Shown: piece after piece, positions 1 to 64,000 of the stretch | How positions within the stretch are numbered: position 1 is the first letter of the stretch | Layout: every line of letters begins with the position of its first letter | The notes under the pieces: generated by a model | Databases searched by the model: none | What the model saw: the letters and a program-made list of their open reading frames with translations, nothing else | Told to the model about the DNA's origin: nothing | Translations under genes and position numbers: made by a program | Source of the DNA: Methanomassiliicoccales archaeon UBA147 | Lineage (GTDB): Archaea > Thermoplasmatota > Thermoplasmata > SG8-5 | Length of the DNA stretch: 64,000 bases | NCBI GenBank assembly: GCA_002496385.1 | Contig: DAJR01000023.1 | Span: 3,651 to 67,650, forward strand | Direction of reading: 5' to 3'

Positions 1-75
1 CGGCCGATGCAGGGGCTCCAGCACCGGGTTAAGTGTCGGTTTAAACTCCCCCCAGCCCTCACAGGTAGGGCATGG
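1..75 (-). repeat. GC-rich hairpin-forming element, copy A of a ~60-nt repeat (other copy at 58665-58725, opposite strand); runs off the window edge
   Basis: revcomp(51-65)=CCTGTGAGGGCTGGG is identical to 58670-58684. revcomp(21-30)=AACCCGGTGC recurs at 58705-58714 with the same 20-nt spacing. Internal inverted repeats GCACCGG(21-27)/CCGGTGC(84-90) and CCCCCCAGCCCT/AGGGC..GGGGGG. No ORF. Confidence 0.4.
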
Positions 76-391
76 TAGGGGGGCCGGTGCAGTGGCGAGA
101 TTTTCTATAAGGGCACGTTATCGTTTCAATCAATCGAGGACCCCTTTTCTGAAAGATGACATCTACTCTATTTTTTCGATAATTATTCTCTTTCCATCTA
201 TTCTGATGTTCACGTTCTCCTTTGGTTCGAACGGAAATTGTGAATCTCTGTGGACCGCCGCTGGAATGTATATCATAATTCTGCCTTTGACTTGTTCGTG
301 AATCTTACCTGTCCCTTCCAAGGCCATTATAACACCCAATTGTAGGTATGAAATGTTGTTATTTGAAAGGAAATAATTACAAATTATAGTT

Positions 392-410
392 AGAAAACAT
401 ATTTATATTA
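392..410 (+). promoter_or_regulatory. AT-rich TATA-like box (atatttatattatatagc) ~35 nt upstream of the 441 start
   Basis: Archaeal TATA-like sequence followed by a GGAG-like motif (aggtgtaggag) just before the ATG at 441. Confidence 0.25.
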
Positions 411-440
411 TATAGCTAGTTTAGGTGTAGGAGATACACT

Positions 441-1241
441 ATGGTAGGGACATGGAATAAAAGAGAATTGATTCGGAATACCTTGTTTTGCACATTATGC
501 ATTGTTTTTTTACTGCTATCCATACTTCCACAATCAGTACTTGCAGACACCTGCCCAACATGTTATGGAGACGGTACGGTAGATAGAACATGCACAACGT
601 GTGGTGGCGACGGGATAATTACTCAAGATTATTCTTACACAGAAGTTGAGGAAAATGCCTGGATTAGTGGGATCATAAACAAATATGTAAATGTAGATGT
701 AACGGTAATGAATAATGAATACTCGGCAGGAACCTTCATTCTTCAGGTAACCGCATATGATGACGACGGAAACACATACACAGGTTCCAAATCAGAAGCT
801 ATTAGTGGTGGAACGATGAAAAAAATTAGCGTCGTTATACAGGTTCCTGGAAATTTATTTAGCTCAAGCTCATTTAGATATACCGCATCAATAGATCCGC
901 CGACGAAAAGCATATCATGCACTGCATGTGGCGGTGATGGTACAATTGATTCAATCTGTACTACCTGCGGTGGTGATGGTGAGGTATCTGGTTCAACATG
1001 GGATGACGATCCATATGACTCTTATGGTGAGGATACGGATTGGGAACCTATACTTTGCATCTCAGGAATTATTCTAGTGATTGTCATAATTGCTAGTGTT
1101 GCATATGCCGCCACACGAAAAAAGAATACCAACGTACCACCGCCTCCACCCGTCCAACAAAATGCCTCGCAGAGATATTGCGCAGGATGTGGAAGAATTA
1201 TTCCGCCAGACAGTATTATGTGCCCGTATTGTGGAAGATAA
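441..1241 (+). CDS. Membrane-anchored protein with two pairs of DnaJ-type CxxCxGDG zinc-finger motifs flanking a beta-rich domain, one TM helix, Pro-rich linker and C-terminal CxxC..CxxC zinc ribbon
   Basis: N-terminal hydrophobic segment (LFCTLCIVFLLLSIL). Motifs CPTCYGDG, CTTCGGDG, CTACGGDG, CTTCGGDG; TM ILCISGIILVIVIIASVAYAA; PPPPPV; CAGCG..CPYCG. The gene is markedly AT-rich relative to the rest of the window. Confidence 0.6.
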   Translation: MVGTWNKRELIRNTLFCTLCIVFLLLSILPQSVLADTCPTCYGDGTVDRTCTTCGGDGIITQDYSYTEVEENAWISGIINKYVNVDVTVMNNEYSAGTFILQVTAYDDDGNTYTGSKSEAISGGTMKKISVVIQVPGNLFSSSSFRYTASIDPPTKSISCTACGGDGTIDSICTTCGGDGEVSGSTWDDDPYDSYGEDTDWEPILCISGIILVIVIIASVAYAATRKKNTNVPPPPPVQQNASQRYCAGCGRIIPPDSIMCPYCGR

Positions 1242-1253
1242 TCGGCATAATTA

Positions 1254-1796
1254 TTAAAAATCATCCACCATCACCCTCAGCATGCCCGGCACCGCCCCAA
1301 TCGCCGTCGCCGTCTCCATCGAGATGCCTTTCTGAGTTATGTCCAGGTGGTATTTTCCGATTTTGAAAATATCCTTGGGCAACCCATGCGGGCCCAGCCC
1401 GAACAGCAGGAGGACTGATTGTCCACTTTTCACCATGTCGGCCACCTTCCTCGGGGTCACCGAGCACCCCGGCTCCGGTTTCCTGGTGGTGATGATGACC
1501 TCGCCGAACTGCGGGGGAAATCCTTTGGCCGGTTTATCGAAGATTGAAAATCGCCCTGCCTTGGCCAGCTCAATCAAATATTCCCCCCCATCCCCGATCG
1601 TGGTGGTTGTCGAAAGCCACTCGACAATTTCCTGGGGCGTGCGCATTTCCTTCTCATAAGGGAATCCGAATGTGGCAAGGTTGCAGCCGAATGCGAGGGC
1701 CACAGGTCCGGACCTGGCCAGCACCCGGCGGTGCGCCTCGCGAAACTTGTTGGGGTCATAGGTGTTGTAGAGTCCGATCGTCATCCTTCCGGGCAT
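1254..1796 (-). CDS. Conserved hypothetical protein (possibly SPOUT-like fold); start taken at the internal Met of the longer annotated ORF
   Basis: The upstream part of ORF 1254..2426 is antisense to folD and looks spurious. Protein-like sequence begins at MPGRMTIGLYNTYDP. C-terminal SVLLLFGLGPHGLPKD resembles a SPOUT motif-III-like glycine loop. Function not recognised with confidence. Confidence 0.45.
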   Translation of the reverse strand: MPGRMTIGLYNTYDPNKFREAHRRVLARSGPVALAFGCNLATFGFPYEKEMRTPQEIVEWLSTTTTIGDGGEYLIELAKAGRFSIFDKPAKGFPPQFGEVIITTRKPEPGCSVTPRKVADMVKSGQSVLLLFGLGPHGLPKDIFKIGKYHLDITQKGISMETATAIGAVPGMLRVMVDDF

Positions 1797-1847
1797 GAGG
1801 CACCCCATTCCCAATGTTAAAATAGACTTTTCTCCTATTCCGGCGGG

Positions 1848-2744
1848 ATGACGGCGAAGATCATTGATGGAAAGGACACCGCCCAGGAAATCATGGAGGG
1901 GCTGAAGCCACGGATAGGCGCTTTGGTGAAGAAAGGAATATACCCCGGTCTCAGCGTGATAATCCTCGGAGAGGACCCCGCGTCGCTGTCCTATGTGAAA
2001 AGCAAGGGCAAGGCATGCGAGAAACTGGGCATGCGCTCGGAGACCATCATGCTCTCCGAAAAGACAACACAGGCCGACCTCATGACAGTGATTCGAAATC
2101 TCAATGCCAACCCCAAGGTCCACGGCATACTGGTGCAGCTTCCCCTGCCCAAGCATATCGACGAGGACGCCGTCCTGGAAGCCATCGATCCTGAGAAGGA
2201 CGTGGATGGCTTTTCCCCTATCAACATGGGCCGCCTTCTCGCGGGGCGCGATTGTTTCAAGCCATGCACGCCGAACGGCGTCATGGAGCTCATGGCCAGG
2301 CACGGGATCGACCCTGCGGGAAAGCATGCAGTGATACTCGGCCGCAGCAATATCGTGGGCAAGCCCATGGCCGCGCTCCTTGTCCAGAAGAAGAAAGGCG
2401 CCGATGCCACCGTCACCATTTGCCATTCCCGAACAAAAAACATTGCCGCGTTGACGAAGAAAGCAGACATCCTGATTGCAGCCATCGGCCGCCCCGAATT
2501 CGTGAAGGCTGCCATGGTGAAGAAAGGCGCCGTCGTGATAGACGTGGGGATAAATCGCGTCGAAGATAAAGCGGCGGAGAAGGGCTACAGGCTGGTCGGC
2601 GATGTGGATTTTGAAGCGGTCAAGGACGTGGCGAAGGCCATCACCCCAGTCCCGGGCGGCGTCGGCCGCATGACGATCGCCATGCTCATGCTCAACACAG
2701 TCCAGGCTGCCGAGAATCTGTCAGGCAGGAATCGCGGGCTATAA
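1848..2744 (+). CDS. folD: Bifunctional 5,10-methylene-tetrahydrofolate dehydrogenase/cyclohydrolase
   Basis: Full-length similarity to FolD: KVHGILVQLPLP, DVDGFSP.NMGRLL, GRSNIVGKPMA, PVPGGVGRMT. Confidence 0.9.
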   Translation: MTAKIIDGKDTAQEIMEGLKPRIGALVKKGIYPGLSVIILGEDPASLSYVKSKGKACEKLGMRSETIMLSEKTTQADLMTVIRNLNANPKVHGILVQLPLPKHIDEDAVLEAIDPEKDVDGFSPINMGRLLAGRDCFKPCTPNGVMELMARHGIDPAGKHAVILGRSNIVGKPMAALLVQKKKGADATVTICHSRTKNIAALTKKADILIAAIGRPEFVKAAMVKKGAVVIDVGINRVEDKAAEKGYRLVGDVDFEAVKDVAKAITPVPGGVGRMTIAMLMLNTVQAAENLSGRNRGL

Positions 2745-2784
2745 GTTTTTAAACCCCGAAATCCATATACCATCGGGGCGAATA

Positions 2785-3132
2785 ATGGCAGATATGCGTC
2801 TTAAGGTTGTGGCTAGCAGCATCGACGGAAAAGGCATCGCAAAGCTGGACAGCGACAGCTGCCGCTCGCTGAAACTCGGGGATGGCCAGCAGATCATCGT
2901 TACCTATGGCGCTAAATCCCTGGAGCTTTTTGCGAAGCCGGACACGGTCTTTTCCCCTGCCACCATCCGGCTGATGAAGGTTGACATGAACACGCTGCGG
3001 GTAGAAACCGGCATGGAGGTCACCATTGCCAAGAAGAACGGCAGCGTCCCCGCGGAAAAGCCTGCCAAGGCCCCGAAGGGAAAAGGAAAGAAGAAGTCCA
3101 AGGCCAACGCAGCATCGCTTGACAGGTTCTGA
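2785..3132 (+). CDS. Stand-alone CDC48/VAT N-terminal (double-psi beta-barrel)-like domain protein with Lys-rich tail
   Basis: LKVVASSIDGKGIAKLDSDSCRSLKLGDGQQIIVTYG ... TIRLMKVDMNTLRVETGMEVTI matches the VAT-N pattern (LRV.EA...D.GRGIARID....LG...GD.V.I.G). Tail KAPKGKGKKKSK. Confidence 0.5.
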   Translation: MADMRLKVVASSIDGKGIAKLDSDSCRSLKLGDGQQIIVTYGAKSLELFAKPDTVFSPATIRLMKVDMNTLRVETGMEVTIAKKNGSVPAEKPAKAPKGKGKKKSKANAASLDRF

Positions 3133-3135
3133 ATA

Positions 3136-4188
3136 TTAAACAGTGTCTCCCTTTTTAATGCTCTTCAGGTCGTCTCCGGACCAGTCGTACACAAGGCGCT
3201 TCCTGCCCTTCCAGACTCCCTTCTGGAGAAGGTATCCGACAAGGAGAGGCAAAGCGATGGTCGCTTCCATGTTCACGGTCCGGTGCGTCGCGTCGGTGTG
3301 TACCTTGCCCCAGCTCTGCGCCTCCTCGAGCGTCGAGCCCGAGAGTCCGCCCCAGTGTGGCGAGTCCGTCGTCACCTGGATTGCGTAAGAATGCCCGTCG
3401 ATGCCCCTGTCGAACGTGTAGTTGGCCATGACCACCGCGTCATTCACCCAGTTCTTCGGCGTGCCGCCGCCGATGTATATCGCTGCGGTCTTCTTCGACA
3501 TGGCGATTATCTTGAGTATCTCGTAATTGTCCTTAATGGAGTCCAGCGTGACCCTCTGCTTCTTTAGGTTGTCCTTGTAGTACACCGTGAGGCCGATGCC
3601 GATGGAGGAGTCGTTCAGCGCCGGGGAGAACACCGGGACCCCGTACTTCCTGGCAGTGTGGAGGATCGAACTCTCATCGTCCGTAATGGAGCCCATAAAA
3701 TCGAGGATCTGGCGACTGGAGTAGAGCCCCGGCTTGAGCTTCTTCTCCAGCATCTTTCCGATGTATTTGTCGGTTTTTTCGAACATGTCCTCGTCCACAT
3801 ATGTGTCGTATATCCTGTCGATTTTCAGGTCATGGAGAACCTTGTCGTCCGCTGTCGGCGTGCCGACATAATGCTGACCGCCCATAGCCTGGTAAAAGTC
3901 CTGGTACATCACCGCGCCGGTGCTGGCGATCGCGTCCACAAGTCCATACTTAATCATGTCGCGGATGACCTTCCTCATCCCGCCCGCTATCAGGGCGCCG
4001 GAGAGCCCTACGATTATCGTGGGGCGCTCTTTGTCCATGAGCATTTTCTCCCAGACCCTGGCGCATATCCCCAGGTTGCGGCTCTGTATGCTGCTTCCCT
4101 GGAATGCGGTGACCAGCTGGTCTATTGTCTGGATGCGTTCCATGTCTATCTGGTTGACCGGGGTGCGAAGTATGTCCGACTTCTTCAT
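3136..4188 (-). CDS. dys: Deoxyhypusine synthase
   Basis: DHS family features (IIVGLSGALIAGGMR, IYIGGGTPKNW, HWGGLSGST). Start chosen at MKKSD; the alternative upstream ATG is at 4224. Confidence 0.85.
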   Translation of the reverse strand: MKKSDILRTPVNQIDMERIQTIDQLVTAFQGSSIQSRNLGICARVWEKMLMDKERPTIIVGLSGALIAGGMRKVIRDMIKYGLVDAIASTGAVMYQDFYQAMGGQHYVGTPTADDKVLHDLKIDRIYDTYVDEDMFEKTDKYIGKMLEKKLKPGLYSSRQILDFMGSITDDESSILHTARKYGVPVFSPALNDSSIGIGLTVYYKDNLKKQRVTLDSIKDNYEILKIIAMSKKTAAIYIGGGTPKNWVNDAVVMANYTFDRGIDGHSYAIQVTTDSPHWGGLSGSTLEEAQSWGKVHTDATHRTVNMEATIALPLLVGYLLQKGVWKGRKRLVYDWSGDDLKSIKKGDTV

Positions 4189-4340
4189 GGTAAAAGTCCT
4201 TCCATAAACCATTATCAAACTCACATATTTAGTGTTTATCCAAGTGTAACAAAATTTATTAAACCGCAGAGGCTACTGACCCCGGCCAACCCCGAGAGCG
4301 CAATCATCCGGAATTCTGCGGAAGGGGGCGGAGGTTCATC

Positions 4341-5885
4341 ATGGCATCGGTCAAGAACGCGGTAGGCCGCGAAATCCCAACGGAGCTGGAAGGTCGAAAG
4401 CTGAAGCCCTATCGGGGTCTTTTCAAAACATACCCGAGGGGCAGGAAGGCCGCAGGCTATTTCGGGAGGAACAAACCCGGGGACAGGAAGCTTCTGGAAT
4501 CCATCGATGAGGCGATACACGCATGCAAACTGAAGGACGGCCAGACAGTGAGCTTTCACCATCACCTCAGGGACGGCGATTATGTCGTGAACATGGTGAT
4601 GAAGGCAATCGCTGAGCATGGGCTCAGGGACATGGTGGTCGCACCGTCGGCTCTGTTCCCCTGCCATGAGCCGCTCGTGGAATTGATAGACCAAGGGGTC
4701 ATCCGCAGCATCGAGGGAAGCGTCAACGGTCCCATCGGGGATGCGATTTCCCATGGGCGCATGAAAGGCCTCAACATCCTCAGGTCGCACGGTGGCCGCG
4801 TCAGGGCAATAGAATCCGGCGAGCTCAAGATCGACGTTGCGTTCGTTGGCGCACCGACTGCAGACGCCCAGGGAAACATGAACGCCCTGCACGGGAAGAG
4901 CGCATGCGGGTTCCTGGGATATGCCGTTGCAGACTCCATATTCGCGAAAAAGGTGGTGGCAATAACGGACAATCTGGTGGATTACCCGGCACTTCCGATA
5001 CAGATCGCAGCCGATTACGTGGATTATGTGGTGAGCGTGCCCAGCATCGGGGATAACCAGAAGATAGTCTCTGGCACCACCAAGATCGCCACCGACCCGC
5101 AGAAGACAGGGATTGCAATGGCGGCCCTGGACCTGATGGTTCATGCAGGGATGGTAAAGGACGGAATGTCCTACCAGGCCGGGGCGGGCGGCATATCGCT
5201 CGCCACCACGAAGTTCCTTGGCGACTACATGAAGGCGCACAACATCGTCGCAGCATGGATGGACGGCGGCGTGACCGAGCACCTTATCCAGATACAGAGG
5301 AACGGCAACTGCAAGGCGATCCTCAACGGCCAGAGCTTTGACGTGCTCAGCGTGACAGACATGCTGACCAACCCCAACCATGTCCCGATAACCCCCAACT
5401 ACTATGCCAATCCCTGGAACAAGGGCGCGCTCGTCAACATACTGGACACAGTCGTTCTCGGGGGCACGGAAGCAGACATCGACTTCAACATCAATGTCAA
5501 CACCCATTCCGACGGCAGGCTGCTCCACGGCATAGGCGGGCACCAGGACACGGCAGCCGGTGCCAAGCTATCTATCATGATGATGCCGGTTTTCCGCAAG
5601 ACCAACGCCATCATCCGGGACCGCGTGACTACAGTTTCAGCGCCCCACCATTCAGTCGATGCCATTGTGACCGACCAGGGCATCGCAGTCAATCCAGCCA
5701 GGAAGGACCTGCTGAAGAAGCTCAGGGGCAGCCCGGTGAAGCTGGTGGACATAAAGGAACTTAGAGACATTGCTTACGCTGAGGCCGGAAAGCCCGAAGA
5801 ACCCCATTACCTGGACAGGATCGTTTCCGCGGTCCAGTTCAGGGACGGTACCTATCTCGATGTGATAAGACAGGTGAAGGAGTAA
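4341..5885 (+). CDS. citF: Citrate lyase alpha-subunit homolog (citrate CoA-transferase, CitF family)
   Basis: Collinear with E. coli CitF from memory: GQTVSFHHHLRDGDYVVNMVM, SHGGRVRAIESGELKIDVAFVGAP, DHGIAVNPAR, C-terminal FRDGTYLDVIRQVKE. Confidence 0.85.
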   Translation: MASVKNAVGREIPTELEGRKLKPYRGLFKTYPRGRKAAGYFGRNKPGDRKLLESIDEAIHACKLKDGQTVSFHHHLRDGDYVVNMVMKAIAEHGLRDMVVAPSALFPCHEPLVELIDQGVIRSIEGSVNGPIGDAISHGRMKGLNILRSHGGRVRAIESGELKIDVAFVGAPTADAQGNMNALHGKSACGFLGYAVADSIFAKKVVAITDNLVDYPALPIQIAADYVDYVVSVPSIGDNQKIVSGTTKIATDPQKTGIAMAALDLMVHAGMVKDGMSYQAGAGGISLATTKFLGDYMKAHNIVAAWMDGGVTEHLIQIQRNGNCKAILNGQSFDVLSVTDMLTNPNHVPITPNYYANPWNKGALVNILDTVVLGGTEADIDFNINVNTHSDGRLLHGIGGHQDTAAGAKLSIMMMPVFRKTNAIIRDRVTTVSAPHHSVDAIVTDQGIAVNPARKDLLKKLRGSPVKLVDIKELRDIAYAEAGKPEEPHYLDRIVSAVQFRDGTYLDVIRQVKE

Positions 5886-5889
5886 TCAG

Positions 5890-6960
5890 ATGGCCGAGAA
5901 ATGGGACACCAAGATAACAAGGGTCGAGCCGGACCGCCTGCTGATATACGGCTATCCGCTCAAGGACCTTGTCGAGCGCAAGACCCTCCTGGACGTGGCC
6001 CATCTCCTTGCAGCCGGCGACCTGCCCGACGTGAGGACCCGCGAGCAGTTACGGAAGATTGCACTCCAGGGCGCGATGCTCCCCTCTCCGCCGGTCGAGA
6101 GGAATCCCAAGGAGGACATCTCCAAGAGCCTGGCCAAATGCATCCTGATGGACGAGGAGCTGGTCGCATACCCCGACCGTCCCACCAAGAAGACAGCCTT
6201 CGCACTCGGCAGGATGGCCCGTTACCTTGCCAAACTGAACAATGCCGAATCGGCCATCGCCGATCTAACTGGTGACGAGGCCTTCTCCATAGTCCTATAC
6301 AAGGTTTTCACCGGCCGGCCCGAGACCGATGCCGCCAAAGCAAGGCTTTTGGAGGCGATGATAACGGCATGCGTGGACCACGGCGTCACGCCCCCGTCAG
6401 CCCAGGCGACCATAATCGCATCGTCCACCAGGGCGTCCTTCGAGGTTTGCATAGCCCAGGGCGTCGGCGCCATAACCGATGTTCACGGCGGCGCAGGGAC
6501 CAAAGCCGCAGCTTTCTTCTGGGAATGCACCGAGAACTCGCGCGATGTCAGCCTCAAATCAATAATCGAGGACTATGCCAGGCAGAAGAAGCGCATACCC
6601 GGGTTGGGGCACAGGGTCCACAACAACGACCCCCGGCGCGATGTACTCTGGAATCTGGCAATCGCCTCCAAGGTAGCGGGTGCCAATGTCGAGATGTCAA
6701 GGAACATATCCAGGGTGTTCACCGAGGTCACGGGAAAGAGCCTCCCCATCAATGTCGACGGGGTAATCGGGGCGATCGTGGCCGACCTCCGCCTGGACCT
6801 TTCCGCGGCGAAGTCCGTGTTCATACTCGGCAGGGTGGCGGGCCTATCAGCACACCACTATGAGGAACTCACCCGGCCTCAGATGAGACAGATCTCATTC
6901 GAGGATGCGGTTTACAAAGGCCCCGGCGAAAGGGCGGTGCCCGGGGGGGTATTGTTATAG
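5890..6960 (+). CDS. Citrate synthase-family short homolog (citryl-CoA lyase-like, CCL)
   Basis: Citrate-synthase catalytic signatures GLGHRVHNNDPR and DVHGGAG (cf. G.GHRVY..DPR and HGGANE). At 356 aa it is shorter than a canonical citrate synthase. Confidence 0.7.
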   Translation: MAEKWDTKITRVEPDRLLIYGYPLKDLVERKTLLDVAHLLAAGDLPDVRTREQLRKIALQGAMLPSPPVERNPKEDISKSLAKCILMDEELVAYPDRPTKKTAFALGRMARYLAKLNNAESAIADLTGDEAFSIVLYKVFTGRPETDAAKARLLEAMITACVDHGVTPPSAQATIIASSTRASFEVCIAQGVGAITDVHGGAGTKAAAFFWECTENSRDVSLKSIIEDYARQKKRIPGLGHRVHNNDPRRDVLWNLAIASKVAGANVEMSRNISRVFTEVTGKSLPINVDGVIGAIVADLRLDLSAAKSVFILGRVAGLSAHHYEELTRPQMRQISFEDAVYKGPGERAVPGGVLL

Positions 6961-6965
6961 AGCAG

Positions 6966-8846
6966 ATGAACCCGCTGAAGCACTGGATGTCAATGTATCC
7001 CGACAAGTTCGCGGAAGAAGACAGGATATTCAGCGGCATCCACAGGGGGGACCGCATATTCATAGGAACGGCCTGCGCCGAGCCCCAATACCTTGTCCAG
7101 GCCTTCATCAATTACATCGAGAGGAACCCGAACCAGATATTCGACGCCGAGATATTCAATGTCTGGACATTGGGAGTCGCCCCCTACAACGATGCCAAGT
7201 TCAAGAACAATTTCCGCCAGAATTCATTCTTTATATCGGCCAGTACCAGGGAAGCAGTGAACGAGGGGCTTGCAGATTACACCCCCACATTCCTCTCCGA
7301 AATCCCCGAGCTATTCAGAAAGCGGGCGATACCTCTCGACGTGGCCCTTGTCCAAACCACCCCGCCGGACCGGCACGGGTTCATGAGCTTCGGCGTAAGC
7401 GTGGACATAGTCAAGGCCGCGGTGGACGCCGCCACAGTTGTGATTGTCCAGGTAAACCCGGCCATGCCCCGTACCCACGGGGACGGGTACATCCACATTA
7501 GCCAGGTGGATTACGTCATCATCCGCGAAGAGCCCATCCTCACATACCTTGACGACGCGGACGACGACATAGCCCACAAGATAGGCAGCTATGTTTCCAA
7601 GCTAGTGGAGGACGGGGACACCATCCAGGTAGGCTACGGCGCCCTGCCCAATGAAATTTTGCGCAACCTCAAGGACAAGAAGCACCTGGGGATTCACACC
7701 GAGCTGATAAGCGACGGCCTGGTCGAGCTGATACAGGCCGGCGCGGTCGACAATTCCATGAAGACCATCAACAAGGGCAAGTCGGTCGCCACTTTCTGCA
7801 TGGGGACCAAGTCGGTGTATGACTTTGTCCACGATAATCCCTCAGTCCAGTTCAGGACCATAGATTACACCAATGACCCGCTGATTATTGCCCAGCACGA
7901 CAACATGGTCGCCATCAACAGCGCCCTGGAGATAGACCTCACTGGCCAGGCGACGGCCGAGTCCCTCGGAAAGAAATTCTACAGCAGCGTGGGGGGCCAG
8001 GCAGATTTCATGAGGGGCGCGATGCTGGCAAGAAACGGAAAGACCATTCTGACCATACAATCGACCGCCGACAACGGCAACATTTCAAGGGTCGTGCCAT
8101 ACCTCAAGGAAGGGGCCAGCGTCACACTCCACCGCGGCGATGTCCACTACGTCATCACGGAATACGGGATTGCATACCTGCACGGCAAGAACATCCGCGA
8201 GAGGGCGATGGAACTCATCTCGGTCGCGCACCCGAAGTTCCGCCCGGAGCTGATAAAACAGGCGAAGGCGCTCAACCTAATCTACAGCGACCAGGCATTC
8301 ATTCCCGGGAAGAAGGGCGAGTACCCCGAAGCGCTGGAAACCTACAGGACCACCGACCAAGGCCTGGAGATTCTTCTCAGGCCGGTGAAGATGAGCGACG
8401 AACCGCTCGTGAAGGAGTTCTTCTACGACCTGTCTGACAAGAGCATGTACAGGCGTTTTCTCTCTGTGAGGAAGGATATGCCCCACGAACGCCTTCAGGA
8501 ATTCGTGATAATCAACTACATGAAAGAGATGGTGATCGTCGCAACCGTCGGGAGCGAGGGCAAGGAGAAGATAGTCGGCATAAGTCAGTACGGCATCAAC
8601 GAGGGCACGCACACCGCGGAGGCCGCGTTCGTTGTTAGGGACGACTACCACGGAAAGGGCGTGGGCCATGAACTGCTCAAGTACCTCACCTATCTGGCAA
8701 AGAAGAACGGCCTGCTCGGGTTCACCGCCGAGGTGCTCGTCGAGAACACACCGATGCTCAGGCTGTTCGAGAAGATGGGCTTCAACATCGAGAAGCGCTC
8801 CAGCTCCGGCGTTTACGAGATGAAGATGCTGTTCAGGGAGGCCTGA
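6966..8846 (+). CDS. Acetyl-CoA hydrolase/transferase-family CoA-transferase domain fused to a C-terminal GNAT acetyltransferase domain
   Basis: The N-terminal ~430 aa resemble the 4-hydroxybutyrate/succinyl-CoA:acetate CoA-transferase family. The C-terminal ~160 aa carry GNAT features (RRFLSVRKD.., VVRDDYHGKGVGHELLKYL, FEKMGF). Confidence 0.7.
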   Translation: MNPLKHWMSMYPDKFAEEDRIFSGIHRGDRIFIGTACAEPQYLVQAFINYIERNPNQIFDAEIFNVWTLGVAPYNDAKFKNNFRQNSFFISASTREAVNEGLADYTPTFLSEIPELFRKRAIPLDVALVQTTPPDRHGFMSFGVSVDIVKAAVDAATVVIVQVNPAMPRTHGDGYIHISQVDYVIIREEPILTYLDDADDDIAHKIGSYVSKLVEDGDTIQVGYGALPNEILRNLKDKKHLGIHTELISDGLVELIQAGAVDNSMKTINKGKSVATFCMGTKSVYDFVHDNPSVQFRTIDYTNDPLIIAQHDNMVAINSALEIDLTGQATAESLGKKFYSSVGGQADFMRGAMLARNGKTILTIQSTADNGNISRVVPYLKEGASVTLHRGDVHYVITEYGIAYLHGKNIRERAMELISVAHPKFRPELIKQAKALNLIYSDQAFIPGKKGEYPEALETYRTTDQGLEILLRPVKMSDEPLVKEFFYDLSDKSMYRRFLSVRKDMPHERLQEFVIINYMKEMVIVATVGSEGKEKIVGISQYGINEGTHTAEAAFVVRDDYHGKGVGHELLKYLTYLAKKNGLLGFTAEVLVENTPMLRLFEKMGFNIEKRSSSGVYEMKMLFREA

Positions 8847-8848
8847 AC

Positions 8849-10978
8849 ATGGACCTCCCCGACATCAAATACCTCTTCGAGCCGAGGTCTGTCGCGGTCA
8901 TAGGCGCTTCCGGGGAGAAGAACAAGGTCGGCTGCAAGCTCATGGAGAACATGATGTCCATGGACTTCAAGGGGAAGATATATCCAGTCAACATCAAGGG
9001 CGGCGACATCATGGGGCTGAAGGTCTGCACGGACCTGGGGGAGATAGAAGGCCCGGTTGACATGGCCGTGATAGCCATACCCGCGAAATTCGTCTTCGGC
9101 GCAGTCGAGTCCTGCGCAAAGAAAGGCGTGAAGTTCCTTGTCATAATCACCTCGGGCTTCTCCGAGGTCGGGAACAATGCCGAAGAGAGGAGGATCGTCG
9201 AATACGCGCACCAACATGGGATGCGGGTCCTGGGTCCCAACATATTCGGGATATACTCGGGGAAGGTCGGCCTCAACGCCACTTTCGGTCCCAGGGACGT
9301 GAACCGGGGCAATGTTGCAATAGTGACCCAGAGCGGCGCCCTGGGCATCGCGATGATAGGCAAGACCGCCACGGAGAACATTGGCCTGAGCACGATAGTC
9401 TCGGTCGGCAACAAAGCGGACATTGAAGAGGCCGAACTGCTGGAATACCTGATTGACGACGACCAGACCAAGATCATCATGCTCTACATCGAGGGAGTTC
9501 ACAGGGGCGAGAGTATGGTCGCCCTCCTAAAGAAGGCCACCAAGAGGAAGCCAGTGATAGTCATCAAGTCCGGAAGGTCAAAGAGGGGTGCGCTGGCGGC
9601 GGCCTCGCACACCGGCGCGCTTGCCGGGGCGGACGAGATATTCGACTCCATAATGAAGCAGTGCGGCGTGCTACGGGCCGAGAGCCTCCAGGAGGCCTTC
9701 AACTGGTGCAAGTTCCTTGCCAACACACCTGTTCCGAAGGGCAGGAGCACCGTGATAATCACGAACGGCGGCGGCGTGGGGGTGATGGCGACCGATGCCT
9801 GCGAGAAGCACAAGGTCGACCTGTTCGACGACGCCGTCGCCACCAAGGAGATATTCGGCTCAGTCACCCCGGACTTCGGATCCACGAAGAACCCCATCGA
9901 TATCACTGGCCAGGCATTGGCCCATCATTACGACGGCGGCCTGGGCGCCGCCCTCAGGGACGAACGGATAAATGCGGTTATCGCACTGTACTGCCAGACC
10001 GCTGATTTCGACAGGACAACTTACGTCAATATGATAATGAAGAATGTCAAGGAGTACAGGGAAGGCGGCAAGCCCATAGTATTCTCGCTGGTCGGCGGCG
10101 AGGAGGTCGAGAACTGCATCAGGGAGCTCAGGCGCTCTGGCGCTCCTGTATTCGGTGATGTTTATGAAGCGGTCCAATGCTTCGGAGCACTGTTCAGGCA
10201 CCATGACCATCTCTCTCGCTCGGCCGAAGAGCCAGAGGAGCCTGACATGGATGTCGGATGCATGCATGACATAATATCCGGCGTCAGGGCGGATGGGCGC
10301 ACCTTCCTGCTCTCCCATGAGGCCCAGGCACTGATGAACGCAGCGGGAATCCCAGTCCCTCAGAGCAAGATAGCCGCCAACATCAGGGAGGCAATAGAGT
10401 TCGCAGAGAAAATCGGGTACCCTGTGGTCATGAAGATCGCTTCGAAGGACATCATACACAAGAGCGATGCGGGCGGCGTGGCGCTCGACCTTCTGAACAA
10501 GGAGGAGGTCATGGACGCCTACCAGGCCATCATCCGCAATGCGAGGAAATACAAGCCGGACGCAGTGATAAAGGGCGTCGAGATAGTCAGGATGATAGAG
10601 AAGGGCACAGAGACCATCATAGGTGCGAGGAGGGACAGGGCATTCGGCCCTGTCATCATGTTCGGGCTGGGCGGGATATACGTGGAGGTGCTGAAGGACG
10701 TGGCATTCCGCGCCCTACCGCTGGACCGCAGGGAGATAATAAGCATGCTCAAGGACATCCGCTCCTACTCCCTGCTGCTCGGGGTCCGCGGGGAAACCCA
10801 GCGCGACATCGGGAGCATCGTCGACACAATAATTAAATTGGGGAAGGTCATACGAAAATGCGGGGATATTTCGGACATCGAGATAAACCCGCTCGCGGTC
10901 TACGAGCAGGGGCAGGGCGCCATGGCGGTAGACGTCAGGATATTACTGGGTGACAGCAACAGGGGTGAAAAGAAATGA
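8849..10978 (+). CDS. acd: Acetyl-CoA synthetase (ADP-forming), fused alpha/beta (NDP-forming acyl-CoA synthetase)
   Basis: CoA-binding N-terminus (PRSVAVIGAS), ligase-CoA and succinyl-CoA-synthetase-like flavodoxin domains, C-terminal ATP-grasp (GYPVVMKIAS..HKSDAGGV). Start is 3 nt after the previous stop. Confidence 0.85.
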   Translation: MDLPDIKYLFEPRSVAVIGASGEKNKVGCKLMENMMSMDFKGKIYPVNIKGGDIMGLKVCTDLGEIEGPVDMAVIAIPAKFVFGAVESCAKKGVKFLVIITSGFSEVGNNAEERRIVEYAHQHGMRVLGPNIFGIYSGKVGLNATFGPRDVNRGNVAIVTQSGALGIAMIGKTATENIGLSTIVSVGNKADIEEAELLEYLIDDDQTKIIMLYIEGVHRGESMVALLKKATKRKPVIVIKSGRSKRGALAAASHTGALAGADEIFDSIMKQCGVLRAESLQEAFNWCKFLANTPVPKGRSTVIITNGGGVGVMATDACEKHKVDLFDDAVATKEIFGSVTPDFGSTKNPIDITGQALAHHYDGGLGAALRDERINAVIALYCQTADFDRTTYVNMIMKNVKEYREGGKPIVFSLVGGEEVENCIRELRRSGAPVFGDVYEAVQCFGALFRHHDHLSRSAEEPEEPDMDVGCMHDIISGVRADGRTFLLSHEAQALMNAAGIPVPQSKIAANIREAIEFAEKIGYPVVMKIASKDIIHKSDAGGVALDLLNKEEVMDAYQAIIRNARKYKPDAVIKGVEIVRMIEKGTETIIGARRDRAFGPVIMFGLGGIYVEVLKDVAFRALPLDRREIISMLKDIRSYSLLLGVRGETQRDIGSIVDTIIKLGKVIRKCGDISDIEINPLAVYEQGQGAMAVDVRILLGDSNRGEKK

Positions 10979-12009
10979 AACCAAGAATCGTGTTCGCATC
11001 AATGAGCGAGAGCGCGGGAAAGACCAGCATGATAGTCGGGCTCGGCAGGGCGCTGGGAAAGAGGATCGGATACATGAAGCCGATGGGCGACCGCCTCCTC
11101 TACCAGAAGAAGCGGCTCTGGGACTATGATTCCGCGCTGGTCACCAACATTTTCGGACTGAAGGGCAAGCCCGAGGATATCACAATGGGCTTCGAGCATT
11201 CCAAGCTCGGCTATATGTACGACGATGATGCCAGGAAGAAAAAGCTACTCGAAATCGCATCGGCGATCGAAAAGGACTGCGACATCCTGTTCGTGGAATC
11301 CGGGCGGAACCTCCGTTACGGTAGTTCGGTCAACCTGGATGCCATCTCAGTCGCCAAGGACCTGGATGCGAAGCTGGTGATAGTCCTGGCCGGCACCGAT
11401 GATACGATGATGGACGACATCGCCTTCATAAAGCGAACAGTCAACCATCAGGGCGTCAAGCTGATGGGCGTGATCATAAACAAAGTTGCGGATGCCGATG
11501 ACTTCACGGCGACGCATGTGGATGCCATCAAGGCAACCGGGATAGACGTGCTCGGCATGATCCCCCACCAGGAAACACTCACCCAGTTCTCGATGAACTA
11601 CCTGGCTGACATGCTGTTCGCAAAGGTGCTTGCCGGCGACGACGAGCTTCTCAAACCCGTGAAGAACATATTTGTGGGTGCAATGTCTGCGTCAGCCGCC
11701 CAGAGGGAGCCGGCCTTCAAGAAGGAAGGGAAACTGATAATCACCAGCGGCGACAGGAGCGATATCATTCTTGCGGCGTTGGAATCCGACACGGCCGGTA
11801 TAGTCCTCACAAACAACATCCTCCCGTCATCCAACATAATTTCCAAGGCGGCATCGGTCAAGATCCCTCTCTTGCTGGTCCACACGGACACCTTCCTCGT
11901 GGCCAAGCAGGTGGACGACGCCGTCCCGCTTTTGACAAAGGACAGCACGGCCAAGATAGAATTGCTCGAGCAAACCGCGCAGAAGCTGGCCCTTGACAAG
12001 TTCAGATAA
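10975..12009 (+). CDS. Phosphotransacetylase N-terminal-like protein (BioD/P-loop-like + DRTGG domain), no Pta catalytic domain
   Basis: ATGA overlap with acd. P-loop-like ESAGKTSM, then a DRTGG-type region (LIITSGDRSDI.., GIVLTNN). Confidence 0.65.
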   Translation: MKPRIVFASMSESAGKTSMIVGLGRALGKRIGYMKPMGDRLLYQKKRLWDYDSALVTNIFGLKGKPEDITMGFEHSKLGYMYDDDARKKKLLEIASAIEKDCDILFVESGRNLRYGSSVNLDAISVAKDLDAKLVIVLAGTDDTMMDDIAFIKRTVNHQGVKLMGVIINKVADADDFTATHVDAIKATGIDVLGMIPHQETLTQFSMNYLADMLFAKVLAGDDELLKPVKNIFVGAMSASAAQREPAFKKEGKLIITSGDRSDIILAALESDTAGIVLTNNILPSSNIISKAASVKIPLLLVHTDTFLVAKQVDDAVPLLTKDSTAKIELLEQTAQKLALDKFR

Positions 12010-12014
12010 ACGGT

Positions 12015-12554
12015 CTATCTGCCCGGCGGAATGAAATCGTGCAAATCCGCAATCTGCGGATTGCGCTTGCCCTCCGTGACAAGGCACATGTTGACATCTA
12101 TCATCACAGGCTTGTCAAGGAGATGGTCGTCATATATCATCCTTAGGGTGTCGTAATAGCGCCTGGCAGTCGCGTGGTCTGGCGCGGAGAACCTGAGCAC
12201 CCAATCGAACTCCCCGTTGACATAGAAGAAATTGGTCAGCCGCACATTCTGCTTCTTCGGCCCTTCCCCGACCAGCCGCATCAGCAGCGTGTTAACCAGT
12301 CCCTCGTTCATGGGCTTGGTCTTCATCAGCACTATGTAGCATACATGGCCCAGCCGCTTCTCGTCCAGGACCGCAGTGTAGCCCCAGATGACCCCGTCGT
12401 CCTCCAGTTGCTTCTTCTTGCGCCATACTTTCTGGCGGTATGTCCCGAGGTCCCTGGCTATCTCCATATCGCTCCTTGTCGGGTCCTCCAGCAGGGCGGC
12501 CACTATCCTGTTGTCCAGACTCTCTTTTTTACCGACCGTCTCATTTTCAGTCAT
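12015..12554 (-). CDS. Lrp/AsnC-family transcriptional regulator
   Basis: N-terminal HTH (LDNRIVAALLEDPTRSDMEIARDLG) plus RAM/ACT-like C-terminal domain. Convergent with the citrate/acetate operon. Confidence 0.8.
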   Translation of the reverse strand: MTENETVGKKESLDNRIVAALLEDPTRSDMEIARDLGTYRQKVWRKKKQLEDDGVIWGYTAVLDEKRLGHVCYIVLMKTKPMNEGLVNTLLMRLVGEGPKKQNVRLTNFFYVNGEFDWVLRFSAPDHATARRYYDTLRMIYDDHLLDKPVMIDVNMCLVTEGKRNPQIADLHDFIPPGR

Positions 12555-12633
12555 TCCTTCACCTTTTGTTACATTTCTGTATTACAACATTCTTTATCTG
12601 TCACTCTCATATATAATTAATGGAGGTGAATGA

Positions 12634-12768
12634 AGTGCAGAAGAAGACGGAAATGGACTACGAGAAGATCACAATCTATCCCTTCGATTACGACGCCGAG
12701 AAGCGCGAGCAGCTTCACACCCAGCTCAAGAAACTCGGCATCAAGTTCAGCTACGAGAACTGGAACTG
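12634..12768 (+). CDS. Candidate small ORF (GTG or ATG start) with possible frameshift at a CCCC run
   Basis: GGAGGTG 3-9 nt upstream. Frame 0 reads (V)QKKTEMDYEKITIYPFDYDAEKREQLHT. After CCCC at ~12718-12721 the +1 frame reads QLKKLGIKFSYENWN*, far more protein-like than the in-frame continuation. Confidence 0.25.
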
Positions 12769-12887
12769 AATGAATTTCATGCGGGCAGCGTGGGCTAATT
12801 AGAATATTTATTGCAGAACAGTGCCTCTTTCTCCTATAAAATGTATTTATAAGCATCAGTTCATTGCACATTAATTATTGCTCAAAT

Positions 12888-12906
12888 AGGCAATATATTT
12901 AAATAC
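12888..12906 (+). promoter_or_regulatory. TATA-like box (aggcaatatatttaaatac) upstream of the DUF134 gene
   Basis: AT-rich box ~25-35 nt before the ATG at 12919/12928 within a 360-bp AT-rich intergenic region. Confidence 0.3.
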
Positions 12907-12927
12907 TTCTTCTCATATGTGCATATT

Positions 12928-13257
12928 ATGCCCGGAAGACGCGGAAGACACAGATGCCCCAGGTGGGTCACGGATGTGCCGGAAGTGCAATTTTTCAAAC
13001 CCGCTGGCGTGCCCCTGAGAACGCTGCAGGTGGTCGAATTGACCATCGAAGAACTTGAGACAATCCGCCTTGTGGACCTTGACGGTCTCACACAGGAGCA
13101 AGCGGCGGTTTCAATGGGGGTTTCCAGACGGACACTCTGGAACGACCTGATGGCCGCCCGAAAGAAGGTGGCCTTCGCCCTGGTCAATGGCCAGGCGATA
13201 CAGATCCGGGGAGGCGCCTACGCAGTCGCCGGGCAAACAGAAGAAAGGAGGAAATGA
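12928..13257 (+). CDS. DUF134-family predicted DNA-binding protein (sigma-70 region-4-like HTH)
   Basis: [29 protein letters not shown]...[29 protein letters not shown] matches the DUF134 N-terminal pattern MPRP.KCRRV...FKP.G.P with HTH. The ORF could also start at 12919. Confidence 0.7.
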
Positions 13258-13631
13258 ACATGCCATACGGAGACAGAACAGGACCCTGGGGACAGGGACC
13301 GATGACCGGCCGAAGGGCCGGATACTGCGCAGGAAACGATCGTCCAGGATATGCGAGCCCAATCGTGGGCCGCGGTTTTGGAATGGGTTACGGCCGTGGA
13401 ATGGGTCGCGGGAGAGGCTTTGGCCGGGGGTTCGGCAGGGGCTACGGCCGCGGTTTCGGCTACGGTCCGGCTTCGGAGCCGCCCGACTATTACCCGGCCA
13501 GGACCATACCGGTCCACAGGGAACCTTCGCCCGAGGAGGAGAAGATATTCCTTGAGAACCTGGTAAAGGACCTGGAAGCGGAACTGGAGGACGTGAAGGC
13601 GCGAATGAATGAACTGGCGAAGAAGGAGTAG
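13254..13631 (+). CDS. Gly/Arg-rich (GRG repeat) small protein with coiled-coil tail, DUF5320-like
   Basis: [25 protein letters not shown] then [34 protein letters not shown]-terminal [28 protein letters not shown]. Family resemblance is from memory. Confidence 0.6.
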
Positions 13632-13658
13632 TCAGTTCTCTTTATTTTTTGTGATTGA

Positions 13659-14465
13659 ATGAACGGAAACATCGCCGGCGGAAACACGATCGAGAAAAAC
13701 CTCGAAAGCATAGGTGACATACTGGTCGTGATGAGCGGCAAGGGCGGTGTTGGAAAGACAACGGTGGCTGTCAACCTCGCATGTGCATTGGGCGCACGCG
13801 GGAAATCCGTCGGGATACTTGATGCTGATTTCCACGGGCCCAATGTCCCGATGATGCTGGGAATGGAAGGCGGCACTCTCATGGCCGATGGCGAGTCCAT
13901 CGTTCCGATGATGGCGTTCAACGGTATGCCAGTCATGTCCACGGCATTTCTGATAAGCAATCCGGACATCCCCGTGATATGGCGCGGCCCGATGAAGATG
14001 CAGGTAATCAATCAGTTCCTGGGCCAGGTGCGATGGGGCAAATTGGATTACCTTGTCATAGACCTTCCGCCCGGGACAGGTGACGAATCGTTGAGCATAG
14101 CCCAGCAGATTCCCAGGGCGAAAGCCATCATTGTCACGACGCCGCAGGATGTGGCGCTGCTGGATTCCAGGAAAGCCGTGACCTTTGCCAGGCAACTCAA
14201 GATGCCCGTTCTCGGGATGATAGAGAACATGAGCGGTATGGAATGCCCGCACTGCGGCAAGGACATTGACCTGTTCAAGACGGGCGGCGGCGAGAGAGCC
14301 GCTGCCGAGATGGGCGTTCCATTTCTCGGCAGGCTTCCGTTGGACCCCCGGACTGTTGTGTCCGGGGATTCCGGGAAGCCTATCATGGCCGGGGACCTCG
14401 GGAGCAGCGTCGCGAAGGCGTTCAGTGAAATAGTGGAAAGAATCGAGGACAAAGGAGGAAATTGA
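13659..14465 (+). CDS. mrp: Mrp/NBP35/ApbC-family Fe-S cluster carrier P-loop ATPase
   Basis: GKGGVGKTT Walker A, DLPPGTGD, CxxC (CPHCG) cluster-ligating motif. Confidence 0.85.
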   Translation: MNGNIAGGNTIEKNLESIGDILVVMSGKGGVGKTTVAVNLACALGARGKSVGILDADFHGPNVPMMLGMEGGTLMADGESIVPMMAFNGMPVMSTAFLISNPDIPVIWRGPMKMQVINQFLGQVRWGKLDYLVIDLPPGTGDESLSIAQQIPRAKAIIVTTPQDVALLDSRKAVTFARQLKMPVLGMIENMSGMECPHCGKDIDLFKTGGGERAAAEMGVPFLGRLPLDPRTVVSGDSGKPIMAGDLGSSVAKAFSEIVERIEDKGGN

Positions 14466-14466
14466 C

Positions 14467-14655
14467 ATGAACGGAAATGGACAGGGCAGGGGAAACCGGG
14501 CCGGAGGCCAAGGCCGCGGGATGGGCACCGGCCAGGGACTGGGCGGAACATGCGTCTGCCCGAAATGCGGATATAGCGAACAGCACCAGAGGGGCGTGCC
14601 GTGCTTCGAGGTTAGATGCCCGAAGTGCAATATGCAGTTGATAAGAGGCAAATGA
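14467..14655 (+). CDS. Small Gly/Arg-rich protein with C4 zinc ribbon
   Basis: GQGRGNRAGGQGRGMGTGQG N-terminus; CVCPKCG ... CPKCN. Starts 2 nt after the mrp stop. Confidence 0.5.
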   Translation: MNGNGQGRGNRAGGQGRGMGTGQGLGGTCVCPKCGYSEQHQRGVPCFEVRCPKCNMQLIRGK

Positions 14656-14675
14656 GAAATTTGGAGGTATGAAAA

Positions 14676-16025
14676 ATGAAACAGGCAGACATCGTAATTG
14701 TGGGCGGAAGCGCGGCCGGGGTCCCGGCGGCAATTACCGCGAGAAGGCATTATCCAGACAAGAGCATCTTGCTGGTGAGAAAGGAACAACAGGTATTGAT
14801 ACCGTGCGGAATACCGTACATATTCGGAACAGTCGGAAAGCCCGAGAACAATCTCATCCCAGACAAGTCCCTGATTGACAACAAAGTCGAAATATTCGTG
14901 GACGAGGTCACTGGCATAGACAAAGCCGGGAAGACGCTGTCGACCGCAGGCGGCGAGACAATAGGGTATGACAAACTCGTCCTCGCAACCGGCTCCGAGC
15001 CTCTGGTTCCGCCGATTCCGGGCATGAACAAGGAAAATGTCTTCCCGATAAAGAAGGACATCGAATACCTTAGAAATTTCCAGAGCACGCTTGAGGGCGT
15101 GAAGGACTTGGTCGTCCTGGGCTGCGGTTTCATAGGCGTGGAATTCGCAGACGAATGCAAGAAGAACAGGGACATCAATGTCACGATAATCGAGATGCTG
15201 AACCAATGCCTTCAGATTGCATTCGGGGAGAGCGCCTGCAAATGCTGCAAGGAGATTGAGGACGCCCTGAAGAACCGTGGTATAAACATTGTCACCGAGG
15301 CGAAGCTGGAAGAGGTGCTCGGGGACGACAAGGTCACAGGTGTCAAACTGTCCGACGGCAGGGTGATCAAGGCAGACGCTCTCATTGTCGGCATCGGGGT
15401 GAAACCGAACATCGCGCTCGCCAAGGCCGCAGGCCTGGAGACCGACCCCGGGTTCGGCATAAAAGTCGACACGAACCAGAGAACGACCGACCCCAACATA
15501 TTCGCCGTGGGAGACTGCGCCAGTAAGTTCTCCTTCTTCTCCGGGAAACCGTCCAAGTTATGGCTCGCCTCCATAGCCACGCATGAGGCCAGGATAGCCG
15601 GTGCCAATCTGTTCAAGACCAGGCGCATCAACCAGGGCGTGATAGGCGTGTTCTCGACCGCGATAGACGGGTTAACCGTCGGCATGGCCGGAATGAGTTC
15701 GAAAGGCGCGGAGGAATTCGGATTCGAGGTTGTCACCGGAGAAGCGGAAGCTCCCAACAGGCATCCCGGGGGAATGCCGGGCATGGCAAAAATGTGGGTA
15801 CGCCTTAACTTCAACAGATCGAACGGCGAGATAATCGGCGGAGCGGTCTGCGGCGGCTCAAGCGCCGGCGAGGTCATAAACATAATCAGCGCCTGCATTC
15901 AGAAGAAGATGACGGCCGACGACATAGCAACATTCCAGATTGGGACGCATCCTGCGGTCACAGCATCGCCCATCGCCTACCAGTTGGTGAACGCGGCCGA
16001 GATGGCTTTGAAAAACATGAGGTAA
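14676..16025 (+). CDS. FAD-dependent pyridine nucleotide-disulfide oxidoreductase (NADH oxidase / CoA-disulfide reductase family)
   Basis: GGSAAG FAD motif; redox-active Cys motif PCGIPY; second Rossmann GCGFIGVE; C-terminal dimerisation domain. Confidence 0.8.
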   Translation: MKQADIVIVGGSAAGVPAAITARRHYPDKSILLVRKEQQVLIPCGIPYIFGTVGKPENNLIPDKSLIDNKVEIFVDEVTGIDKAGKTLSTAGGETIGYDKLVLATGSEPLVPPIPGMNKENVFPIKKDIEYLRNFQSTLEGVKDLVVLGCGFIGVEFADECKKNRDINVTIIEMLNQCLQIAFGESACKCCKEIEDALKNRGINIVTEAKLEEVLGDDKVTGVKLSDGRVIKADALIVGIGVKPNIALAKAAGLETDPGFGIKVDTNQRTTDPNIFAVGDCASKFSFFSGKPSKLWLASIATHEARIAGANLFKTRRINQGVIGVFSTAIDGLTVGMAGMSSKGAEEFGFEVVTGEAEAPNRHPGGMPGMAKMWVRLNFNRSNGEIIGGAVCGGSSAGEVINIISACIQKKMTADDIATFQIGTHPAVTASPIAYQLVNAAEMALKNMR

Positions 16026-16396
16026 TGCGCATGAAAATCGCAATAACATCGACAGGAAAGGAATCAGATGCCCAGATGGACCCAAGATTCGGCAGATGCC
16101 AGTACTTCATCATACTGGACCCGGACACGATGAAGTTCACGGCACATGACAATGCCGGCACGATGCAGAGGGGCGGTGCCGGGCCCATGGCAGCCAAGGC
16201 GATATCCGACCTTGGCGCTGAAATACTCATAACTGGCGATGTGGGGCCCAATGCCTTTGACGCACTCAAAGCCGCCGGGATAAAGGCCTACATTGGCGCA
16301 AGCGGCACGGTCAGCCAGGCAGTTCAGCAGTGGAAGGACGGAAAGCTCAGCGAGGCCGGGACTGCGAGCGTCGCATCCCACGCAGGAATGAGGTGA
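16025..16396 (+). CDS. NifX/NifB-like dinitrogenase FeMo-cofactor-binding-domain protein (Nitro_FeMo-Co family)
   Basis: MKIAITS..DPRFGRCQYFIILD...LITGDVGPNAFDALKAAGIKAY matches the NifX/NafY small-domain pattern. Confidence 0.7.
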   Translation: MRMKIAITSTGKESDAQMDPRFGRCQYFIILDPDTMKFTAHDNAGTMQRGGAGPMAAKAISDLGAEILITGDVGPNAFDALKAAGIKAYIGASGTVSQAVQQWKDGKLSEAGTASVASHAGMR

Positions 16397-16397
16397 T

Positions 16398-16802
16398 TTG
16401 ATGAAAGTTTGCATACCGACGATGGGAGACAGGGGAATGGATGAATCCGTGGGCGAGCATTTCGGAAGGGTTCCGACCTATACGCTTGTCAACACCGAAA
16501 CAGGAGAAGTCAAGGTCATCCAGAACACCACAACACACATGGGCGGCACAGGATATGCGCCGGACCTGATTTCGCAGCACGGCGCGGAAGTGATGCTGTG
16601 CGGAGGCCTGGGCAGAAAGGCCATCCAGATGTTCGAAGAAAAGGGCATCATGGTCTATGTCGGCGCAAGCGGCACAGTGGCTGATGCGATCAACCACTGG
16701 AAGGCCGGGCAGTTGCAGGCAGCCACCAATGAGACGGCGTGCCAGCAGCACGCATTTCGGGGCGAGGGCCACGGAGACGGCCACCACCATCACCACGAGT
16801 GA
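16398..16802 (+). CDS. Second NifX/NifB-like domain protein with His-rich C-terminal tail
   Basis: VCIPT..HFGRVPTYTLV...VMLCGGLGRKAIQMFEEKGIMVY; tail GEGHGDGHHHHHE. Confidence 0.7.
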   Translation: MMKVCIPTMGDRGMDESVGEHFGRVPTYTLVNTETGEVKVIQNTTTHMGGTGYAPDLISQHGAEVMLCGGLGRKAIQMFEEKGIMVYVGASGTVADAINHWKAGQLQAATNETACQQHAFRGEGHGDGHHHHHE

Positions 16803-16808
16803 GGGGGC

Positions 16809-17753
16809 CTGAAGACGTCCCTTGCCTATGGCCCGGTACCTTCAAGGAGGTTCGGGCGCTCGATAGGGGTGAGCCCCATTCCTCCCAAGGCTTGCACCTA
16901 CTCATGCATATATTGCCAGCTCGGACACACTACCGATCTGAGAGTGGCGAGGGACAGGTTCTTCGATCCCGCCCGGATTGAAAATGACATCGAAACCGCG
17001 GTTCTGGCCTGTAAAGAGAAAGCGGATTTCATAACGATGGTCGGAGACGGAGAGCCAATATTGTCCACGGACATCGGCCGGCTGATATCATACTGCAAGC
17101 GCCGATGGGACATCCCGGTAGGCGTGATAACCAACGGCTCACTGCTCTGGGATAACGAGGTAAGAAGCCAGCTTCATGAGGCAGACATTGTCTCAGTGAC
17201 TGTTTCCGCCGGCGAGGAGTCCGAGTTCAGGAAGATACACAGGCCGCATGGTAAACTGAAATTTCAAAAGGTAATGGACGGGATGCGTGAGTTCAGGAAA
17301 GATTTCAATGGAAAATTATGGGCGGAGGTCATGCTGGTCGCAGGCCTGAATGACTCAGACGGGGTTCTGCATTCAATCAAGGAACAATTGGATTCAATAT
17401 CCCCTGACAAAATCTTCATCGCAACGCCCACGAGACCGCCGGCCGAGAGCTGGGTAAGGCCGCCCGGAACCGACAGCATCCTGAACGCCGCCGCCATCCT
17501 CAACGGGTCGATAGAGATGACATTGCCGGAAACTGGAAACTTCGCAATAACCGGCGACGTAAAACATATTTCTGATACGATATTGCAGTTATGTTCCAGG
17601 CATCCGATGATGGAGCACCAGCTTAGGGAGATAGAGGGGCAATTGGACACGATATTCGTGGACGGGATGATTGCGGATGGGCTTGTGATATGGAAACCGC
17701 ATATGGGCATCCGATACCTTGTGCCAAATAATATGAAAGGGAGGCAAACATAA
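16809..17753 (+). CDS. Radical SAM protein (COG0731-like); start placed at a non-canonical CTG, the only canonical start being GTG 16869
   Basis: CTYSCIYC (CxxxCxxC). In frame upstream of GTG 16869 lies LKTSLAYGPVPSRRFGRSIG, matching the family's conserved N-terminus (..FGPVPSRRLGRSLG..). It is bounded by TGA at 16800 and has no ATG/GTG/TTG. A GAGGGGG SD-like sequence sits just before CTG 16809. Confidence 0.7.
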   Translation: MKTSLAYGPVPSRRFGRSIGVSPIPPKACTYSCIYCQLGHTTDLRVARDRFFDPARIENDIETAVLACKEKADFITMVGDGEPILSTDIGRLISYCKRRWDIPVGVITNGSLLWDNEVRSQLHEADIVSVTVSAGEESEFRKIHRPHGKLKFQKVMDGMREFRKDFNGKLWAEVMLVAGLNDSDGVLHSIKEQLDSISPDKIFIATPTRPPAESWVRPPGTDSILNAAAILNGSIEMTLPETGNFAITGDVKHISDTILQLCSRHPMMEHQLREIEGQLDTIFVDGMIADGLVIWKPHMGIRYLVPNNMKGRQT

Positions 17754-18595
17754 TGGGCATGAAAATTGCAATAGCAAGCGGCAAGGGCGGGACAGGCAAG
17801 ACAACCGTGGCGGTGAACCTGGCGCTGAGCCTGGGGAATGTCCAGCTCATCGACTGCGATGTGGAGAATCCGAACGGCCACCTGTTCCTGGGAAAGGAAC
17901 TGGAAGAGGTAGAACCCGTGAATCTGACTGTACCGCTCATAGACAAGGCAAAATGCACGAACTGCGGGAAGTGCGCCGAGTTCTGCCGCTACAACGCTCT
18001 GGTCACGATCAAACAGGCCACACTTTTCTTCCCGGAGATGTGCCACGGCTGCGGCGGCTGCACCCTGGTCTGCCCGGAGAACGCCATCAGCGAAGTTCCC
18101 AGGCCCATCGGCAAGATTTACCATGCAGATGTCGCGGGGATGGATTTCTGGTCAGGGCTGCTGAACATAGGCGAGCCCATGGCCACGCCTGTCATAAAGC
18201 GGCTGAAATACCATGTCGCTGCCTCGAGAACCGTGATACTGGACTCCCCCCCGGGCACTGCCTGCCCGGTGATTGAAACCATGTCCGACGCAGATTTTGT
18301 GATACTTGTAACCGAGCCCACACCATTCGGCCTTCACGACCTGAAACTGGCCGTCGAAGTGGTCCGGCTTCTGGGAATTCCCTTCGGCGTGATAGTTAAC
18401 CGCATGGGCTCGGGAGACGACAGGGTCCAGAGGCACTGCGGGGAAGAGGGCATTGAAGTCCTGATGGAGATACCCCAGGACCAGGGCATAGCCAGGCTTT
18501 ACTCGAAAGGCACGCCCTTCGTGCAGGAAATGCCCGAATGGAAGGCCAAGTTCAGGGACCTCCATGCTGGGATAATGAAGGTGGTGGGACAATGA
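17753..18595 (+). CDS. MinD/ParA-superfamily P-loop ATPase with embedded 2x[4Fe-4S] ferredoxin domain
   Basis: GKGGTGKTT; CTNCGKCAEFC and CHGCGGCTLVCP; TAATG overlap with the preceding gene. Confidence 0.75.
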   Translation: MGMKIAIASGKGGTGKTTVAVNLALSLGNVQLIDCDVENPNGHLFLGKELEEVEPVNLTVPLIDKAKCTNCGKCAEFCRYNALVTIKQATLFFPEMCHGCGGCTLVCPENAISEVPRPIGKIYHADVAGMDFWSGLLNIGEPMATPVIKRLKYHVAASRTVILDSPPGTACPVIETMSDADFVILVTEPTPFGLHDLKLAVEVVRLLGIPFGVIVNRMGSGDDRVQRHCGEEGIEVLMEIPQDQGIARLYSKGTPFVQEMPEWKAKFRDLHAGIMKVVGQ

Positions 18596-19455
18596 AACAG
18601 TTAACTGTCATCAGCGGCAAGGGTGGGACAGGCAAGACAACCATCACCGCAGCATTCGCGTCCCTGGCGCGGAATGCGGTGCTGGCGGACTGCGATGTTG
18701 ATGCCGCAGACCTGCATCTCATCCTGAATCCGAAAATCAGGGAGACAATGGAGTTCAAAGGCCTAAAAATCGCAAGGAAGGATTCGGACAAATGCATATC
18801 CTGCGGCAAATGCCTGGAGCACTGCCGTTTCAATGCCATTGACGGGAATTTCAACATCAAGGACACCGGGTGCGAGGGCTGCGGCGTGTGCGAGTATGTC
18901 TGCCCCGCAAAGGCCATAACGCTTGTGGACAGGATATCCGGCCATGCCTATCTCTCGGAGACAAGGTTCGGGCCCATGGCCCATGCTGCACTCAAGACTG
19001 CCGAAGAAGCTTCGGGCATGCTGGTTTCCCTTGTGCGGGAGAACGCCAAGCGCCTTGCCAGGGAGCAAAACCGGGATACGGTGATAATCGACGGGCCGCC
19101 GGGCATTGGTTGCCCGGTCATATCGGCCATTGCCGGCGTGGATCTTGTATTGGTGGTATCGGAGCCCACAGTATCGGGCGTTCACGACGCAGAGCGCGTG
19201 TTGGGCGTGGCAAAGCATTTCAGGATACCGGCCATGATGCTGGTGAACAAGGCCGACCTCAACCCCCAGATGGCTGAGAAGCTTGAGAGGTATTGCCTGG
19301 ACAGCGGCGTGAAGCTTGCCGGACGCCTGCCTTACGACAATGTCACGACCGAGGCAATGATCGCCGGGAAGACTGTCATCGAGTACTCGGACGGCGCCTT
19401 CTCGGCAGAGCTTCGCGAGGTGTGGGCGAAGGTGCTGGTGTCCCTGCAGGCCTAA
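18592..19455 (+). CDS. Second MinD/ParA-like ATPase with 2x[4Fe-4S] ferredoxin insert (paralog)
   Basis: GKGGTGKTT; CISCGKCLEHC and CEGCGVCEYVCP; ATGA overlap with the previous paralog. Confidence 0.75.
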   Translation: MKQLTVISGKGGTGKTTITAAFASLARNAVLADCDVDAADLHLILNPKIRETMEFKGLKIARKDSDKCISCGKCLEHCRFNAIDGNFNIKDTGCEGCGVCEYVCPAKAITLVDRISGHAYLSETRFGPMAHAALKTAEEASGMLVSLVRENAKRLAREQNRDTVIIDGPPGIGCPVISAIAGVDLVLVVSEPTVSGVHDAERVLGVAKHFRIPAMMLVNKADLNPQMAEKLERYCLDSGVKLAGRLPYDNVTTEAMIAGKTVIEYSDGAFSAELREVWAKVLVSLQA

Positions 19456-19889
19456 TCATATGCCAACCGGATATTCTCAGCTGCCAGCGTGGGTTTAATC
19501 AACTCCTGCCAGACAGCGGACTCCCATGTTCCCAGCTTGCTGTGCGTCAGAAAATATTTCTGGGGTATCGGGTGTGTCCCCACGACCACCTTGATGCCGT
19601 ATTTCTCGGTGATGAAGTCCCTGAATCTTGCTATGTTGGGGCAGGGCGGGTATCCGACCACCAGTCCGGTGGCCAGGTGTATCGCTTCCGTGCCGTTCTT
19701 CTTCATCTCCTCGGGCGCGTATTCAATGTTCCCTCCGGGGCATCCGCCGCAGGTGGTGTATCCGACAATCTCCAATGTCTCGTCCTTCGGGTAAATGCTG
19801 AAAGCTCCCTCGCGGTTTCGCGCAGCCCTGAAGCATTTGCCCCCGGCGCAGTTATGGTACCTGTTGCAGATGAATATTCCGATTTTCAT
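19452..19889 (-). CDS. CGGC-domain protein
   Basis: TTCGGCPG plus further conserved Cys (ICNRYHNCAGGKC, PPCP). Convergent with, and overlapping the end of, the MinD-like gene. Confidence 0.7.
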   Translation of the reverse strand: MKIGIFICNRYHNCAGGKCFRAARNREGAFSIYPKDETLEIVGYTTCGGCPGGNIEYAPEEMKKNGTEAIHLATGLVVGYPPCPNIARFRDFITEKYGIKVVVGTHPIPQKYFLTHSKLGTWESAVWQELIKPTLAAENIRLAYD

Positions 19890-19904
19890 GTTTTGGAACG
19901 CTCC

Positions 19905-21179
19905 TCAAACTCCGAACACCATGCCGTCCTCGTCCGGCCTGAAGTCCTTGGCCGGCGTCTCCTTCTTGTGCATGGCTATCTCGTTCCTCACAGTCTCTGC
20001 CAGCCTCTTTATTCCCTCGTCAATCTCCGCGTCCGTGGCATAGGTGAAATTCAACCTCATGGTATTCCTGCCGCTTCTGTCCGCAAAGAACGAGGCTCCG
20101 TGCACATAAGCGACATTGTTCTCCAGCGCTCTCGTGAACATCTCCTTCGTGTCGATGTTCTCCGGCAATGTGACCCAGATAAACATTCCCCCCTCGGGCT
20201 TGGTCCATTTCGCCTCTGCGGGGAAATGCCTGTCCATGGCAGCGAGCATGCGGTCGCGCTTGTGCTTGTAGAGCGATTTGATCTTCTCGAGGTGCTGGTC
20301 CAGATATCCGCGCGTCAGATACTCGGCCGCGATGTGCTGGCCGAATGTGTTCGTGCATAAATCCGCGGCCTGCTTCACTATGATGAGTTTGTTGAGCAGA
20401 TCCTTGTCGGCAATGCACCATGCCACTCTGAATCCGGGGGCCAGAACCTTCGAAAATGTTCCCAGGTAGATCACTCTGCCGTCCTCGTCCATGGTTTTCA
20501 TGGGTTTTATTGCCTGGCCGCTGTACCTGAGCTCCGAGTATGGTGCATCCTCTATCACGACCATGTCGTATTCCCGTGCAATCTCCAGGACGCGCTTACG
20601 CCTCTCCATTGTCATTGTGACGCCGGAGGGATTCTGAAATGCCGGGACCAGGTAAAGGAGCTCGGGGTTGCGCCCGTGCATCTGAAGCTGCTTGATCTTG
20701 TCCTCCAGCGCCTCCGGGTCCATGCCTTCTTCGTCCACCGGGACGCTTTCCAGCAATGCCCCGTAGGACCTGAACGCATTGGTGCCGCCCATGTAAGTGG
20801 GCGCGCCCACGATGACTGTGTCGTCCGGGTCCAGGAATGTCTTGCCGATGAGGTCGAGGGCCTGCTGCGAGCCTGCCGTGATCAGGACATTGTGGTAGTT
20901 GATGTTCATGCCCTTGCCCACCATCCTGTCGGCAATGGCCTTTCTCAGCTCCGTAACACCCTCTGTGGTGCCGTACTGGAGTATGTTGGGCCCCTTCTCG
21001 TCCAAGAGATAATTGCATATCTCCCTTACCTTGTCAACAGGGAAGGCTTCGGGGCTGGGCAGTCCGCCCGCAAACGAGATAACTTCCTTCCTCTCCGTGA
21101 GCTTCAGAAGCTCTCGGATTTCGGACGCTTTCATCTCCTTGGCATTCTTCGAATAAAGATGCGAGAATTTGCTTGGCAT
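19905..21179 (-). CDS. PLP-dependent aminotransferase (class I/II, 2-aminoadipate/aromatic type)
   Basis: Fold-type I aminotransferase pattern including the Lys-containing segment YLGTFSKVLAPGFRVAW. Confidence 0.8.
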   Translation of the reverse strand: MPSKFSHLYSKNAKEMKASEIRELLKLTERKEVISFAGGLPSPEAFPVDKVREICNYLLDEKGPNILQYGTTEGVTELRKAIADRMVGKGMNINYHNVLITAGSQQALDLIGKTFLDPDDTVIVGAPTYMGGTNAFRSYGALLESVPVDEEGMDPEALEDKIKQLQMHGRNPELLYLVPAFQNPSGVTMTMERRKRVLEIAREYDMVVIEDAPYSELRYSGQAIKPMKTMDEDGRVIYLGTFSKVLAPGFRVAWCIADKDLLNKLIIVKQAADLCTNTFGQHIAAEYLTRGYLDQHLEKIKSLYKHKRDRMLAAMDRHFPAEAKWTKPEGGMFIWVTLPENIDTKEMFTRALENNVAYVHGASFFADRSGRNTMRLNFTYATDAEIDEGIKRLAETVRNEIAMHKKETPAKDFRPDEDGMVFGV

Positions 21180-21308
21180 TCATATACCTCCTTGCACACT
21201 GGCAGAGTTCCGGAAGACACGGGCTCCCTGCACCTGTCTGGTAATTGTTCTTTGCTAATATACCTGTCGGAAATCGAGCCAACAGAAACAAAGGCGCGCA
21301 CTTTATTA

Positions 21309-22856
21309 ATGGCCGAAGATATAAGGCAGGCCATGTCCCGCCCCAGCATACTGAGGATGACCGAGCCCCTCTCCACCCGGGAGGGGAAGCTCACGCTTCT
21401 GGCACTGCTCATGATGCTTTACGTGATGGCCCTCCTTGCGTCGATATCCGTGCACGAACTGCTCGGGCACGGGCTTTTCGCGGCCCTTCTCGGCGGAGAC
21501 GTTTACGCATTCTACCTGTCCCCGGGAAGCGGTTTCGTGTCATTCTGGCTTCCCCCCGCCATGACTGCCGCCCAGGTAGCCCTGGTATACATGGCCGGCA
21601 TCCTCGTCCAGCTCCTGATAGGGACCATTGTCCTGTTCCTGGTCATCCCCAGAATCAAGAATTTCATGCTTGGCCTCTTCGCTCTCATGTTCTGCATCGG
21701 CATGACAGTCCATTCCTCCCTCTACCTTTTCATGGGCTACATCTACGATTACGGCGATACGAGGTATGCCGCCAGCATTTTGCGGGTGCAGCCCGATGCA
21801 TTCATGGTCGCGGGAATGATTATCACGGGATTTTTCATAATCGCGCTCTCCGTGGTCGCGCTCAGGTTCCTGGGCCGGTTCATGGACCTGGAGAACGACC
21901 GCAATCGCACAGGGGCCCTGGCCATTATCTGGCTCCCTGCGCTCCTGCTCAGCGGAGCGATTTCCTTCATTTTATCCTTGATGCTTCCGCATTCCGAGAT
22001 GGCTTATCCTCTCATCAACTCCGCCATTCTGATGCTCTTCGTGGCCACTGCCCTGTTCCTTGTTCCCATATTCACCGAGCCAGTAAAGGGAATCGAGCAT
22101 AGGATATCCTTCCGCAGCGTGCTGTCGGTTGTGATTTGCTTCATGGTGATACTGGCCGGTTGGGCGGGGATTTTCGGTATGTCCCAGGAGTCGGCCCGCG
22201 GCGTCCTGCTCCACGACCCCCCACTCCAGGTGGAGAATTTTTACTCGGATTACTCGCTGGGCAACGCGAACCTTCATGCTTATTCCAACGGAACCCTGAA
22301 GATTGACATCGTCCTCAGGAATATGATGGATTCTCCTTCCCCTCTCGACGAGAAGATATACCGCACATTCGACCGGCGCCCGGACTGGGACAGGTACATC
22401 GCACGCTCCAGGGGCATGCTCGTGACCATGTTCGGCCTTGAAAGAAGCGTCGGGGAGAACCTCACCTTCAGCACGGCACTGGGCACGGCAAGGGCACCGG
22501 GCATCGAGGACGAATTCGGAAGAATATGCACGACTTACATCTCCCTGGCCGGAACAAGGCAGATACACATGACGCCGGGCGAGCTGATTCCTCATCCGGA
22601 GATATCCCTGGTGTCGGGAGACTACAAGGTTGGCTTCATTGACCCATGGAACAACCAGGGCGGATACCTGGACGGGGTCACGGTGTCCTGGGATCCGGGC
22701 ATGGTGCCGCTGGAAATCATCGCATGGAACCGTGCCAACCCTTCCATTCCTTACAGCCTGGGAAGCCCGGAAGAGAACAGGGTCGGCTGGAGCAATGTGA
22801 ACATAGAAGAATCTCCAGCGAATTACCGGGTCGTTCTGAATCGGAGCGATGATTGA
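21309..22856 (+). CDS. Polytopic membrane protein with HExxH zinc-metalloprotease-like motif and ~280-aa C-terminal soluble domain
   Basis: VHELLGHGLFAALLGG within the first TM helix (M50/site-2-protease-like), about 8 predicted TM helices, then a hydrophilic domain. The upstream 211 codons of ORF 20676.. are antisense to the aminotransferase and are discarded. Confidence 0.55.
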   Translation: MAEDIRQAMSRPSILRMTEPLSTREGKLTLLALLMMLYVMALLASISVHELLGHGLFAALLGGDVYAFYLSPGSGFVSFWLPPAMTAAQVALVYMAGILVQLLIGTIVLFLVIPRIKNFMLGLFALMFCIGMTVHSSLYLFMGYIYDYGDTRYAASILRVQPDAFMVAGMIITGFFIIALSVVALRFLGRFMDLENDRNRTGALAIIWLPALLLSGAISFILSLMLPHSEMAYPLINSAILMLFVATALFLVPIFTEPVKGIEHRISFRSVLSVVICFMVILAGWAGIFGMSQESARGVLLHDPPLQVENFYSDYSLGNANLHAYSNGTLKIDIVLRNMMDSPSPLDEKIYRTFDRRPDWDRYIARSRGMLVTMFGLERSVGENLTFSTALGTARAPGIEDEFGRICTTYISLAGTRQIHMTPGELIPHPEISLVSGDYKVGFIDPWNNQGGYLDGVTVSWDPGMVPLEIIAWNRANPSIPYSLGSPEENRVGWSNVNIEESPANYRVVLNRSDD

Positions 22857-22862
22857 AAATAT

Positions 22863-23045
22863 CTACATTTCGTCGATGCCCATTGATAAAAGGACAGCCA
22901 GGCCGAACCAGCTGAGCATGAGTATCATCAGAGGGAGCGAACCCCATCCCAGGAACACCTGGATTGCCAGGAATATCAGCGGCACTCCGAAGCCGAGAAA
23001 GCCGAACAGCATTTTCCTGCCCTTGTCTTCGATGAACTGGTTCAT
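22863..23045 (-). CDS. Small two-TM membrane protein (hypothetical)
   Basis: 60 aa, two hydrophobic helices; no other support. Confidence 0.3.
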   Translation of the reverse strand: MNQFIEDKGRKMLFGFLGFGVPLIFLAIQVFLGWGSLPLMILMLSWFGLAVLLSMGIDEM

Positions 23046-23199
23046 ACACCCGAAGGATGCGGAGGGGGTATAAAAAACTTAACTATGCCGGTATTAGGTC
23101 AAGATTCTCTAGTTGCCACCATCTGTAATTTTAGATTGTAGATTGACGATTTTAGATTTTTGTTCACGGCATGATGGGTTATCAATTCTTTTTGTAACG

Positions 23200-23346
23200 G
23201 GGGCTAGGGTCTTTACCTGCAAAATGGTGTAAAGGGTCTAGGGTCTTTGGTTGTAAAATGAGATAAAGGGTCTAGGGGTTGCTGGCTGTCGTGAACAGCC
23301 AGCACAAAACATATGTTGGCAACCCTAGACCCTAGTCCCTAGACCC
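23200..23346. repeat. Nested direct/inverted repeats of GGGTCTAGGG flanking a central palindrome
   Basis: GGGTCTAGGG or variants at 23202, 23235 and 23269 (direct) and as CCCTAGACCC at 23323 and 23337 (inverted). Central hairpin TGCTGGCTG-tcgtgaa-CAGCCAGCA (23279-23303). Palindrome AACATATGTT. A TATA-like gggggtataaaaaac at 23064-23078 lies upstream. Confidence 0.6.
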
Positions 23347-23410
23347 AGACATATAAAATTGTTAAGCTTCATTCCAACAATCGCATACATATGCCCAAGT
23401 AGTTTTATGT

Positions 23411-24079
23411 TCAGATGCCGGCAGCCTTCCTCAGGGCAGCAATCTCTCCCTCCGGCCCCCTCTTGCCCCTGAACACGGCCGAGCCAGCCACGATGACGGT
23501 CGCTCCGGCCCTGACAGCATCCGCAACGTTGTGCTCGTTGATGCCCCCGTCCACCTCTATCTCCGTACCGAGTCCTGACCTGTCAACGGCTGTTCTGGCC
23601 TCGGTAATCTTGGCGAAATGCTCTGTCATACATTTCTGCCCGCCGAAGCCCGGGTTCACTGTCATGATGACGACCATGTCAAGCTCAGGAAGGTATGGCT
23701 CGATGCCAGAAAACGGGTTGCACGGGTTGAGGGCCATGCCGACCTTCGCGCCCAGGTCCCTAATGTGCCTGATGGTCTCTCTAGGCTCATCCCCCGATTC
23801 AATGTGGAAGGTCAGCCAGTCGCTTCCCGCCTCCACGAATTGCTGTGCGTACTGCTTCGGGTGCGTGATCATGAGATGCGTGTCGAACGGTATCTCCGAG
23901 ACCGCCTTCAGCTCCCTGGCGAATGCCGGCCCGAAGGTGATGTTCGGGACGAAGTTCCCGTCCATAACGTCCAGATGCACGAAGTCCGCCCCGCTCCTGT
24001 TAAGAACGCGGATGGCATCGCCCAGCCCGGTTAGGTCCGCCGATAGGATGGAAGGCGCAATCCTGACTTTCCGTGTCAT
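23411..24079 (-). CDS. rpe: Ribulose-phosphate 3-epimerase
   Basis: HLDVMDGNFVPN, MTVNPGFGGQ, VDGGI. Confidence 0.85.
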   Translation of the reverse strand: MTRKVRIAPSILSADLTGLGDAIRVLNRSGADFVHLDVMDGNFVPNITFGPAFARELKAVSEIPFDTHLMITHPKQYAQQFVEAGSDWLTFHIESGDEPRETIRHIRDLGAKVGMALNPCNPFSGIEPYLPELDMVVIMTVNPGFGGQKCMTEHFAKITEARTAVDRSGLGTEIEVDGGINEHNVADAVRAGATVIVAGSAVFRGKRGPEGEIAALRKAAGI

Positions 24080-24097
24080 GGTTATACGGCCTCCGGA

Positions 24098-24270
24098 TCA
24101 ATTGTACATGTCCAGGAATCTCTGGTTCGACGGAATGGCGTCATACTCTTCCTGGCCGTCGTCCATCTCCATGACAATGTTGACTAGTGAGTTCACCACT
24201 TCCTGCATGTGCTTGAGTTCTGTACGGAGCTGTCTTATCTCCTCAATGAGTTCCTGGTTCGTCTTGTCCA
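24098..24270 (-). CDS. Small coiled-coil protein (hypothetical, ~57 aa)
   Basis: GGGAGG SD-like 5-10 nt upstream. MDKTNQELIEEIRQLRTELKHMQEVVNSLVNIVMEMDDGQEEYDAIPSNQRFLDMYN. Coordinates approximate to within 1 nt. Confidence 0.4.
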
Positions 24271-24332
24271 TGAGATTCCTCCCTTTCCATAGCTACATGA
24301 AATCGGCATTAAATATATTTGCGCCCTGAATA

Positions 24333-24905
24333 TCATTTGTTCCTTGCCTCGGGCGTGAAGGCCATGAAGTCACAGGCCAGTTTGCGGTGTTCATGTTTCT
24401 CGCAGTCCTCGCACCAAAGCTTTCCGGATTTTCCCGACAGCAAGCCGCGGCAACGCCCGCACCTGGCTTTCAGCACGCCGAATTTCTCCTCTTTTGTCGA
24501 AAGCTGGAGGGAAGGGGTGACCTGCACCACCCTGGCCCGCACAAGGTCCCCGATGCGGAATTCCTTCCTGGCATCGTCCGTGTACCCCTCTGAAATCTTG
24601 GCCACGTGTATCGCCCCGTTCTCCCCCGCTCCGAAACTCCTGCCGGTTTCATCCAGGCCGAATACGGCCACAGTTGCAAGGCTGTTGGTGACATTCCCCA
24701 CCTCTCCCAGGATCACATCGCCGGGCCTCAGTTGCGAGACTCTCTTGATTTCCAGGACGCTGACCGTCTTCTCGGCGTCATCGAACCTGACCGCGCCCAT
24801 GACCGCAGCGAAAATGGCGCCGTCCCTCTCGTATGTGCCCGGTCCCGGCATGTATTCCTCTCCGGCAGCGATTCTGTCCCCGGGCATGGTCGGGCCGTCC
24901 GTCAT
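24333..24905 (-). CDS. csl4: Exosome complex RNA-binding protein Csl4
   Basis: S1-domain core plus C-terminal zinc ribbon (CGRCRG..CEDC). Confidence 0.8.
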   Translation of the reverse strand: MTDGPTMPGDRIAAGEEYMPGPGTYERDGAIFAAVMGAVRFDDAEKTVSVLEIKRVSQLRPGDVILGEVGNVTNSLATVAVFGLDETGRSFGAGENGAIHVAKISEGYTDDARKEFRIGDLVRARVVQVTPSLQLSTKEEKFGVLKARCGRCRGLLSGKSGKLWCEDCEKHEHRKLACDFMAFTPEARNK

Positions 24906-25501
24906 GGCCTCACCGCCCTGATCATCGTCACATCGAACATGGCTTTTTCCTTGCTGTGGAATGCGAATGTATGCCTTATCTCGAATTTATATTTTTTCTC
25001 GAGGGCAACAGCCCATCCCGATTTTGCAATCCTTTTCCTCAGGAATCCGACTGTTTCGGAATTGTGCAGGCTGTAAACGGTGCCAGCGATTTCCATTGCC
25101 TTGTCCAGGAACGGGAGGTCAGCGTGCCTGTTCTGCGAGCCGAAAGGTGGATTCATTATGCATGTATCATAATGGCCCGCAGCCTCCTCGACCGGGGCAC
25201 ATATGTACTCCACGTCACAGCCCGCAGTAAGCGCGTTCCTCCTGGCCGCTTCAATTGCCTTCTCATCTATATCCAGCCCCGAAGCACTTGCCGCTCCCAG
25301 CAGGCAGGCCCCGATGGAAAATATGCCGGCGCCGCACCCCAGGTCGATGATTTTCCTGGCTTCAATGTCCCCGAATCCCTGGGCGATGTAAAGCACATCG
25401 GCCGCGATCTTCGCGGGAGTCGGATACTGCTCGAGACTGGCCCTCGGTTCCGAGAATCCCTCAAGCCTCTGGAGCGTTATTTCCAGGTCTCTCTGCTTCA
25501 T
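24902..25501 (-). CDS. Class I SAM-dependent N6-adenine methyltransferase, METTL5-like
   Basis: IIDLGCGAGIFSIG SAM motif I; NPPFG motif IV; 4-nt overlap with csl4. Confidence 0.75.
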   Translation of the reverse strand: MKQRDLEITLQRLEGFSEPRASLEQYPTPAKIAADVLYIAQGFGDIEARKIIDLGCGAGIFSIGACLLGAASASGLDIDEKAIEAARRNALTAGCDVEYICAPVEEAAGHYDTCIMNPPFGSQNRHADLPFLDKAMEIAGTVYSLHNSETVGFLRKRIAKSGWAVALEKKYKFEIRHTFAFHSKEKAMFDVTMIRAVRP

Positions 25502-25789
25502 GCGGCATTACAATGTTGGTGTGTTAAAAAAATTTGGGGTGGTATTCCCCCGATGTTAAATGTCATGGTATATCGGCGATTTTCGACAGAATCGTAATTG
25601 TCAAACAAAACTATTTACGGCACCGACGCCATATTTCTCCAATTGATGATAGTGGTGAAGATTTCGGATGAATTGGAATACAAGGTCGAAAAGCTTCAGA
25701 AGGGGTTCGAGGTATCGGAGAATATACCTAAGTTCATTATAAAGGGCGAGAAGCACTCGGCTTTGTCTCCCAGATAATATTTTCCGGCC

Positions 25790-27055
25790 TCATTCCAGGC
25801 GCTCGATGGTCTTCAAGACCCGCTTCAGCTGCTTTTGCAGATCCAGGTGCTGGTACAGATTGACCGCCCGCCTCAGTTCCGTCTTGGCAGCCTCCCTGTC
25901 GCCCTTGCTCTTGAGGACATTTCCGAGTTCCTCATATGCGCTGGCCAATGAGATCGGATGATTGATCTCGGTGAGAACCATGATTGCCTTCCCGTAATAT
26001 TCAAGCGACTTGGCCCAGTCCTTTTTGGTGGCATACAGCCTGCCGTAGTTCTGGTAAATTCCCCCGATGCCGACCCGGTCCCCGATCTTGTTCAGGACGT
26101 TCAGGCTGTCATCCAGGTTCTTCTTGGCAAGGTCGAATTTTCCCAGCTCGATTAAAGCCTCGCTGGAATTGAACTCCGCCCAGGCCTTCATGTTCATCCA
26201 GCCGCCTTTCATGGCGAATTCCTTGCATTTCTCGAATTCCTTCAGGGAATTGTCCCAATCCTTCAGTCTGAGATAGGTGTCCCCCAGGTTGTTGTGCGCC
26301 CTTGCGATCTCGTACACCTCGTTCGTGTCGCTGAGGTACTTCAGCGCGTTCTGGTAATGGAGTATTGCGTCCTGAAGTTCGTCGCAGTCGGAATGTATGT
26401 TCCCGAGCCCGATATGGGCCGAGCCCAATATCTTCTTGTCCTCTGCCTTCAGGGCGTACTCGATCGCGTTTTCCAGGTACTGGCCCGCTTTCTCGTACAT
26501 TCCCTTGTTCCAGTATATTCCGCCTATGAAATTGGATGACTGGCCGATGGACTTCGGGTCTTTCGCCTCCTCCGCAGCCTCCAGCGCCTGTTCGTAATAC
26601 TCGAGGGCTCGGTCGAACTCCGACCTCTCCTGATGGATGAACCCGAGCCTTCTCAGGTATCTGGAAATCTGTACCTTGTCGTTTGACGTCCTTGCATCGC
26701 CAAGAAGCCTGTTGAAGTATTCGAAGGCCTTGTCCCATTCCGCCGAGAATATGCAAGTCATTCCCAGGTCCTCCAGCATTGTCTGGCGCTTCGATTCGCT
26801 CTTCTCGCCCTCGACGACCTGGTCCAGGTTCTCGAGCTTCTTGATTTCGGAGTATATCTTCCTCGCCTTCTCATAGCCGCCGAATGTCCTCATGACCTCG
26901 GAAAGATTGCTTGCCAGTCTTGGAAGGTCCGTGGGCTCGATATCGTTCGGGTCCGAGCCTATGAGCATGCACTGTTTCTTGACAATGAACCCCCCGATGT
27001 CGCTCATCTCCCTTTCCATGATGGCAAATATCTGCTCGGTCAATTCTTTTGACAT
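25790..27055 (-). CDS. TPR-repeat protein
   Basis: At least 7 tandem 34-aa repeats with W-LG-Y/A-F-A-P patterns (AL.YY.KA, NLG..Y..LG). Start chosen at MSKELTEQ; the ORF extends to 27082. Confidence 0.75.
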   Translation of the reverse strand: MSKELTEQIFAIMEREMSDIGGFIVKKQCMLIGSDPNDIEPTDLPRLASNLSEVMRTFGGYEKARKIYSEIKKLENLDQVVEGEKSESKRQTMLEDLGMTCIFSAEWDKAFEYFNRLLGDARTSNDKVQISRYLRRLGFIHQERSEFDRALEYYEQALEAAEEAKDPKSIGQSSNFIGGIYWNKGMYEKAGQYLENAIEYALKAEDKKILGSAHIGLGNIHSDCDELQDAILHYQNALKYLSDTNEVYEIARAHNNLGDTYLRLKDWDNSLKEFEKCKEFAMKGGWMNMKAWAEFNSSEALIELGKFDLAKKNLDDSLNVLNKIGDRVGIGGIYQNYGRLYATKKDWAKSLEYYGKAIMVLTEINHPISLASAYEELGNVLKSKGDREAAKTELRRAVNLYQHLDLQKQLKRVLKTIERLE

Positions 27056-27231
27056 GACCCACCTTTCAATCCAAATCTGCATAGTTGTTCATAGTTTTAA
27101 TGATTTTGCTCAATTCAACCCCATCCGCATAGCATTGATAAAATGTTTGGTTCAATTTCATGGGCCATGGCTGGCATAAATGGCTTCATGTTTAAGTATT
27201 AGCAATTGAATACGGGGGCGAGGAGTTTCCG

Positions 27232-28017
27232 ATGCCCGAGGACATAGAGATATATGAATTAAAGAAGATGGATGTGCGCGGCGCCACGGTCATAGACGGC
27301 TTCCCGAGCGTCGGGCTTGTGAGTTCGATAGTGGCCAATTACCTCATCAACACTCTTCATCTCACTCAGATAGGAATAATGGATTCCGTCTTTTTTCCGA
27401 CGGTATCGCTCGTCAGAGACGGCCAGCCCCACAACCCTGTAAGGATATACGCGGGGGAGAAGGTCGGGACAGGCCCCCATTCCATGGACCAGCTTGTCGT
27501 GTTCATTTCCGAGTTCCAGCCGCCCCCGAACCTTGTGAAGCCCATCGCCAGCATGATGATAGATTGGGCCCAGGACCAGAGGTGCAAGATGCTAGTGTCC
27601 CCGGAGGGCCTGGTCATCGACAGGGAATCCATGGACGTAGGCGAAGAAGATGACTCCGGCCTGGGCGTATATGGGGTGGGCAGTACCGAATGGATGCGCG
27701 ATGAGTTGACAAAAAATAGTGTGAGGGAGTTCACCGAAGGCGTCATCACGGGGGTCGCCGGAGTGCTGCTCAACGAGGGCAAGCGCAGGGATTTCAATGT
27801 TGCAACCCTTCTCGCAGAGGCACATCCCGATTACCCGGACGCCAGGGCTGCCGCGAAGGTCATGGAACTGATAAATAAATTCCTCCTGCACATCGACCTG
27901 GATGTCAAGCCCCTCTACCAGGAAGCCGAGCGCATAGAATCCCAGCTGAAGACAATCCACAAGCAGACCAGCGAGGCCAAGACCCCCGGCTCGCATCAGC
28001 CGTCGATGTATGGGTGA
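27232..28017 (+). CDS. PAC2-family proteasome-assembly-chaperone-like protein
   Basis: Archaeal PAC2-like pattern (GATVIDGFPSVGLVSSIVANYLI ... EGVITGVAGVLL). Confidence 0.65.
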   Translation: MPEDIEIYELKKMDVRGATVIDGFPSVGLVSSIVANYLINTLHLTQIGIMDSVFFPTVSLVRDGQPHNPVRIYAGEKVGTGPHSMDQLVVFISEFQPPPNLVKPIASMMIDWAQDQRCKMLVSPEGLVIDRESMDVGEEDDSGLGVYGVGSTEWMRDELTKNSVREFTEGVITGVAGVLLNEGKRRDFNVATLLAEAHPDYPDARAAAKVMELINKFLLHIDLDVKPLYQEAERIESQLKTIHKQTSEAKTPGSHQPSMYG

Positions 28018-28025
28018 ATTTCCGC

Positions 28026-29711
28026 TCAATCGGTGACCGCTATATAGATCTCCTCGCCCGCCGGACCACCGACATAACAGACATTGCTGGCATCCAGGAA
28101 ATTATTCACGGACGCTTCGCTGAAAACCACATTCTCCAACGGGTACATCTGGGCACCGGCATGGGTCCAGCTCGCAGACATTATTATGGTGCTTCCGCTG
28201 GTCATGGCATTGGCCTGGATTCTCCACGGCCCGGTCTTGTCCGCTTTGACATCCCAGTATGGTTCGATAATGTCACCATACCTCTGATCGGCGGCTATTT
28301 CGGTGATGCCGTGTTCGGCTGCCCATCCCATTGCGGACATCTCATGGGGCATGGTGACCTCCTGGACGCCGAACGCTTCCTGGCTGTTGTAAGCCAGCGG
28401 CAATGACATCGCGCACAGCAAGATGAAAATTCCGACAGCGAACACAGGAAGCGGTTTGTAGAATGCTTGCTTGTTTGAGAGCTTTTTCAATATGCCGACG
28501 ATGTATGCCAGGCCAACGCCTGCCGCGATAGCCAGCGGTATGTCCATGAAATTGTAGCTCCTGTAGGCGACCATGAACCCGAAGACGTCGAGACCCCTGA
28601 GCATCGAGAATACCATCACACAGATGGGCGCGAGGAACATGCCGACCATGATGTGCCTTCTCGGGAACTTGGAGTATCTCAGGACATTGAACCCGATCAA
28701 CGCCAGGACCGCCAGCAAGAGATACGGGAAAATGAGCCTCAGGAGGGTGTCGGACGTCATCCGCCCTCCGAGGAACACGTGCATCCGTGAGTTCAGGTAA
28801 AGCGCACCAATCCCCACGACGAGGACAAGAACTTTCTCATCCAGTATGTTCCACACTGTCAGGCCTTTGCCCTCTGACCCCCGCATGAAGAACCAGGGCT
28901 TTGTCTGGGCAGTCATGGACAGCATCCTGGCTGCCACGGCGGAAATCAACGCCACGCTGGCGAGGAGGACAGCGTCATTGAGGTTCATCACCTCGTCAAC
29001 AATCTCCAGGTTGGCAAACCGGTAATACAACAGGGAAACCAGCAGTATGCAGGGCCCTGTCAGGGCATCCAGGACGAATTCGCCCGGCGTCCTGACATGG
29101 TGTTCGGAGCGCCTGAAAGCGGTCCCGGCCAGAGAGAATGACAGGGCCAGCAAAGCGATGAGCGATGTCAGGTGATGTGTGAATGGGAGTATGAACAGCC
29201 CCGCGACCATGGCCAGACGGAACCTCCAGTCCCTCCTCCTGGAATACAGGTAGAGAATGAAGCACAGGAGCGTTATGGCCAGCAATTGCTTCATGGCTGC
29301 GGTTGTAACGTAAACGAACAGCCCGGTGAGAGCCGCGAACATCCCGGCAGAAAATGCGGCCAACTCGTTCTCTGTCAATTCCCTGGCCAGAGCATAGACG
29401 AATATCACTGATAGAGAACCGATGAGGGCGCAGAAATACGGGAGGAGGGCGAGCGGCTCGATGCCGAGAACCAGCGAGAACATCGCTAGGACCATTGAGA
29501 AAACCGGCAGTTTCATGTTGTAGCCAAGCAGGCCCTCAAAACCGGCCGCATCCGGGATTTTTCCGGTATCAATCATGATATCCGAAATCCTCGCCAAGGG
29601 AAAGCCGTCTATGTTGTATGGCAAGTCGGAGAATTGCAGCGGGACGAGCCTTGCGCAGAGTGCGATCAGGAGCAGCAGGAAAGCCAGTTGCACAGAATAT
29701 TTCTTATTCAA
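28026..29711 (-). CDS. Polytopic membrane protein with C-terminal extracytoplasmic domain; GT-C-like glycosyltransferase candidate (DUF2206-like)
   Basis: More than 12 predicted TM helices followed by a ~130-aa soluble tail containing EPYWDVK. Paralogous in architecture to 49952-51736. Confidence 0.55.
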   Translation of the reverse strand: MNKKYSVQLAFLLLLIALCARLVPLQFSDLPYNIDGFPLARISDIMIDTGKIPDAAGFEGLLGYNMKLPVFSMVLAMFSLVLGIEPLALLPYFCALIGSLSVIFVYALARELTENELAAFSAGMFAALTGLFVYVTTAAMKQLLAITLLCFILYLYSRRRDWRFRLAMVAGLFILPFTHHLTSLIALLALSFSLAGTAFRRSEHHVRTPGEFVLDALTGPCILLVSLLYYRFANLEIVDEVMNLNDAVLLASVALISAVAARMLSMTAQTKPWFFMRGSEGKGLTVWNILDEKVLVLVVGIGALYLNSRMHVFLGGRMTSDTLLRLIFPYLLLAVLALIGFNVLRYSKFPRRHIMVGMFLAPICVMVFSMLRGLDVFGFMVAYRSYNFMDIPLAIAAGVGLAYIVGILKKLSNKQAFYKPLPVFAVGIFILLCAMSLPLAYNSQEAFGVQEVTMPHEMSAMGWAAEHGITEIAADQRYGDIIEPYWDVKADKTGPWRIQANAMTSGSTIIMSASWTHAGAQMYPLENVVFSEASVNNFLDASNVCYVGGPAGEEIYIAVTD

Positions 29712-30943
29712 GCATCCGCCCCCAGGACCCTGTCCAAAGGTTGGGCGTCAGCCTCCCTTTCAACTGTTTCTGTCTCCTGCATCAGGTCGCGCGGTTTGGC
29801 CTTGGACATCGTGCTCTCGATCATCAGCCCGGAGGTTGTGTGGATCATCACCGAGGCCAGGAATATCCCTGCGAGGATGTATGGGTCGATGACGGCGTGA
29901 ATCGTCTCCCCGAACATGAGCAGCATGTTCCGCTCTTCGATGAACCGGGTCAGCAGGTACCCCAGCACAACTCCGATGGATGACGCGGCCACGGACATCA
30001 CAAGAACATCCCTGGTGATGAGCTTCCTGATGTAATTCCGGTCGGCACCCACCGCAGATATTATGCCTATCTCGCACCTTCTCTCGATTATGGCCCTCGA
30101 CACTATTGCGGCCGAGCCGATGAAGGCCAAAGCCCCGTCCAGAATGATGAAGGTGCCCACCACGACCCGGATGCTGCTTGCCCCCTCCCTGACGAAAAGG
30201 CTGACATAGCTGCCGTTCGACGCTCTGAACTGCGCTGTGTCCAGATACTTTATCGCAAGTTGCTGCTGGACCCTTTCCTCCTCGGTTATCTCCGTATTTA
30301 CAGGGGTCACGGTACCGCCGGATGTAGTCACGACGACAGGCTGTTCCTGCTCCTCGAGCGTCTCCATCAGGGCGGTCTGGTTGGTCGTCCTTACCCTTAT
30401 GAAAAGCACAGTGCCCTGCCCCAGCCCGGCCATCTTTCTGGCATAGGTCAGAGGAACCAGGATCTCGTCCTCGGCCGACTGGGCGCTGTAAACCCCGTCA
30501 ATCTCCAACTGGAACAGGGCAGGGGTCGAAGAGCCGGTGAGCAGGAATCTGTCTCCGACATCCAAGTCAATCTTTTCTGCGAGTTTCCTGCCGATTACCG
30601 CGAACCTTCCCGAATCGTTGGCCTGGCCTCTCACCATCCTGCCCTCCTCTATTTTGAGGAAATCGTCAAGATTGACGCCCCTCACCAGCACCGGCTGGTT
30701 CCTTATCACGCCGAAGCAGGATATTTCGGCGCTGGCCGCCAAGACGTTTGTCTGGTTCTTAATCGCATGCACCATTGTTTCATTGAGCTGGACCGTGGAA
30801 TTCACCTGGGAGACCGCGACCATGTCGCCGCCGAATATGGCCTGCGGCGTCGCCTGGATGCCCAGGAGCAGCGGGACGGATGCGCTGAGTATGAGCGTGC
30901 ACAGGATGAGTCCGACAATGGCTTTCGGCTTGAGCATCATCAT
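29708..30943 (-). CDS. ABC transporter permease, FtsX/MacB-like (large periplasmic loop + 3 C-terminal TMs)
   Basis: N-terminal TM, ~250-aa extracytoplasmic domain, C-terminal FtsX-like module (GADRNYIRKLI, VGAILLSASIGALNY-like hydrophobic bundle). Confidence 0.75.
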   Translation of the reverse strand: MMMLKPKAIVGLILCTLILSASVPLLLGIQATPQAIFGGDMVAVSQVNSTVQLNETMVHAIKNQTNVLAASAEISCFGVIRNQPVLVRGVNLDDFLKIEEGRMVRGQANDSGRFAVIGRKLAEKIDLDVGDRFLLTGSSTPALFQLEIDGVYSAQSAEDEILVPLTYARKMAGLGQGTVLFIRVRTTNQTALMETLEEQEQPVVVTTSGGTVTPVNTEITEEERVQQQLAIKYLDTAQFRASNGSYVSLFVREGASSIRVVVGTFIILDGALAFIGSAAIVSRAIIERRCEIGIISAVGADRNYIRKLITRDVLVMSVAASSIGVVLGYLLTRFIEERNMLLMFGETIHAVIDPYILAGIFLASVMIHTTSGLMIESTMSKAKPRDLMQETETVEREADAQPLDRVLGADA

Positions 30944-32058
30944 TTCTGCATCCTCCCGGGAGAGAACATCCTGGACGCCCGAATGGCTGGCCAGAGCCCT
31001 CCGACAAAACCCGCTGTCATCGTTATCGCCACCGGAAGGACCACCGAGTCGAAATCCGCCAGGGGTGTGATGAACGTCATTATGTCCAATAAGCTGGACA
31101 CAGAGGATATCGCGCTGGCCGCGCAGAATCCCAGTGCAGTCCCGAGCACTCCCCCGGCGAAAGTGATGAACAGGGCCTTGAGAACGAATATTCCGATGAC
31201 ATAATTCCTGCTGGCTCCGATCCCCCGGAGGATTCTGATGGTCGGGGCGCTGAATTCAGTCTCGATGGATATGATGCAGTAGACCAGGACCGCGGTGATG
31301 ATGCCGCTCATCAGGATGATGCCCCACAGTCCCTGCTCGACCTGGTATATGCCGTGTTCGAAAAATCCCACCACTCCCGAAGTTGGCCTTGCCTCGGTGT
31401 TCTTCGACCAGCTGGGCTGCTCTTCAATGGGGATATCCGATTCCACAATCATAAGAAAAGAGTAATTGCCGGCAAGCTCCGGCCTTAGCATGTTCATCGT
31501 TGCCCTCGGAATCAACAGCCAGTCATCAGGGAATATCGAGCCGGGCGAGTACAGGGTGCCGATACGGATGCTGGCGGAATTGTTGCCTCTGGCCAGCACA
31601 TAGTTCGAGTCGGGCGCGGCCGAGATCGAGTCCTGTGCCAGCATTTCCGCCAGTTGGGTTCCCATCCAAACCCCCGAATTCAGGCTCTCGTTTGTCATGT
31701 TGAGGCCGAGCACGTCCTTCGGATCATAGATTGAAACTGCATAGACATTTCCGGACGAGCGGCCTGATGAAACTTCCTTGAGCGTGACATTGGCAAAGCA
31801 GAATGCAACGAAAGTCGTGTCGTTCCCGGGAAGCGAATCCCCGCCAATCCGGCTGGCAGCAAAATCATCGTCGGTGTACAGCAGAACCGGGCCCTGGTCA
31901 AAGCTTGCCGCCAGCGCAGAAGTGGTCTCATGGAGCCCGCCCACCATGGCTATGGTCCCAGTAAGGTATGTTGCGCAGAACGCGATGCCCAGGATGGTGG
32001 CGAAGATCCTGCGGTTCATTTTTGCGGACAATCTCGTAGTAATGGACAGAGTGCTCAC
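30940..32058 (-). CDS. ABC transporter permease, FtsX/MacB-like (second, heterologous subunit)
   Basis: Same architecture as above (GIGASRNYV...). 4-nt overlap with the downstream permease. Confidence 0.75.
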   Translation of the reverse strand: MSTLSITTRLSAKMNRRIFATILGIAFCATYLTGTIAMVGGLHETTSALAASFDQGPVLLYTDDDFAASRIGGDSLPGNDTTFVAFCFANVTLKEVSSGRSSGNVYAVSIYDPKDVLGLNMTNESLNSGVWMGTQLAEMLAQDSISAAPDSNYVLARGNNSASIRIGTLYSPGSIFPDDWLLIPRATMNMLRPELAGNYSFLMIVESDIPIEEQPSWSKNTEARPTSGVVGFFEHGIYQVEQGLWGIILMSGIITAVLVYCIISIETEFSAPTIRILRGIGASRNYVIGIFVLKALFITFAGGVLGTALGFCAASAISSVSSLLDIMTFITPLADFDSVVLPVAITMTAGFVGGLWPAIRASRMFSPGRMQK

Positions 32059-32197
32059 CCGAAATGCTTTAATATACCTGACGTGTAGGAGTTGTTTGCC
32101 TATATGTATTTAGCGTTTGCGGTCGCCTGCCCCCGCAGGGAGCGGCAGCACCAATGGCGCAAATATGGCATATAAAGCAAACCTCCGGTGTTTCCGA

Positions 32198-32869
32198 ATG
32201 AAAGAGATGAAGATTGTTGTGAAGGATGTCTGGAAGACCTACGACGGCAGCAGGGATGTTTTGCGGGGCGTGAACCTCGAGATCCCGCCCAGGCAGATGG
32301 TGCTCATCAAAGGCCGCTCCGGCAGCGGCAAGTCCACCCTGCTCAACCTGATGGGCTGCATCGATGTACCCACCAGAGGCGAGATACAGCTCAACGGCTA
32401 TGCGACCGCCTCTCTTTCCGACAAGGAGCTGGCCAACATCCGGCTGCACAAGGTCGGAATCGTCTTCCAATCGCACAACCTGATCAACGACCTCACTGTG
32501 TACGAGAACGTGCTCCTCCCCATGAAGATCGCCAAATGGCAGGGCGGCGACTGGCGGGTGAAGGAGCTCCTCCACAGCTTCAGCCTGGACCAGTACTCTG
32601 ACAAATACCCGGACGAGATAAGCGGCGGCGAGCGCCAGAGGGTGGCGGTCGCGCGGGCACTGGCTAATAGTCCGTCAGTGTTGCTGGCGGACGAACCGAC
32701 CGCCTCCCTGGACATTGACAACTGTGACATCGTCATCGACGCGTTCAAGAAGGCCAACAAGGAGTTCGGGGCTACTGTGGTCATCGCGAGCCACGACCCG
32801 GCGATCGAGGGGCATGTCGGGACCAGATACACACTGGAGAGAGGGGAGTTGAGGGGGGACGCCATATGA
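32198..32869 (+). CDS. ABC transporter ATP-binding protein (MacB/LolD type)
   Basis: GRSGSGKST Walker A, LSGGERQRVAVARAL signature, LLADEPT Walker B, H-loop ASHD. Divergent from the permease pair. Confidence 0.85.
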   Translation: MKEMKIVVKDVWKTYDGSRDVLRGVNLEIPPRQMVLIKGRSGSGKSTLLNLMGCIDVPTRGEIQLNGYATASLSDKELANIRLHKVGIVFQSHNLINDLTVYENVLLPMKIAKWQGGDWRVKELLHSFSLDQYSDKYPDEISGGERQRVAVARALANSPSVLLADEPTASLDIDNCDIVIDAFKKANKEFGATVVIASHDPAIEGHVGTRYTLERGELRGDAI

Positions 32870-33804
32870 AGAACGGCCCTTTGAAGGTCTTCCTCGGAGG
32901 AAAAAAACACCCGACAGACCTCATCCTCACGATTACATTTGCGATAATCAGTGCGGTGGCGACGCAGATATTCGATGACGGCAGCATGATTCGGATACTG
33001 CTTGCCCTCCCACTCCTGCTGTTCCTTCCCGGTTATGCCATGGTCAGCATGATGTACCCGGCGAGGAACATCCGCAAGACCCGTGCCAATCAGACAGGCA
33101 CCATTGAAAAATCTCTGGACAACATGGAGAGGGCCATGTTCGGCATCGGGCTGAGCATCGTCCTGGTCTCGCTCGTCGGGCTAGTGCTGAATTATGTGTC
33201 CAGCTTCACATGGGCACCTGTATCATTGATGGCCGTCACCATCGTATTCTCTGTCGTGGCTTGGTACCTCAGGGACATGCTTCCAGCCGAGGAGAGGTTC
33301 AGGGTTTCCTTCCTGGTATCTTCCCAAACAGAGGTTTCGGAGGACAGGCGCATCACAGCGATTTTGGTATGCAGCATAGTGCTGGTAGCCTCAATTTTTG
33401 TGTATCTGGTTGTCAACCCGGCCGATAACGCAGCATACTCGGAGTTCTACCTTCTTGACGAGACCCGTCACCTCGCGTCGCTCCCGAACAACATCACGGC
33501 AAACCAGACCGGGATTGTTCTTGTCACCATCCACAACCTTGAAAATCGGTTTGTCAACTACACTATAATTGCCGGCATCGATAATGCTACGACGCCATTA
33601 ACATACGCAAATGCCAGCGCACAAATCGACATTTCCTCGAGCAATCGCGTAGCCACCGATGTCATGCTTAACGATGATGGAAAATTCGAACAGGCGTATG
33701 CTCTCACGTTTTCCGCACCCGGAAGATACAAGATAGTCTGGAAGCTGCTGATGGATGGCCAGGAAACAGATTACCAGCTACACTTCTGGGTGAATGTCGG
33801 TTGA
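32866..33804 (+). CDS. DUF1616-family archaeal membrane protein
   Basis: Four N-terminal TM helices, then a beta-rich extracytoplasmic domain with N-x-T sequons. 4-nt overlap with the ABC ATPase. Confidence 0.55.
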   Translation: MKNGPLKVFLGGKKHPTDLILTITFAIISAVATQIFDDGSMIRILLALPLLLFLPGYAMVSMMYPARNIRKTRANQTGTIEKSLDNMERAMFGIGLSIVLVSLVGLVLNYVSSFTWAPVSLMAVTIVFSVVAWYLRDMLPAEERFRVSFLVSSQTEVSEDRRITAILVCSIVLVASIFVYLVVNPADNAAYSEFYLLDETRHLASLPNNITANQTGIVLVTIHNLENRFVNYTIIAGIDNATTPLTYANASAQIDISSSNRVATDVMLNDDGKFEQAYALTFSAPGRYKIVWKLLMDGQETDYQLHFWVNVG

Positions 33805-33938
33805 ACGCATCTATTATCATCTCCATGCTTAAAAACAGCAATTAATATATAGTAGGGAATATTAGACGATTTTGTTATGAACTGCCATATAATAATGCTG
33901 CACCCAGTTTCTGAGAATGCTCATCCTTTCCCAGGGGG

Positions 33939-34769
33939 GTGCCCATGTCTGATATCGTGAAGGTAATCAAACCCAAGAGAAGTTTCTTCAACATAGATCT
34001 TCGTGAGATTTGGGCATATCGAGAATTGCTGTATTTCCTCGCATGGAAGCAGATAAAGATACGGTACAAGCAAACCGCACTCGGCGCTGCCTGGGCGATA
34101 CTGCAACCGCTTCTCACCATGGTAATATTTTCAATTATATTCGGCAAATTGCTCGGAGTGGCCTCGGACGGTGTGCCGTACCCGATATTCGCCTACTCCG
34201 GCCTGATAATATGGACGTACTTCTCCGTGTCATTGACCCAGGCCTCAACGAGCCTGGTGTCGAATTCGAACCTGGTTTCGAAAGTGTATTTCCCAAGGTT
34301 ATTGCTCCCGATGAGCGCCTGCCTCGCCGGCCTCCTGGATTACGCGATTGCTTCAATCGTCCTCGTGGGCCTCATGTTCTATTTCAACGTGTTCTGCACG
34401 GCATGGGTCATAATATTGCCGGTGCTGGTGCTCATGTCGATGCTCCTGGCTTCAGGCATCGGTTTCTGGCTGTCTGCTGTATCGGTGAAGTACAGGGACG
34501 TGCAATACGCCATCCCGTTCTTCGTGCAGATTCTTCTGTACGCCACGCCAATAATCTACCCGGTCAGCATAATCAGCGGGAAATACAGCTGGCTTCTGAA
34601 CCTGAATCCACTTACAGGGATAGTCACTGTCCATCGCGCCATCCTCCTCGGCAACCCAGTCCTGGACTGGACCTCCCTGGGCATTTCCGCAATATTCACG
34701 GCATTGATATTCCTTTGGGGCCTTGTCTATTTCAAGAACTACGAACGCGAGTTCGCGGATGTGATATGA
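33939..34769 (+). CDS. wzm: Polysaccharide/teichoic-acid ABC transporter permease (ABC-2, Wzm/TagG)
   Basis: Six TM helices, ABC-2 signature around KQIKIRYKQTALGAAWAILQP. Confidence 0.8.
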   Translation: MPMSDIVKVIKPKRSFFNIDLREIWAYRELLYFLAWKQIKIRYKQTALGAAWAILQPLLTMVIFSIIFGKLLGVASDGVPYPIFAYSGLIIWTYFSVSLTQASTSLVSNSNLVSKVYFPRLLLPMSACLAGLLDYAIASIVLVGLMFYFNVFCTAWVIILPVLVLMSMLLASGIGFWLSAVSVKYRDVQYAIPFFVQILLYATPIIYPVSIISGKYSWLLNLNPLTGIVTVHRAILLGNPVLDWTSLGISAIFTALIFLWGLVYFKNYEREFADVI

Positions 34770-36043
34770 TGCCCGAGCCCATAATCGAGGTCAAGAACCT
34801 TTCAAAGCGCTATGTTCTGGGCATGGACATGGCTTATAAGCGACTAACGGAAACCATCACGGACAGCATCACCCACCCAATCAGAACAATTAAGAATGCC
34901 ACAGCCAAGAGAGAGGAGTTCTGGGCGCTGAAGGACGTCTCCTTCACGGTCGAGAAGGGCGATGTCGTCGGCATAATCGGCCGCAACGGCGCGGGAAAGA
35001 GCACACTGCTGAAAATCCTCTCGCAAATCACGTATCCCACAGAGGGAGAAGTGGTCCTTCGCGGGCGGGTCGGCAGCCTCCTGGAAGTGGGCACCGGATT
35101 CCATCCGGAATTATCGGGCCGTGAGAACATCTACCTGAACGGAGCCACCCTGGGAATGAAGAAGAAAGAAATAAACGAAAAATTTGAGGACATTGTAAAA
35201 TTCTCGGAAATCGGAAAATTCCTGGACACGCCAGTGAAGCGCTACTCCAGTGGCATGTATGTCCGCCTGGCATTCGCGGTTGCAGCCCACATGGACCCGG
35301 AGATACTCATTGTGGACGAGGTGCTGGCAGTTGGCGACGCGCAGTTCCAGAAGAAGTGCCTGGGGAAGATGAAGGATGTCAGCGAGGGGGGGAGAACGGT
35401 GCTGTTCGTGAGCCATAATATGGGGGCAATTGCCCAGCTATGCCAGAAATGCATATTATTGGAGAAGGGGCGGATAGTCACTTTCGGCGATACTCAGAAG
35501 GTAATTGATACGTATCTTTCCAATCTATCCAACAAAACAAGCAGTGTGATTGATTTGACAAATCCCACTTTGAGAAAAAATTCACTTGAGGACAGTTTGT
35601 TCAAATGGACACAGGCAAAGATTGTGAATTCCAAAGGGGTGGCTACTTCATCCGTTGAATTTATGGAACCATTTGACTTGGTAATCACCGGAGTATTGGA
35701 ACAAGAGGTGGAAGAATTGCACGTGGCTTTTGATTTAAAATCCGGAATGGGGGTGTTATTGTTCAATTCAATTATAGCGGATACTGACCTCCCTCAGAAT
35801 TACACTCCGGGGACAATTTCATTCAAAATTAAATTCGACCCAAATCTCCTGGGCCCAGGATTTTATTCAATCGGCATAAGTGCCAAACAGCAAGGAATCA
35901 TTGATTGGATACCGGAGGCAATTACTTTCAATGTTGAACAGGCATCCTCCCAGGACAATAAATCTGTCAGGCCAACGTACGATGGACTTATTGTTTATCC
36001 ATGCAAGTGGTCGGTTCATACTAACAATATAACAAAGGGGTGA
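34766..36043 (+). CDS. wzt: Polysaccharide ABC transporter ATP-binding protein (Wzt/TagH) with C-terminal substrate-binding domain
   Basis: GRNGAGKSTLL, YSSGMYVRLAFAVA, ILIVDEVLAVGD, plus a ~180-aa C-terminal beta domain. ATGA overlap with wzm. The long upstream ORF 34010.. is in another frame over wzm and is discarded. Confidence 0.8.
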   Translation: MMPEPIIEVKNLSKRYVLGMDMAYKRLTETITDSITHPIRTIKNATAKREEFWALKDVSFTVEKGDVVGIIGRNGAGKSTLLKILSQITYPTEGEVVLRGRVGSLLEVGTGFHPELSGRENIYLNGATLGMKKKEINEKFEDIVKFSEIGKFLDTPVKRYSSGMYVRLAFAVAAHMDPEILIVDEVLAVGDAQFQKKCLGKMKDVSEGGRTVLFVSHNMGAIAQLCQKCILLEKGRIVTFGDTQKVIDTYLSNLSNKTSSVIDLTNPTLRKNSLEDSLFKWTQAKIVNSKGVATSSVEFMEPFDLVITGVLEQEVEELHVAFDLKSGMGVLLFNSIIADTDLPQNYTPGTISFKIKFDPNLLGPGFYSIGISAKQQGIIDWIPEAITFNVEQASSQDNKSVRPTYDGLIVYPCKWSVHTNNITKG

Positions 36044-36047
36044 ATGG

Positions 36048-36641
36048 ATGAATATTTTCAAGTCAAAAAACAGCATGACAAAGCACGACGTACATGAGCA
36101 AGTACCCCCAAATTGGCATGAAGATTTCATTTCCCACTTGGCAAGCGTCGTCCGCCCCAAGGTTTATTGTGAATTGGGGTTATATCAATGCGTGGTTTTC
36201 AATAAAGTCATTCCCTATTCAGATAAATTAATCGGGGTGGACATGAACCCTGATGCAGGCAGGTACATGCAAAAATCCAGTAAAACCGCATTCATCAACC
36301 TCAGTACCACAGAATACGCCAGAGAACTTCATGCGAGACCCATCGAAATTGATATGCTATTCATAGACGCAGACCATTCAGAAGCCGCGGTTCTGGACGA
36401 TTTCAATAATTTTATTCCATTTGTGAAACCGCATGGCTTGATATTGTTGCATGATGGCCATCCCAAAGACGAACAAAGCATGGGTTCGGGTTATTGCGGA
36501 GATGGGTGGAAAGCGATAGAAGAGCTATCTCGAAATGCTCCAGAATATGAAATGGTCACAATTCCTGTTCACCCCGGATTGACCATTTGTCGCAAGCGCA
36601 AAAAACAGTTAGCGTGGCAAGAGCGGGGAATTTCTGAATGA
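36048..36641 (+). CDS. Class I SAM-dependent methyltransferase (TylF/MycF or family-3 O-methyltransferase-like; probable sugar O-MTase)
   Basis: LIGVDMNPDA, MLFIDADHSE, GLILLHDG. Confidence 0.6.
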   Translation: MNIFKSKNSMTKHDVHEQVPPNWHEDFISHLASVVRPKVYCELGLYQCVVFNKVIPYSDKLIGVDMNPDAGRYMQKSSKTAFINLSTTEYARELHARPIEIDMLFIDADHSEAAVLDDFNNFIPFVKPHGLILLHDGHPKDEQSMGSGYCGDGWKAIEELSRNAPEYEMVTIPVHPGLTICRKRKKQLAWQERGISE

Positions 36642-39385
36642 AAAATAATAAAATAGTCGGTATTTGTCAGATTTTCAACGAGCTCGAAAAGGGCAACCTT
36701 GAACGGTTCGTGAAGCACATCGAACCACTCGTTGATGCCCTGGTGGTCTATGATGACGGCAGTACCGATGGCAGCTATGAATACATGCTGAAACGCACGC
36801 CCCATGTGATACGCGGGGCAAAGAACGATTTCGTCAACGAGATAGCCCATAAACAGATTCTGTTGGCCAAAGCATTGGAATTGTCTCCGGATTTCATTCT
36901 GTGGCTGGATGCTGATGAAGTATTGACCGCCAACGCTACCCGAACAAAGTTGAATGAGTTATGTGAATATTGTGTTGAAAAAGACCTGGATGGCCTTGAT
37001 TTCCATGAACTGAACATATGGCGCAGCCACAGCTGGAGGAGATTGGACAGTCGCTATGGTGACGGGCGGTTCACGCGCCTTTGGAGAGTGAGACCGGGTA
37101 TGAACTTCGGCGAGCCCGAATCCGGGTTGCATACACGAGTTGTCCCGCCGTCCATCCAGAAAGTGGAAAAGATATCCGATGTGGCTGTGATTCATTATGG
37201 CTTTTCCTCGAAAAAGCAACTTGCATACAAATATCTGGTTTACAGGAGTCATGGGCAGCGCGGCTATAACCGCCTTGACCGGCTGATATCCGAGGAGAAG
37301 CTGGCGACAGAAAAAATTCCGAAAGATCTCTTTCCGGATGAGTTGTGGATTGATGATGAAAAACCACAGCCAATGCCTTTTTTGGAATCTCTTTCATACG
37401 TTGAGGCATACCGGGACGAGGTATTCAGGCCCAGGTTCTCCATAATCTGCCTGATTTACAAGAGCGTTGAATGGCTGAAATTCGTGCATGAGCAGGTCCT
37501 GAAATATACAGATATGGCAGACAAGGAGTTCTTCTTTGTGGCAAACGATGCCAACGATGCGGTTCTGAAATACCTGCGCGACAACTACATACCTCACCAT
37601 GTGTTTGAGAACACGCCCGAACAAAGGTCTGAATGGTACATCAATAACATTTATCGGGCTTACAACTTCTCAGCCAAGAAGGCGAGGGGCGATTTCCTTG
37701 TCTTTATCAATTCAGATATGGCATTTTCTCCCGATTGGTTTGACAATCTCTGGAAGGCGTACAATGGCTCGAACTGTGTGGCGTCCAGGCTGGTGGAGTC
37801 CGGGAAGATGAAACCGGGGCGCTTCGGCATCGAGAAGGATTTCGGGCGGACCATTGACACATACCAAGAAACGGAATTTCTGCAATACGCGGCTTCGATT
37901 TCATCATCCGAGGTGAAGGATAACGGCCTCTTCATGCCACTGCTCATCCGCAAATCGCATTTTGAAAATGTGGGTGGATATCCTGAGGGGAACATATCCC
38001 CTGAGAGCGATATCTTCAACCCAATAATAGCGAAGAAGGACGAACCGCTCATCTCTGGCGATAATGTGCTCATGAAAAAGCTCAGAAGCCAGGGAATCAT
38101 GCACCAGACTGCTTTTAACAGCATAGCATACCATTTCCAATGCGGAGAGCTGGACAGCGCAGATAATTTAACATCCAATGCAGATGGGACCAAGGTGGCG
38201 GTGTGCAATGACATCGTAACCGGCTCGATGGGGGAGAAGGTGTTGTGGGATTTCCTCCTCGAATCTCTGCCGGCATCTGTCGGCGTGGACAAGAGGGTTG
38301 TGGGGAAGGATGGCGAATATTCGAAGAATGCCAGGGAACACATAAACCGGATGCATCCGGATATTAAAGTCATCATCCAGAACGCTTCCTTCATCCGAAC
38401 CGTGGACGAGACAAAGTACACGATAGCCTTCCTCCAGGATGACCTTCGGGCCATGAACAAACAGTCCAAGGTCCAGGAGGAGAACCTGTGGCTGGCAAGG
38501 AAGGTCATCACCAATTCCATAACCACCGCAATCTCCTATCCGGAATATGATTTTGAGATCATTCCGGTGGGCATCGATTCCGAGCTTTTCAGGCCCATGG
38601 ACAAGTCAATGGTGCGGAAAGAGATGGGGGTAAAAGATGGCAGGGTTGGGATTTTTGTTGGCAATTTCTCTGAAGTGAAAGGTTGGTCCAAGGTCCGTGA
38701 GTGCATCCTGCGTTTCCCGGATATCCAGTGGATACTCGTCTCGAAATACGACGAAACATTCAGCGCGCCCAACGCCAGGGTTTTCAACAGGATACCCCAA
38801 CAGGAGCTTGCGAAACTGCTGAATTGCGCAGATTTCTTCATCATCGGGTCTCCGGTCGAGACACAGTGCCTGGCAGCTTTGGAAGCATGTCTATGCGATG
38901 TGCCCGTGATAATGCGGAACGTGGGGATTTTCACGCAATTCAGCGAGGATGAACGCTCCAGGACCGGTCTGTTCGGCGAGGATTTCATTTCCGCGATTAA
39001 TGATATCCAGAATGGAACATTCTCTCCCCGCCGTGTCGTTCTCGACAGAAAATTGACCGTGCAGGATTCCATAGAAAGATGGAAACGTTCATTGACAACG
39101 GTCTTTCAGGAAATCAAAGTTGAGGTGTTGAAATCTTCCGGCAAGGTGGCCCCGAAAAGATTCAGCAACACGCGATTCAGAATGGAACAATCGTTAAGAG
39201 ACGGGACATTCTACTATGTTTCGCGACTGAGCCGGTTGGATGTCGTTACATTCAAAGAACTCGTCAAGAGCAAAGCACCGTATCCTCTCTACTGCAGGCT
39301 GGAGAAGATGTTGTTTTTTGGCCGAAAGGTTGTTAAAAAAATCACCGGCGACAATGAGGGGTCGGTCGTGCATCTTTCCAGGTAG
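36638..39385 (+). CDS. 915-aa tri-modular glycosyltransferase (GT2-like + second GT2-like + C-terminal GT4/GT1-like)
   Basis: Module 1: VVYDDGSTDGS ... LWLDADE. Module 2: RFSIICLIYKS ... FINSDMAF. Module 3: retaining GT-B-like segment with FFIIGSPVE..AALEA. Confidence 0.75.
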   Translation: MKNNKIVGICQIFNELEKGNLERFVKHIEPLVDALVVYDDGSTDGSYEYMLKRTPHVIRGAKNDFVNEIAHKQILLAKALELSPDFILWLDADEVLTANATRTKLNELCEYCVEKDLDGLDFHELNIWRSHSWRRLDSRYGDGRFTRLWRVRPGMNFGEPESGLHTRVVPPSIQKVEKISDVAVIHYGFSSKKQLAYKYLVYRSHGQRGYNRLDRLISEEKLATEKIPKDLFPDELWIDDEKPQPMPFLESLSYVEAYRDEVFRPRFSIICLIYKSVEWLKFVHEQVLKYTDMADKEFFFVANDANDAVLKYLRDNYIPHHVFENTPEQRSEWYINNIYRAYNFSAKKARGDFLVFINSDMAFSPDWFDNLWKAYNGSNCVASRLVESGKMKPGRFGIEKDFGRTIDTYQETEFLQYAASISSSEVKDNGLFMPLLIRKSHFENVGGYPEGNISPESDIFNPIIAKKDEPLISGDNVLMKKLRSQGIMHQTAFNSIAYHFQCGELDSADNLTSNADGTKVAVCNDIVTGSMGEKVLWDFLLESLPASVGVDKRVVGKDGEYSKNAREHINRMHPDIKVIIQNASFIRTVDETKYTIAFLQDDLRAMNKQSKVQEENLWLARKVITNSITTAISYPEYDFEIIPVGIDSELFRPMDKSMVRKEMGVKDGRVGIFVGNFSEVKGWSKVRECILRFPDIQWILVSKYDETFSAPNARVFNRIPQQELAKLLNCADFFIIGSPVETQCLAALEACLCDVPVIMRNVGIFTQFSEDERSRTGLFGEDFISAINDIQNGTFSPRRVVLDRKLTVQDSIERWKRSLTTVFQEIKVEVLKSSGKVAPKRFSNTRFRMEQSLRDGTFYYVSRLSRLDVVTFKELVKSKAPYPLYCRLEKMLFFGRKVVKKITGDNEGSVVHLSR

Positions 39386-39461
39386 CCGATGTTGCGTCAA
39401 TTTTCCAGCATACCGGTGCCACCGGGTCTGTGCATAAAAGCATTTATATGCATCTGCCATA

Positions 39462-40340
39462 TTGAAACCCATCATGAAAGTGCTGGTACTTGGTTTATAT
39501 GGCATGCTTGGCCACAGATTGGCCAAAGCCCTAGCCGAACGGCATGAGGTCTGGGGAACCTGCCGCAAGATGAAGGACATTGACATCATTTCTAGAGATA
39601 AGATAATAGAGAATGTCAACGCCGATGACTTTCAGAGCGTTCTGGATGCAATAGACCGGGTCAAGCCCGACGTGGTCATCAACTGCATAGGTGTGATTAA
39701 GCAACTGAAGGCCGCAGAAGATGTGCAAATCAGCCTTGAGATTAATTCACTTTTCCCGCAGAAACTGGCCGTGGCCTGTGGAGCCTGTAATATCCGACTG
39801 ATACACTTCAGCACGGACTGCGTTTTCTCCGGCCAGAAAGGGATGTATAGGGAAAGCGACGTACCGGATGCCACGGACATCTACGGCAAGACAAAATATT
39901 TGGGGGAGATCAAAGGCCATAACTGCCTCACCATCAGGTCCTCCATCATCGGGCGCGAACTCGGCACGAAGAACGGGCTCCTGGAATGGTTCATAGCCAA
40001 CAGGGGTAAGGCCGTGAAGGGATACCGCAAGGCCATATACTCCGGATTCACAACGTTGGAAATGGGGAACATCGTGAGCAGGATGATTGAAAAGCATCCG
40101 GGCCTTTCGGGGGTGTGGCAGGTATCTTCCAAGCCAATATCCAAATACGAATTGCTCAAACTCATCAACGATAAATTCGGCCTTGGCATCACCATCGAGC
40201 CATCTGATGAAGTCCACTGCGACCGGAGCCTCGACAGCTCAAAATTCACAAAGGAGACTGGCTACAAGGCTCCGAGTTGGGAGAGCATGATAGAATCAAT
40301 ATTAAAGGATGAAACAATGTACGAGGGTGTGAAAACATGA
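39462..40340 (+). CDS. RmlD-like NAD(P)H-dependent sugar-nucleotide 4-reductase (WbvR/Cap5F-like)
   Basis: MKVLVLGLYGMLG Rossmann; catalytic YGKTK; ~290 aa. Alternative start at 39474. Confidence 0.75.
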   Translation: MKPIMKVLVLGLYGMLGHRLAKALAERHEVWGTCRKMKDIDIISRDKIIENVNADDFQSVLDAIDRVKPDVVINCIGVIKQLKAAEDVQISLEINSLFPQKLAVACGACNIRLIHFSTDCVFSGQKGMYRESDVPDATDIYGKTKYLGEIKGHNCLTIRSSIIGRELGTKNGLLEWFIANRGKAVKGYRKAIYSGFTTLEMGNIVSRMIEKHPGLSGVWQVSSKPISKYELLKLINDKFGLGITIEPSDEVHCDRSLDSSKFTKETGYKAPSWESMIESILKDETMYEGVKT

Positions 40341-41398
40341 TAATGGACGGCAAGCGAGTATTGATCACGGGCGGAACTGGCTCATTGGGAAAGGTACTGG
40401 TGAAGCGGCTATTATCGGGGGAATTGGGAACCCCGAAGCAGATTGTCGTGTTCTCAAGAGATGAGGCGAAACAGCATTTCATGCGGCTCAGTTACCTGGA
40501 AAATAAATCCGCGACCGACGAGGTCATTTATGAGAACTTCAAGAATTTGCTCACTTTCAGAATCGGCGACGTGCGGGACTTCCACAGTGTCAGCAGCGTT
40601 GTGCGGGGGGCGGATGTCATCTTCAACGCCGCGGCTCTGAAGCAGGTTCCTTCTTGCGAGTATTTTCCGTTCGAAGCGGTCCAGACCAACATTTGTGGCC
40701 CGGAGAACATCGTGCGCGCCATCAAGGAGAATGACCTAGATGTTGAGACTGTGGTGGGTATATCCACGGACAAGGCATGCAAGCCAGTGAACGTCATGGG
40801 CATGACGAAAGCACTCCAGGAGCGCGTTTTCCTGACCGCAAACCTCGATTGCAACGGCACAAGGTTCGTGTGCGTCAGATACGGGAATGTCCTGGCGTCT
40901 AGAGGGTCGGTGATACCGTTCTTCCACGAGCAGATACTGAAAGGGGGCCCTGTCACCATCACCACACCGGACATGACTCGGTTCCTGCTGAGCCTTGACC
41001 AGGCTGTGGACACAGTCTTCGCGGCTGTTAAAGAGGCAAAACCGGGTGAGACCTACATTCCGAGGGTGCCGTCGGCCAGAATTATGGATGTGGCAGATGC
41101 CCTGATTGAGAAGCGCAAGATAAAGAAGGTCATCACGGGAGTGAGGCCAGGCGAGAAGATCCATGAGATACTCATAACCGAGGAGGAGATACACAGGACT
41201 ATGGATAGGAAAAAATACTATGCCATTGCCCCAATCCTGCCGGAGCTGGCATCCGTGAAAAATATCAAGCCGGTACTCAAGGACGAATTCAGTTCGAGAG
41301 ATGACCTGATGAACACGAAACAGGTGTACCAGTTATTGAAGAAGAACCGGCTCCTCGTAGGGGACGTGACAGGTGAAGTGGGAGAGGTGTTGCGTTGA
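40337..41398 (+). CDS. UDP-GlcNAc 4,6-dehydratase / 5-epimerase, CapD/WbvB/FnlA-like
   Basis: VLITGGTGSLGK, TDKAC.PVNVMGMTK, RYGNV..SRGSV. Confidence 0.8.
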   Translation: MIMDGKRVLITGGTGSLGKVLVKRLLSGELGTPKQIVVFSRDEAKQHFMRLSYLENKSATDEVIYENFKNLLTFRIGDVRDFHSVSSVVRGADVIFNAAALKQVPSCEYFPFEAVQTNICGPENIVRAIKENDLDVETVVGISTDKACKPVNVMGMTKALQERVFLTANLDCNGTRFVCVRYGNVLASRGSVIPFFHEQILKGGPVTITTPDMTRFLLSLDQAVDTVFAAVKEAKPGETYIPRVPSARIMDVADALIEKRKIKKVITGVRPGEKIHEILITEEEIHRTMDRKKYYAIAPILPELASVKNIKPVLKDEFSSRDDLMNTKQVYQLLKKNRLLVGDVTGEVGEVLR

Positions 41399-42465
41399 AG
41401 GTTTTGACTGTTCTTGGCACCAGGCCGGAAATCATACGGCTGAGCAGAGTGATTGGCAAGCTGGATCAGAGTGCCGACCATGTGCTTGTCCATACCGGCC
41501 AGAACTATGACAAGAACCTTGATGATATCTTTTTCAAGCAGCTCAATGTCAGAAAGCCGGATTATTATCTCGGTGCCAAAGGCAGCTTTGCGGAGCAGGT
41601 CGGGATCATCCTGAAAGGCATGGAAAGCGCCCTGACCAAGGAAAAGCCGGACAAGGTGCTGGCACTGGGGGACACAAACAGCGCGCTTTCTGTCATTGTG
41701 GCCAAGCGCATGGGCATTCCTGTCTACCACATGGAAGCCGGCAACCGATGTTACGATGACCGCGTCCCTGAGGAAGTGAACCGCCGAATAATCGACCATT
41801 CCAGCGACATACTCATGCCCTACACCGAGCGCAGCCGCATGAACCTCCTGCTGGAGGGCATCCAGGGCGAGCGGATATTCGTGACAGGAAACCCCATAAA
41901 AGAGGTACTGGACCATTATCAGAAGAAGATAGATTCAAGCAAGGCCATCCAGACATTCGGCCTGAATAAAGGCAAATATTTCCTGGCTACGCTCCACAGG
42001 GCGGAAAATGTCGATGTGCCTGAGCGCCTGGATAATTTCGTCAAGGCGTTCAATGCACTTGCATCCACATACAAAGTGCCGATAATCTGGAGCGTTCACC
42101 CCCATACCCGGAAAAGACTGCAGAAGAGGAAGCTGGACAAGCGCATCATGGCCATCGAGCCTCTGGGCCTGTTCGATTTCATCAACCTGGAGAAAAATGC
42201 CATCTGCGTGCTGACGGACTCGGGCACGGTCCAAGAGGAATGCTGCATCTTCAAAGTGCCGAACGTTACCCTCAGGGATGTCACGGAAAGGCCGGAAACC
42301 ATTGAGGTGGGCAGTAATATATTAAGCGGCTCTGAACCGGGAAAAATCCGAAAATGCGTTGAACTGGCCCTCGAAAATCCTTGTAACTGGGCTCCACCGA
42401 AGGAATACCTGGTGCCTGACGTTAGCTCAGCAGTCATGAACATATTAACTGGCTACAAGCGGTGA
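41395..42465 (+). CDS. UDP-N-acetylglucosamine 2-epimerase (non-hydrolysing), WecB/WbvD/FnlC-like; TTG start
   Basis: KVLTVLGTRPEIIRL, HTGQNYD, HMEAGNR, DSGTVQEE. Confidence 0.85.
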   Translation: MKVLTVLGTRPEIIRLSRVIGKLDQSADHVLVHTGQNYDKNLDDIFFKQLNVRKPDYYLGAKGSFAEQVGIILKGMESALTKEKPDKVLALGDTNSALSVIVAKRMGIPVYHMEAGNRCYDDRVPEEVNRRIIDHSSDILMPYTERSRMNLLLEGIQGERIFVTGNPIKEVLDHYQKKIDSSKAIQTFGLNKGKYFLATLHRAENVDVPERLDNFVKAFNALASTYKVPIIWSVHPHTRKRLQKRKLDKRIMAIEPLGLFDFINLEKNAICVLTDSGTVQEECCIFKVPNVTLRDVTERPETIEVGSNILSGSEPGKIRKCVELALENPCNWAPPKEYLVPDVSSAVMNILTGYKR

Positions 42466-42469
42466 TAAT

Positions 42470-43993
42470 TTGGCGGAGAAACAACCGCTCGTTTCAATAA
42501 TAATTCCTGTCTACAACGGTTCGGATTATTTGGGAGAAGCCATAAACAGCGCATTGGCCCAGACATATAAGAATATCGAGATTATCGTCATCAACGACGG
42601 TTCCAACGATGGCGGAAAGACCGAGAAAGTTGCCAAATCGTTCGGGGATAGGATTCGATACATAAGCAAGGAAAATGGGGGGGTGGCATCGGCGCTGAAT
42701 GCCGGGATTAAGGCATCCAGAGGAGAATACATATCCTGGCTCAGCCATGATGACATGTATGACACAAATAAGATAGAGGTTCAAATTAATTTTCTAGTCA
42801 ATAAAGGATACCAAAATGTAGTGATATTTTCCGATTATGAAATTATCGATGATAAATCGGTGCATATTAGAACACAGAGTATCGACCCAAAATTTTTAAA
42901 ATCCATATACCTTACCATTTTATCAACATCTATCAATGGATGTTCAATGCTTATCCCGAGAGATTGCTTTATGATTGCTGGCAATTTCAATGAAACACTT
43001 AAAACAGTGCAAGATAATGAAATGTGGCTTCGAATTGCATCGAAAAATATAAAATTCGAATACCTCCCAGTAAGTTTGATTAAATCTCGGGTACATCCCA
43101 ACCAAACAAGCGTAAAGATTAGCGATTTTCATCAGAAGGAGAAGGACGTATTTTATCTTTGGGCTATCGACATAATACAAGGTGAAGTGAAAATAATTTT
43201 CAATGAATTAGAAGATATTGTCTTATCTAAAAAGTGCTTTAACGCCCATAGAGAGTTGATGAAAAAATGTGGAAGTGGGGAACGAAAGCTTAAGAGAGTT
43301 AATAGCATCTTCAAACATCTTGCTGCCAGATGTGGACTTCTTGATATTGCGCTTAAAGCCCAGATTGCCTTTAATTTTTCTCCGACCGAAAACAGCAAAT
43401 TCACTACGTCTTCAGATTATTGGGAGACAAGATATGCCAATGGCTGTTGCTCGGGTGGGGGATCATACGGCAAGTTGGCGATATACAAAGCGAATATTAT
43501 TAATTCCTTCGTTAAAAAATATTCAATACAAAGTGTTATTGAACTTGGCTGCGGAGATGGGAATCAATTGTCATATTATGTATTTTCAAGGTATATTGGG
43601 ATTGACGTGTCCGAGACTGCAATCACATTATGCAAGAACAAGTTCAAAGAGGATAAAACAAAAGAATTTCATTTATATTCACACTTTTTCAATGAGATGG
43701 AAAAACAAAAAGCGGAATTATCATTGTCTATCGATGTATTATATCACCTTGTAGAGGAGGAAGTATTCTCATCATATATCAATAACCTATTCAGATGTTC
43801 TGACAAATTTGTTATTATTTATTCGACCAACTTCAGTAAAAAGCAAGATGCTAAACATCACGTTGACCGTGAGATTGTTTCCTATATCGAGAAGACAATT
43901 GTTGATTTTAAATTAATTGAGCAGATTGAAAATCATTACAAAGGCCCGGAAACAATGTCAGACTTTTTCATCTATAAGAAAATTGAAGCTTAG
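42470..43993 (+). CDS. Fusion of GT2 glycosyltransferase (N) and class I SAM methyltransferase-like domain (C); AT-rich, TTG start
   Basis: VSIIIPVYNGSDYL..IIVINDGSNDG..SWLSHDDMY (GT2); IELGCGDGNQL (MTase motif I) in the C-terminal half. Confidence 0.7.
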   Translation: MAEKQPLVSIIIPVYNGSDYLGEAINSALAQTYKNIEIIVINDGSNDGGKTEKVAKSFGDRIRYISKENGGVASALNAGIKASRGEYISWLSHDDMYDTNKIEVQINFLVNKGYQNVVIFSDYEIIDDKSVHIRTQSIDPKFLKSIYLTILSTSINGCSMLIPRDCFMIAGNFNETLKTVQDNEMWLRIASKNIKFEYLPVSLIKSRVHPNQTSVKISDFHQKEKDVFYLWAIDIIQGEVKIIFNELEDIVLSKKCFNAHRELMKKCGSGERKLKRVNSIFKHLAARCGLLDIALKAQIAFNFSPTENSKFTTSSDYWETRYANGCCSGGGSYGKLAIYKANIINSFVKKYSIQSVIELGCGDGNQLSYYVFSRYIGIDVSETAITLCKNKFKEDKTKEFHLYSHFFNEMEKQKAELSLSIDVLYHLVEEEVFSSYINNLFRCSDKFVIIYSTNFSKKQDAKHHVDREIVSYIEKTIVDFKLIEQIENHYKGPETMSDFFIYKKIEA

Positions 43994-44029
43994 ATTGACA
44001 AGTTGAATTGAGGATGTTACTGGACCGGA

Positions 44030-45178
44030 TTATTTGATATGCAGATTATAAATATCGATTTCCTTATTGACGGTATTCTTCCAATCCATTTTTATTGCCA
44101 TATTGCGCAGTGCTGTCCTGTCCCAGTTATGATTCAATGTGTCCACAACGGCCTTGGCGAAACGGGTCTCAAAACCATCTCCATCGGGGACAATGACGCC
44201 GCCCTCCGCTATAACCTCAGGTATTCCGCCGCAGTTACTGCCAACAACAGGCACGCCACATGCCTGTGCTTCCAATACTACGCAGCCAAATCCCTCTTTC
44301 CTGCTTGGCAATATCAACACATCCATCGCATTGATGTAATTTGGTATGTGGCTGGGTGGAACAATGCCCGTGAATTTCACTTTTATGTTCAATTCATTAC
44401 ATCTATCTGCAATGGATTTTCGTAGGTCTCCGTCTCCGACGACCAGGAACTCCACATCCTTCCGCTTCCCCCGGATCTTTTGAAAAATCTCGGGAAGCTT
44501 GTCTGCCCTTTTCACTTCTTTTAGATTGCCTACATAGCCTACCACTTTCTTGGACAAGGCAAGCTCTGTTTTTTTCATTTCTTTATCTTGAATTGTGAAA
44601 TGGCTTGTGTCCACGCCGTTTGAAATCACGACAGCGTTTTCTCCAGAATAGCCAAGGTCCTTGGCTGCTTTCAACAGGGACTTGCTCACAAAAATCACTC
44701 TGTCGGCCTCTCTTAGAACGGAAACGGTCATCGCCCTGACAGAATGGTCCAGCTGCGGATATGTATGTATGTCAGAACCATGGCATGTGATTACCAGGGG
44801 AAGGCCTGTTCTCCGGCTCAGGGCGGTTCCCACGCATCCTTCTGGGTATGGAATGTGGCAGTGAATCAAATCATACTTTGAAAAATCAACTTTCGATAGA
44901 ATGATATCGGCGAATTTCTCGCACATCTGCTTTCGGTATTTTACCGGATTGCGTCTTCTCCTGAAGGCATCCTTCAGGCCGATTCTATAGGTGAAACCCG
45001 TCCATGTGACCCCCTCTTTTATGATTTTCTCTTTCTCTCCCTGAACGATACCCCTGCCCAGCATCTTATGAATCAACGCGTATATTGGTTCATGGTTCAT
45101 AATTAAAAAATGCACATCGCAAGCCAGCCCCTGAGAGCGCAGTTGCTTAATCCGCGGGGTGATGAATGCTTCTTTCAT
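44030..45178 (-). CDS. GT4-family glycosyltransferase
   Basis: EGFGCVVLEAQACGVPVVGSNCGGIPEVI (E-x7-E region). Confidence 0.75.
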   Translation of the reverse strand: MKEAFITPRIKQLRSQGLACDVHFLIMNHEPIYALIHKMLGRGIVQGEKEKIIKEGVTWTGFTYRIGLKDAFRRRRNPVKYRKQMCEKFADIILSKVDFSKYDLIHCHIPYPEGCVGTALSRRTGLPLVITCHGSDIHTYPQLDHSVRAMTVSVLREADRVIFVSKSLLKAAKDLGYSGENAVVISNGVDTSHFTIQDKEMKKTELALSKKVVGYVGNLKEVKRADKLPEIFQKIRGKRKDVEFLVVGDGDLRKSIADRCNELNIKVKFTGIVPPSHIPNYINAMDVLILPSRKEGFGCVVLEAQACGVPVVGSNCGGIPEVIAEGGVIVPDGDGFETRFAKAVVDTLNHNWDRTALRNMAIKMDWKNTVNKEIDIYNLHIK

Positions 45179-45221
45179 CGGGTTGTCTGGTGTTGGGCGC
45201 TCTTGAGAAACGTAGAATATC

Positions 45222-46367
45222 CTAACCAGAACTTAACCCCCGCTTGATTTTGCTCAGCAACCTCATTGCTTTCCCATTTTGTCCAATGGAGGAAGAGTGA
45301 GGGTAATCAAGGATGGTTTTCTTGGGTAAATTCATAATTTCGTTAAATTCATCCAGCGTAAGGTTTAATTTTTCCGCGACATAATTAATCTCATCTTTTA
45401 TCTTGTCTTTATCATAAGGGCTCTTTTCTAGTTCGCGCAATGCATCTTGGCGTCTCATCTGGCCAGCCACTATCAGGCTCGAAAAGAACATCCTGCGCTT
45501 GTCGAAGCCGAATTTGGTAGGTAGTATGTATGTTTGGAAAAATTTCGTGTATGTGGATTCGAGATGTTTCCCGCCGTAATCCTTCCAATCCAGTTTGGCG
45601 GCTATCTCCTTCTTAGCCTTGTCCTTGTCATAATCCACATAATCCAGGAAGTGCACCCATTTAATGTTCAATGTCTTCCTATAGTAGTCCTGTTTTTTGG
45701 TATCCATATGAGGGAAAGTTTTAAGCTCCTTGGTGCCGAATTGTTGTTGAACTGCTGAGATGTATTCCCAATCCATGTGGCCCCGGGACCATGCGGGAGG
45801 AAGAATCGATTCGGTAACATGGTTTGTTCCTGCAAGGATGAATTTCAGGCTCTCCTTCTCAGCCATTTCAAACATTATGGACTGCATTGCATGATCAGAT
45901 GGGATTTCCGAGTCCGGGGTTGATGCCTTTAGGAAAGAAAGCTGGAGATCCCTGAACTCCTCCCAATCTGCGACAATGGTCCGCATCTCGATGCCCAGCT
46001 TCTTGCATACGGTTTCCATGTTGTGGACTGCTATATCTGTGTTCCAACCATTGTCAACATGAATTGCCAGCGGATTGAGGTCAAGTTGCCTGGCCAGGTA
46101 TGCGGTGTATGTGCTGTCAACCCCGCCGCTTACGCCGAGGATGCAATCGTATGATTTCCCTTTTCCGTCCTCCTTGATCTTTTTTACCAACCTATCAAGT
46201 TCTTGCTTCTTCTTCTCTTTGCTCAAAGAAAGGGGGGGTTTCGAGAGGATATTTAATGAATCGGTGCAATGGTTGCAATGCCCTTGCCTGTCAAAGACAA
46301 TGTCGGGATTTGATGTATCCATCACACATCGTGTGCATATCTGATATTCACGTGTTTTCTTCTTCAT
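45222..46367 (-). CDS. N-acetyl sugar amidotransferase (WbpG/PseA-like, PP-loop ATP pyrophosphatase)
   Basis: N-terminal C4 cluster (CTRCV..CNHC), PP-loop LGVSGGVDST, length and layout as in WbpG/PseA (from memory). Confidence 0.7.
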   Translation of the reverse strand: MKKKTREYQICTRCVMDTSNPDIVFDRQGHCNHCTDSLNILSKPPLSLSKEKKKQELDRLVKKIKEDGKGKSYDCILGVSGGVDSTYTAYLARQLDLNPLAIHVDNGWNTDIAVHNMETVCKKLGIEMRTIVADWEEFRDLQLSFLKASTPDSEIPSDHAMQSIMFEMAEKESLKFILAGTNHVTESILPPAWSRGHMDWEYISAVQQQFGTKELKTFPHMDTKKQDYYRKTLNIKWVHFLDYVDYDKDKAKKEIAAKLDWKDYGGKHLESTYTKFFQTYILPTKFGFDKRRMFFSSLIVAGQMRRQDALRELEKSPYDKDKIKDEINYVAEKLNLTLDEFNEIMNLPKKTILDYPHSSSIGQNGKAMRLLSKIKRGLSSG

Positions 46368-46425
46368 GCAAATACACAGAATTATTGATATTTATATCTA
46401 TCGATTATTGAAACATGTTGATGGG

Positions 46426-47529
46426 ATGACAACTGCACATTGTGGGATAGATGTGATGGGTGAGAAAACCCATGGAAATTGTTATTTAGTTATTCATCAT
46501 TACGATAAATTAATGGTTAAAGCAACAAAGGCGATCAGTGAATTCCTAATTAATTCAGCGAATCTAATCAAGTATCGGAATGATGTTGCTCGAAACGACC
46601 CGGAAAACCTCAGTGTTTTCACGACCAATAGATGCAACCTCTCATGCTTTTACTGCAGCCGCAATGTCTCAGACGATTCAACAGGTTCATCCAATCGTTA
46701 CGATGATAAAAGCGATTTTAAAAATCAGGACCTGACAATGATTCTTCAGAAGTATCCCGGAATTCAACATGTCTCTTTTGTGGGCATCGGTGAACCGTTT
46801 TTGAATAAGGACTTGCTGAAGATGGCTGAACAGGTGAAAAAAAGCGGCAGGACTACCTCGGTGATTACCAATGGGACCCTGTTGCACAACTTCCGGGGAA
46901 AAATCGGATCTCATTTTGACTACATATCAATCAGCTTACACGGCTTAACCGCAAAGGAATTAACCGATGTCTCTGGGGCCCCTGAAACCACATTCCGGCA
47001 ATTCATGGATAATGTTGAAAATCTGGTGAAGGAAGAGAAGGAAAAATTTCCGGAATTAAAAATCCGGGCCTCGGTGGTCTATCTCAAAGAAAATCGAGAA
47101 CGTGTTATTCAGGCAGCAGAGTTTTGCATAAAACATGGAATTACAGAAATAGATGTTCAGAATTACTTGCCGATAGGCGTTGATGAAGGCAAGAACTGTG
47201 TATTCGATGATGAAAAGGACCATATCCTGTTCATGAAAAAAATTTCAAATGAATATCGAAAAAAACTTAATGTAAACATGCCCGTTTTAATTAAACGCAA
47301 TGTTAACCGAATAAAATGGGGCTGCCAATCCTTTTACAGAACCCTGAGGGTCGATGGCTTGGGGCAGATAAGCGGGTGCACGCGCATACTTCCGCCATCA
47401 CCCAAGAACGGCAACATTCACAAAGAGATGGATGTGTGGAATAACGAATACTATAAAGATATGAGACGAAAATTTCGTACCAAGAAAGATATTCCTGAAA
47501 CGTGTAGATTTTGCCCAGATGCACAATAG
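46426..47529 (+). CDS. Radical SAM protein with Cys-rich C-terminus (SPASM/twitch-like?)
   Basis: TNRCNLSCFYCSRN (CxxxCxxC), glycine-rich GIGEPFLN, C-terminal Cys cluster (GCTRI..CRFCP). The ORF opens at 46366, overlapping the divergent amidotransferase start, so an internal Met (MTTAH) was chosen; the start is uncertain. Confidence 0.65.
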   Translation: MTTAHCGIDVMGEKTHGNCYLVIHHYDKLMVKATKAISEFLINSANLIKYRNDVARNDPENLSVFTTNRCNLSCFYCSRNVSDDSTGSSNRYDDKSDFKNQDLTMILQKYPGIQHVSFVGIGEPFLNKDLLKMAEQVKKSGRTTSVITNGTLLHNFRGKIGSHFDYISISLHGLTAKELTDVSGAPETTFRQFMDNVENLVKEEKEKFPELKIRASVVYLKENRERVIQAAEFCIKHGITEIDVQNYLPIGVDEGKNCVFDDEKDHILFMKKISNEYRKKLNVNMPVLIKRNVNRIKWGCQSFYRTLRVDGLGQISGCTRILPPSPKNGNIHKEMDVWNNEYYKDMRRKFRTKKDIPETCRFCPDAQ

Positions 47530-47552
47530 GAGAATTATAAGAGGATTAAATA

Positions 47553-48659
47553 TCAGTTAACTATCCCCAAAAATTTTTTAAAAAAGGAAATCCTCTGATT
47601 CTCCTTCTCTCCAAGATGAATGTGCAAGATTTCGCTTCGTTCCACCCTTTTTCCCATCCGGGCGAGTGTGAATTTCTCGATTGTGTCCAGGCTGTCTTCC
47701 ACATTCGTTGGCGCATTCGGGAGCTGCAGCAGAAACGGAGCCCCATCAGGAAAATCTGTGTCCTTGTATCCCAGTATCGTGGGCAGCCCGTGTGCCAGAT
47801 ACTCCCGGACTTTCAAAGGGCTTGCTTCGTTCATGTTCTTGCGGTGCAATGCTAAAGTAGCGATTGCCACATCTGATTTTGATAATATGTCAGAATATTT
47901 TTCGTTGTTAAGATGGCCATGAAAATGCATGTTCGTAGGGGGCGCAACAACCTCGCTGGCAGTCACGCCCACAAGTTCAAATTGCCAGGTCGGATAATGT
48001 TTGGCAATCACACAAATTTTATCAATTCCATGCCACGATTGTCCCGGAGTCCCCATAAAAAATAATCTTGGCGAGTTGTTGTTTGGAGCTTGTGATGGTG
48101 AGATTTTGTCTATATCGATTCCGTTGGATATCACCACACCCAGTTTTTTATACCTTGAGAAATAAATTTTCAGTTCATTACTTAGAAAGACGAAACCGCT
48201 GAGGCGGCTATAAAATCGATTACGGGAAAATAGATAGTAGATGAACCTAATGTATTGTTTTTGTTTCAGCAAATATGATTTTATCTCCGCGTAGTCATCC
48301 GAATTAATCTCCATGATAGATGGAAATTCGGAAACAATCCTGTTGATGAACGGATAAGGCCAAGAAAATCGCAAATACAGCATATCTGGTTTCCACGGAA
48401 GGATTTTTTCAAGGAGTAAATTACGGTTCATCTTGTCCGAGAATTTTTGAGTTAACGTAATTTCAACGTTTAAATCACTCAGACCGCTCCAGCACTCCTT
48501 GCTTTGGGCTGCAACAAATAATTTAGCTTCGTGTCCTTTAGTTATCCAGTAATGCATTTGCGCAGCAATCTTCTTCAGTACGCCCGTTTCCTGATTGACA
48601 TCCTCGCATATCACATAGGCGATTCTTAAGCCTCTAGGCATGCCATTCGATTTGTTCAT
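47553..48659 (-). CDS. Glycosyltransferase-like protein (GT-B, weak GT4 features); AT-rich
   Basis: C-terminal SPLKVREYLAHGLPTI resembles the GT-B nucleotide-binding region; otherwise low similarity. Confidence 0.5.
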   Translation of the reverse strand: MNKSNGMPRGLRIAYVICEDVNQETGVLKKIAAQMHYWITKGHEAKLFVAAQSKECWSGLSDLNVEITLTQKFSDKMNRNLLLEKILPWKPDMLYLRFSWPYPFINRIVSEFPSIMEINSDDYAEIKSYLLKQKQYIRFIYYLFSRNRFYSRLSGFVFLSNELKIYFSRYKKLGVVISNGIDIDKISPSQAPNNNSPRLFFMGTPGQSWHGIDKICVIAKHYPTWQFELVGVTASEVVAPPTNMHFHGHLNNEKYSDILSKSDVAIATLALHRKNMNEASPLKVREYLAHGLPTILGYKDTDFPDGAPFLLQLPNAPTNVEDSLDTIEKFTLARMGKRVERSEILHIHLGEKENQRISFFKKFLGIVN

Positions 48660-48857
48660 TCTTTAGTGCAACCGATTTTATATATATATGATTAACTAGT
48701 TGCAGATTTGCATCCAAAGCGCGAAAATGTCACTATCGAGAGTCAAGATTCATCGAATTCAAATCACAACGAGCAAATGTTATTATATCGCTCATTCATC
48801 CCTTCAACTGATGCTTAGCGTTCTACATTACTGGTGTTTTACATCGAAAGGAGGCAA

Positions 48858-49949
48858 ATGAAAATGAAAGTGCTTTTCAACCTCCCGTCCATACCGCAAT
48901 ATTCCGCAATATTTCAAACACTAAAATGCCTGGCGAAAAGGCTGAACTCATTGACCGTGATTACAAACGAGGTTGATTCACAATATCTCAATGACACTCC
49001 ACCCAATCTTCAGCTTTTACAACTTCCAAGGTCGAAACTTCGATTTTTAAACGGACTCATTTATAAGAGCGAATACCACAAATGCGATGTGATTCATGAT
49101 ACATTCGGTTACTTTCTTCCCATTGGGATTTTGACCAAATTTTCCAAATCAAAATACATCACATCGGGCTGGGGTTGCTCAGCCAGTTGGTATTACAAAG
49201 CAAAGGAGATTGGATTTGAAGACGAAGAGGAATTGAACCTCCATCGCCGGCTGATGTTCCGGGAACACATAAACACAATGCTTTGCAAAGCCATATTAGT
49301 AAATAGCCCCTCTTTTACTAAAGATTATGCCGAGTTTTATGGATATTCAAAATCCAAGATGTTCGAGGTTCCCGAACCAGTCATAATAAACCAGGAAACA
49401 CGATATGTCAGTAAACAAGATAAAACATTCAACATCCTATATCTAGGAAATATATCCAAAATGAAAGGTATTCATGTTCTTCTTGAGGCGTTTGAAAAAC
49501 TCTTGGAGGCAGGCCACGATGCAAAACTCACTGCCATAGGCAAATACATCCCCCACGATAGACATATTATCGAGCAACGTTCCTGGAAGAACGTTGATAT
49601 CTTAGAACCGGTGGGGCACCATGAATTGTCCAAATACTTCCAAAAAGCAGATTTATACGTGCACCCTTCATACCAAGAAGGGATGCCCCGGGTCGTGATG
49701 GAGGCGCTATCATATGGCGTTCCGGTGGTTGCATCTGATTTACCTGGGATAAGAGCAATTGACGGGAACAGTGATTTAATAAGGTTCATGGAAAATTATG
49801 ATTCGAATAATCTTAAAAACATCCTATGCGATGAGTTAATCCACCCCAGGAAAAATGCAAATTATTTCCGAGATGCCAGAGCAAGAATGGCGGATTTTTC
49901 TCCCGAAAAAATAGCCGATAAGATTTTCAAGATATATGAAATGTTATAA
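48858..49949 (+). CDS. GT4-family glycosyltransferase; AT-rich
   Basis: GGAGG RBS before ATG 48858; EGMPRVVMEALSYGVPVVASDLPGIRAI. Confidence 0.75.
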   Translation: MKMKVLFNLPSIPQYSAIFQTLKCLAKRLNSLTVITNEVDSQYLNDTPPNLQLLQLPRSKLRFLNGLIYKSEYHKCDVIHDTFGYFLPIGILTKFSKSKYITSGWGCSASWYYKAKEIGFEDEEELNLHRRLMFREHINTMLCKAILVNSPSFTKDYAEFYGYSKSKMFEVPEPVIINQETRYVSKQDKTFNILYLGNISKMKGIHVLLEAFEKLLEAGHDAKLTAIGKYIPHDRHIIEQRSWKNVDILEPVGHHELSKYFQKADLYVHPSYQEGMPRVVMEALSYGVPVVASDLPGIRAIDGNSDLIRFMENYDSNNLKNILCDELIHPRKNANYFRDARARMADFSPEKIADKIFKIYEML

Positions 49950-49951
49950 AA

Positions 49952-51736
49952 TCATACATACCAAACAGAGTTTCCGGGTGATGAGTATACACGATTCATG
50001 TCCCCGTCGCAATAATGGAGGATTTCATTAAAATGCTCAGTCCTCTCTTCCAATTTAAACATAAAACAGGTTGAGTCAGAAATAACGATAAAAGTACCAC
50101 CCGAATCGAGTGTGGGCGAATCGGGATTGAAATCAATTAAACGGAGAAATATCAACTTTCCGGGAGCATGTCTCTCCCAGATATAATTTATGTATACTTG
50201 ATTGTCCCAATAACGGTAAACATATGCGGAATCAACATGCCCAACTGTAAATGAATAGCGTTCTTCGTCTTGAGGTGATTGAAAATATCCCGCCTGGTTG
50301 TAATGATACGCTAGAGAGCCAATCATCGGAGACAACATAATTAGAATGATTAATGCCGACATGAACTTCGTTTTATCGATTCTTCCGAGTCCTTTCAGTC
50401 GATTTTTGATATCATCTGGTAAAAGATAAATAAGCATGAGAATGCTTCCAAATCCAAGGTATAAAAAAGAACGATCCCCCATATTTAACGACGGATATAA
50501 GATATTACCAATTGTAAGAATGCCTGTTGAAAGAAACCCGCCTAAAATAAATAAATTTAAACCCGTGAATTCCTTCTTCTTAAACATCTGAAAGGTTCCA
50601 AATGATGCTATAAAAGCAAAAATTCCCAAAACATATAACCGCATGAGTTCTGCCATTGCAAAATTTCCACCCAATCTTTCAACACCTAAAATTCCGGCTT
50701 GTTGAATTCCTGAATTAAAAATTCCGATTCCGTGAATATTAACTTTGCAGTTGATGACCGCCTGTAATCCCAAATTACTGAACATTGAAAAGATTAAATT
50801 ATAAAATAAAGGATTGAGAATGCTCATTCCAATCAGAAAATAGATTGCTACTGGCATGTATGTATTCAGAGAAGTTCTGGCCGTCTTGGTAGATTTTAAA
50901 CCGTAGTGCATGAAAGCGGTGAAAGCATAGGCAAGTGCAATGTATATTGTTGTGGGCCCATGAGTGAACATCAGAAATGAAAATAAAAGTAGCTGAAGAA
51001 GAAAATTATTACGGATATTCCTTGCGGGAACAATAATTGTATAAATTAACAATGGTAGAATTATGAGACCGAAAGCATGGGGAGAATAATGAAATTGAAA
51101 ATATGGAATAGACATGATCATCAATATCATGATTATTCTTGCTTTTGTCAGAGGCATCAATTTTTTAAATAGGAGGTACATGCATGTAAAAAACCAAAAT
51201 GGCATCAGAATCCTAAAAATGGATAGCAACGGCACTGTTGCTGCCAAATCCACCCCGAGCAATACCACAAGAATTTTGGTGAATATGAAAGAGCCGAAAT
51301 ATAATTGGGGGTATGTAGCCAGGGGATCATTGGAAAAGAATAGATTTGACGAATTTGCAAGATTAATTCCATTGAAATAATGTCCATATGCATCCGTGGT
51401 GCCCACAGGATTGTGCAGAAAGAACGATTCCATGTTGATGAACAACATGATGAAAATGCTCATCGCAATGAAGAAGCAGTATCGTTTTTTATTTGTAATG
51501 TTAACAGCCATCAGAACGAAAGAGAGTATTAGGGCAAGCCAATACTCGGCCGGGATCAAGCTTAAAATGCCAAATTGTGAGTCCGATGGGAACTGGAGGA
51601 TTGGATTATGAAACATGAATGCAACCATCGCCAATGCCAATGAAACAAGGACGGTCAGCAACATTCCGTTGGTTGTTCGCATCCAGTTCATGATGCGATT
51701 TCCTGCATTTTCTAGGGCATCAACCATGATATTCAC
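49952..51736 (-). CDS. Polytopic membrane protein (O-antigen-polymerase / GT-C-like, DUF2206-like); AT-rich
   Basis: About 14 TM helices and a C-terminal soluble ~140-aa domain with YRYWDNQ, compare EPYWDVK in 28026-29711. Confidence 0.55.
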   Translation of the reverse strand: MNIMVDALENAGNRIMNWMRTTNGMLLTVLVSLALAMVAFMFHNPILQFPSDSQFGILSLIPAEYWLALILSFVLMAVNITNKKRYCFFIAMSIFIMLFINMESFFLHNPVGTTDAYGHYFNGINLANSSNLFFSNDPLATYPQLYFGSFIFTKILVVLLGVDLAATVPLLSIFRILMPFWFFTCMYLLFKKLMPLTKARIIMILMIMSIPYFQFHYSPHAFGLIILPLLIYTIIVPARNIRNNFLLQLLLFSFLMFTHGPTTIYIALAYAFTAFMHYGLKSTKTARTSLNTYMPVAIYFLIGMSILNPLFYNLIFSMFSNLGLQAVINCKVNIHGIGIFNSGIQQAGILGVERLGGNFAMAELMRLYVLGIFAFIASFGTFQMFKKKEFTGLNLFILGGFLSTGILTIGNILYPSLNMGDRSFLYLGFGSILMLIYLLPDDIKNRLKGLGRIDKTKFMSALIILIMLSPMIGSLAYHYNQAGYFQSPQDEERYSFTVGHVDSAYVYRYWDNQVYINYIWERHAPGKLIFLRLIDFNPDSPTLDSGGTFIVISDSTCFMFKLEERTEHFNEILHYCDGDMNRVYSSPGNSVWYV

Positions 51737-51748
51737 GAAACCATTTAT

Positions 51749-52927
51749 CTATTTTAATGTGTTCATCGAACCCCGGCAGCCTTCACTTGCCAACTCAAGG
51801 TATTTTTTCAGGTATCTTTTTGTCGAAAAATTATCCTGGAATACTCGAATTATCGTGTCCCTGGGGATGTTCGGCCGGTCAATTGTGGCGAGCCTCGTTC
51901 CCAAGTCTCCGACCGGAATGACCAGCTTCTCAGATATCTTGCCCACAACCTCCTTCGTCCCACCCATGTCCGAGCATATCACGGGTGTTCCGAGGGACAT
52001 GGCCTCCAGCGCCACCAGCGGACAGTTCTCCGGCCAGAGTGAGGGAATCAATACTGCATTGGCGTCCCTGACGTACGACCATTTGTCCCTAACCCATCCA
52101 AGGTACTGGATTCGTGGAGAAAGATTCTCATCCCGAATCCTCCTGGTGATTTCGTTCGCCAGGCTGCCATTGCCGATGATTAACAACGTCTCCTTGTTGT
52201 GGGTGAATGCATCCAGAAGCTCCATGACACCCTTGTGCGGTTCCATGACTCCGATGAAAAGGAAGAAGTCGGATTTTCCTGAATTCACGATTTTTTCTGG
52301 CGGGTCCGGAACGAAGTTTGGCAGAACAGTAGTGTTATTCACTATGCCTTTCAATTGTTCCTGCATGAAACCAGATGGGCAGATGACGCAATCCAGCTCT
52401 TTTGTGTTTAGCTTGCTCCTCCAGAATTGGGGGGGTCTTCCCGAAGAGATGACGCAGGATTTGCATCTTCTTTCCTTGCAAAGCCGGCCTTTTCTCATCA
52501 TGTCATTTCTCTGGCAGGCCAGCCAATAATCGTGAGCCGTGTACATCTGCCTATACTCAGCCAGTTTCTGAAACAGCCCATGCCCCAGAAGGGAGATGTT
52601 GTGGTGATGTACAACATTGGGATTCACCTCATCGACCAATTTTCGGTATTGTTTCAACACATAGCTTGAATTACCAAAGGCATAAGCTTTCAGTGGGGTC
52701 AACCTTCCGTAGGGAGATTCCAGAGAATGAACCTGGACTCTGCCATGTTTCAGGGATTCGGCTTCATTCCTCCTCTTCAGCCGGTAAGCGTCCCTGCTGA
52801 ACATAACATGGACTTCATGCCCGCGTCTTGCCAGTTCCTCGGCAAGGTATTTCACATGAACGGCATCGCCACCCAGATGATAGGGGGGATAGAACGTGCT
52901 GGTCATGACAAATCGCAGGGTTTCCAT
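51749..52927 (-). CDS. GT4-family glycosyltransferase
   Basis: TSTFYPPYHLGGDAVHV N-terminus; EGTPVICSDMGG-type C-terminal motif (GTPVICSDMGGTKEVV). Confidence 0.75.
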   Translation of the reverse strand: METLRFVMTSTFYPPYHLGGDAVHVKYLAEELARRGHEVHVMFSRDAYRLKRRNEAESLKHGRVQVHSLESPYGRLTPLKAYAFGNSSYVLKQYRKLVDEVNPNVVHHHNISLLGHGLFQKLAEYRQMYTAHDYWLACQRNDMMRKGRLCKERRCKSCVISSGRPPQFWRSKLNTKELDCVICPSGFMQEQLKGIVNNTTVLPNFVPDPPEKIVNSGKSDFFLFIGVMEPHKGVMELLDAFTHNKETLLIIGNGSLANEITRRIRDENLSPRIQYLGWVRDKWSYVRDANAVLIPSLWPENCPLVALEAMSLGTPVICSDMGGTKEVVGKISEKLVIPVGDLGTRLATIDRPNIPRDTIIRVFQDNFSTKRYLKKYLELASEGCRGSMNTLK

Positions 52928-52966
52928 TTCAATTATCCTCGGCGGGCATGCTCCTGAGATGCCTTC

Positions 52967-54397
52967 TCAATGAGCGTGCTCCATTCTGTGAAGCATGAAG
53001 TTGTTTATTATCTTAATTGAATATTTCACTGCCATGTTGAAATCGTCCGGGTTTCGGAGAACGTGCTTGATGTTTTCCAGGTACCAAACCGGGTAAGTGT
53101 AGAGCGCCTTGTAAGCCATGTACCGGGCCTTGTTCAGGTTCTCTGGTGACATCTCCTCCGTTCCGACGACCGACTCATGCTGATATAGCTGGCGCCAATC
53201 CATCTCCTTTATCAGGCCTTTCTCCAGCGCCCATTTGTGAAGCTGGGTGCCCGGATACGGAACGGCAACGTTGAATTGGACACCTGTCGGCAGTGTTTCC
53301 TTGATGAAGTCGATTGTCTCCTGGACGGTTTCCCATGTCTCGCCCGGAAGCCCAAATATGAAGCTGCAAAGGACCTTGATGCCGTGCTTCTTGGCCAGCC
53401 GGATTGACTCCTTTGCCTCTGCGACGGTTATCCTCTTGGAGGCTGCGTCCAGAATCTTCTGACTGCCCGATTCGATGCCGATGGACATTCCCCTGCAGCC
53501 CGCATCCCTCATGGCTATTACCAATTCCTCATCCAGTAGGTTGGCCCTGGTGTTGCAGTACCACTTGATGTCCATGTTTTCCTTGATCATTGCATTGCAA
53601 AGGGCCATCACCCTTTTCTTGTCGATGGTGAAGGTCTCGTCGAAGAAGGAGACCAGCTTTATGTCGTACTTCTGCTTGAGAAATCTCAGCTCTTTCATGA
53701 CGCTCTCGGCTGAACGCGGCTTCCAGGGGGTGCCGGCGACGGTGCAGTATATGCATCTGTACGGGCAGCCGCGGCTGGTGTACAGAATGGTGAAAGCCTC
53801 ATCCGTTGGTGTGTTGATGAAGTACGGCTCAAGGGATTCCAGCAGGTCATAGGCGGGCATCGGCAGCTCATCCAGGTGGGCAATCATCTCTCTAGTCGGC
53901 GGATTCAACCTAACTCCATCGGGGCTATGCCAGGCCATGCCGCTGACGCTTTCGGCATCCGGCAGCTTATCTATGATGGCCGGAACAACGGACTCATAAT
54001 CCCCTGTAATAAAGAAATCAAGGTCCGGAACCGCGTTCATGACCTCCTGCGGAACTTTATTCAGGGACCAGCAAAGTCCTATTGTTTTCATCAAGGGATT
54101 GGCCTTCCTGGCCATGGCGCAGATGTACGTGTCATGGTCGAAGGTCGTGGGCGTGAATCTGAATATCAGCACATCAGGTTTTACATCTATCAGTTTCTTT
54201 TCGACATGTTCGAATGATATGTCGAAACCATTAGCGTCTATGAGCATGACATCATGCCCCCCCGTCCTCAAAATCGCAGCGAGCTGAAGCAGACTGTAAG
54301 GCTCCAGAACCGAGTATCGCTCGGTGATCTCGCAGCGTTCCTCGCGGATGACTGGCAGCCCTTCGAATCTGGGGGGGTTGACAAGCATAATCTTCAT
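52967..54397 (-). CDS. Cobalamin-binding (class B) radical SAM protein
   Basis: N-terminal B12-binding Rossmann-like domain (IMLVNPP...GGHDVMLIDAN), then SRGCPYRCIYCTVAG (CxxxCxxC). Confidence 0.8.
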   Translation of the reverse strand: MKIMLVNPPRFEGLPVIREERCEITERYSVLEPYSLLQLAAILRTGGHDVMLIDANGFDISFEHVEKKLIDVKPDVLIFRFTPTTFDHDTYICAMARKANPLMKTIGLCWSLNKVPQEVMNAVPDLDFFITGDYESVVPAIIDKLPDAESVSGMAWHSPDGVRLNPPTREMIAHLDELPMPAYDLLESLEPYFINTPTDEAFTILYTSRGCPYRCIYCTVAGTPWKPRSAESVMKELRFLKQKYDIKLVSFFDETFTIDKKRVMALCNAMIKENMDIKWYCNTRANLLDEELVIAMRDAGCRGMSIGIESGSQKILDAASKRITVAEAKESIRLAKKHGIKVLCSFIFGLPGETWETVQETIDFIKETLPTGVQFNVAVPYPGTQLHKWALEKGLIKEMDWRQLYQHESVVGTEEMSPENLNKARYMAYKALYTYPVWYLENIKHVLRNPDDFNMAVKYSIKIINNFMLHRMEHAH

Positions 54398-55608
54398 CTG
54401 CTCCCCCCGAGGATGGAAAGGAACATTTCCCGAGTGAGCCGAACCGTTCCCTTCAGGGAAAAGTCCCGTGCGATATGCTCCTTTGCCTCATGGCCCAATT
54501 TCGCCCTGAGCGCAGCATCGCCTATCAAAAGGTTCATGCTATCAGCCAGTTCATTAGAGTCCCCTGGGTTCACGAGGTAACCGTTCTTGCCATGATTGAT
54601 GATCTCCGGTATCCCTCCCACCCTGGACGCGACACAGGCATTTCCGCAGGCCATGGCCTCTAAAAGTGAGAAGGGCATGCTCTCGCTTATGCTGGGTAGA
54701 ACGAATATGTCCGCTTGACCAAGGATTTCAGGCATCTCCTCGTATTTCCTTTGGCCGAGGAACGTGATAGCAGTTTCAGGCACACCGCTATCTTTCGCGG
54801 TTTGGGACCACTGACCAACATTTCCGCCACCGACCAAGGTGAGGTGCGTTTCGGGATTTGCCTTATGTACCGCAGCGAAAGCTTCCATCAAATTATTCAG
54901 TCCCTTCAAGGCAAGTAATCTTCCACAGTACAGGATGTTCAACCGTTCCGGGTGGGGTTCATCGATATGGCGGCGGTTGAATCGTTCCAGGTCAACTCCA
55001 TTTCTGATCGTTTTACTGCTGGGAACTTGTTTTTGGAGTATCCATTCAACATCTTTCCGGATGAAATCAGATACGAAAATCATGTTCACGGTGTTCTTCA
55101 AGTAATATCTCTCCACCACGCTTAGGAATGGATATCCCATCCTTACCATCCTTTCAGACTTATCCATGTGCTGGAGATCTCCAGATGATTGTTTGGTGCC
55201 CAGAAATTGACTCGATATGGTTGTATGGGCTGTCGTTATGCTGTTGCACTGCAATCTCCTCAGCTTCAACAAAAGGTCTGGCATGTGGGCATGGTTGGAA
55301 TGGATTAGGTCGAATTTTTCCTTTTCCAACAGAACAGGGAGCCGTCTGGCCACGTTCAATTGATATATTGCATTGTAGAAAAATCGATCTTTGGCTGTGC
55401 TGAGTATATGAATTTTCACGCGGCCGTTGAAATAATCCTCTATCGCCCTAACGGTGGGCGCCTGATTCCCCCCTCGCAGCGTGGTGAATACATGAATTTC
55501 ATCGGATAAGGATAGTTCTCGGGCGAGAAGTATCGAATATGTGCCCACCCCGCCCCAGTTGGGAAGGAACTCGGGGGCGAGCATGGCTATCTTCAGGGTT
55601 TCCATCAA
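54394..55608 (-). CDS. GT4-family glycosyltransferase
   Basis: IAMLAPEFLPNWGGVGTY; ESMPFSLLEAMACGNACVASRVGGIPEII. Confidence 0.8.
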   Translation of the reverse strand: MMETLKIAMLAPEFLPNWGGVGTYSILLARELSLSDEIHVFTTLRGGNQAPTVRAIEDYFNGRVKIHILSTAKDRFFYNAIYQLNVARRLPVLLEKEKFDLIHSNHAHMPDLLLKLRRLQCNSITTAHTTISSQFLGTKQSSGDLQHMDKSERMVRMGYPFLSVVERYYLKNTVNMIFVSDFIRKDVEWILQKQVPSSKTIRNGVDLERFNRRHIDEPHPERLNILYCGRLLALKGLNNLMEAFAAVHKANPETHLTLVGGGNVGQWSQTAKDSGVPETAITFLGQRKYEEMPEILGQADIFVLPSISESMPFSLLEAMACGNACVASRVGGIPEIINHGKNGYLVNPGDSNELADSMNLLIGDAALRAKLGHEAKEHIARDFSLKGTVRLTREMFLSILGGSR

Positions 55609-55700
55609 TCGCCAGTAGTTGGGTTGTCTATATATTCTTTTTGATTTTTTGCATTGGAAAATGATTAATATCCATGCCGCACTCTCAACCCGTTACCATG

Positions 55701-56636
55701 AAATACCTGATAACCGGCGGCGCCGGCTTCATTGGCAGCCACCTCATCAATAAACTTGCTGGGAAGCACGAAATTGTGGTTCTCGACGACCTGAGCGAGA
55801 GCACCACCGACATGATACGGGCCCACATCGACAGCGGTGCAGTCAAATTCATAGAGGCCAGCATATCCGACACAAAAACCCTGGACTCTGCAATGGGGGG
55901 TGTTGACACAGTCTTCCACCTTGCCGCCCACCGGGATGTTCGCGCGGGCGCCGAGAACCCGGCCAAGGACATGGACAATGGCATCCTGGCAACGTACCAG
56001 GTTCTGGAATCCATGAGAAGAAAAGATGTCAAAAGTATTATTTTTTCATCAAGCCAGACCGTGTACGGGGAAGTGTCCGACGAACCAGTCTCTGAGAATT
56101 TCGGACCAATGGTGCCAATCTCGATATATGGCGCCTCCAAGCTGGCCTGTGAATCCCTGATAATGGCCTATTCTCACACATACGGCATGAAATCCTGGAT
56201 TTACCGGTTCGCCAATATCGTGGGGGAAGGCGGGACCCACGGCGTCATTCCCGATTTCATCCTGAAGCTGAAGAAAGATCCGAAAAGGCTTGAGATACTG
56301 GGGGACGGCACCCAGACCAAGCCCTATCTGGAGGTGGGCGATTGCGTGGGCGGGATGCTCTTCGGGTGGGAGAACTCGCACGACAGCGTGAATCTTTTCA
56401 ATCTGGGCACCGAGGGATGGACCAGCGTGACCAAGCTCGCGGAGATGGTGGTCGAGGAATGCGGCCTGAAGGACGTCGAGTTCCATTACAGCGGCGGGAA
56501 GCGCGGCTGGGTGGGCGATGTGCCCAGAATAAGGCTGTCCAGCGATAAGATACGGAAGCTAGGGTGGACTACAAAATACGATTCCGACGAGGCCGTCAGG
56601 GTGGCGGCCAAGGCACTGTACAAGCAATTGTGGTAG
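55701..56636 (+). CDS. NAD-dependent sugar epimerase/dehydratase (GalE/UDP-hexose 4-epimerase-like SDR)
   Basis: ITGGAGFIGSHL, catalytic YGASK. Confidence 0.8.
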   Translation, partial: KYLITGGAGFIGSHLINKLAGKHEIVVLDDLSESTTDMIRAHIDSGAVKFIEASISDTKTLDSAMGGVDTVFHLAAHRDVRAGAENPAKDMDNGILATYQVLESMRRKDVKSIIFSSSQTVYGEVSDEPVSENFGPMVPISIYGASKLACESLIMAYSHTYGMKSWIYRFANIVGEGGTHGVIPDFILKLKKDPKRLEILGDGTQTKPYLEVGDCVGGMLFGWENSHDSVNLFNLGTEGWTSVTKLAEMVVEECGLKDVEFHYSGGKRGWVGDVPRIRLSSDKIRKLGWTTKYDSDEAVRVAAKALYKQLW

Positions 56637-56638
56637 CC

Positions 56639-57148
56639 CTACAATGTCTTCGCGTACTCGAACACATTCCCGGCTTTCAGGATGTCCTTCTGAACCGTTG
56701 ACAGAGGCTTCAGCTTTCCGATCGCCTGCCCGCCTGCTTTGATTGTCCCGGCCTCCGAGTCCATTTCAACAATGTCTCCGGACTTGACCTTGGCCAGGTC
56801 GATATCCTTGATTGTCAGTATCGGGAATCCGGAATTGATTGCGTTTCGCTTGTATATCGCGCCGAACGATTGCGCAGCCACACATATTATCTTGAGCGCG
56901 GCAAAGCAATCCACCGCATGCTGCCTTGAAGAACCCGAACCGAAGTTCTGGCCCGTGATGACGATATCCCCGGGCTGCGCCTTCTTGGCGAAATCCCTAT
57001 AGCCCTCCAGGTTGTCGAAGGCATACTGCCCCATTTCCGCAATTTCAGTGATTGCCAGGTACTTGTTGTGGAATATCATGTCCGTGTCTATATCGTCAAT
57101 AAGCTTGCCCTGCCTCAGCAGCACCCAGGCCCTTCCTTTGAATATCAT
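56639..57148 (-). CDS. leuD: Aconitase-family hydro-lyase small subunit (LeuD / homoaconitase small subunit, archaeal type)
   Basis: ~170-aa swivel-domain protein with GDNIDTD-like DDIDTDMI and GQNFGSGSSR. Confidence 0.8.
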   Translation of the reverse strand: MIFKGRAWVLLRQGKLIDDIDTDMIFHNKYLAITEIAEMGQYAFDNLEGYRDFAKKAQPGDIVITGQNFGSGSSRQHAVDCFAALKIICVAAQSFGAIYKRNAINSGFPILTIKDIDLAKVKSGDIVEMDSEAGTIKAGGQAIGKLKPLSTVQKDILKAGNVFEYAKTL

Positions 57149-58384
57149 TCATTCCACCTCCTGCAATGTGGCAATCCGACCAAGTATGGCAGAAGCCGCC
57201 GCAGTCTCGGGCGATGCCAGGTAAGTGTCACCGGCGCCCTGCTTTCCCGCAAAATTCCTGTTGGACGTGGAAATGTGGACCTGGCCCTCGCCGGTCATGC
57301 CGATCTGCCCTGAAGCGCAGCCGCCGCAACCCGGGTTTGACACGACGAACCCCGACTCGATGAGCGTCGAGATATGCCCATCTTTCAGGAGCCTCTTCCA
57401 GACCTTCATTGTGGCCGGCACCAGCGTTGCCACAATCCCGGGCTTCACCTTCCTGCCCTTCATTATCTTGGCCACCGAGACGATGTCCTCGTATGTCCCG
57501 TTGGTGCAGGAGCCGATGAACACCGAATGTATCGGCCTTCCTCCCAGGGATTCGACGTCAACGACTGCGTCAGGCTTCGGGGGCTTGGCAATCTGCGGCT
57601 TCAGGCCGGAGATGTCCAGGTCTATGGTCTTCTCGTAAACCGCGTCCCTGTCCGGGGTGATGGCTTTCTTCTGGCCGAAATGCTTCAGCACTTCCTTGTT
57701 GGGGACGATGAGGCCGATGATGGCCCCCATCTCCGTGGCCATCGAAGCAAGCGTGATGCGACCTGCCAGGTCAAGCTTGTCGATTGCAGACCCGCGGAAC
57801 TCTATCGCCTTTCCCAGTGCCGTCTTGGTGCCCAACTTCCCTGTGATGAAAAGGGTGAGGTCCTTTGCGGAACAGGTCTTCGGCAGGTCGCCCTTGATGT
57901 TCACAACAATGCTGCCCGGAACCTCGAACCAGGTCTTTCCCGTCTTGAAAACGAATGCAATATCCTGGTCGCCCATGCCCTGGCCGAATGCCCCGACCGC
58001 GCCCATGATGTTGAGATGCGAATCAGTTCCCACCACTGTCGAGCCGGGGTATCCCAGGCCCTCCTCTATCATCACATGGGAGCCGATTCCCGCGTCCACG
58101 TCGTACAGCTTTATGCCCTGCTCCCAGGCGAAGTTCCTGCATATCTGCTGGTTGTTGGCATAGGGAATGGTGTTGGCGGGCACGTTGCAGTCGAACGTGA
58201 AGAACGTCTTCTTCGGGTCCTCGACCTTGTTGCCAGGATAATATTTTTTGAAATTCTTGACGACGTTCGCGCCGCCGAAGTCTCGCGCGGAGCGCACATC
58301 GATGCCTATCCAGACTATCTTTCCCGCAACGACGTCCTCATCCGCGTGTGCGGCCAGAATCTTCTCGACCAATGTTTTACCCAT
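57149..58384 (-). CDS. leuC: Aconitase-family hydro-lyase large subunit (LeuC / homoaconitase large subunit)
   Basis: GIGSHVM, VVGTDSHL, FIGSCTNG, NPGCGGC (Fe-S ligands). Confidence 0.85.
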   Translation of the reverse strand: MGKTLVEKILAAHADEDVVAGKIVWIGIDVRSARDFGGANVVKNFKKYYPGNKVEDPKKTFFTFDCNVPANTIPYANNQQICRNFAWEQGIKLYDVDAGIGSHVMIEEGLGYPGSTVVGTDSHLNIMGAVGAFGQGMGDQDIAFVFKTGKTWFEVPGSIVVNIKGDLPKTCSAKDLTLFITGKLGTKTALGKAIEFRGSAIDKLDLAGRITLASMATEMGAIIGLIVPNKEVLKHFGQKKAITPDRDAVYEKTIDLDISGLKPQIAKPPKPDAVVDVESLGGRPIHSVFIGSCTNGTYEDIVSVAKIMKGRKVKPGIVATLVPATMKVWKRLLKDGHISTLIESGFVVSNPGCGGCASGQIGMTGEGQVHISTSNRNFAGKQGAGDTYLASPETAAASAILGRIATLQEVE

Positions 58385-58664
58385 GGGAGCACCGTAGGGG
58401 AATTCCGTTCGGGATTTAAGGGTTTAGACGTATTTTTGTATTTTTGTCATGGGGATGGAGGGAGAATTTGCATTAATACGCAACCAAAGGCAAAGAGAGA
58501 CGAATCAGAACTTAGGTGGCACCAATCTTAAAATACTCCAAGTCCACCACCCCTATATTCAGTTCCAGCCAGTTCCATCATGCCCCGCCTGTCAGGGCGG
58601 GGTTGTGGCCTGGTTTCCGGAACCAGGCTGATGAACCGATTCTCTATCTTTCATACTTTGGAGA

Positions 58665-58725
58665 CCCAGCCTGTGAGGGCTGGGAGGTATTGACAACGAG
58701 GTTCAACCCGGTGCCGAGTCCCGGC
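58665..58725 (+). repeat. Copy B of the ~60-nt hairpin-forming element shared with 1-75
   Basis: CCCAGCC-TGTGAG-GGCTGGG hairpin; 15-mer CCTGTGAGGGCTGGG identical to revcomp(51-65); AACCCGGTGC at the same +20-nt spacing. Two further hairpins of the same style lie upstream: CCCCGCC-tgtca-GGGCGGGG ~58585 and CCTGGTT-tccgga-AACCAGG ~58605. Confidence 0.45.
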
Positions 58726-58909
58726 CAACCAAAGGATGAGAGAGACGAATCTATGAGCTTGTATCTATTCGCTAATATGACGAACAGACTCTGCCACAAT
58801 ATTTTTACATTCGCTAGTTCGTCGGTTGCGCCTAATGGCATAACAAAATGTTTCTGGCCATTAGGCTAACCATTTTTCATTGTAACCATAATGATAAAAG
58901 AAAGAAAAA

Positions 58910-58983
58910 TGGACTCAGCGGGATTCGAACCCGCGGCCTCTGCCTTGCGAAGGCAGCGATCTACCGGGCTGATCTATAAGCCC
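58910..58983 (-). tRNA. tRNA-Ala (anticodon CGC)
   Basis: Minus-strand read GGGCTTATAGATCAGCCCGGTAGATCGCTGCCTTCGCAAGGCAGAGGCCGCGGGTTCGAATCCCGCTGAGTCCA. 7-bp acceptor stem with the G3:U70 Ala identity pair, A73 discriminator, D-loop, anticodon stem CTGCC/GGCAG with loop TTCGCAA, T-arm GCGGG-TTCGAAT-CCCGC. CCA is not encoded. Confidence 0.85.
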
Positions 58984-59093
58984 ATATTATTTGAAACAGC
59001 CAATAGCATATAAGATATAAACTTTTGTCAGCAACAGCCCGGTATTGGGCCAATTTCTGAACGATGCAATAATCAACAAAAGAAATTAGCCCG

Positions 59094-59233
59094 TATCATC
59101 AAACTAGCGATTAATGGCTTATGTTACCAGAGTCTGTTTGATGAAAGACCGAATTGCACCAAACGCATAGAATTCGGTCGTATCGCCAAACTAGCTATTA
59201 TTACCATATGTTATTGAAGTCTGTTTGGCGTTA
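59094..59233. repeat. Three consecutive hairpins upstream of tRNA-Ala; the outer two are ~50-nt direct repeats with compensatory stem changes
   Basis: Copy 1 TCATCAAAC..(31 nt)..GTTTGATGA (59094-59148); copy 2 CGCCAAAC..(31 nt)..GTTTGGCG (59183-59229), ~80% identical with AT<->GC covariation in the stems. Between them ACCGAATT-15nt-AATTCGGT (59149-59179). Confidence 0.5.
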
Positions 59234-59315
59234 TTAACTCTAGTATTGGGGCGTTTCTCTCTATCTTTCACTTCGTTCATTAACCTTTTATCCCTCCGCG
59301 AAGTTCAAGGTCTCA

Positions 59316-60899
59316 ATGCCCATCTCCGCCTCCGGAAAAGGCTTCGATATCATCCTGGTCTCCGCAGAGTACTGGGACGACCATCCCCTTTCACCTGTCG
59401 GGGTGATAGCCAGGGTGCTGGATGCCAAGGGGTTTTCCATCGGCATAATCGAGAAGCCCGAAACTCCTGAGGATTTCACCCGCCTGGGCAGCCCCAAATT
59501 GTTCTTCGGCGTGACAGCAGGGTCCATCGACAGCATGATGAACAATTACACGCCAATGAAGCACAAACGGGCGGACGACCCGCATGCCAGGAAGCAGAAT
59601 CCCATGCCGGATCGCGCCACCATCGTTTACTGCAATGCCCTCAGGCGGCATTTCAAGGGCTGCACCATCGTCATCGGCGGCATCGAGGCCTCCCTGCGCC
59701 GGTTCACGCATTACGATTACTGGAACAACAATGTCAGGCGCAGCATCCTTCTGGACTCGAGGGCGGATGTACTCGTTTACGGCAACGGCGAGATGCAGAT
59801 AATCGAGCTGGCACAGCGGGCCAGGGCCGGAAAGCCGCTCGCAGGGGTTCAGGGGACTTGTGTGGTATCGAAGACCGTGCCCGAGGGGTTCGGACGACTG
59901 CCCGGCCATGCCCTGGCTGCCGCGGACAAGAAGGCTTTTTGCGAGATGCAGAACCAATTCTCCATCACGAAAAACCTGGCGCAGGAGTATGACAGGAACT
60001 TCGTCCTGCAGTACGCCTACCCGGGATACACGACAGGATTCCTTGACTGGATATACTCGCTCGATTACTCAAGGGACATGCATCCCGAATCGCTCCTCAG
60101 GATGGCGCAGTTCTCAGTCCAGACGCACAGGGGCTGCATCGGGAGTTGCTCGTTCTGCTCCATCGGGCTGCACCAGGGCAACCGGATAATCTCGCGGAGC
60201 GAGGGAAGCATACTGGCCGAGCTCAGGAAAATAGCGGGGCACAGGGAGTTCAGGGGGGTGATTGACGACCTGGGGGGGCCGTCCGCCAACATGTACGGGA
60301 TGGACTGCGATGCCTGCGAAGGCGACTGCACAGCCTGCGGAAAGCTGGACCGCTCCCACGCGCCTCTGATTGCGCTCATGAAGAAGGCCAGGAAGGTCAA
60401 GGGCGTCAGGAACGTATTCGTCCGGAGCGGGGTCCGGTACGACCTGGCCATTGACAGCCCCGAGTACATCAAAGAGCTTGCTGAACATCATGTCTCCGGC
60501 TGCCTGAAGATAGCGCCCGAGCATTTTTCAAAAACGGTTCTGGGGCTGATGAACAAGCCTGGCGAGAGGTTCGACGAGTTCGTCGAGCTGTTCGGCAAGC
60601 TGAGCGCCGGAACCGGCCATACCCTCAGGCATTACCTTATGATTGGGCATCCCGGGGAGGACGCGGCAAGCCTGGACGCACTGGTGAGAAAAGCCCGGGG
60701 TCTGGGTAACATCGAGAACTTCCAGCTGTTCACCCCGACACCGATGACGCTGTCCACCTGCATGTACTGGACCGGGCTGGACCCAAGGACCATGCGGCTG
60801 GTGAAAATCGTGTATGACTATCATACAAAGAAGAAGATGAAGGAGAAGGTCCTGGCAGTCATCAAGGAAAGCGATCCGGATATGGACAAAGATTATTAG
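59316..60899 (+). CDS. ygiQ: YgiQ-family (UPF0313) radical SAM protein
   Basis: N-terminal YgiQ-type domain, CIGSCSFCS CxxxCxxC motif, length and layout typical of the family. Confidence 0.8.
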   Translation: MPISASGKGFDIILVSAEYWDDHPLSPVGVIARVLDAKGFSIGIIEKPETPEDFTRLGSPKLFFGVTAGSIDSMMNNYTPMKHKRADDPHARKQNPMPDRATIVYCNALRRHFKGCTIVIGGIEASLRRFTHYDYWNNNVRRSILLDSRADVLVYGNGEMQIIELAQRARAGKPLAGVQGTCVVSKTVPEGFGRLPGHALAAADKKAFCEMQNQFSITKNLAQEYDRNFVLQYAYPGYTTGFLDWIYSLDYSRDMHPESLLRMAQFSVQTHRGCIGSCSFCSIGLHQGNRIISRSEGSILAELRKIAGHREFRGVIDDLGGPSANMYGMDCDACEGDCTACGKLDRSHAPLIALMKKARKVKGVRNVFVRSGVRYDLAIDSPEYIKELAEHHVSGCLKIAPEHFSKTVLGLMNKPGERFDEFVELFGKLSAGTGHTLRHYLMIGHPGEDAASLDALVRKARGLGNIENFQLFTPTPMTLSTCMYWTGLDPRTMRLVKIVYDYHTKKKMKEKVLAVIKESDPDMDKDY

Positions 60900-60928
60900 A
60901 ATGTACCCGGTTACCTCGCACGTTTCTC

Positions 60929-61912
60929 ATGCCACAATGCACGATTTGCGGACAGGAGACTGCATTCATCCCCCAGTACCAGCAGTGGTACTGTTACCGC
61001 TGCCAGGTTTATCCATATGCCACGCACACTCAGCCAAGTTATCAATCCCCTCCGCAGTATTATGCCCCTGCATACTACGCGCCCCAGTACTACCAGCCTC
61101 CTCCGGCCTATTACCGCCCGCCGGCAGCAGTGCCCAGTTTCCAGGCGGCCATTTCCAAGGTTCATGCGTCGTTCATGATGCGCCAGAGCGCGGACAGGAC
61201 CGTTTCAATGGCCTGGGTATGGGCGATAGTGCTTCTCCAGGTGGTGCTCCCGGTGTCTGCCATAATAACAGGGGTCGCGCTTCTGGCTGGCACGGAATCC
61301 ACAGAGATCGACCCCGGCCACCTTCTTTTGATAATACTTGCGGTGCTCATAGTCTCAATTGCCCTGGCCGCGGTCTATGCGCTCCTCACGTACCGTCTGG
61401 TGGGCCGGAGGGACAGCCATTTCCGGCGGGACAACCTGCTGATGGAGGGCATGGGCGAGTACCTGACCGCTGTCTCGGCCAGCACCCAGACCGACCTCAA
61501 CGTTGAAAGATGGACCATGAACACGCTCCACGTCCAGGGGATGACCCAGGACAGGTCTGCAAGCCTCTGGGCGGTGCTGGTCGCCCTGCTCCCCATAATC
61601 GGGATCATCTTCCTGATTTATTGCATGATGTTCCTCACAAAGGACACCCACCAGCATGACGAGAGGCAGAGGGCGTTCAACCGTTATTTCGAGGCTGGGA
61701 TGGCCCGCTCCGGGAAGGAATTCCGGGCGTCAGGCGCATGGCAACCTCTTCCCAACCGGGATGTCGCGGCCTATGTGATCCTGACCGTGCTCACCGTCGG
61801 GTTGTTCCTCCCCTACTGGTGGTACGTGAACATCGAGGACATGAACCTGCACATGAAGAACCAGTGGGAGTTCGAGAACGCCCTTGTCGAGACTTTCAAG
61901 GCAGAGGCATGA
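60929..61912 (+). CDS. Membrane protein: N-terminal C4 zinc ribbon, Pro/Tyr/Gln-rich low-complexity linker, multi-TM region, C-terminal DUF4234-like motif
   Basis: CTICGQE..CYRCQ; PQYYAPAYYAPQYYQPPPAYYRPP; TM helices; YVILTVLTVGLFLPYWWY. Confidence 0.6.
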   Translation: MPQCTICGQETAFIPQYQQWYCYRCQVYPYATHTQPSYQSPPQYYAPAYYAPQYYQPPPAYYRPPAAVPSFQAAISKVHASFMMRQSADRTVSMAWVWAIVLLQVVLPVSAIITGVALLAGTESTEIDPGHLLLIILAVLIVSIALAAVYALLTYRLVGRRDSHFRRDNLLMEGMGEYLTAVSASTQTDLNVERWTMNTLHVQGMTQDRSASLWAVLVALLPIIGIIFLIYCMMFLTKDTHQHDERQRAFNRYFEAGMARSGKEFRASGAWQPLPNRDVAAYVILTVLTVGLFLPYWWYVNIEDMNLHMKNQWEFENALVETFKAEA

Positions 61913-61916
61913 GCGC

Positions 61917-62450
61917 ATGGAAAATACGCCCCTGAGACCAAGACACCTTCTCATCGCCTTCGGATTCGGCGCCCTCTCGACGCTGGTTGCCTCCTGGGCG
62001 TCGCTGGCATTGATGCTGAGGACCAGCACCTACACGCTTCCTTTCGCGGTCGAGGACGCCGGTCTGGTCACGATTCTGATGGCCGTCATAGTCGCGCCTT
62101 TCGTCGAGGAATTGGCGAAGCCGATAGGCCTCTATTTCATCCGGTCGGAGGAAAAACCGGATTTCAAACTCGGGGATTGGGCGCTCCTGGGGGCAATGGC
62201 CGGGCTCGGTTTCGCAATGGTCGAGAATTTCCTCTATGCCGCCACTGTCCTGAGCTACGGGGCGGATGTCTCGGCAATGCTCCTTGGGCTGAGGTTCCTC
62301 CTCCCGCTCCACATGATCGCCACGGCGATATCGGGATATGGGGTAGGGCTGTGGGCCAAGACAGGGAACGCAAAATATTTCGCGGCCTGCATCTCCGTCT
62401 CGATGCTCCTCCACGGGCTCTTCAACCTTGCCGCATCGGTGGTGGGGTGA
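61917..62450 (+). CDS. PrsW-family intramembrane metalloprotease-like protein
   Basis: PFVEELAKP (EExxK), FAMVENFLY (F..EN), HGLFN (HxxxN) spaced as in PrsW. Five to six TM helices. The start overlaps the previous gene. Confidence 0.6.
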   Translation: MENTPLRPRHLLIAFGFGALSTLVASWASLALMLRTSTYTLPFAVEDAGLVTILMAVIVAPFVEELAKPIGLYFIRSEEKPDFKLGDWALLGAMAGLGFAMVENFLYAATVLSYGADVSAMLLGLRFLLPLHMIATAISGYGVGLWAKTGNAKYFAACISVSMLLHGLFNLAASVVG

Positions 62451-62452
62451 CC

Positions 62453-62806
62453 ATGGGGCTACCGGAAGGAACATTCAGGGGATTGGCGAGAGTCGTTTCC
62501 CCGCTATCATTCTGGATGGCGGCCGGGTGGGCAGCATATCCAACGGCCATCCAGCGCATCAGCGCCGACATGGGCGAGGCGATGGACATTGCAGAAGTGA
62601 GATTGTTCTCCGCCATCATGACGGTTTGCTGTCTGGGGGCGGGCATCGCGCTTGCGGTTTACGGGTTCACGGGAAGGGATGCGAGGGATGAAGACCTCAG
62701 AGCCCTGGCGAAAAAATCTCTGTTGTGCCCGTACTGCGGTGCCACTATGGCATCGGACAACGGGAGGTGTGGCAAATGCGGCAAAGAGATCCCTCGCGTT
62801 CGTTAA
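62453..62806 (+). CDS. Small membrane protein with C-terminal C4 zinc ribbon
   Basis: Start 3 nt after the PrsW stop; two TM helices; CPYCG..CGKCG. Confidence 0.5.
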   Translation: MGLPEGTFRGLARVVSPLSFWMAAGWAAYPTAIQRISADMGEAMDIAEVRLFSAIMTVCCLGAGIALAVYGFTGRDARDEDLRALAKKSLLCPYCGATMASDNGRCGKCGKEIPRVR

Positions 62807-62904
62807 AATCAAAGAAGAACTGACAATCAGAATCCAAATTAATCAACCCCTGGCATAGGCTGGATTAGGGGCTGCCAGGGGTCTGTCCGGTCAACGTTCC
62901 CACT

Positions 62905-62950
62905 GATTGGGGCCGTCGAAGCGTGAAAATAATGAAAAAATATTAGATTC
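62905..62950 (-). terminator. Hairpin plus T-tract downstream of P1 gene
   Basis: GAAGCGTGA..TCACGCTT inverted repeat. The transcribed strand reads tattttttcattatttt in its loop region, an archaeal oligo-T terminator-like tract. Confidence 0.3.
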
Positions 62951-62954
62951 ACGC

Positions 62955-63254
62955 TTAACCGAACAGAGCACCCAGGCCTGCTGCTGCTTCTTCTTCAGAG
63001 ACCTTTTCCTCTTCTTTCTCTTCCTTCTTGGCGGCTGCGGCAGCGGGAGCTGCTGCGGGGGCGGCTGCAACCGGTGCGGCCACTGCGGTCTTCATCGCCT
63101 CGGCGATGTCGACGCCATCAAGGGATGCGGTGAGGGCTTTCACCCTGGCGGTGTCCGGTGTTACTCCGGCCGCTGTCAGGACCTTGCTCACTGCGTCCTC
63201 TGTTATTGCCTTCCCTGCCGAGTGAAGGATCATTGCGCTGTATATATATTCCAT
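62955..63254 (-). CDS. rpl12: Ribosomal stalk protein P1 (aL12/L12e)
   Basis: Ala-rich hinge, acidic [10 protein letters not shown]-terminal AAGLGALFG. Confidence 0.85.
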
Positions 63255-63285
63255 TTTTCATACCTCCATTATCTTTGATCTTGAA

Positions 63286-64000
63286 TCATCCGAAGAGCGC
63301 GCCCAGTCCGGCCGCCGCATCCTCCTCTGTAACTTTTGGCTCCTCTTTCTTCTCGCTCTTCTTGTCCTGGGGCGCTTCCGCCGGCGCTGCTGCCGCGGCG
63401 GCTGTCGCCGCTCCTGCCAGAGCCGCTTTCAGGTCCTCGTCGAGCGCGTCCGGGACCCTTGCTGCGAGCGCCATCATCTTGAGGTTGGCTTGCCCCACGA
63501 GTTTGTCAATTGTATTCTTATTGGTTATCCCTGCGAACAGGGCCACGTTCATTGATTCAGTGTAAGCTTTGGATATCAGCGGCCTGATTGTCATCGGCGT
63601 CGTGTATCCGATGGTGATGGCTACGCTGTAGGTGCCGCTTATCGCGCCCAGGAGGTCGCCCATGAACTTCTTCTCATCGATCGCCAGAACCTCCGGCCCG
63701 AACACAATCCCTTTCTCCCACACGCCTCTGAGGTCCATTCCCACGATGAGGGGGAATATCTCGAGTTTGGTGAGCATCTGCGCAGCCTTCAACGGGATCG
63801 GGTCGCCCTCCTTTACGAGGAGCTTGGCCTTCTTTATCACGACCTTCCCGCCCTCGATGGCAGCCGGAATTCCTGCCTGCTGGAACTCACCGACTATCGG
63901 GCCCGGTTTGAAAGAGGTCTCGCCGGCTTTTACCTCGATGTCCGCGGGGGCAATTTCGCCGCCCTTTGCGGGGGCCGGGGTCTTTGTCGATTCCATGACC
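63286..64000 (-). CDS. rpl10: Ribosomal stalk protein P0 (uL10), 5'-truncated by the window end
   Basis: uL10/P0 C-terminal domain with Ala-rich hinge and [13 protein letters not shown] tail shared with P1. The ORF is open to the window edge. Confidence 0.8.
   Translation of the reverse strand, partial: VMESTKTPAPAKGGEIAPADIEVKAGETSFKPGPIVGEFQQAGIPAAIEGGKVVIKKAKLLVKEGDPIPLKAAQMLTKLEIFPLIVGMDLRGVWEKGIVFGPEVLAIDEKKFMGDLLGAISGTYSVAITIGYTTPMTIRPLISKAYTESMNVALFAGITNKNTIDKLVGQANLKMMALAARVPDALDEDLKAALAGAATAAAAAAPAEAPQDKKSEKKEEPKVTEEDAAAGLGALFG

Follow-up and report, generated by a model that had tools for sequence, protein, structure and literature searches.

A CitF paired with a citrate-synthase-fold protein in a Thermoplasmata operon: a candidate citrate lyase independent of ATP and of acyl carrier protein

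Citrate cleavage is a branch point of both the reductive TCA cycle and citrate fermentation, and to our knowledge only a few enzymatic solutions exist for it, namely CitDEF, ATP-citrate lyase (ACL), the CCS/CCL pair and reversed citrate synthase. The archaeal DNA analyzed here, a single stretch of 64 kb (hereafter, the window), carries a gene for CitF, the first enzyme of CitDEF, and a sequence-only reading had placed next to it a citrate-synthase-family protein instead of CitE. This arrangement raises the question of whether a citrate lyase can be assembled from CitF and a lyase of an unrelated family, and of what the remaining genes of the locus and of related loci say about such an assembly.

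The operon and the identity of its products

The citF gene and the gene for the citrate-synthase-like (CS-like) protein are the first two of a tightly packed five-gene operon (Table 1). Both are preceded by a Shine–Dalgarno-like GGAGG on inspection of the sequence and are separated by only 4 nt, the gap between the CS-like gene and the CoA-transferase–GNAT fusion gene is 5 nt, and the start of the DRTGG-protein gene overlaps the stop of the ADP-forming acyl-CoA synthetase (ACD) gene by 4 nt. The earlier description stopped at position 6960, whereas the operon goes on with the fusion, the ACD and the DRTGG protein. In a preprint by Zinke et al., the order SG8-5 includes SG8-5, UBA147 and UBA280. 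The MAG of the relative UBA280 is about 78% complete.

Table 1. Features of the operon and of its upstream region, in window coordinates
Feature	Position	Strand	Length	Remarks
Putative promoter / 5' leader	4225..4340	+		Lies between citF and the divergent gene for deoxyhypusine synthase
TATA-like box, A/T-rich, AAAATTTATTAAA	about 4250-4262			Read directly from the sequence; putative promoter element
Ribosome-binding site GGAGGT upstream of citF	4330-4335			Read directly
CitF, citrate lyase alpha subunit / citrate CoA-transferase (class II)	4341..5885	+	514 aa	
Citrate-synthase-family protein, CCL / ACL-lyase-module clade, long form	5890..6960	+	356 aa	
Acetyl-CoA hydrolase/transferase-family CoA-transferase fused to a Pat-like GNAT acetyltransferase	6966..8846	+	626 aa	
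ADP-forming (NDP-forming) acyl-CoA synthetase (ACD), fused alpha-beta	8849..10978	+	709 aa	
P-loop (AAA_26) + DRTGG protein	10975..12009	+	344 aa	Like the N-terminal regulatory domain of Pta

The identity of the first product is established by several comparisons. It scores 559 bits against the NCBIfam model TIGR01584 (citF), above the curated cut-off of 501, covers the Pfam CitF model PF04223 from end to end (1-466/466, E 4e-153), and has the CitF structures 1xr4 (441 bits) and 2hj0 as its top solved relatives. Moreover, it keeps 66 of the 66 columns that are invariant in 93 CitF sequences, and its identity to bacterial CitFs amounts to 44-54%. The sequence-only reading had, thus, recognized this homolog and its coordinates, which lie on the + strand, correctly, as it had the protein that follows directly with its GLGHRVH, DPR and HGGA motifs, and the HMM check that it called for agrees with the assignments to CitF and to the citrate-synthase family.

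The second product matches Pfam Citrate_synt (PF00285) with 138 bits and an E-value of 6e-40, passing the family-level threshold. Its closest solved relative is the Hydrogenobacter citryl-CoA lyase (CCL) 6hxp (131 bits, E 5e-37), while citrate synthases in the PDB reach at most 65 bits. Among NCBIfam models, citryl-CoA lyase subfamilies score best (NF004866, 197 against a cut-off of 245; NF004869, 186 against 212), and the protein falls under every CCL cut-off. With the models for citrate and methylcitrate synthases, the protein never comes near the cut-off (at best 93.5 against 421), and the citrate-synthase equivalog models give at most 94 bits with cut-offs of 332-594. An identity of 57% over 358 aa was found with the C-terminal lyase module of the AclA encoded in L007, a related archaeal MAG from a neighbouring lineage used for this comparison. 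Identity is about 50% at 97% coverage to AclA-type fusions from Hodarchaeales, Bipolaricaulia and others, 50% to a stand-alone homologue that a Planctomycetota MAG encodes next to a split ACL, and 36% to the Hydrogenobacter CCL. Altogether, these scores support placing the CS-like protein among citryl-CoA lyases and the lyase modules of ACL, apart from bona fide citrate synthases.

The motifs of the CS-like protein are VDH (162-164), VHGGAG (198-203), GLGHRVH (238-244), DPR (247-249), INVD (287-290), GR (314-315) and TRP (328-330), and include all the catalytic and ligand residues of the CS/CCL fold, namely H164, H199, H241, R249, D290, R315 and R329. The first six do not vary across a family alignment of 56 sequences, while R329 lies outside its invariant or nearly invariant columns. 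An AF2 model (pLDDT 93) displays a complete citrate-synthase fold, with TMq values of 0.70-0.77 against citrate synthases of about 370 aa. True short CCLs have about 260 aa, and in the 356-aa long form an insertion of ~95 aa restores the full fold. The earlier label of a short protein of the Hydrogenobacter type does not fit its size, its fold or its closer likeness to AclA (57% versus 36%).

In the fusion protein encoded by the third gene, the CoA-transferase occupies residues 1-440 and the GNAT domain about 465-612 (PF02550, PF13336 and PF00583), and the nearest NCBIfam models, butyryl-CoA:acetate CoA-transferase and Pat, are both under cut-off. It may function in acyl-CoA/acetate exchange and/or in acetyl-CoA-dependent protein acetylation, and its GNAT domain may play a regulatory role. 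The ACD contains the domains PF13380, PF13607, PF19045 and PF13549, and reaches 504-588 bits with the ACD-type NCBIfam models, all under the equivalog cut-offs. Since its catalytic-His motif SHTGAL is retained (H254), the ACD is probably an active synthetase, and its predicted reaction is acetate + ATP + CoA <-> acetyl-CoA + ADP + Pi. The retained motif also speaks against reading the third and fourth genes as the two parts of a Pat-like acetyltransferase whose ACD-like domain is inactive. Finally, the DRTGG protein (PF13500 and PF07085) matches the N-terminal part of the phosphate acetyltransferase PRK05632 and is presumed to be a regulatory partner of the ACD.

CCL and CitE/CitD as mutually exclusive neighbours of CitF in the loci listed

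In genome and metagenome scans, CitF adjoins a CCL-type gene in at least 21 distinct loci, which establishes the pairing as conserved. The long ACL-like form stands beside CitF in at least 10 loci (the window, L007, L008, L010, L012 and L016-L020) and a short Hydrogenobacter-like form in at least 11 (L096, L097, L101, L102, L115, L121, L127, L140, L151, L163 and L178). The short partners are ~260 aa long, lack part of the CS fold, share 47-48% identity with the Hydrogenobacter CCL (6hxp), and pass the NCBIfam CCL cut-offs (299 versus 245 in L096 and L097). At least eight of these CCL-paired loci came from the metagenome scan, which used very general peptide patterns and, among the matches listed, returned mostly CitFs at 44-57% identity, not close relatives.

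The pairing persists although its two forms represent different CCL lineages and the neighbours of the pair vary between loci, and in L101 the order of the pair itself is inverted. In L096, the gene order is aconitase–HD–CitF–CCL–aconitase–isocitrate dehydrogenase, whereas L163 carries HD–CitF–CCL–aconitase, as confirmed with Pfam, and L140 has a layout like that of L163, with a downstream ORF also of 586 aa. The presence of aconitase and isocitrate dehydrogenase around the pair in some loci was counted in support of a role in citrate cleavage. In L007, AclB (426 aa) and AclA (712 aa) are encoded immediately upstream of CitF, and L014 contains a split ACL. An ACD accompanies the pair in the window operon and in L016-L019, AMP-forming acetate-CoA-ligase-like genes occur in L007, L008 and L009, and among related loci the CoA-transferase–GNAT fusion gene is restricted to the closest relatives, L007 and L016-L019.

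In the remaining loci, the neighbour of CitF is CitE. It abuts CitF in 66 of 73 bacterial genome loci and lies within 5 kb in three more, it is present in 62 of 80 metagenome CitF loci among the matches listed, and in all at least some 133 loci without a CCL-type gene have CitE abutting or near CitF, two of them known from look-ups and 131 from the genome and metagenome scans. Among the matches listed, not one CitF locus holds CitE and a CCL-type gene together; the lone CS-family match beside a CitE locus, in L075, has 28 bits, under the scoring threshold used. Conversely, HMMs built from 131 CitE, 103 CitD, 32 CitX, 34 CitG and 38 CitC sequences gave zero matches in the ORFs of all six frames of the 64 kb window, with an E-value limit as loose as 10, and zero matches in the at least 21 CCL-paired loci, some of them with 10-kb flanks. 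E. coli CitD, CitE, CitC, CitX and CitG proteins used as phmmer queries found no match in the window either, so that the absence of these genes, first noticed in 12 kb, extends to 64 kb. The window encodes neither a citrate transporter nor an oxaloacetate decarboxylase, and a citrate synthase of the conventional kind was not seen there. It is also devoid of a CCS/AclB-type gene, and the lyase module has no SCS-alpha-like phospho-His domain, be it by fusion or in a neighbouring gene.

The CitF sequences themselves do not reveal the partner. Among 13 CCL-paired and 71 CitE-paired CitFs, M276/F and A280/T are the sole standout positions, located beside the QxGxGG motif. As a functional signature of CCL pairing they were rejected, because bacterial CitFs whose partner is a fused CitDE have QAG as well, and the difference is, thus, a lineage signal. 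No sequence signature of function separating the two groups was found in this comparison. The NJ tree of CitF is approximate, and no conclusion on how often the pairing arose independently is drawn from it.

A proposed route of citrate cleavage and its alternatives

Taken together, these observations make it reasonably probable that CitF and the CS-like protein form a two-enzyme citrate lyase that works without ATP and without an acyl carrier protein. Firstly, CitF would convert citrate and acetyl-CoA into (3S)-citryl-CoA and acetate, acting on free CoA thioesters. Then, the CS-like protein, acting as a citryl-CoA lyase on the model of Hydrogenobacter CCL and of the lyase module of ATP-citrate lyase, would cleave citryl-CoA to give oxaloacetate plus acetyl-CoA. 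The sum of both steps would be citrate -> acetate + oxaloacetate, with acetyl-CoA in a catalytic role. Compared with CitDEF, the aldolase-type CitE would be swapped for an unrelated CS-fold lyase, and CitD would be dispensed with along with the machinery for its prosthetic group (CitX, CitG and CitC), which amounts to replacing CitE and CitD in a non-orthologous way. The (3S)-citryl thioester is handled by both citrate lyase and ACL/CCL, and the isolated alpha subunit of citrate lyase was reportedly found by Dimroth and Eggerer in 1975 to be active with free acetyl-CoA and citrate. Furthermore, free acetyl-CoA and citrate are given as the substrates of EC 2.8.3.10 in PMC8085960. The ACD of the operon could turn the released acetate into acetyl-CoA, in which case the summed reaction would be that of ATP-citrate lyase, or, run the other way, could make ATP. 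Substrate use, direction and physiological role of the pair are what we infer from comparative sequence analysis, and the tests run at this level (the grouping of the lyase, the at least 21 loci and the exclusion of CitE) all favour the ACP-independent lyase built from two families that had been suggested for this locus. A literature search found no description of a CitF–CCL pair.

The strongest competitor of this proposal lies in the CS-like protein itself, as its full CS fold and its scores under all CCL cut-offs mean that it could hydrolyse citryl-CoA on its own and be a true citrate synthase. It would then be a self-sufficient, divergent enzyme of glutamate biosynthesis, and CitF would be functionally separate, either a CoA-transferase for another carboxylate or a recycler of citrate/citryl-CoA side products. 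The catalytic residues are common to CS and CCL, the Pfam Citrate_synt threshold is the one that the protein does pass, and relatives are annotated as "citrate/2-methylcitrate synthase" in their sources. However, scores of at most 94 bits where the equivalog models demand 332-594, nearest relatives that are CCLs and AclA lyase modules, and the pairing of CitF elsewhere with truncated ~260-aa proteins 47-48% identical to a characterized CCL all argue against this explanation, which, moreover, leaves the adjacency across at least 21 loci unexplained. We regard it as unlikely. A different possibility, floated before as a shunt, keeps both enzymes together and reverses them into a thioester-conserving citrate synthase, in which acetyl-CoA and oxaloacetate would give citryl-CoA and the latter, with acetate, citrate and acetyl-CoA. 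Both steps are reversible in principle, the aconitase and isocitrate dehydrogenase of some loci would pull citrate towards 2-oxoglutarate, and a conventional citrate synthase was not seen in the window. Nevertheless, the equilibrium constant for the formation of citrate from acetate and oxaloacetate is of the order of 1-10 per M and, therefore, synthesis is strongly disfavoured at micromolar oxaloacetate and millimolar acetate. This citrate lyase equilibrium makes the shunt thermodynamically unattractive, and since the ACL in L007 and the split ACL relatives also point to cleavage, we consider operation in this direction quite improbable.

Two further explanations deny one of the partners its role. 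In one of them, the organism has a canonical CitDEF whose citD, citE, citX and citG lie elsewhere in the genome, and the CS-like neighbour is a coincidence. The sequence covered amounts to 64 kb of a MAG-type contig only, CitDE is about 5 kb off or not nearby in the bacterial loci L049, L052, L053, L030, L055 and L072, and a canonical CitD–CitE–CitF cluster is present in one group of archaea, the Theionarchaea (L098). Set against this, the blank searches for the Cit proteins cover the CCL-paired loci as well as the window, CitE abuts CitF nearly always in the remaining loci among the matches listed, and chance does not account for a CCL adjacency conserved so widely, which makes a dispersed CitDEF very improbable. 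In the other explanation, CitF is accessory and the ACD acts as a citryl-CoA synthetase, forming with the CS-like lyase a new ATP-citrate lyase on an ACD scaffold. The ACD does belong, like SCS, CCS and ACL, to the NDP-forming acyl-CoA synthetase superfamily, and it is encoded in the operon of the lyase with its catalytic His motif intact. However, it lacks the citrate-binding domain of ACL/CCS, and we know of no ACD acting on citrate. This role is rejected because the ACD is missing from most of the loci that carry the pair (L008-L013, L020, L096, L097, L101 and the metagenome loci listed), and it appears scarcely credible.

The two-enzyme citrate lyase might be extended into a bolder and, in our view, rather doubtful scheme, in which CitF–CCL and an enzyme that activates acetate, either an ACD or an AMP-forming ACS, constitute a modular, freely reversible substitute for ATP-citrate lyase. 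Biology would then have a fourth way of cleaving citrate beside ACL, CCS/CCL and reversed citrate synthase, and the ATP cost would be uncoupled from the cleavage step. The scheme would operate in a reductive or branched TCA pathway of non-methanogenic Thermoplasmata and other uncultured lineages, where, for example, 2-oxoglutarate derived from amino acids would be reductively carboxylated to citrate and then yield acetyl-CoA. The HDIG protein, which is recurrent, would belong to this scheme as a further component dedicated to it.

Comparison with known citrate-cleaving systems

If true, the two-enzyme citrate lyase would add to the known solutions a free-CoA route driven by a CoA-transferase and completed by a citrate-synthase-fold lyase, and it would imply that the ACL lyase module can take an ATP-independent partner. 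"Orphan" citF genes, which at present count as an incomplete citrate lyase in pathway-annotation pipelines, would find an explanation as well. Moreover, the CitF–CCL pairing bears on the divergence of CCL, ACL and citrate synthase.

The system with the same first enzyme is CitDEF with its helpers CitC, CitX and CitG (EC 4.1.3.6; E. coli and Klebsiella), which also shares with the proposed route the net conversion of citrate into acetate and oxaloacetate in two steps, an exchange of acyl groups and then the cleavage of a citryl thioester. However, the window and related loci are devoid of CitD, of CitE, a lyase of HpcH/HpaI fold, and of CitX, CitG and CitC, and the lyase step is assigned to a citrate-synthase-fold protein unrelated to CitE. 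Free CoA, or another free thiol like it, would have to serve as the carrier, in contrast to the protein-bound prosthetic group of the canonical enzyme. A mirror image of this gene set is found in the proposal of CitE, a CoA-transferase and acetyl-CoA synthetase for Thermoproteus tenax. In PMC1403158, citrate cleavage in this organism is relayed as a speculation about an ACP-independent process that relies on an incomplete cit set and an acetate-activating enzyme; there, CitE is kept while CitF and CitD are missing, whereas here CitF is kept and a CS-fold CCL would stand in for CitE.

The second step and its enzyme family are those of the CCS/CCL system of Hydrogenobacter thermophilus (EC 6.2.1.18 and 4.1.3.34), in which, as proposed for the window, free citryl-CoA is handed between two separate enzymes. 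The difference resides in the origin of citryl-CoA, which would be formed by CitF through CoA transfer from acetyl-CoA and not by an ATP-dependent SCS-like synthetase, so that the route would yield acetate and oxaloacetate without net acetyl-CoA. Furthermore, the lyase of the window has 356 aa, a full CS fold and CitF as its partner, unlike the truncated Hydrogenobacter-type enzyme of ~260 aa. With ATP-citrate lyase (AclBA/ACLY, EC 2.3.3.8), the CS-like protein shares the citrate-synthase-homology lyase module at the C-terminus of that enzyme, and the inclusion of the ACD of the operon would make the summed stoichiometry equal to that of ACL. Nevertheless, the module stands alone in the window, where it would be coupled to CitF in place of the ATP-grasp, citrate-binding AclB.

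Identity of the CitF protein and its putative lyase partner

Five plus-strand ORFs (4341-12009) follow one another with spacings of 4, 5 and 2 nt and a 4-nt overlap of the last pair, flanked by a divergent deoxyhypusine synthase gene upstream and a convergent gene for an Lrp-type regulator downstream (Table). The first product had been taken for CitF in the sequence-only reading, and its full-length PF04223 match and TIGR01584 score above the cut-off bear this out, placing it with the alpha subunit of CitDEF, the canonical bacterial citrate lyase. Among solved structures, the CitFs 1xr4 and 2hj0 match it best, and it is 90% identical to the CitF of MAG UBA280, a member of the order SG8-5, which is described in a preprint as basal to Methanomassiliicoccales, non-methanogenic and putatively peptide-degrading.

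The same reading had placed a citrate synthase (CS)-family protein of the citryl-CoA lyase (CCL) type directly 3' of CitF. The family was confirmed by the PF00285 match of the second product, and the CCL type is supported by its best solved relative, the Hydrogenobacter thermophilus CCL 6hxp (131 bits, E 5e-37, residues 123-351), as against ≤65 bits for CSs and 33-45 bits for the Chlorobium and human ATP-citrate lyase (ACL) lyase modules. The best NCBIfam models are CCL subfamilies, each scoring below its cut-off (197 vs 245), while CS models reach ≤94 bits against cut-offs of 332-594. In a large protein database, it matches stand-alone proteins of Thermoplasmata at 51-77% identity and, at about 50% identity and 97% coverage, AclA-type fusions (Ligase_CoA + Citrate_synt) of Hodarchaeales, Bipolaricaulia and others. 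Moreover, the C-terminal part of AclA in the syntenic locus L007 shares 57% identity with the protein over 358 aa. A stand-alone homologue from a Planctomycetota MAG (L014), where it neighbours a split ACL, an aconitase and an oxoacid:ferredoxin oxidoreductase, shares 50%. The catalytic and oxaloacetate-binding residues of CS/CCL are all kept (H164, H199, H241, R249, D290, R315 and R329); of these, only R329 is not invariant across 56 aligned sequences. These relatives, scores and residues assign the protein, as far as sequence can tell, to the CCL/ACL-lyase-module clade. Its AlphaFold model (pLDDT 93.3) superposes full-length on CSs of ~370 aa (TMq 0.70-0.77, 17-22% identity) and over 233 columns on 6hxp (35% identity); as modelled, it is a long form in which a ~95-residue insertion relative to the ~260-aa CCLs restores the complete CS fold.

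Features of the window and of the HDIG protein of the comparison loci (L-numbers denote loci collected for comparison; other positions are those of the window)
Feature	Position	Strand	Remarks
CitF	4341-5885	+	514 aa; PF04223 whole profile; TIGR01584 559 bits (cut-off 501)
CS-family protein	5890-6960	+	356 aa; PF00285, 138 bits; 4-nt gap to CitF
Acetyl-CoA hydrolase/transferase-family CoA-transferase + Pat-like GNAT fusion	6966-8846	+	
ADP-forming acyl-CoA synthetase (ACD), fused alpha-beta	8849-10978	+	catalytic-His motif SHTGAL present
P-loop/DRTGG protein	10975-12009	+	resembles N-terminal regulatory part of Pta
Cluster of DUF134, DUF5320, Mrp/ParA-type and Fer4-ParA P-loop proteins	12976-19455	+	
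Class I/II aminotransferase	19905-21179	-	weak aspartate-aminotransferase signature
Low-GC stretch	34000-56700		GC 0.39-0.52 vs ~0.56 elsewhere
Split aconitase-family enzyme, LeuCD/HacAB type	56639-58384	-	large subunit 411 aa, small 169 aa
HDIG protein	L012:5913-6443; L096:6464-6991; L101:6464-6991; L098:9896-10411; L014:3146-3721; ~20 further loci		outside window

Alternative partners of CitF

CitF loci were collected by exact-protein look-ups and scans of GTDB species genomes and JGI metagenomes, and their neighbouring genes were classified with phmmer and HMMs. A CCL-type gene adjoins CitF in at least 21 distinct loci. The long form is the partner in ten (the window, L007, L008, L010, L012 and L016-L020), whose CitFs are 64-90% identical to that of the window, except for the divergent L007 copy (46%). 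In at least 11 others (L096, L097, L101, L102, L115, L121, L127, L140, L151, L163 and L178), the partner is a short form (256-274 aa) that shares 47-48% identity with Hydrogenobacter CCL, and both short forms checked (L096 and L097) pass the NCBIfam CCL cut-offs (299 vs 245). The 3.2-Mb contig that carries L097 (CP070739.1) is apparently a complete chromosome and belongs to a Methanomassiliicoccales-labelled assembly. Judged by sequence, two branches of the family have supplied the CCL partners.

CitE adjoins CitF in 66 of 73 bacterial genome loci, usually with CitD, and CitDE lies within 5 kb in three more; among the matches listed, CitE is present in 62 of 80 metagenome loci. Theionarchaea possess a canonical CitD-CitE-CitF cluster. 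Since no CitF locus among the matches listed holds both a CCL-type gene and CitE, CCL and CitE (plus CitD) are alternative, mutually exclusive partners of CitF; a weak CS-family match beside the CitE locus L075 (28 bits) fell below the threshold used. The absence of CitD, CitE and prosthetic-group genes noted in the sequence-only reading holds across the 64 kb window: E. coli CitC/D/E/X/G/T as phmmer queries gave no match there, and profile HMMs built from 131 CitE, 103 CitD, 32 CitX, 34 CitG and 38 CitC sequences gave none in the window or any related archaeal locus with the threshold relaxed to E≤10.

In the bacterial loci with CitFs closest to the archaeal ones (L023-L033 and L100; Calditrichota, Cytophagia, Cloacimonadota and similar), a single ~400-aa ORF precedes CitF; in L100 it is a CitD-CitE fusion (ACP + HpcH_HpaI), a fusion also reported for Ignavibacterium album. 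A few bacterial CitFs (L099:7001-8545, L030, L055 and L072) lack both CitE and a CCL-type gene in the neighbourhood covered, and possibly represent other orphan uses of CitF; the L099 copy is flanked by a lipoate-protein ligase-like gene on one side and a 305-aa ORF with no annotation on the other.

The genes flanking the CitF-CCL pair differ between loci. AMP-forming acetate-CoA-ligase-like genes occur in L007, L008 and L009, a small CoA-binding protein in L010, and the CoA-transferase-GNAT/ACD/DRTGG trio only in the closest relatives of the window (L007, L016-L019). In L007 (3119-11062; GCA_964354755.1), the divergent CitF copy is immediately preceded by an insertion coding for an AMP-forming acyl-CoA ligase, AclB and AclA, while the downstream CS-like gene is 77% identical to that of the window. 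An HDIG protein stands beside the pair in many loci (CCL-HD-CitF in L101). This strongly conserved protein of ~175 aa adjoins CitF in at least 11 CCL-paired and about 16 CitE-paired loci (216-265 bits for full-length matches to the family HMM, 129 for a contig-truncated one) and is also present in a Planctomycetota citryl-CoA synthetase (CCS)/CCL/aconitase cluster; its association thus seems to extend to all three types of citrate-cleavage cluster. A homologue of the CoA-transferase-GNAT fusion (L014:12518-14452, minus strand, 631 bits) lies 3 kb from the split ACL of the Planctomycetota MAG, and the fusion may sense acetyl-CoA and regulate enzymes that act on citrate and acetate.

Proposed reaction, its direction and the surrounding genes

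CitF (EC 2.8.3.10) would convert acetyl-CoA and citrate into (3S)-citryl-CoA and acetate, and the CCL (EC 4.1.3.34) would cleave (3S)-citryl-CoA into acetyl-CoA and oxaloacetate. The net would be the citrate lyase reaction without ATP or ACP, acetyl-CoA being catalytic. Citrate lyase and ACL/CCL both target the pro-S arm and, therefore, the stereochemistry of CitF and CCL would be compatible. The equilibrium constant of citrate lyase is of the order of 0.1-1 M and favours cleavage at physiological concentrations; thus, the reverse CS shunt that had been offered as an alternative is unlikely. Given the full CS fold of the window's long form, this protein might also hydrolyse citryl-CoA itself, which counts against the proposal. 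In its favour, Dimroth and Eggerer are said to have found in 1975 that alpha and beta subunits, once isolated, act on CoA derivatives. The CitF substrates in the EC table of a review include free acetyl-CoA and acetyl-dephospho-CoA (PMC8085960). Weighing against the proposal, sequence comparison revealed in CitF no clear mark of a change to free CoA as substrate.

The ACD of the operon could re-activate the released acetate, giving in sum citrate + ATP + CoA -> acetyl-CoA + oxaloacetate + ADP + Pi, i.e., the ACL reaction; alternatively, it could run toward acetate and ATP in a fermentative, amino-acid-degrading lifestyle. Either role, which we infer, fits the repeated presence of acetate-activating enzymes beside the pair.

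Gene contexts argue for citrate, and not another carboxylate, as the substrate. In L096 the order is aconitase (large + small), HD, CitF, CCL, aconitase (large + small) and isocitrate dehydrogenase; a fused aconitase-family gene (Pfam-confirmed) directly follows CCL in L163, as does a 586-aa ORF of equal size in L140. In L007, AclB and AclA directly precede CitF, the AclA stop overlapping the CitF start, and the L014 homologue lies inside an rTCA-type cluster.

The window is contained in the JGI metagenome contig Ga0393750_091603 (107.9 kb). Pfam scans of the 64 kb found neither a citrate transporter nor an oxaloacetate decarboxylase; the remainder holds unrelated gene sets, including Fe-S/ParA-type proteins, an aminotransferase, a ribulose-phosphate epimerase, an ABC transporter and a low-GC glycan-biosynthesis island. 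With its many genes for glycosyltransferases, sugar epimerases/dehydratases, methyltransferases and radical-SAM enzymes and one for a Wzt-type ABC ATPase, this island is probably devoted to cell-surface glycans and may be a horizontal acquisition. Only generic family models were passed by the LeuCD/HacAB-type pair, which could be an isopropylmalate isomerase, a homoaconitase or an aconitase. The 12976-19455 cluster also codes for two small Nitro_FeMo-Co (NifB/NifX-like) proteins, a pyridine-nucleotide disulfide oxidoreductase and a radical-SAM protein, and its equivalent comes after the CitF-CCL pair in L010. An orthologue of the aminotransferase lies convergently, directly after the pair, in SG8-5 (L012/L013), and close to it in L007 and L010; this enzyme could link the oxaloacetate product to aspartate.

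Comparison with known citrate-cleaving systems

A full-text literature search yielded no account of CitF paired with a CCL, and papers naming both citF and CCL genes assign them to separate systems. The pair would be a case in which a CS-fold lyase has displaced CitE/CitD non-orthologously, a reading well supported by gene context. With CitDEF it shares CitF and the net reaction, whereas CitD, CitE, CitX and CitG are missing from the window and related loci. With CCS/CCL and ACL it shares the lyase step, but not their ATP-dependent synthetase. An older speculation on citrate cleavage in Thermoproteus tenax invoked the mirror-image set, namely CitE, a CoA-transferase and acetyl-CoA synthetase (PMC1403158).

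Follow-up and report, generated by a model that had tools for sequence, protein, structure and literature searches.

Within the 64,000-nucleotide stretch of Methanomassiliicoccales archaeon UBA147 DNA that we analysed (hereafter, the window), a continuous ATG-started open reading frame encodes a 626-residue protein in which a family-I CoA-transferase is joined through a conserved linker to a Pat-type GNAT domain. It is followed on the same strand by genes for an ADP-forming acyl-CoA synthetase (ACD) and for an AAA_26/DRTGG protein, and together with two upstream genes these form a local operon (Table 1). The preliminary description of this DNA had read the central gene as a CoA-transferase-family domain fused to a GNAT, and both the open reading frame and the Pfam matches bear this out: AcetylCoA_hydro (PF02550) covers residues 10–191 (1.1e-49), AcetylCoA_hyd_C (PF13336) residues 280–433 (1.2e-64) and Acetyltransf_1 residues 515–606 (1.2e-12), with additional matches to Acetyltransf_3, Acetyltransf_7 and Acetyltransf_4, all of them far above their gathering scores. 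No NCBIfam equivalog model scores the protein above its trusted cut-off. The possibility that a frameshift, mis-assembly or read-through artificially joined two genes is refuted by the continuity of the reading frame, by the record of a 100% identical protein on 6 contigs, and by hundreds of full-length homologues with the same architecture from independent assemblies, which include at least 120 clusters among those listed and all 80 genome loci that we inspected, wherever the contig was long enough.

Table 1 Features of the fusion gene and its neighbourhood, in window coordinates.
Feature	Position	Strand	Description	Basis or remark
CitF-type citrate CoA-transferase	4341..5885	+	first gene of the local operon	TIGR01584, 559 bits against a cut-off of 501
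Citrate-synthase-family protein, citryl-CoA-lyase-like	5890..6960	+	lineage-specific context	Pfam Citrate_synt, 5.9e-40
Fusion gene	6966..8846	+	family-I CoA-transferase, conserved linker and Pat-type GNAT; 626 aa	ORF (exactly this interval), Pfam, PDB relatives
CoA-transferase half	6966..8285	+	about residues 1-440; 4-hydroxybutyrate / butyryl-CoA:acetate CoA-transferase clade	PDB relatives
Glu246 codon (HTEL motif)	7701..7703	+	predicted nucleophile	aligns with AbfT (3gk7) position 238 and RipA Glu249
GGQADF motif	7992..8009	+	residues 343-348; GxGG-type CoA-transferase motif	conserved in solved 4-HB CoA-transferases
Inter-domain linker	8265..8375	+	residues 434-470; includes YPxxLE	near-invariant across phyla
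Pat-type GNAT domain	8319..8843	+	about residues 452-626	solved relatives, NCBIfam
Gating segment LSDKSMYRRFLSVRKDMP	8430..8483	+	residues 489-506	homologous to PatZ gating motif 746-763 (alpha1-alpha2)
Glu552 codon	8619..8621	+	counterpart of PatZ Glu809, proposed as catalytic	invariant in the 18-sequence alignment
GNAT motif A / P-loop HGKGVG	8649..8666	+	residues 562-567	G565-V-G567 corresponds to PatZ G822-G824
ADP-forming acyl-CoA synthetase (ACD)	8849..10978	+	fused alpha-beta; 709 aa	Pfam; 8wzu at 3.6e-148
AAA_26 + DRTGG protein	10975..12009	+	344 aa; homologue of class II phosphotransacetylase (regulatory N-terminal half)	Pfam
AsnC-type HTH regulator	12015..12554	-	convergent with the operon	Pfam HTH_AsnC-type, HTH_24

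The transferase half (residues 2–437) matches two solved enzymes closely, 3eh7 from P. gingivalis (6.9e-120) and AbfT, 3gk7 (6.2e-110), and also aligns at full length to 2oas. Its score against TIGR03948, the model for butyryl-CoA:acetate CoA-transferase, is 303.6 bits with a cut-off of 674.8, so that family membership stands while the named specificity is not assignable. Alignment with AbfT, 3eh7 and Y. pestis RipA extends along the whole 430-residue two-domain enzyme, and all share the nucleophilic Glu and the GGQxDF motif with the fusion; the fusion differs in its additional 190 residues of linker and GNAT, and its gating-loop residue is Tyr (G-Y-G) whereas RipA has Val227. Glu322, within the sequence ALEIDL, was also considered as the nucleophile and was ruled out, given that the alignment to AbfT and RipA places the nucleophile at Glu246.

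We then examined an alignment of 18 homologues from Thermoplasmata, Asgard archaea, ANME, Bipolaricaulota, WOR-3, Desulfobacterota, Poribacteria and Anaerolineae, which has a mean column identity of 81%. Neither Glu246 nor the G-Y-G loop nor the GGQADF motif varies among the archaea and bacteria of this clade, which answers in the affirmative the question, raised in the preliminary description, of whether the catalytic Glu is conserved. Given the invariance of Glu246 and GGQADF, the transferase half of the window clade is probably an active enzyme and not a degenerate sensor. Across loci, identity to the window protein is 59–69% in the transferase half and 62–75% in the GNAT half, the latter being at least as conserved as the former. 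An AlphaFold2 model based on the same 18 sequences reached a pLDDT of 56.7 and a pTM of 0.47, values too poor for judging domain packing.

The closest solved relatives of the C-terminal domain are protein acetyltransferases of the Pat type: PatZ (9it0, 4.3e-18), SlPatA (4nxy, 7.8e-16), MtPat (4ava, 6.2e-13) and Sulfolobus Pat (3f8k, 1.8e-7). The NCBIfam model NF058543, named "acetyltransferase Pat", matches this half at 6.9e-21, below its cut-off. Whether the domain carries acetyl-CoA-binding motifs was another point on which the preliminary description depended, and here Glu552, the P-loop, K603 (aligned with PatZ K860) and the gating motif all align with PatZ. The role of the gating motif in PatZ has been described previously (PMC12184503), and its Y-x-R-F core is common to the fusion, PatZ, SlPatA and MtPat in our alignment. 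The first residue of the P-loop is His in the window lineage, where the canonical Arg/Gln-x-x-Gly-x-Gly/Ala has Gln or Arg; of 27 family representatives, 24 have Gln at this position, 2 His and 1 Arg. By this comparison the C-terminal domain belongs to the Pat-type GNATs and lacks none of their acetyl-CoA-binding or catalytic motifs. The resemblance extends into the linker, whose YPxxLE also occurs ahead of the GNAT in PatZ (aligned to residues 709–716), SlPatA and MtPat.

Among the closest known systems are E. coli PatZ, S. enterica Pat and S. lividans PatA, bacterial protein acetyltransferases of types I and II whose GNAT module is homologous to that of the fusion along its whole length and is likewise joined to a large (acyl-)CoA-binding domain, and in which an NDP-forming acyl-CoA-synthetase-type protein is also part of the system. 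The attached domain in these proteins is ACD-like, however, whereas in the fusion it is a family-I CoA-transferase that has kept its catalytic residues in the window clade. The ACD-type partner is here a separate, intact gene product with both H254 and H537, whereas PatZ has Asn at the first of these positions. Because the fusion polypeptide contains no ACD-like domain and the ACD is encoded by its own gene, the fusion is neither a type I nor a type II Pat.

The ACD gene starts 3 nt after the fusion stop codon, and its product contains the Pfam domains CoA_binding_2, Succ_CoA_lig, Ligase_CoA_2 and ATP-grasp_5. Both catalytic His residues are present, H254 in SHTGALAG and H537 in HKSDAGGV; they are conserved in 26/26 cassette ACDs and are also kept in ACDs linked to divergent fusions. 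The earlier view that the neighbour is a genuine ACD thus holds, and by sequence the enzyme is catalytically competent. We also considered whether this protein might represent a dead, Pat-like regulatory domain acting in trans, and reject this as regards catalysis given the conservation of both His residues. The residues with which PatZ binds Acs (N227/K228 and R395/Y398) are only partly matched in the cassette ACDs, with Lys at the 228 position in 24/26, a pattern that speaks neither for nor against such a role.

The start of the third cassette gene overlaps the ACD stop codon. Its product matches the Pta model NF004167 over positions 3–359 (of 708) at 1.6e-33 and has AAA_26 and DRTGG domains only; the PTA_PTB domain of a class II Pta is absent, and the protein is Pta-N-terminal-like rather than a Pta. 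The same AAA_26 + DRTGG architecture occurs in the N-terminal half of class II Pta and in the standalone D. vulgaris protein DVU3031, which is encoded beside pta-ack. The cassette protein differs from these in being without the PTA_PTB catalytic domain and in having ACD, instead of Pta-Ack, as its partner.

Conservation of this gene order was assessed beyond the window. An ACD lies directly downstream of the fusion on the same strand in 49/75 informative loci, and the AAA_26/DRTGG gene follows the ACD in 44 of these 49 cassettes; in two divergent fusion clades the order is reversed, with the ACD immediately upstream. The adjacency noted in the preliminary description is therefore not peculiar to this genome. 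In the other 26/75 informative loci the ACD is not adjacent, which indicates that GNAT function is not strictly dependent on that neighbour. Distance matrices of the fusion and the ACD are correlated (r=0.39, Mantel p=0.001), weakly in comparison with those of the ACD and the AAA_26/DRTGG protein, which co-evolve (r=0.91).

Other neighbours vary. When open reading frames from the 80 loci were clustered, no neighbour family apart from the ACD, the DRTGG protein and shadow ORFs occurred in more than about 12 loci, and neither deacetylases nor regulators were found as conserved neighbours. At 5/80 loci a gene for AMP-forming Acs is found no more than 10 kb from the fusion, a count that rises to 7 when other AMP-forming ligases are included; most of these loci have no ACD, and the association of the fusion with Acs is weak. 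In the rest of the window, no gene for Acs, a sirtuin or an HDAC was present among the large ORFs tested. CitF lies upstream of the fusion in only one of the 80 loci, that of the closest relative (L001), and linkage to CitF and the citryl-CoA-lyase-like gene is thus ruled out as a family-wide feature. The latter gene is matched best by NCBIfam models for citryl-CoA lyase, in every case below cut-off, and neither CitD nor CitE is present among the operon genes scanned, so the set does not constitute a CitDEF citrate lyase complex. L001 also carries an 85% identical copy of the AsnC-type regulator at the same position.

The fusion is matched in at least 589 species-level genomes of archaea and bacteria, with many divergent clades, and is concentrated in uncultivated anaerobes including Thermoplasmata, Asgard archaea, ANME, Syntrophales, Nitrospirota, Bipolaricaulota and Dehalococcoidia. 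The preliminary description had called for a census of the architecture, which on these numbers is very common; its database names are generic, as in [quoted passage not shown], "GNAT family N-acetyltransferase" and "acetyl-CoA hydrolase". The suggestion that the fusion had not been described is supported: a literature search for the fusion, the cassette and the DRTGG-ACD pair found no description, and the five-type GNAT classification contains no CoA-transferase type (PMC8556138, PMC12184503). ACDs are discussed in a paper on ANME acetogenesis and in one on Syntrophus Acs1, with the fusion gene absent from both.

The divergent clades show a different pattern of constraint in the two halves. 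Of 25 divergent CoA-transferase-GNAT cluster representatives, 4 carry Asp in place of the nucleophile, 3 carry Ile, Pro or Ser there, and about 9 have a degenerate GGxxDF. In the GNAT, the motifs of divergent fusions persist (N594 in 27/27, R497 in 27/27 and G565 in 26/27). This pattern indicates that the family has repeatedly tolerated the loss of transferase catalysis and not that of the GNAT, and in those clades that lost the transferase motifs it would fit a sensor role.

The best explanation for these results, to which we give a little better than an even chance, is that the fusion serves the acyl-CoA/acetate/ATP node as a bifunctional enzyme whose Pat-type domain acylates a pathway enzyme, either an AMP-forming Acs or the ACD; both enzyme activities, the formation of a complex and the identity of the acylated protein are what we infer here. 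The N-terminal half would carry out ping-pong CoA transfer through a Glu246-CoA thioester, with acetyl-CoA/acetate probably as one substrate pair, and the C-terminal half would be a catalytically competent Pat-type protein N-epsilon-lysine acyltransferase. The fusion would work with the co-translated ACD, itself partnered by the Pta-N-terminal-like AAA_26/DRTGG protein: the transferase would convert acyl-CoA and acetate to the acid and acetyl-CoA, and the ACD would convert acetyl-CoA, ADP and Pi to acetate, ATP and CoA, although the reverse direction may also be possible. The rigidly conserved linker would hold the GNAT beside the acyl-CoA-binding transferase, such that the GNAT could read the local acyl-CoA supply and acylate a lysine of a pathway enzyme.

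The metabolic part of this scheme would be analogous to the ASCT/SCS cycle of trypanosomatids and hydrogenosomes, in which a family-I CoA-transferase and an NDP-forming synthetase together turn acyl-CoA into acid and ATP (PMC12817287). It differs from that cycle in that the synthetase is an ACD-type, fused alpha-beta protein, in that the genes are operonic and prokaryotic, and in that the transferase additionally carries a protein acetyltransferase domain.

One may postulate an alternative scenario, already raised in the preliminary description as a swapped sensor domain, in which the transferase half has no catalytic role and serves as a regulatory domain, binding acyl-CoA and gating the GNAT allosterically. 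There is precedent in PatZ, where a CoA-binding regulatory domain activates the GNAT (PMC12184503), and the loss of the nucleophile and GGxxDF from some divergent representatives with intact GNAT motifs fits such a role; in those clades the suggestion may well stand. In the window clade it does not fare as well, given that archaea and bacteria alike keep Glu246, the G-Y-G loop and GGQADF unchanged and that this half is 59–69% identical even between phyla, a constraint on catalytic residues that would be unexpected for a mere ligand sensor. We therefore regard a pure sensor as unlikely for the window protein, with the caveat that the sensor and enzyme models are not exclusive and a catalytic transferase may double as a sensor.

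In a further scenario the fusion supplies itself, the transferase using a carboxylate and acetyl-CoA to form a specific acyl-CoA (butyryl-, 4-hydroxybutyryl-, propionyl- or lactyl-CoA, for example) that passes as donor directly to the fused GNAT, such that protein acylation would report carboxylate availability. Two active sites that look intact, an invariant linker between them and an adjacent ACD that could regenerate the acetyl-CoA donor are all consistent with this. The arrangement has a precedent in trans in E. coli, where the family-I CoA-transferase YdiF makes lactyl-CoA and the GNAT YiaC uses it for lysine lactylation (PMC9636275); YdiF and YiaC are separate, unlinked proteins of different subfamilies, however, whereas the fusion is one polypeptide in which donor channelling is hypothetical. 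The GNAT sequence gives no sign of an enlarged acyl pocket, and clades with a dead transferase nevertheless keep the GNAT, which argues against a universal dependence of the GNAT on acyl-CoA synthesis in cis. We consider this scenario very doubtful.

It is less probable again, and in our estimation highly unlikely, that the protein is a purely metabolic bifunctional enzyme whose GNAT N-acetylates a small-molecule amine, such as an amino acid, a polyamine or a pathway intermediate, rather than a protein. Many GNATs do take small molecules, and there are weak, lower-ranked profile matches to RimI, ArsN1, PseH and phosphinothricin acetyltransferases. The protein lysine acetyltransferases are closest by a wide margin, however (E values of 1e-18 to 1e-7, compared with 1e-5 for small-molecule GNATs), conservation extends to the Pat-specific gating motif and to the segment preceding the GNAT, and no amine-metabolism gene occurs among the conserved neighbours.

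Beyond the favoured bifunctional enzyme, the cassette could be a functioning relative of Pat in its ancestral state, with a GNAT served by an active ACD in trans and an active CoA-transferase in cis, acyl-CoA being made on the spot and lysine acylation reporting local carboxylate/acyl-CoA flux. Type I and type II Pat would then have arisen by fusion of a GNAT to an ACD followed by loss of the catalytic His, and the clades with a dead transferase would represent a parallel degeneration into a sensor. This proposal should be treated as tentative, as we find it distinctly unlikely.

Regulated prokaryotic lysine acetylation has so far been described by five GNAT architectures, all from cultivated bacteria, and the fusion adds a further, large class, in which a Pat-type GNAT sits on a different CoA-handling scaffold and is genetically tied to an enzyme that makes ATP from acetyl-CoA. 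It would also improve the annotation of a protein until now labelled generically. If the proposed mechanism is correct, it would show by what means acyl-CoA flux is coupled to enzyme acylation in fermentative and syntrophic archaea and bacteria; the family would contain within itself a natural series that runs from active enzymes to pseudo-enzyme sensors, and it would offer a testable route to the origin of the enigmatic dead ACD domain of Pat.

The gene that the preliminary description had read as a CoA-transferase (CoAT) joined to a GNAT is an uninterrupted open reading frame of 626 residues, in which Pfam places two CoA-transferase-family domains and Acetyltransf_1, all far over their gathering scores (see table), with Acetyltransf_3/7/4 matches backing up the GNAT assignment. 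An intact ADP-forming acyl-CoA synthetase (ACD) gene lies directly downstream, followed by one for an AAA_26/DRTGG protein; because the reading frame, the domains and the neighbouring genes were all found, that observation was correct, coordinates included. Upstream, gaps of 4-5 nt separate the genes for CitF, a citryl-CoA-lyase-like (CCL) protein and the fusion, and deoxyhypusine synthase and DUF531 genes lie near the operon. The DNA comes from an uncultured archaeon of the Thermoplasmata, and the nearest locus among those listed, L001 from a Thermoplasmata MAG, has the same gene order (a five-gene operon plus a convergent AsnC-type regulator), with proteins 73-90% identical.

Several other features of the window were recorded. 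The mechanically called DUF531 reading frame (1254-2426, -, 390 aa) overlaps the FolD gene (1848-2744, +); the match covers residues 214-385 only, so that the gene probably starts far downstream of its called position and overlaps FolD only through an artefact of ORF calling. At 16869-19455 (+), a radical-SAM gene precedes two paralogous CbiA/ParA-type P-loop proteins, both with an inserted 4Fe-4S ferredoxin domain. A low-GC island at ~42000-52000 (39-46% vs ~55-58% elsewhere in the window) sits inside a broader glycosyltransferase/polysaccharide-synthesis cluster (~34-56 kb) and probably represents a cluster of surface-glycan genes that is variable or was acquired horizontally.

[quoted passage not shown]
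Feature	Position	Strand	Remarks
CitF-type citrate CoA-transferase	4341-5885	+	upstream of fusion; over TIGR01584 cut-off
Citrate-synthase-family, CCL gene	5890-6960	+	upstream of fusion
Fusion gene	6966-8846	+	uninterrupted ORF, 626 residues
AcetylCoA_hydro in fusion	residues 10-191		Pfam E 1.1e-49
AcetylCoA_hyd_C in fusion	residues 280-433		Pfam E 1.2e-64
Acetyltransf_1 in fusion	residues 515-606		Pfam E 1.2e-12
ACD, fused alpha-beta, 709 aa	8849-10978	+	3 nt past fusion stop at 8846
AAA_26 + DRTGG protein, 344 aa	10975-12009	+	start overlaps ACD stop
Acs, locus L067	11550-13520	-	PKTRSGK motif
Acs, locus L051	3289-5259	-	PKTRSGK motif
Acs, locus L054	12211-14190	+	PKTRSGK motif
Acs, locus L037	5092-7056	+	PKTRSGK motif
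Acs, locus L012	253-2349	-	PKTRSGK motif

Residues 2-437 of the fusion can be aligned over their whole length with 4-hydroxybutyrate CoA-transferases of solved structure (3eh7, 6.9e-120; 3gk7, 6.2e-110) and likewise with Yersinia RipA. Glu246, in an HTEL motif, aligns with AbfT position 238 and RipA Glu249, the glutamate that makes the CoA thioester in family-I transferases, and a GGQADF motif occupies residues 343-348. With the expected fold, nucleophile and glycine motif, this half belongs to the 4-HB/butyryl clade of family-I CoA-transferases; the family assignment is clear, and no named specificity is reached by profile score (TIGR03948 303.6 bits vs a cut-off of 674.8, below the NCBIfam equivalog cut-offs).

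The C-terminal domain (residues 452-626) carries acetyl-CoA-binding motifs, bearing out its earlier reading as a GNAT, and its best relatives are protein lysine acetyltransferases: E. coli PatZ (4.3e-18), the S. lividans PatA GNAT (7.8e-16), M. tuberculosis Pat (6.2e-13) and Sulfolobus Pat (1.8e-7). Residues were matched to the PatZ structure paper (PMC12184503), in which Glu809 is the proposed catalytic residue, G822-G824 the phosphate loop and 746-763 the gating motif; these correspond to Glu552, G565-V-G567 and residues 489-506 (LSDKSMYRRFLSVRKDMP) of the fusion, K603 corresponds to K860, and a YPxxLE segment precedes the GNAT domain in both proteins. By sequence, the GNAT is of Pat type. 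When 18 full-length homologues, drawn from six groups of archaea and bacteria, are aligned, the columns average 81% identity, and the catalytic and motif residues of both halves (including Glu246, whose conservation the preliminary description had left to be checked) and linker 434-470 vary little or not at all, which makes each half look catalytically competent and under tight constraint. The AlphaFold2 model (pLDDT 56.7, pTM 0.47) scores too low for interdomain geometry to be read.

Five types of bacterial GNAT acetyltransferases are recognized, none of which has a CoA-transferase domain (2021 review PMC8556138; 2025 PatZ structure paper PMC12184503); type IV is GNAT only and type V has tandem GNATs. 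The defining fused, inactive ACD-like domain of type I and II Pats is absent, so the fusion is classed as neither; here the ACD is instead a separate, predicted active enzyme. The fusion would work like a Pat with its CoA-handling partner exchanged for another, and the CoAT half probably adds a second catalytic activity to a Pat-like protein. Full-text literature searches found no paper describing the CoAT-GNAT architecture or the ACD cassette, in keeping with the initial impression that the fusion is undescribed.

A word-indexed search returned at least 120 clusters, and all those listed are full-length fusions of at least 66% identity, from archaea (Thermoplasmata, Promethearchaeota, Theionarchaea, Methanoperedenaceae, Methanophagales) and bacteria (Bipolaricaulota, WOR-3, Poribacteria, Anaerolineae, Deltaproteobacteria). 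Scanning one genome per species with the C-terminal 227 residues confirmed at least 589 loci, almost all of those listed being MAGs of anaerobic lineages. The preliminary description would have been refuted had the fusion proved common and annotated as a simple CoA-transferase: common it is, but its annotation is not that of a simple CoA-transferase, the listed clusters bearing generic names ('GNAT family N-acetyltransferase', 'acetyl-CoA hydrolase', 'acyl-CoA hydrolase/GNAT superfamily N-acetyltransferase', 'bifunctional acetyl-CoA hydrolase/transferase family protein/GNAT family N-acetyltransferase'). Searching 1.84 billion cluster representatives with the GNAT alone gave 3276 relatives at E<=1e-10; we scanned the domains of 26 representatives of ~600 aa among the best 150, plus the window protein, and 25 of these 27 have AcetylCoA_hyd_C and a GNAT (the other two have another architecture), so many divergent CoAT-GNAT clades exist, with GNAT identity down to ~32%. 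One Deltaproteobacteria contig (L020) encodes two paralogues (800-2644 and 8804-10675), the second merely 33-38% identical to the window protein.

Gene context was surveyed by tblastn of the window operon proteins against 80 loci and by clustering all ORFs of these loci. The only recurrent neighbours were the ACD, which in 49 loci is the next gene downstream in the same orientation and in 26 is absent (four contigs were too short to score), and the DRTGG gene, which follows the ACD in 44/49 cassettes. Three Nitrospirota loci have a divergent ACD-DRTGG pair upstream, transcribed divergently, and in two remoter clades, at 44-45% identity to the window protein, an ACD is the immediate upstream neighbour. 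Both the alpha phosphohistidine (SHTG[AS]LAG) and the beta histidine (HK[ST]D) are conserved in all linked ACDs examined; the first of the two is Asn in E. coli PatZ. Comparison of pairwise-identity matrices over 29 complete cassettes gave a strong correlation between ACD and DRTGG protein (r=0.91), which co-evolve, and a weak but significant one between fusion and ACD (r=0.39, Mantel p=0.001). The DRTGG protein is a homologue of the N-terminal, regulatory half of class II phosphotransacetylase, has an N-terminal GKT-type P-loop (SESAGKTS) and shares its architecture with D. vulgaris DVU3031, which adjoins pta-ack (PMC4481167); such standalone proteins may be regulatory subunits of bacterial and archaeal ACDs. 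Two Spirochaetota cassettes (L035, 13018-15410; L038, 4749-7140) have this gene in two tandem copies after the ACD.

CitF and CCL accompany the fusion only in L001 among the 80 loci, and this linkage is therefore lineage-specific. The CitF-CCL-ACD operon (4341-10978, +; L001 counterpart 615-7243) has neither CitD nor CitE among its genes; on paper, the three activities sum to the ATP-citrate-lyase reaction and in reverse would make citrate, with the thioester conserved as ATP. No matching paper turned up when the literature was searched for CitF together with citryl-CoA lyase and an ADP-forming synthetase.

The two halves have fared differently across the family. In the 25 CoAT-GNAT sequences of the motif survey (the window protein and 24 divergent representatives; n=27 with the two of other architecture), the nucleophile position is Glu in 17, Asp in 4 and Ile/Pro/Ser in 3, and GGxxDF is degenerate in ~9 sequences. 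GNAT motifs are retained (Asn594, Arg497 and Gln/His/Arg562 27/27, Gly565 26/27, Glu/Asp552 25/27), and since they persist where CoAT motifs are lost, the GNAT is the constant part of the family. Clades with a replaced nucleophile (Ile/Pro/Ser/Asp) and/or degenerate GGxxDF include P0145 (L082, 2014-3909), which has no ACD neighbour, and P0242 (L086, 2114-4024); P0238, P0264, P0174, P0215 and P0261 belong to the same class. These clades look like enzyme-to-sensor degeneration: in places, the CoAT half has presumably decayed to a domain that binds ligand or serves as a scaffold, in parallel to the dead ACD domain of Pat.

The fusion thus carries two active sites, intact by sequence, in one polypeptide, and its association with an intact ACD and the DRTGG partner of that enzyme is conserved widely and, judging by gene spacing, coupled in translation. 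One explanation, which we favour with modest confidence, is a composite one: at the acetate/acyl-CoA/ATP node, transferase and ACD would together run a CoA-transferase/synthetase cycle comparable to the ASCT/SCS cycle mentioned in PMC12817287, and the GNAT would acylate a pathway-enzyme lysine when the transferase half binds or produces acyl-CoA. The target would be either the ACD itself or AMP-forming Acs, whose acylation would prevent futile cycling between ACD and Acs. Acs is the canonical substrate of Pat, and an Acs gene lies <=10 kb from the fusion in 5/80 loci, four of them without an adjacent ACD; neither a deacetylase nor an Acs gene was found among the large ORFs tested in the 64-kb window. 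The preliminary description's swapped sensor domain fits the divergent clades that have lost CoAT motifs while keeping those of the GNAT, but as a reading of the window's own clade, in which transferase catalytic residues are invariant, a non-catalytic, acyl-CoA-binding CoAT half is rather unlikely. That the CoAT half makes the acyl-CoA donor for its fused GNAT has a precedent in trans in the YdiF-YiaC lactylation system (PMC9636275) and seems quite improbable. Small-molecule acetylation is very improbable, as small-molecule GNATs match only near 1e-5 and protein acetyltransferases far better.

The CoAT-GNAT fusion is a real, widespread and uncharacterised architecture, best described as a variant of the Pat-type regulated acetyltransferases that sits within a conserved ACD cassette. 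Swapping of accessory domains is already established for GNATs, and the sequence family is already catalogued; of note are the predicted active-enzyme partner domain, the conserved ACD linkage, the enzyme-to-pseudoenzyme series within the family and a possible bearing on the origin of Pat.

Follow-up and report, generated by a model that had tools for sequence, protein, structure and literature searches.

A Thermoplasmata gene cluster as a possible archaeal form of the ORP ('orange protein') system

The window analysed here, 64 kb of Thermoplasmata DNA, carries a group of eleven genes that a first-pass annotation had singled out, and all 11 open reading frames were found with the coordinates, strands and junctions it had reported. 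Its family assignments also held: the Pfam profile searches gave scores above the curated cut-offs, and the one protein that matched no Pfam or NCBIfam model in profile searches, a 62-residue Cys-rich protein (Zn62), has homologues in 30 of 80 related loci. The features are as follows.

12770–12927, + strand, AT-rich upstream region, candidate archaeal promoter
12928–13257, + strand, DUF134 (UPF0251) protein (Pfam DUF134 95 bits, 3.5e-27; Sigma70_r4_2 1.1e-6)
13254–13631, + strand, DUF5320 protein (Pfam DUF5320 94 bits, 1.7e-26)
13659–14465, + strand, Mrp/NBP35/ApbC-type P-loop Fe–S carrier (Pfam PF10609, NUBPL/Mrp ParA, 327 bits, 1.1e-97)
14467–14655, + strand, Zn62
14676–16025, + strand, FAD/NAD(P)H pyridine-nucleotide disulfide oxidoreductase (Pfam Pyr_redox_2 206 bits, 1.3e-60; Pyr_redox_dim)
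16025–16396, + strand, NifX-like protein 1 (NifX_a; ORP/Orp8 type; Pfam Nitro_FeMo-Co 79 bits, 2.6e-22)
16398–16802, + strand, NifX-like protein 2 (NifX_b; TM1816/PH0822 or Orp7-like; Pfam Nitro_FeMo-Co 73 bits, 3.1e-20)
16809–17753, + strand, probable extent of a radical SAM protein, COG0731-like ('wyosine synthase-like'; Pfam Radical_SAM 57 bits; JGI homologue names)
17753–18595, + strand, MinD/ParA-class ATPase with a 2×[4Fe–4S] insert, paralogue A (Orp3/Orp4 type; Pfam CbiA, ParA, Fer4)
18592–19455, + strand, MinD/ParA-class ATPase with a 2×[4Fe–4S] insert, paralogue B (Orp3/Orp4 type; Pfam CbiA and Fer4)
19452–19889, − strand, CGGC-domain Cys-rich protein (Pfam CGGC 100 bits, 1.1e-28)

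Junctions are tight. ATGA overlaps occur at 13254/13257 and 18592/18595, and paralogue B starts at 18592; neighbouring genes share 1 nt at 16025 and at 17753 and are 1 nt apart at 14465/14467 and at 16396/16398. Most internal starts are preceded by GGAGG-type ribosome-binding motifs which, with the operon-like packing, support co-expression of the cluster genes as judged from sequence. A T-rich spacer of 27 nt (13632–13658), 3' of DUF5320, could act as an archaeal terminator inside the cluster, which may therefore be read as more than one transcript.

The DUF134 gene most likely starts at ATG 12928 (MPGRRGR...), which fits the family N-terminus, and not at GTG 12919 where the ORF opens. A TATA-like element, ATATATTTAAATA, lies about 22–35 nt 5' of this ATG, and the region 12770–12927 is a candidate promoter of a leaderless or short-leader mRNA. 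The AT-rich stretch remarked on earlier is evident in a G+C content of 31.5% at 12770–12918 against 56.6% in the cluster. Alignment with the equivalent region of a close relative at 79% identity (L093) revealed no conserved operator, and a search of the region for repeats gave none that was meaningful.

The start of the radical SAM gene is less conventional. Its first canonical start, GTG 16869, would cut off a conserved N-terminal motif and leave an apparent gap of 67 bp (16802–16869), which is in fact coding and specifies the conserved N-terminus (..AYGPVPSRRFGRSIG). Homologues begin with MSFAYGPVPSRRFGRS, a peptide that nucleotides 16821–16868 of the window also encode. The ancestral ATG has become ACG in six independent assemblies. 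CTG 16809 is the probable start, which would reduce the gap to NifX_b to 6 nt.

The neighbourhood had been predicted to be conserved, and it recurs in archaea and bacteria, in 80 loci from 80 genomes of more than 15 phyla, with 18 of the loci archaeal. The co-occurrence counts depend on phmmer thresholds of our own setting, applied to raw ORFs on mostly short MAG contigs. Paralogue B adjoins paralogue A in 78/80 loci and a NifX-like gene of some type stands alongside the MinD-ferredoxin ATPase in 70/80; with such counts in 80 independent genomes the gene arrangement is far beyond chance. The ORP-type NifX_a is present in 65 loci, the NifX_b type in 55, Mrp in 38 and DUF5320 in 33, with divergent DUF5320 copies in 10 more. 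In 22 of the 80 loci, nine of them archaeal, DUF134 is found no more than 6 kb from the ATPase pair. L093 lacks DUF5320, Mrp and Zn62, which are therefore dispensable for the core.

The closest structural match of NifX_a in the PDB is the D. gigas ORP (2WFB, 2.9e-20), and the two share 45% identity over 110 residues when the full-length D. gigas protein is compared. NifX_b matches 1T3V/1O13 (7e-18) and 2YX6 (1e-16), carries a His-rich C-terminal tail (GHGDGHHHHHE) and belongs to the type found fused to Mrp in MrpORP-like proteins. Mrp displays the deviant Walker A motif GKGGVGKT and a CPHC (CxxC) motif. Among NCBIfam models MrpORP fits it best (355.9 bits over positions 2–250 of the 365 in the model; cut-off 450), the score falling short because the C-terminal NifX-like domain is absent. 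The Mrp of the window is thus a single-domain, split form of MrpORP (Orp9); elsewhere nine of 40 Mrp copies, in nine loci, are fused to a NifX_b-type domain.

The two ATPases form consistent orthologous pairs in the alignment, and B is presumed to be the heterodimer partner of A. Invariant in paralogue A are the Walker A sequence SGKGGTGKT, the eight ferredoxin cysteines, Cys171 and Cys229. It shares 50–63% identity with archaeal and bacterial orthologues. A search for solved structures showed that none exists with the MinD plus ferredoxin-insert architecture; the model of paralogue A (pLDDT 83) has archaeal MinD, McdA, Soj and ApbC as its nearest folds.

The cluster had been described as functionally undescribed. 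This does not apply to its core, which equals a complex published for Desulfovibrio vulgaris and D. gigas, encoded by the ORP gene cluster already known from sulfate-reducing bacteria (PMC6345978, PMC8359166). There the MinD-ferredoxins are called Orp3/4, the NifX-like proteins Orp7/8 and MrpORP Orp9. The Desulfovibrio Orp3/4/5/8/9 complex has been purified, Orp3 and Orp4 have two [4Fe–4S] motifs each and Orp3–Orp4–Orp8 receives Fe–S from MrpORP, a transfer shown in vitro (PMC6345978). The ORP genes are expressed at low redox potential only (PMC8359166), and their regulation is redox-dependent, through OrpR (PMC6345978, PMC8359166). Two loci with 68–75%-identical ORP homologues (L010 and L011) contain the same families as the window; in the locus with the 75%-identical homologue, DUF134, a GR-repeat protein and a zinc ribbon accompany ORP, a further NifX-like gene and a pair of MinD-Fer4 genes. 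Paralogue A is 40–41% identical to its counterparts in both loci. Across DUF134, the ORP-type NifX, the MinD-Fer4 pair and the second NifX, identity between L011 and the window is 29–51%, with DUF134 at 51%, paralogue B at 47% and NifX_b at 29%. On the strength of the D. gigas ORP match, the MrpORP model match, the content of L010 and L011 and the published complex, we consider the Thermoplasmata locus to be an archaeal form of the ORP system, an anaerobe-specific, ATP-dependent system that holds and passes on iron–sulfur (metal-sulfide) material, with a probability of about 0.55. An archaeal origin of the ORP system has been proposed earlier (PMC8359166). The locus is a further member of this known kind, with a reductase specific to its lineage and a DUF5320–Mrp–Zn62 block that varies.

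DUF5320 consists of an N-terminal MP(Y/R)GDxTGPxGxGPMTGR sequence, Arg/Gly/aromatic repeats and a C-terminal coiled coil, with 25 Gly, 13 Arg and 13 aromatic residues in positions 1–90. Its repeats resemble, in composition and architecture and not by alignment, the thioferrate-binding tail of IssA, an Fe–S storage protein made of an IPR003731 (NifX-like) domain and a cationic Gly/Arg/aromatic tail; the proposal is that this tail wraps anionic thioferrate, and IssA can rebuild [4Fe–4S] ferredoxin (PMC5524996). In at least nine loci DUF5320 is itself the C-terminal tail of a NifX_a domain. Zn62 is a real conserved family; in its alignment four cysteines are invariant, and an N-terminal MPRGDGTGP motif is common to it and DUF5320. 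A GQGRG-type Gly/Arg segment is followed by CxCPxCG...x13...CPxC, and fusions link Zn62 to NifX_a (L092) and to DUF134 (L083). Homologues often lie immediately 5' of the first MinD-Fer4 gene; the Desulfovibrio order is orp5–orp4–orp3 (PMC8359166), and its place in the operon makes Zn62 a possible counterpart, by position, of Orp5, a small [2Fe–2S] protein.

Several observations count against an Fe–S role. IscU, cysteine desulfurase and an identifiable client are all absent nearby in the window, isolated ORP carries a Mo–Cu–S cluster and not Fe–S, and the ATPase fold is nearest to MinD, McdA and Soj, which are positioning ATPases and not NifH-type reductases, with BchL ranking only 35th among the fold matches. 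The first-pass annotation had remarked on the lack of a nitrogenase, and none occurs anywhere in the 64 kb. Redox sensing had been offered as an alternative and would be another possible role for the cluster.

Among the further neighbours that recur in the related loci, NifU_N/IscU-like scaffold genes make up the biggest class (26 loci by clustering, 29/80 by profile search). Fur is present in 8/80, DUF364 ('metal chelation') in seven and an extra ferredoxin in four by profile search or ten by clustering; L094 has NifU_N with a class-V aminotransferase and L008 has FeS_assembly_P. The IscU-like scaffolds, Fur, the fusions and the likeness to IssA point to Fe–S handling. The data fit best with metallocluster assembly or trafficking, the role first suggested, and storage and handing-on of iron–sulfur clusters in anaerobes is the most likely function of this ORP cluster of ATPases and small cluster-binding proteins. 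The further claim that every member handles clusters is not supported for DUF134, DUF5320, Zn62, the radical SAM protein and the CGGC protein.

Judging from fusions and composition, the two NifX-like proteins would bind anionic Fe–S species non-covalently, while DUF5320 and Zn62 would supply Arg/Gly/aromatic tails in trans, giving an IssA-like domain-plus-tail arrangement. The MinD-ferredoxin proteins would pair as an ATP-dependent heterodimer (an Orp3–Orp4–Orp8 complex has been shown in Desulfovibrio), and their inserted 2×[4Fe–4S] domains may carry electrons or clusters, coupling nucleotide hydrolysis to reductive cluster release or insertion. Mrp/ApbC would bridge a [4Fe–4S] cluster on its CxxC motif and exchange it with the ATPase/NifX complex and apo-proteins, as Desulfovibrio MrpORP does in vitro. 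DUF134 combines a sigma-70 region-4-like helix–turn–helix with an Arg-rich N-terminus; its best PDB match, the ParB-family HTH of 7BNR, is weak (3e-4). It is presumed to be a local DNA-binding regulator or adaptor, and in archaea may stand where bacteria have the sigma-54 activator OrpR or Fur.

The FAD reductase had been counted among the conserved members. It was found in 0/80 related loci and is absent also from L093; its presence here is that of a lineage-specific passenger. It belongs to the single-cysteine class (NADH oxidase, CoA-disulfide reductase or persulfide reductase), with NCBIfam CoA-disulfide reductase matches under cut-off. A. fulgidus NoxA-3 (6PFZ, 5e-54), CoADR and CoA-persulfide reductase are the best PDB matches, and Cys44 (LIPCGIPY) aligns with the RCGLPY motif of NoxA-3. 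Speculatively, this species-specific addition could serve either to remove oxygen or to supply sulfide, drawn from persulfide or CoA-disulfide.

The radical SAM and CGGC proteins would be recurrent accessories. Homologues of the former adjoin the ATPase genes in 14/80 loci and in L093. The protein has a CTYSCIYC motif, and its three SAM-cluster cysteines are the only conserved ones. In a Foldseek comparison PFL-AE, TYW1, viperin-like enzymes and NifB resemble the AlphaFold model (pLDDT 91) to about the same degree. A search for a solved homologue of the CGGC protein showed that none exists. Its gene is convergent with the cluster, the gene ends overlapping by 4 nt, and is probably co-transcribed with an aminotransferase gene at 19905–21179. 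The same convergent arrangement is seen in L093; in 7/80 loci CGGC is found no further than 6 kb away and on the same strand as the cluster, and in two of them (L070 and L076) it directly flanks the ATPase genes.

The eleven-gene cluster at 12919-19889 is real and conserved, but it is not the undescribed ensemble that the first-pass annotation had taken it for, because the literature describes the set as the orange protein (ORP) complex of Desulfovibrio, which corresponds to its core (PMC6345978; PMC8359166). All eleven open reading frames were found on the strands and with the junctions previously assigned to them, and each of the family assignments was matched by Pfam above the curated cut-off. 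The genes are as follows.

12919/12928-13257, + strand, DUF134 (Pfam)
13254-13631, + strand, DUF5320 (Pfam)
13659-14465, + strand, Mrp/NUBPL-type ParA (Pfam)
14467-14655, + strand, Zn62, a Cys-rich protein of 62 residues from a conserved family with four invariant cysteines
14676-16025, + strand, FAD reductase, Pyr_redox_2 with dimerisation domain (Pfam)
16025-16396, + strand, NifX_a, Nitro_FeMo-Co (Pfam), ORP/Orp8 type
16398-16802, + strand, NifX_b, Nitro_FeMo-Co (Pfam), TM1816/PH0822 or Orp7-like type
16869-17753 by the first canonical start, likely from CTG 16809, + strand, Radical_SAM (Pfam)
17753-18595, + strand, CbiA/ParA with two Fer4 motifs (Pfam), MinD-ferredoxin ATPase A
18592-19455, + strand, CbiA/ParA with two Fer4 motifs (Pfam), MinD-ferredoxin ATPase B
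19452-19889, - strand, CGGC (Pfam)

Neither Pfam nor NCBIfam has a model that matches the Zn62 protein. The probable start of DUF134 is ATG 12928, and the 150 bp upstream are AT-rich, as had been noted, with 31.5% G+C against 56.6% for the cluster. Neighbouring genes overlap by an ATGA or by 1 nt, or lie 1-27 nt apart, and GGAGG-like motifs lie upstream of most internal start codons. Rfam and tRNA scans returned nothing within the cluster. The window belongs to a Thermoplasmata archaeon; the same locus was recovered in six independent metagenome assemblies, and the nearest named homologues are from Thermoplasmata MAGs. The spacer between DUF5320 and Mrp (13632-13658, TCAGTTCTCTTTATTTTTTGTGATTGA) is 27 nt long, T-rich and devoid of a ribosome-binding motif; it may act as an oligo-T terminator or attenuator of the archaeal kind and so separate DUF134-DUF5320 from the remaining genes.

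In D. vulgaris Hildenborough the ORP complex includes Orp3 and Orp4, each with two [4Fe-4S] ferredoxin motifs, the ORP homologue Orp8, and Orp9, or MrpORP; Orp5 is homologous to a small [2Fe-2S] protein, and MrpORP transfers Fe-S clusters in vitro to the co-purifying Orp3-Orp4-Orp8 (PMC6345978). The two operons, orp5-orp4-orp3 and orp7-orp8-orp9, are activated by the Fe-S-containing sigma-54 activator OrpR, and only when the redox potential is low; an archaeal origin of the system has been suggested previously (PMC8359166). The best PDB match of NifX_a is the orange protein of Desulfovibrio (Megalodesulfovibrio) gigas (2WFB, 2.9e-20), with 45% identity over 110 residues. Loci that encode homologues 68-75% identical to D. 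gigas ORP have, besides the ORP gene itself, two genes for MinD-ferredoxins, a further NifX-like gene and a gene for a zinc ribbon. Of these loci, L011 (ORP homologue 75% identical) additionally has a DUF134 gene and a Gly/Arg-repeat protein; the window and L011 share 51% identity in DUF134, 40% and 47% in the ATPases and 29% in NifX_b. Across the ORP-operon loci L010 and L011 the ATPase pair is 40-47% identical to that of the window, with the eight cysteines and Walker A invariant. The second NifX-like gene, as in the Orp7 type, is also present (Pfam, 3.1e-20).

The window shares with the Desulfovibrio systems (D. vulgaris Hildenborough, D. gigas and D. alaskensis G20) a paralogous pair of MinD-like ATPases with two [4Fe-4S] motifs each, an ORP-type NifX, a further NifX-like protein and a CxxC-bearing Mrp/NBP35 carrier, and both are confined to anaerobes. 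The ORP core, its restriction to anaerobes and its occurrence in archaea are already known from the literature, and the locus is a further member. Particular to it are a split Mrp, without the fused C-terminal NifX-like domain that defines MrpORP, and the replacement of OrpR, there being no sigma-54 activator, by a DUF134 gene in the lead position. The genes share one strand, in contrast to the two divergent operons of Desulfovibrio, and a lineage-unique FAD disulfide reductase, a radical SAM gene with a putative non-canonical start and a convergent CGGC gene are extra to the Desulfovibrio set. In many bacterial loci the Zn62-type four-Cys family stands directly upstream of the ATPase genes, an orp5-like position; in the window it stands five genes upstream of the pair.

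The best NCBIfam model for Mrp is MrpORP (positions 2-250 of 365), with 355.9 bits against a cut-off of 450, and the score falls short only because the C-terminal NifX-like domain is missing. The protein matches PF10609 end to end (326.7 bits), and its translation contains GKGGVGKT and CPHC; the motifs of the Mrp family are a deviant Walker A, GKGGhGK[ST], and a conserved CxxC (PMC6345978). Among the related loci the fusion of Mrp with NifX_b, which is the MrpORP architecture, occurs in nine of 40 Mrp copies and the split form in 31. The window Mrp resembles the Mrp/NBP35/ApbC carriers (ApbC, Nbp35-Cfd1 and Ind1) in its deviant Walker A and [4Fe-4S]-bridging CxxC motif. It differs from them in scoring under the equivalog cut-offs of both ApbC and MrpORP, and in sitting inside an ORP-type cluster rather than standing alone.

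The deviant Walker A and all eight ferredoxin cysteines are kept in both ATPase paralogues, as are two more invariant cysteines, Cys171 (DxPPGxxC) and Cys229, and the inserted 2x[4Fe-4S] ferredoxin domain is about 60 residues long. The PDB holds no solved structure with this combination of MinD and ferredoxin insert, the best sequence matches being MinD proteins. In the AlphaFold model (pLDDT 83) the nearest folds are archaeal MinD, McdA, MinD-MinE, Soj, FlhG and ApbC, with BchL at rank 35, and on this prediction the core is a dimerising ATPase of the MinD/ParA class that carries a redox insert. A role as NifH-like reductases was considered and set aside on the same ranking; NifH-like transfer of electrons or clusters under the control of ATP is kept as an analogy only. 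The equivalog level of MinD is not reached either, the minD_arch NCBIfam model giving 71.5 and 64.7 bits where the cut-off is 201.75, and there are no minC or minE genes nearby. The MinD/ParA positioning ATPases (MinD-MinE, McdA-McdB and Soj-Spo0J) are the nearest solved folds, with the same deviant Walker A and membership of a dimer-forming class, but the window ATPases are set apart from them by the ferredoxin insert, two extra invariant cysteines, the lack of MinC, MinE and ParB genes and their Fe-S genomic partners.

The distribution of the cluster was reportedly first described by Fievet et al. in 2011. A search with an alignment of the two ATPase paralogues, in which each species was represented by one genome, gave 80 loci with ATPase identities of 48-63%. 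The archaeal hosts are Thermoplasmata, Asgard archaea, Bathyarchaeia, Methanosarcinales, Methanocellaceae, ANME, Altiarchaeota and one Halobacteria MAG; the bacterial hosts are Desulfobacterota, Chloroflexota, Planctomycetota, Omnitrophota, Acidobacteriota, Armatimonadota, Spirochaetota, Clostridia and others. Neighbours were counted by phmmer with the window proteins against all open reading frames of these loci, and the counts are lower bounds because many contigs are short.

Homologues of the window proteins within 6 kb of the anchor in the 80 loci (phmmer; lower bounds)
Second ATPase paralogue: 78/80
Any NifX-like gene: 70/80 (both types 50/80)
Mrp: 38/80
DUF5320: 33/80
Zn62 62-residue family: 30/80
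DUF134: 22/80
Zn_ribbon_8 type: 17/80
Radical SAM family: 14/80
CGGC: 7/80
FAD reductase: 0/80

These counts exclude chance juxtaposition and bear out the suggestion that the neighbourhood is conserved across archaea and bacteria. The FAD reductase had been listed as a member of the conserved ensemble and has to be removed from it, as it was found at none of the 80 loci and is missing from L093, a close relative with an ATPase 79% identical. The gene order in L093 is AsnC-like (minus), a 48-residue open reading frame, DUF134, NifX, NifX, radical SAM, ATPase, ATPase, CGGC (minus) and aminotransferase (minus). The DUF5320-Mrp-Zn62-reductase block is missing from this close relative, which makes the stretch 13254-16025 a variable module. 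Its reductase is unique to the lineage; the other three genes are frequent companions of ORP at other loci.

Unassigned same-strand open reading frames of the 80 loci were clustered and representatives were annotated with Pfam.

Other recurrent neighbours in the 80 loci (clustering and Pfam)
NifU_N/IscU-like scaffolds: 26-29/80
Third NifX type with RG-rich Cys tail: 17-19/80
DUF89/ARMT1-like proteins: 13-14/80
Metallo-beta-lactamase-fold protein: 12-13/80
PAS/sigma-54 activators (OrpR-like): 11-12/80, bacteria only
2x[4Fe-4S] ferredoxins: 10/80 by clustering, 4 by a later profile search
Fur: 7-8/80
DUF364/DUF4213: 7/80
DUF1847: 5/80

NifU_N, a class-V aminotransferase and FeS_assembly_P are also present at single archaeal loci. 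The IscU, Fur, Mrp and NifX-like neighbours give a context that fits a role in assembling Fe-S clusters and in iron homeostasis better than one in division or segregation. Genes for DUF364/DUF4213 ('putative heavy-metal chelation'), DUF1847 and NifU_N were seen between or just after the MinD-ferredoxin pair in some of the archaeal and bacterial loci (L094:8828-9514, L009:11595-12646 and L089:8515-9261).

The Fe-S storage protein IssA of P. furiosus combines an IPR003731 (NifX-like) domain with an unstructured, cationic tail in which glycine, arginine and aromatic residues abound; the tail has been proposed to wrap anionic thioferrate, and IssA can rebuild the [4Fe-4S] cluster of ferredoxin (PMC5524996). 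MTH1175, named as a tail-less IssA-type relative (PMC5524996), is a PDB match (1EO1) of both window NifX-like proteins. These lack a Gly/Arg/aromatic tail of the IssA type. The tail-like module is a separate gene, DUF5320, in which residues 1-90 include 25 Gly, 13 Arg and 13 aromatic residues. In at least nine loci NifX_a is fused to a DUF5320-like tail with GMGRGMGRG repeats and the DUF5320 coiled coil; among the related loci there is also a fusion of NifX_a with Zn62 (L092) and one of DUF134 with Zn62 (L083). Alignment shows a common N-terminal motif, MPRGDGTGPxGxGP(M/G)TGRG, in the Zn62 and DUF5320 families, with Gly/Arg repeats behind it; Zn62 then has an invariant CxCPxCG-x13-CPxCG module and DUF5320 a coiled coil. 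The common motif suggests a shared mobile 'RG-tail' module. Because the fusions and the composition resemble the description of IssA, we infer that DUF5320 and the Gly/Arg part of Zn62 could be an IssA-type tail supplied in trans. The analogy, drawn from architecture and composition with IssA compared by description, covers the IPR003731/PF02579 domain and the Arg/Gly/aromatic repeats. IssA differs in that the window tail is separate and has an added coiled coil, and no partnership of IssA with a MinD-ferredoxin ATPase has been reported.

Three further observations concern these families. The Zn62 family is widespread among the related loci (L013-L092). NifX_b has a natural C-terminal His-rich tail (GEGHGDGHHHHHE, 16770-16799), with a similar tail in L093, that may serve in metal binding. 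The third NifX-like subtype, confined to bacteria (L058:8295-8684 and 16-18 more loci), ends in a Cys-rich and Arg/Gly-rich stretch (..CRHCCRNQRGRGGRWRGGRR) and is another case of a cationic tail on a NifX-like domain.

Homologues of the radical SAM protein (JGI 'wyosine synthetase-like', COG0731-like) have 305-318 residues and the N-terminus MSFAYGPVPSRRFGRS. In the window this conserved N-terminus (..SLAYGPVPSRRFGRSIG) is encoded at 16803-16871, in frame upstream of the first ATG, GTG or TTG and right after the stop codon of the preceding gene, and the seeming gap of 67 bp ahead of the radical SAM gene is therefore coding sequence. The ancestral start codon, ATG in L093, is ACG in all six independent assemblies of the window species, and CTG 16809 lies 3 nt downstream of a GAGGGGG motif. 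CTG 16809 is the likely start; the alternative would be an N-terminally truncated protein. The FAD reductase has Pfam FAD, NAD(P)H and dimerisation domains, and its Cys44, in LIPCGIPY, aligns with RCGLPY of A. fulgidus NoxA-3 (6PFZ). By this alignment it is of the single-cysteine NADH oxidase, CoA-disulfide or persulfide reductase class, with all matches to NCBIfam equivalog models under the cut-off.

DUF134 occurs in 9/18 archaeal and 13/62 bacterial loci. The OrpR-like sigma-54 activator is absent from the window and from all 18 archaeal loci, against 12/62 bacterial loci; to our knowledge archaea have no sigma-54. Alignment of 12770-12935 with the equivalent region of L093 gave no conserved operator or repeat upstream of DUF134, only repeats at chance level. 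A sigma-70 promoter and terminator scan gave nothing useful, its models not being applicable to archaea, and a literature search on DUF134 and DUF5320 found nothing relevant. The divergent AsnC-like regulator at 12015-12554 was considered as a member of the system and rejected: it is syntenic in L093, yet the 80 loci gave one weak match, about 7 kb from the ATPases of L014, and the AsnC-type gene of a further locus (L008) has no match to the window gene. Between it and DUF134 lies an open reading frame of 49 residues (12620-12769, + strand, MEVNEVQKKTEMDYEKITIYPFDYDAEKREQLHTQLKKLGIKFSYENWN), 81% identical to the 48-residue one at the equivalent position of L093 and with no Pfam match; it is probably a real small gene. 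The sole flank of it that was aligned, 12770-12935, is not conserved in L093.

We favour, with a probability of about 0.55, an ORP-type machine that holds Fe-S material and hands it on. Its steps in the archaeon are extrapolated, as the complex, its Fe-S content, transfer by MrpORP and redox control have been demonstrated in Desulfovibrio only. The NifX-like proteins with the RG-rich tails would hold anionic Fe-S material, and the MinD-ferredoxin heterodimer would use its low-potential clusters and the binding and hydrolysis of ATP to mobilise or insert this material. Mrp would exchange [4Fe-4S] clusters with the complex and with apo-proteins, and DUF134 might serve as a local regulator or adaptor. 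Possibly, and we propose this only tentatively, the NifX-like proteins and the DUF5320 and Zn62 tails hold a polymeric or anionic iron-sulfide store, from which the heterodimer would produce [4Fe-4S] clusters with ATP and electrons, passing them by way of Mrp or IscU to clients. It is just as tentative that this would be a distinct, ancient and anaerobe-specific Fe-S route, with the store made directly from sulfide and the electrons being of low potential. If true, the ORP complex and the thioferrate store of IssA would be joined in one pathway that extends from the Asgard archaea to the Desulfobacterota.

For the ORP complex of Desulfovibrio the original hypothesis was a spatial system of the MinD/ParA type, in which the ATPases, with DUF134 as a ParB-like and DUF5320 as an McdB-like partner, would position a cargo or affect division. 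We consider this unlikely. DUF134 has an Arg-rich N-terminus and DUF5320 a disordered region with a coiled coil, both often seen in partners of ParA-type ATPases; the predicted ATPase fold and the best PDB sequences would also suit a positioning role, as would the sole PDB similarity of DUF134, to a ParB-family HTH (3e-4). In addition, inactivation of OrpR leads to morphological defects, MrpORP is polar and Orp3 and Orp4 have a MinD-like C-terminal amphipathic helix (PMC6345978; PMC8359166). Nevertheless, the link to division is called direct or indirect, and unproven, by its authors (PMC8359166), the neighbours are genes of Fe-S assembly and iron homeostasis, eight ferredoxin cysteines are invariant in the ATPases, and the fusions join tails to NifX domains with one exception, which involves a DNA-binding module. 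The spatial and Fe-S readings are compatible, because the system could position an Fe-S store. The NifX-like proteins might instead bind thiomolybdate-type clusters, for storage of Mo or W or for detoxification of thiometallates or copper in sulfidic habitats. This seems to us quite improbable. Orp8 is homologous to proteins with a non-covalent [S2MoS2CuS2MoS2] cluster (PMC6345978), NifX_a is 45% identical to the cluster-bearing orange protein itself, and the Nitro_FeMo-Co family binds Mo-containing cofactors during nitrogenase maturation. The cluster and its recurrent neighbours in the 80 loci contain, however, no molybdate or tungstate transporter, molybdopterin or copper gene; the C-terminal NifX-like domain of MrpORP binds [3Fe-4S] (PMC6345978) and IssA binds Fe-S only (PMC5524996). 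Judging by the title of reference 32 in PMC6345978, orange protein assembles Fe, Co, Ni or Cd clusters in vitro, and such variety suggests a generic anion-binding pocket.

A module that senses redox or iron, with an Fe-S-loaded ATPase/NifX complex signalling redox or Fe-S status to a DUF134 that controls transcription, is very unlikely. DUF134 is the first gene of the cluster and has a sigma-70 region-4-type HTH, some DUF134 proteins have a Cys-rich or Zn62 C-terminal extension, and bacterial clusters are accompanied instead by an OrpR-like activator (12 loci) or Fur (8 loci), DUF134 and the activator occurring together in three loci only. Yet six or more structural genes, with 50-60% identity across domains of life, are too many for a sensor, DUF134 is missing from most loci, that of the window has a single cysteine, and no conserved operator was found upstream. 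The least probable of the alternatives weighed here, and a very doubtful one, is the synthesis of a nitrogenase-cofactor-like cluster by a 'split NifB', in which the radical SAM enzyme, free NifX domains and NifH-like ATPases would act with a scaffold. Radical SAM, Nitro_FeMo-Co and SIMIBI-class Fe-S ATPase genes are adjacent in the window and at 14 of the 80 loci, which recalls NifB/NifX/NafY and NifH. NifB is among the top ten Foldseek matches of the radical SAM model (pLDDT 91), and the seven residues from Walker B Asp164 to the invariant Cys171 of the ATPases match the spacing of Asp125 and Cys132 in NifH. The absence of nitrogenase structural genes noted in the first-pass annotation holds for the entire 64 kb, however. 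We rejected the radical SAM protein as a split NifB: PFL activase (PFL-AE), TYW1 and viperin-like enzymes are about as close to its predicted fold as NifB, and no NifB model is among its NCBIfam matches. In an alignment of 35 homologues the conserved cysteines are the three of the CxxxCxxC SAM cluster only, so that ligands for the auxiliary K1 and K2 clusters are not conserved; a NifB-like role is unlikely on these two grounds of fold and cysteines. Moreover, the radical SAM gene is missing at 66 of the 80 loci, candidate client genes do not recur in the neighbourhood, and the ATPases are MinD-like by predicted fold, with a ferredoxin insert in place of the subunit-bridging cluster of NifH.

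Few anaerobe-specific gene clusters are conserved as widely as the ORP system, whose ATPase keeps 50-63% identity among Thermoplasmata, Asgard archaea, methanogens, Chloroflexota, Planctomycetota and Desulfobacterota. More than 20 years after the discovery of orange protein, the comparison may help to make its function testable, as an Fe-S storage and delivery machine or as a cell-division factor. The question is sharpened by the Fe-S scaffold (IscU-like) and Fur genes as the most frequent further neighbours, the detachable DUF5320 and Zn62 tails and the recurrence of a specific radical SAM family and of CGGC; the window itself holds no new system.

Two other regions of the window were noted. 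Upstream, a co-directional block at 4341-12009 has genes for CitF (citrate lyase alpha-like), a protein resembling citrate synthase, a fusion of an acetyl-CoA hydrolase/transferase with a GNAT acetyltransferase, an acetyl-CoA synthetase of the ADP-forming type (709 residues) and an AAA_26+DRTGG protein; it is an acyl-CoA/citrate module unrelated to the ORP cluster. Downstream, at about 32000-57000, lies a large island for surface-glycan biosynthesis, with a Wzt-type ABC transporter, many GT2/GT4 glycosyltransferases, sugar epimerases and dehydratases, a B12-binding radical SAM protein and another radical SAM protein. Its G+C content is 35-50% against about 56%, and it was probably acquired horizontally or is evolving fast.
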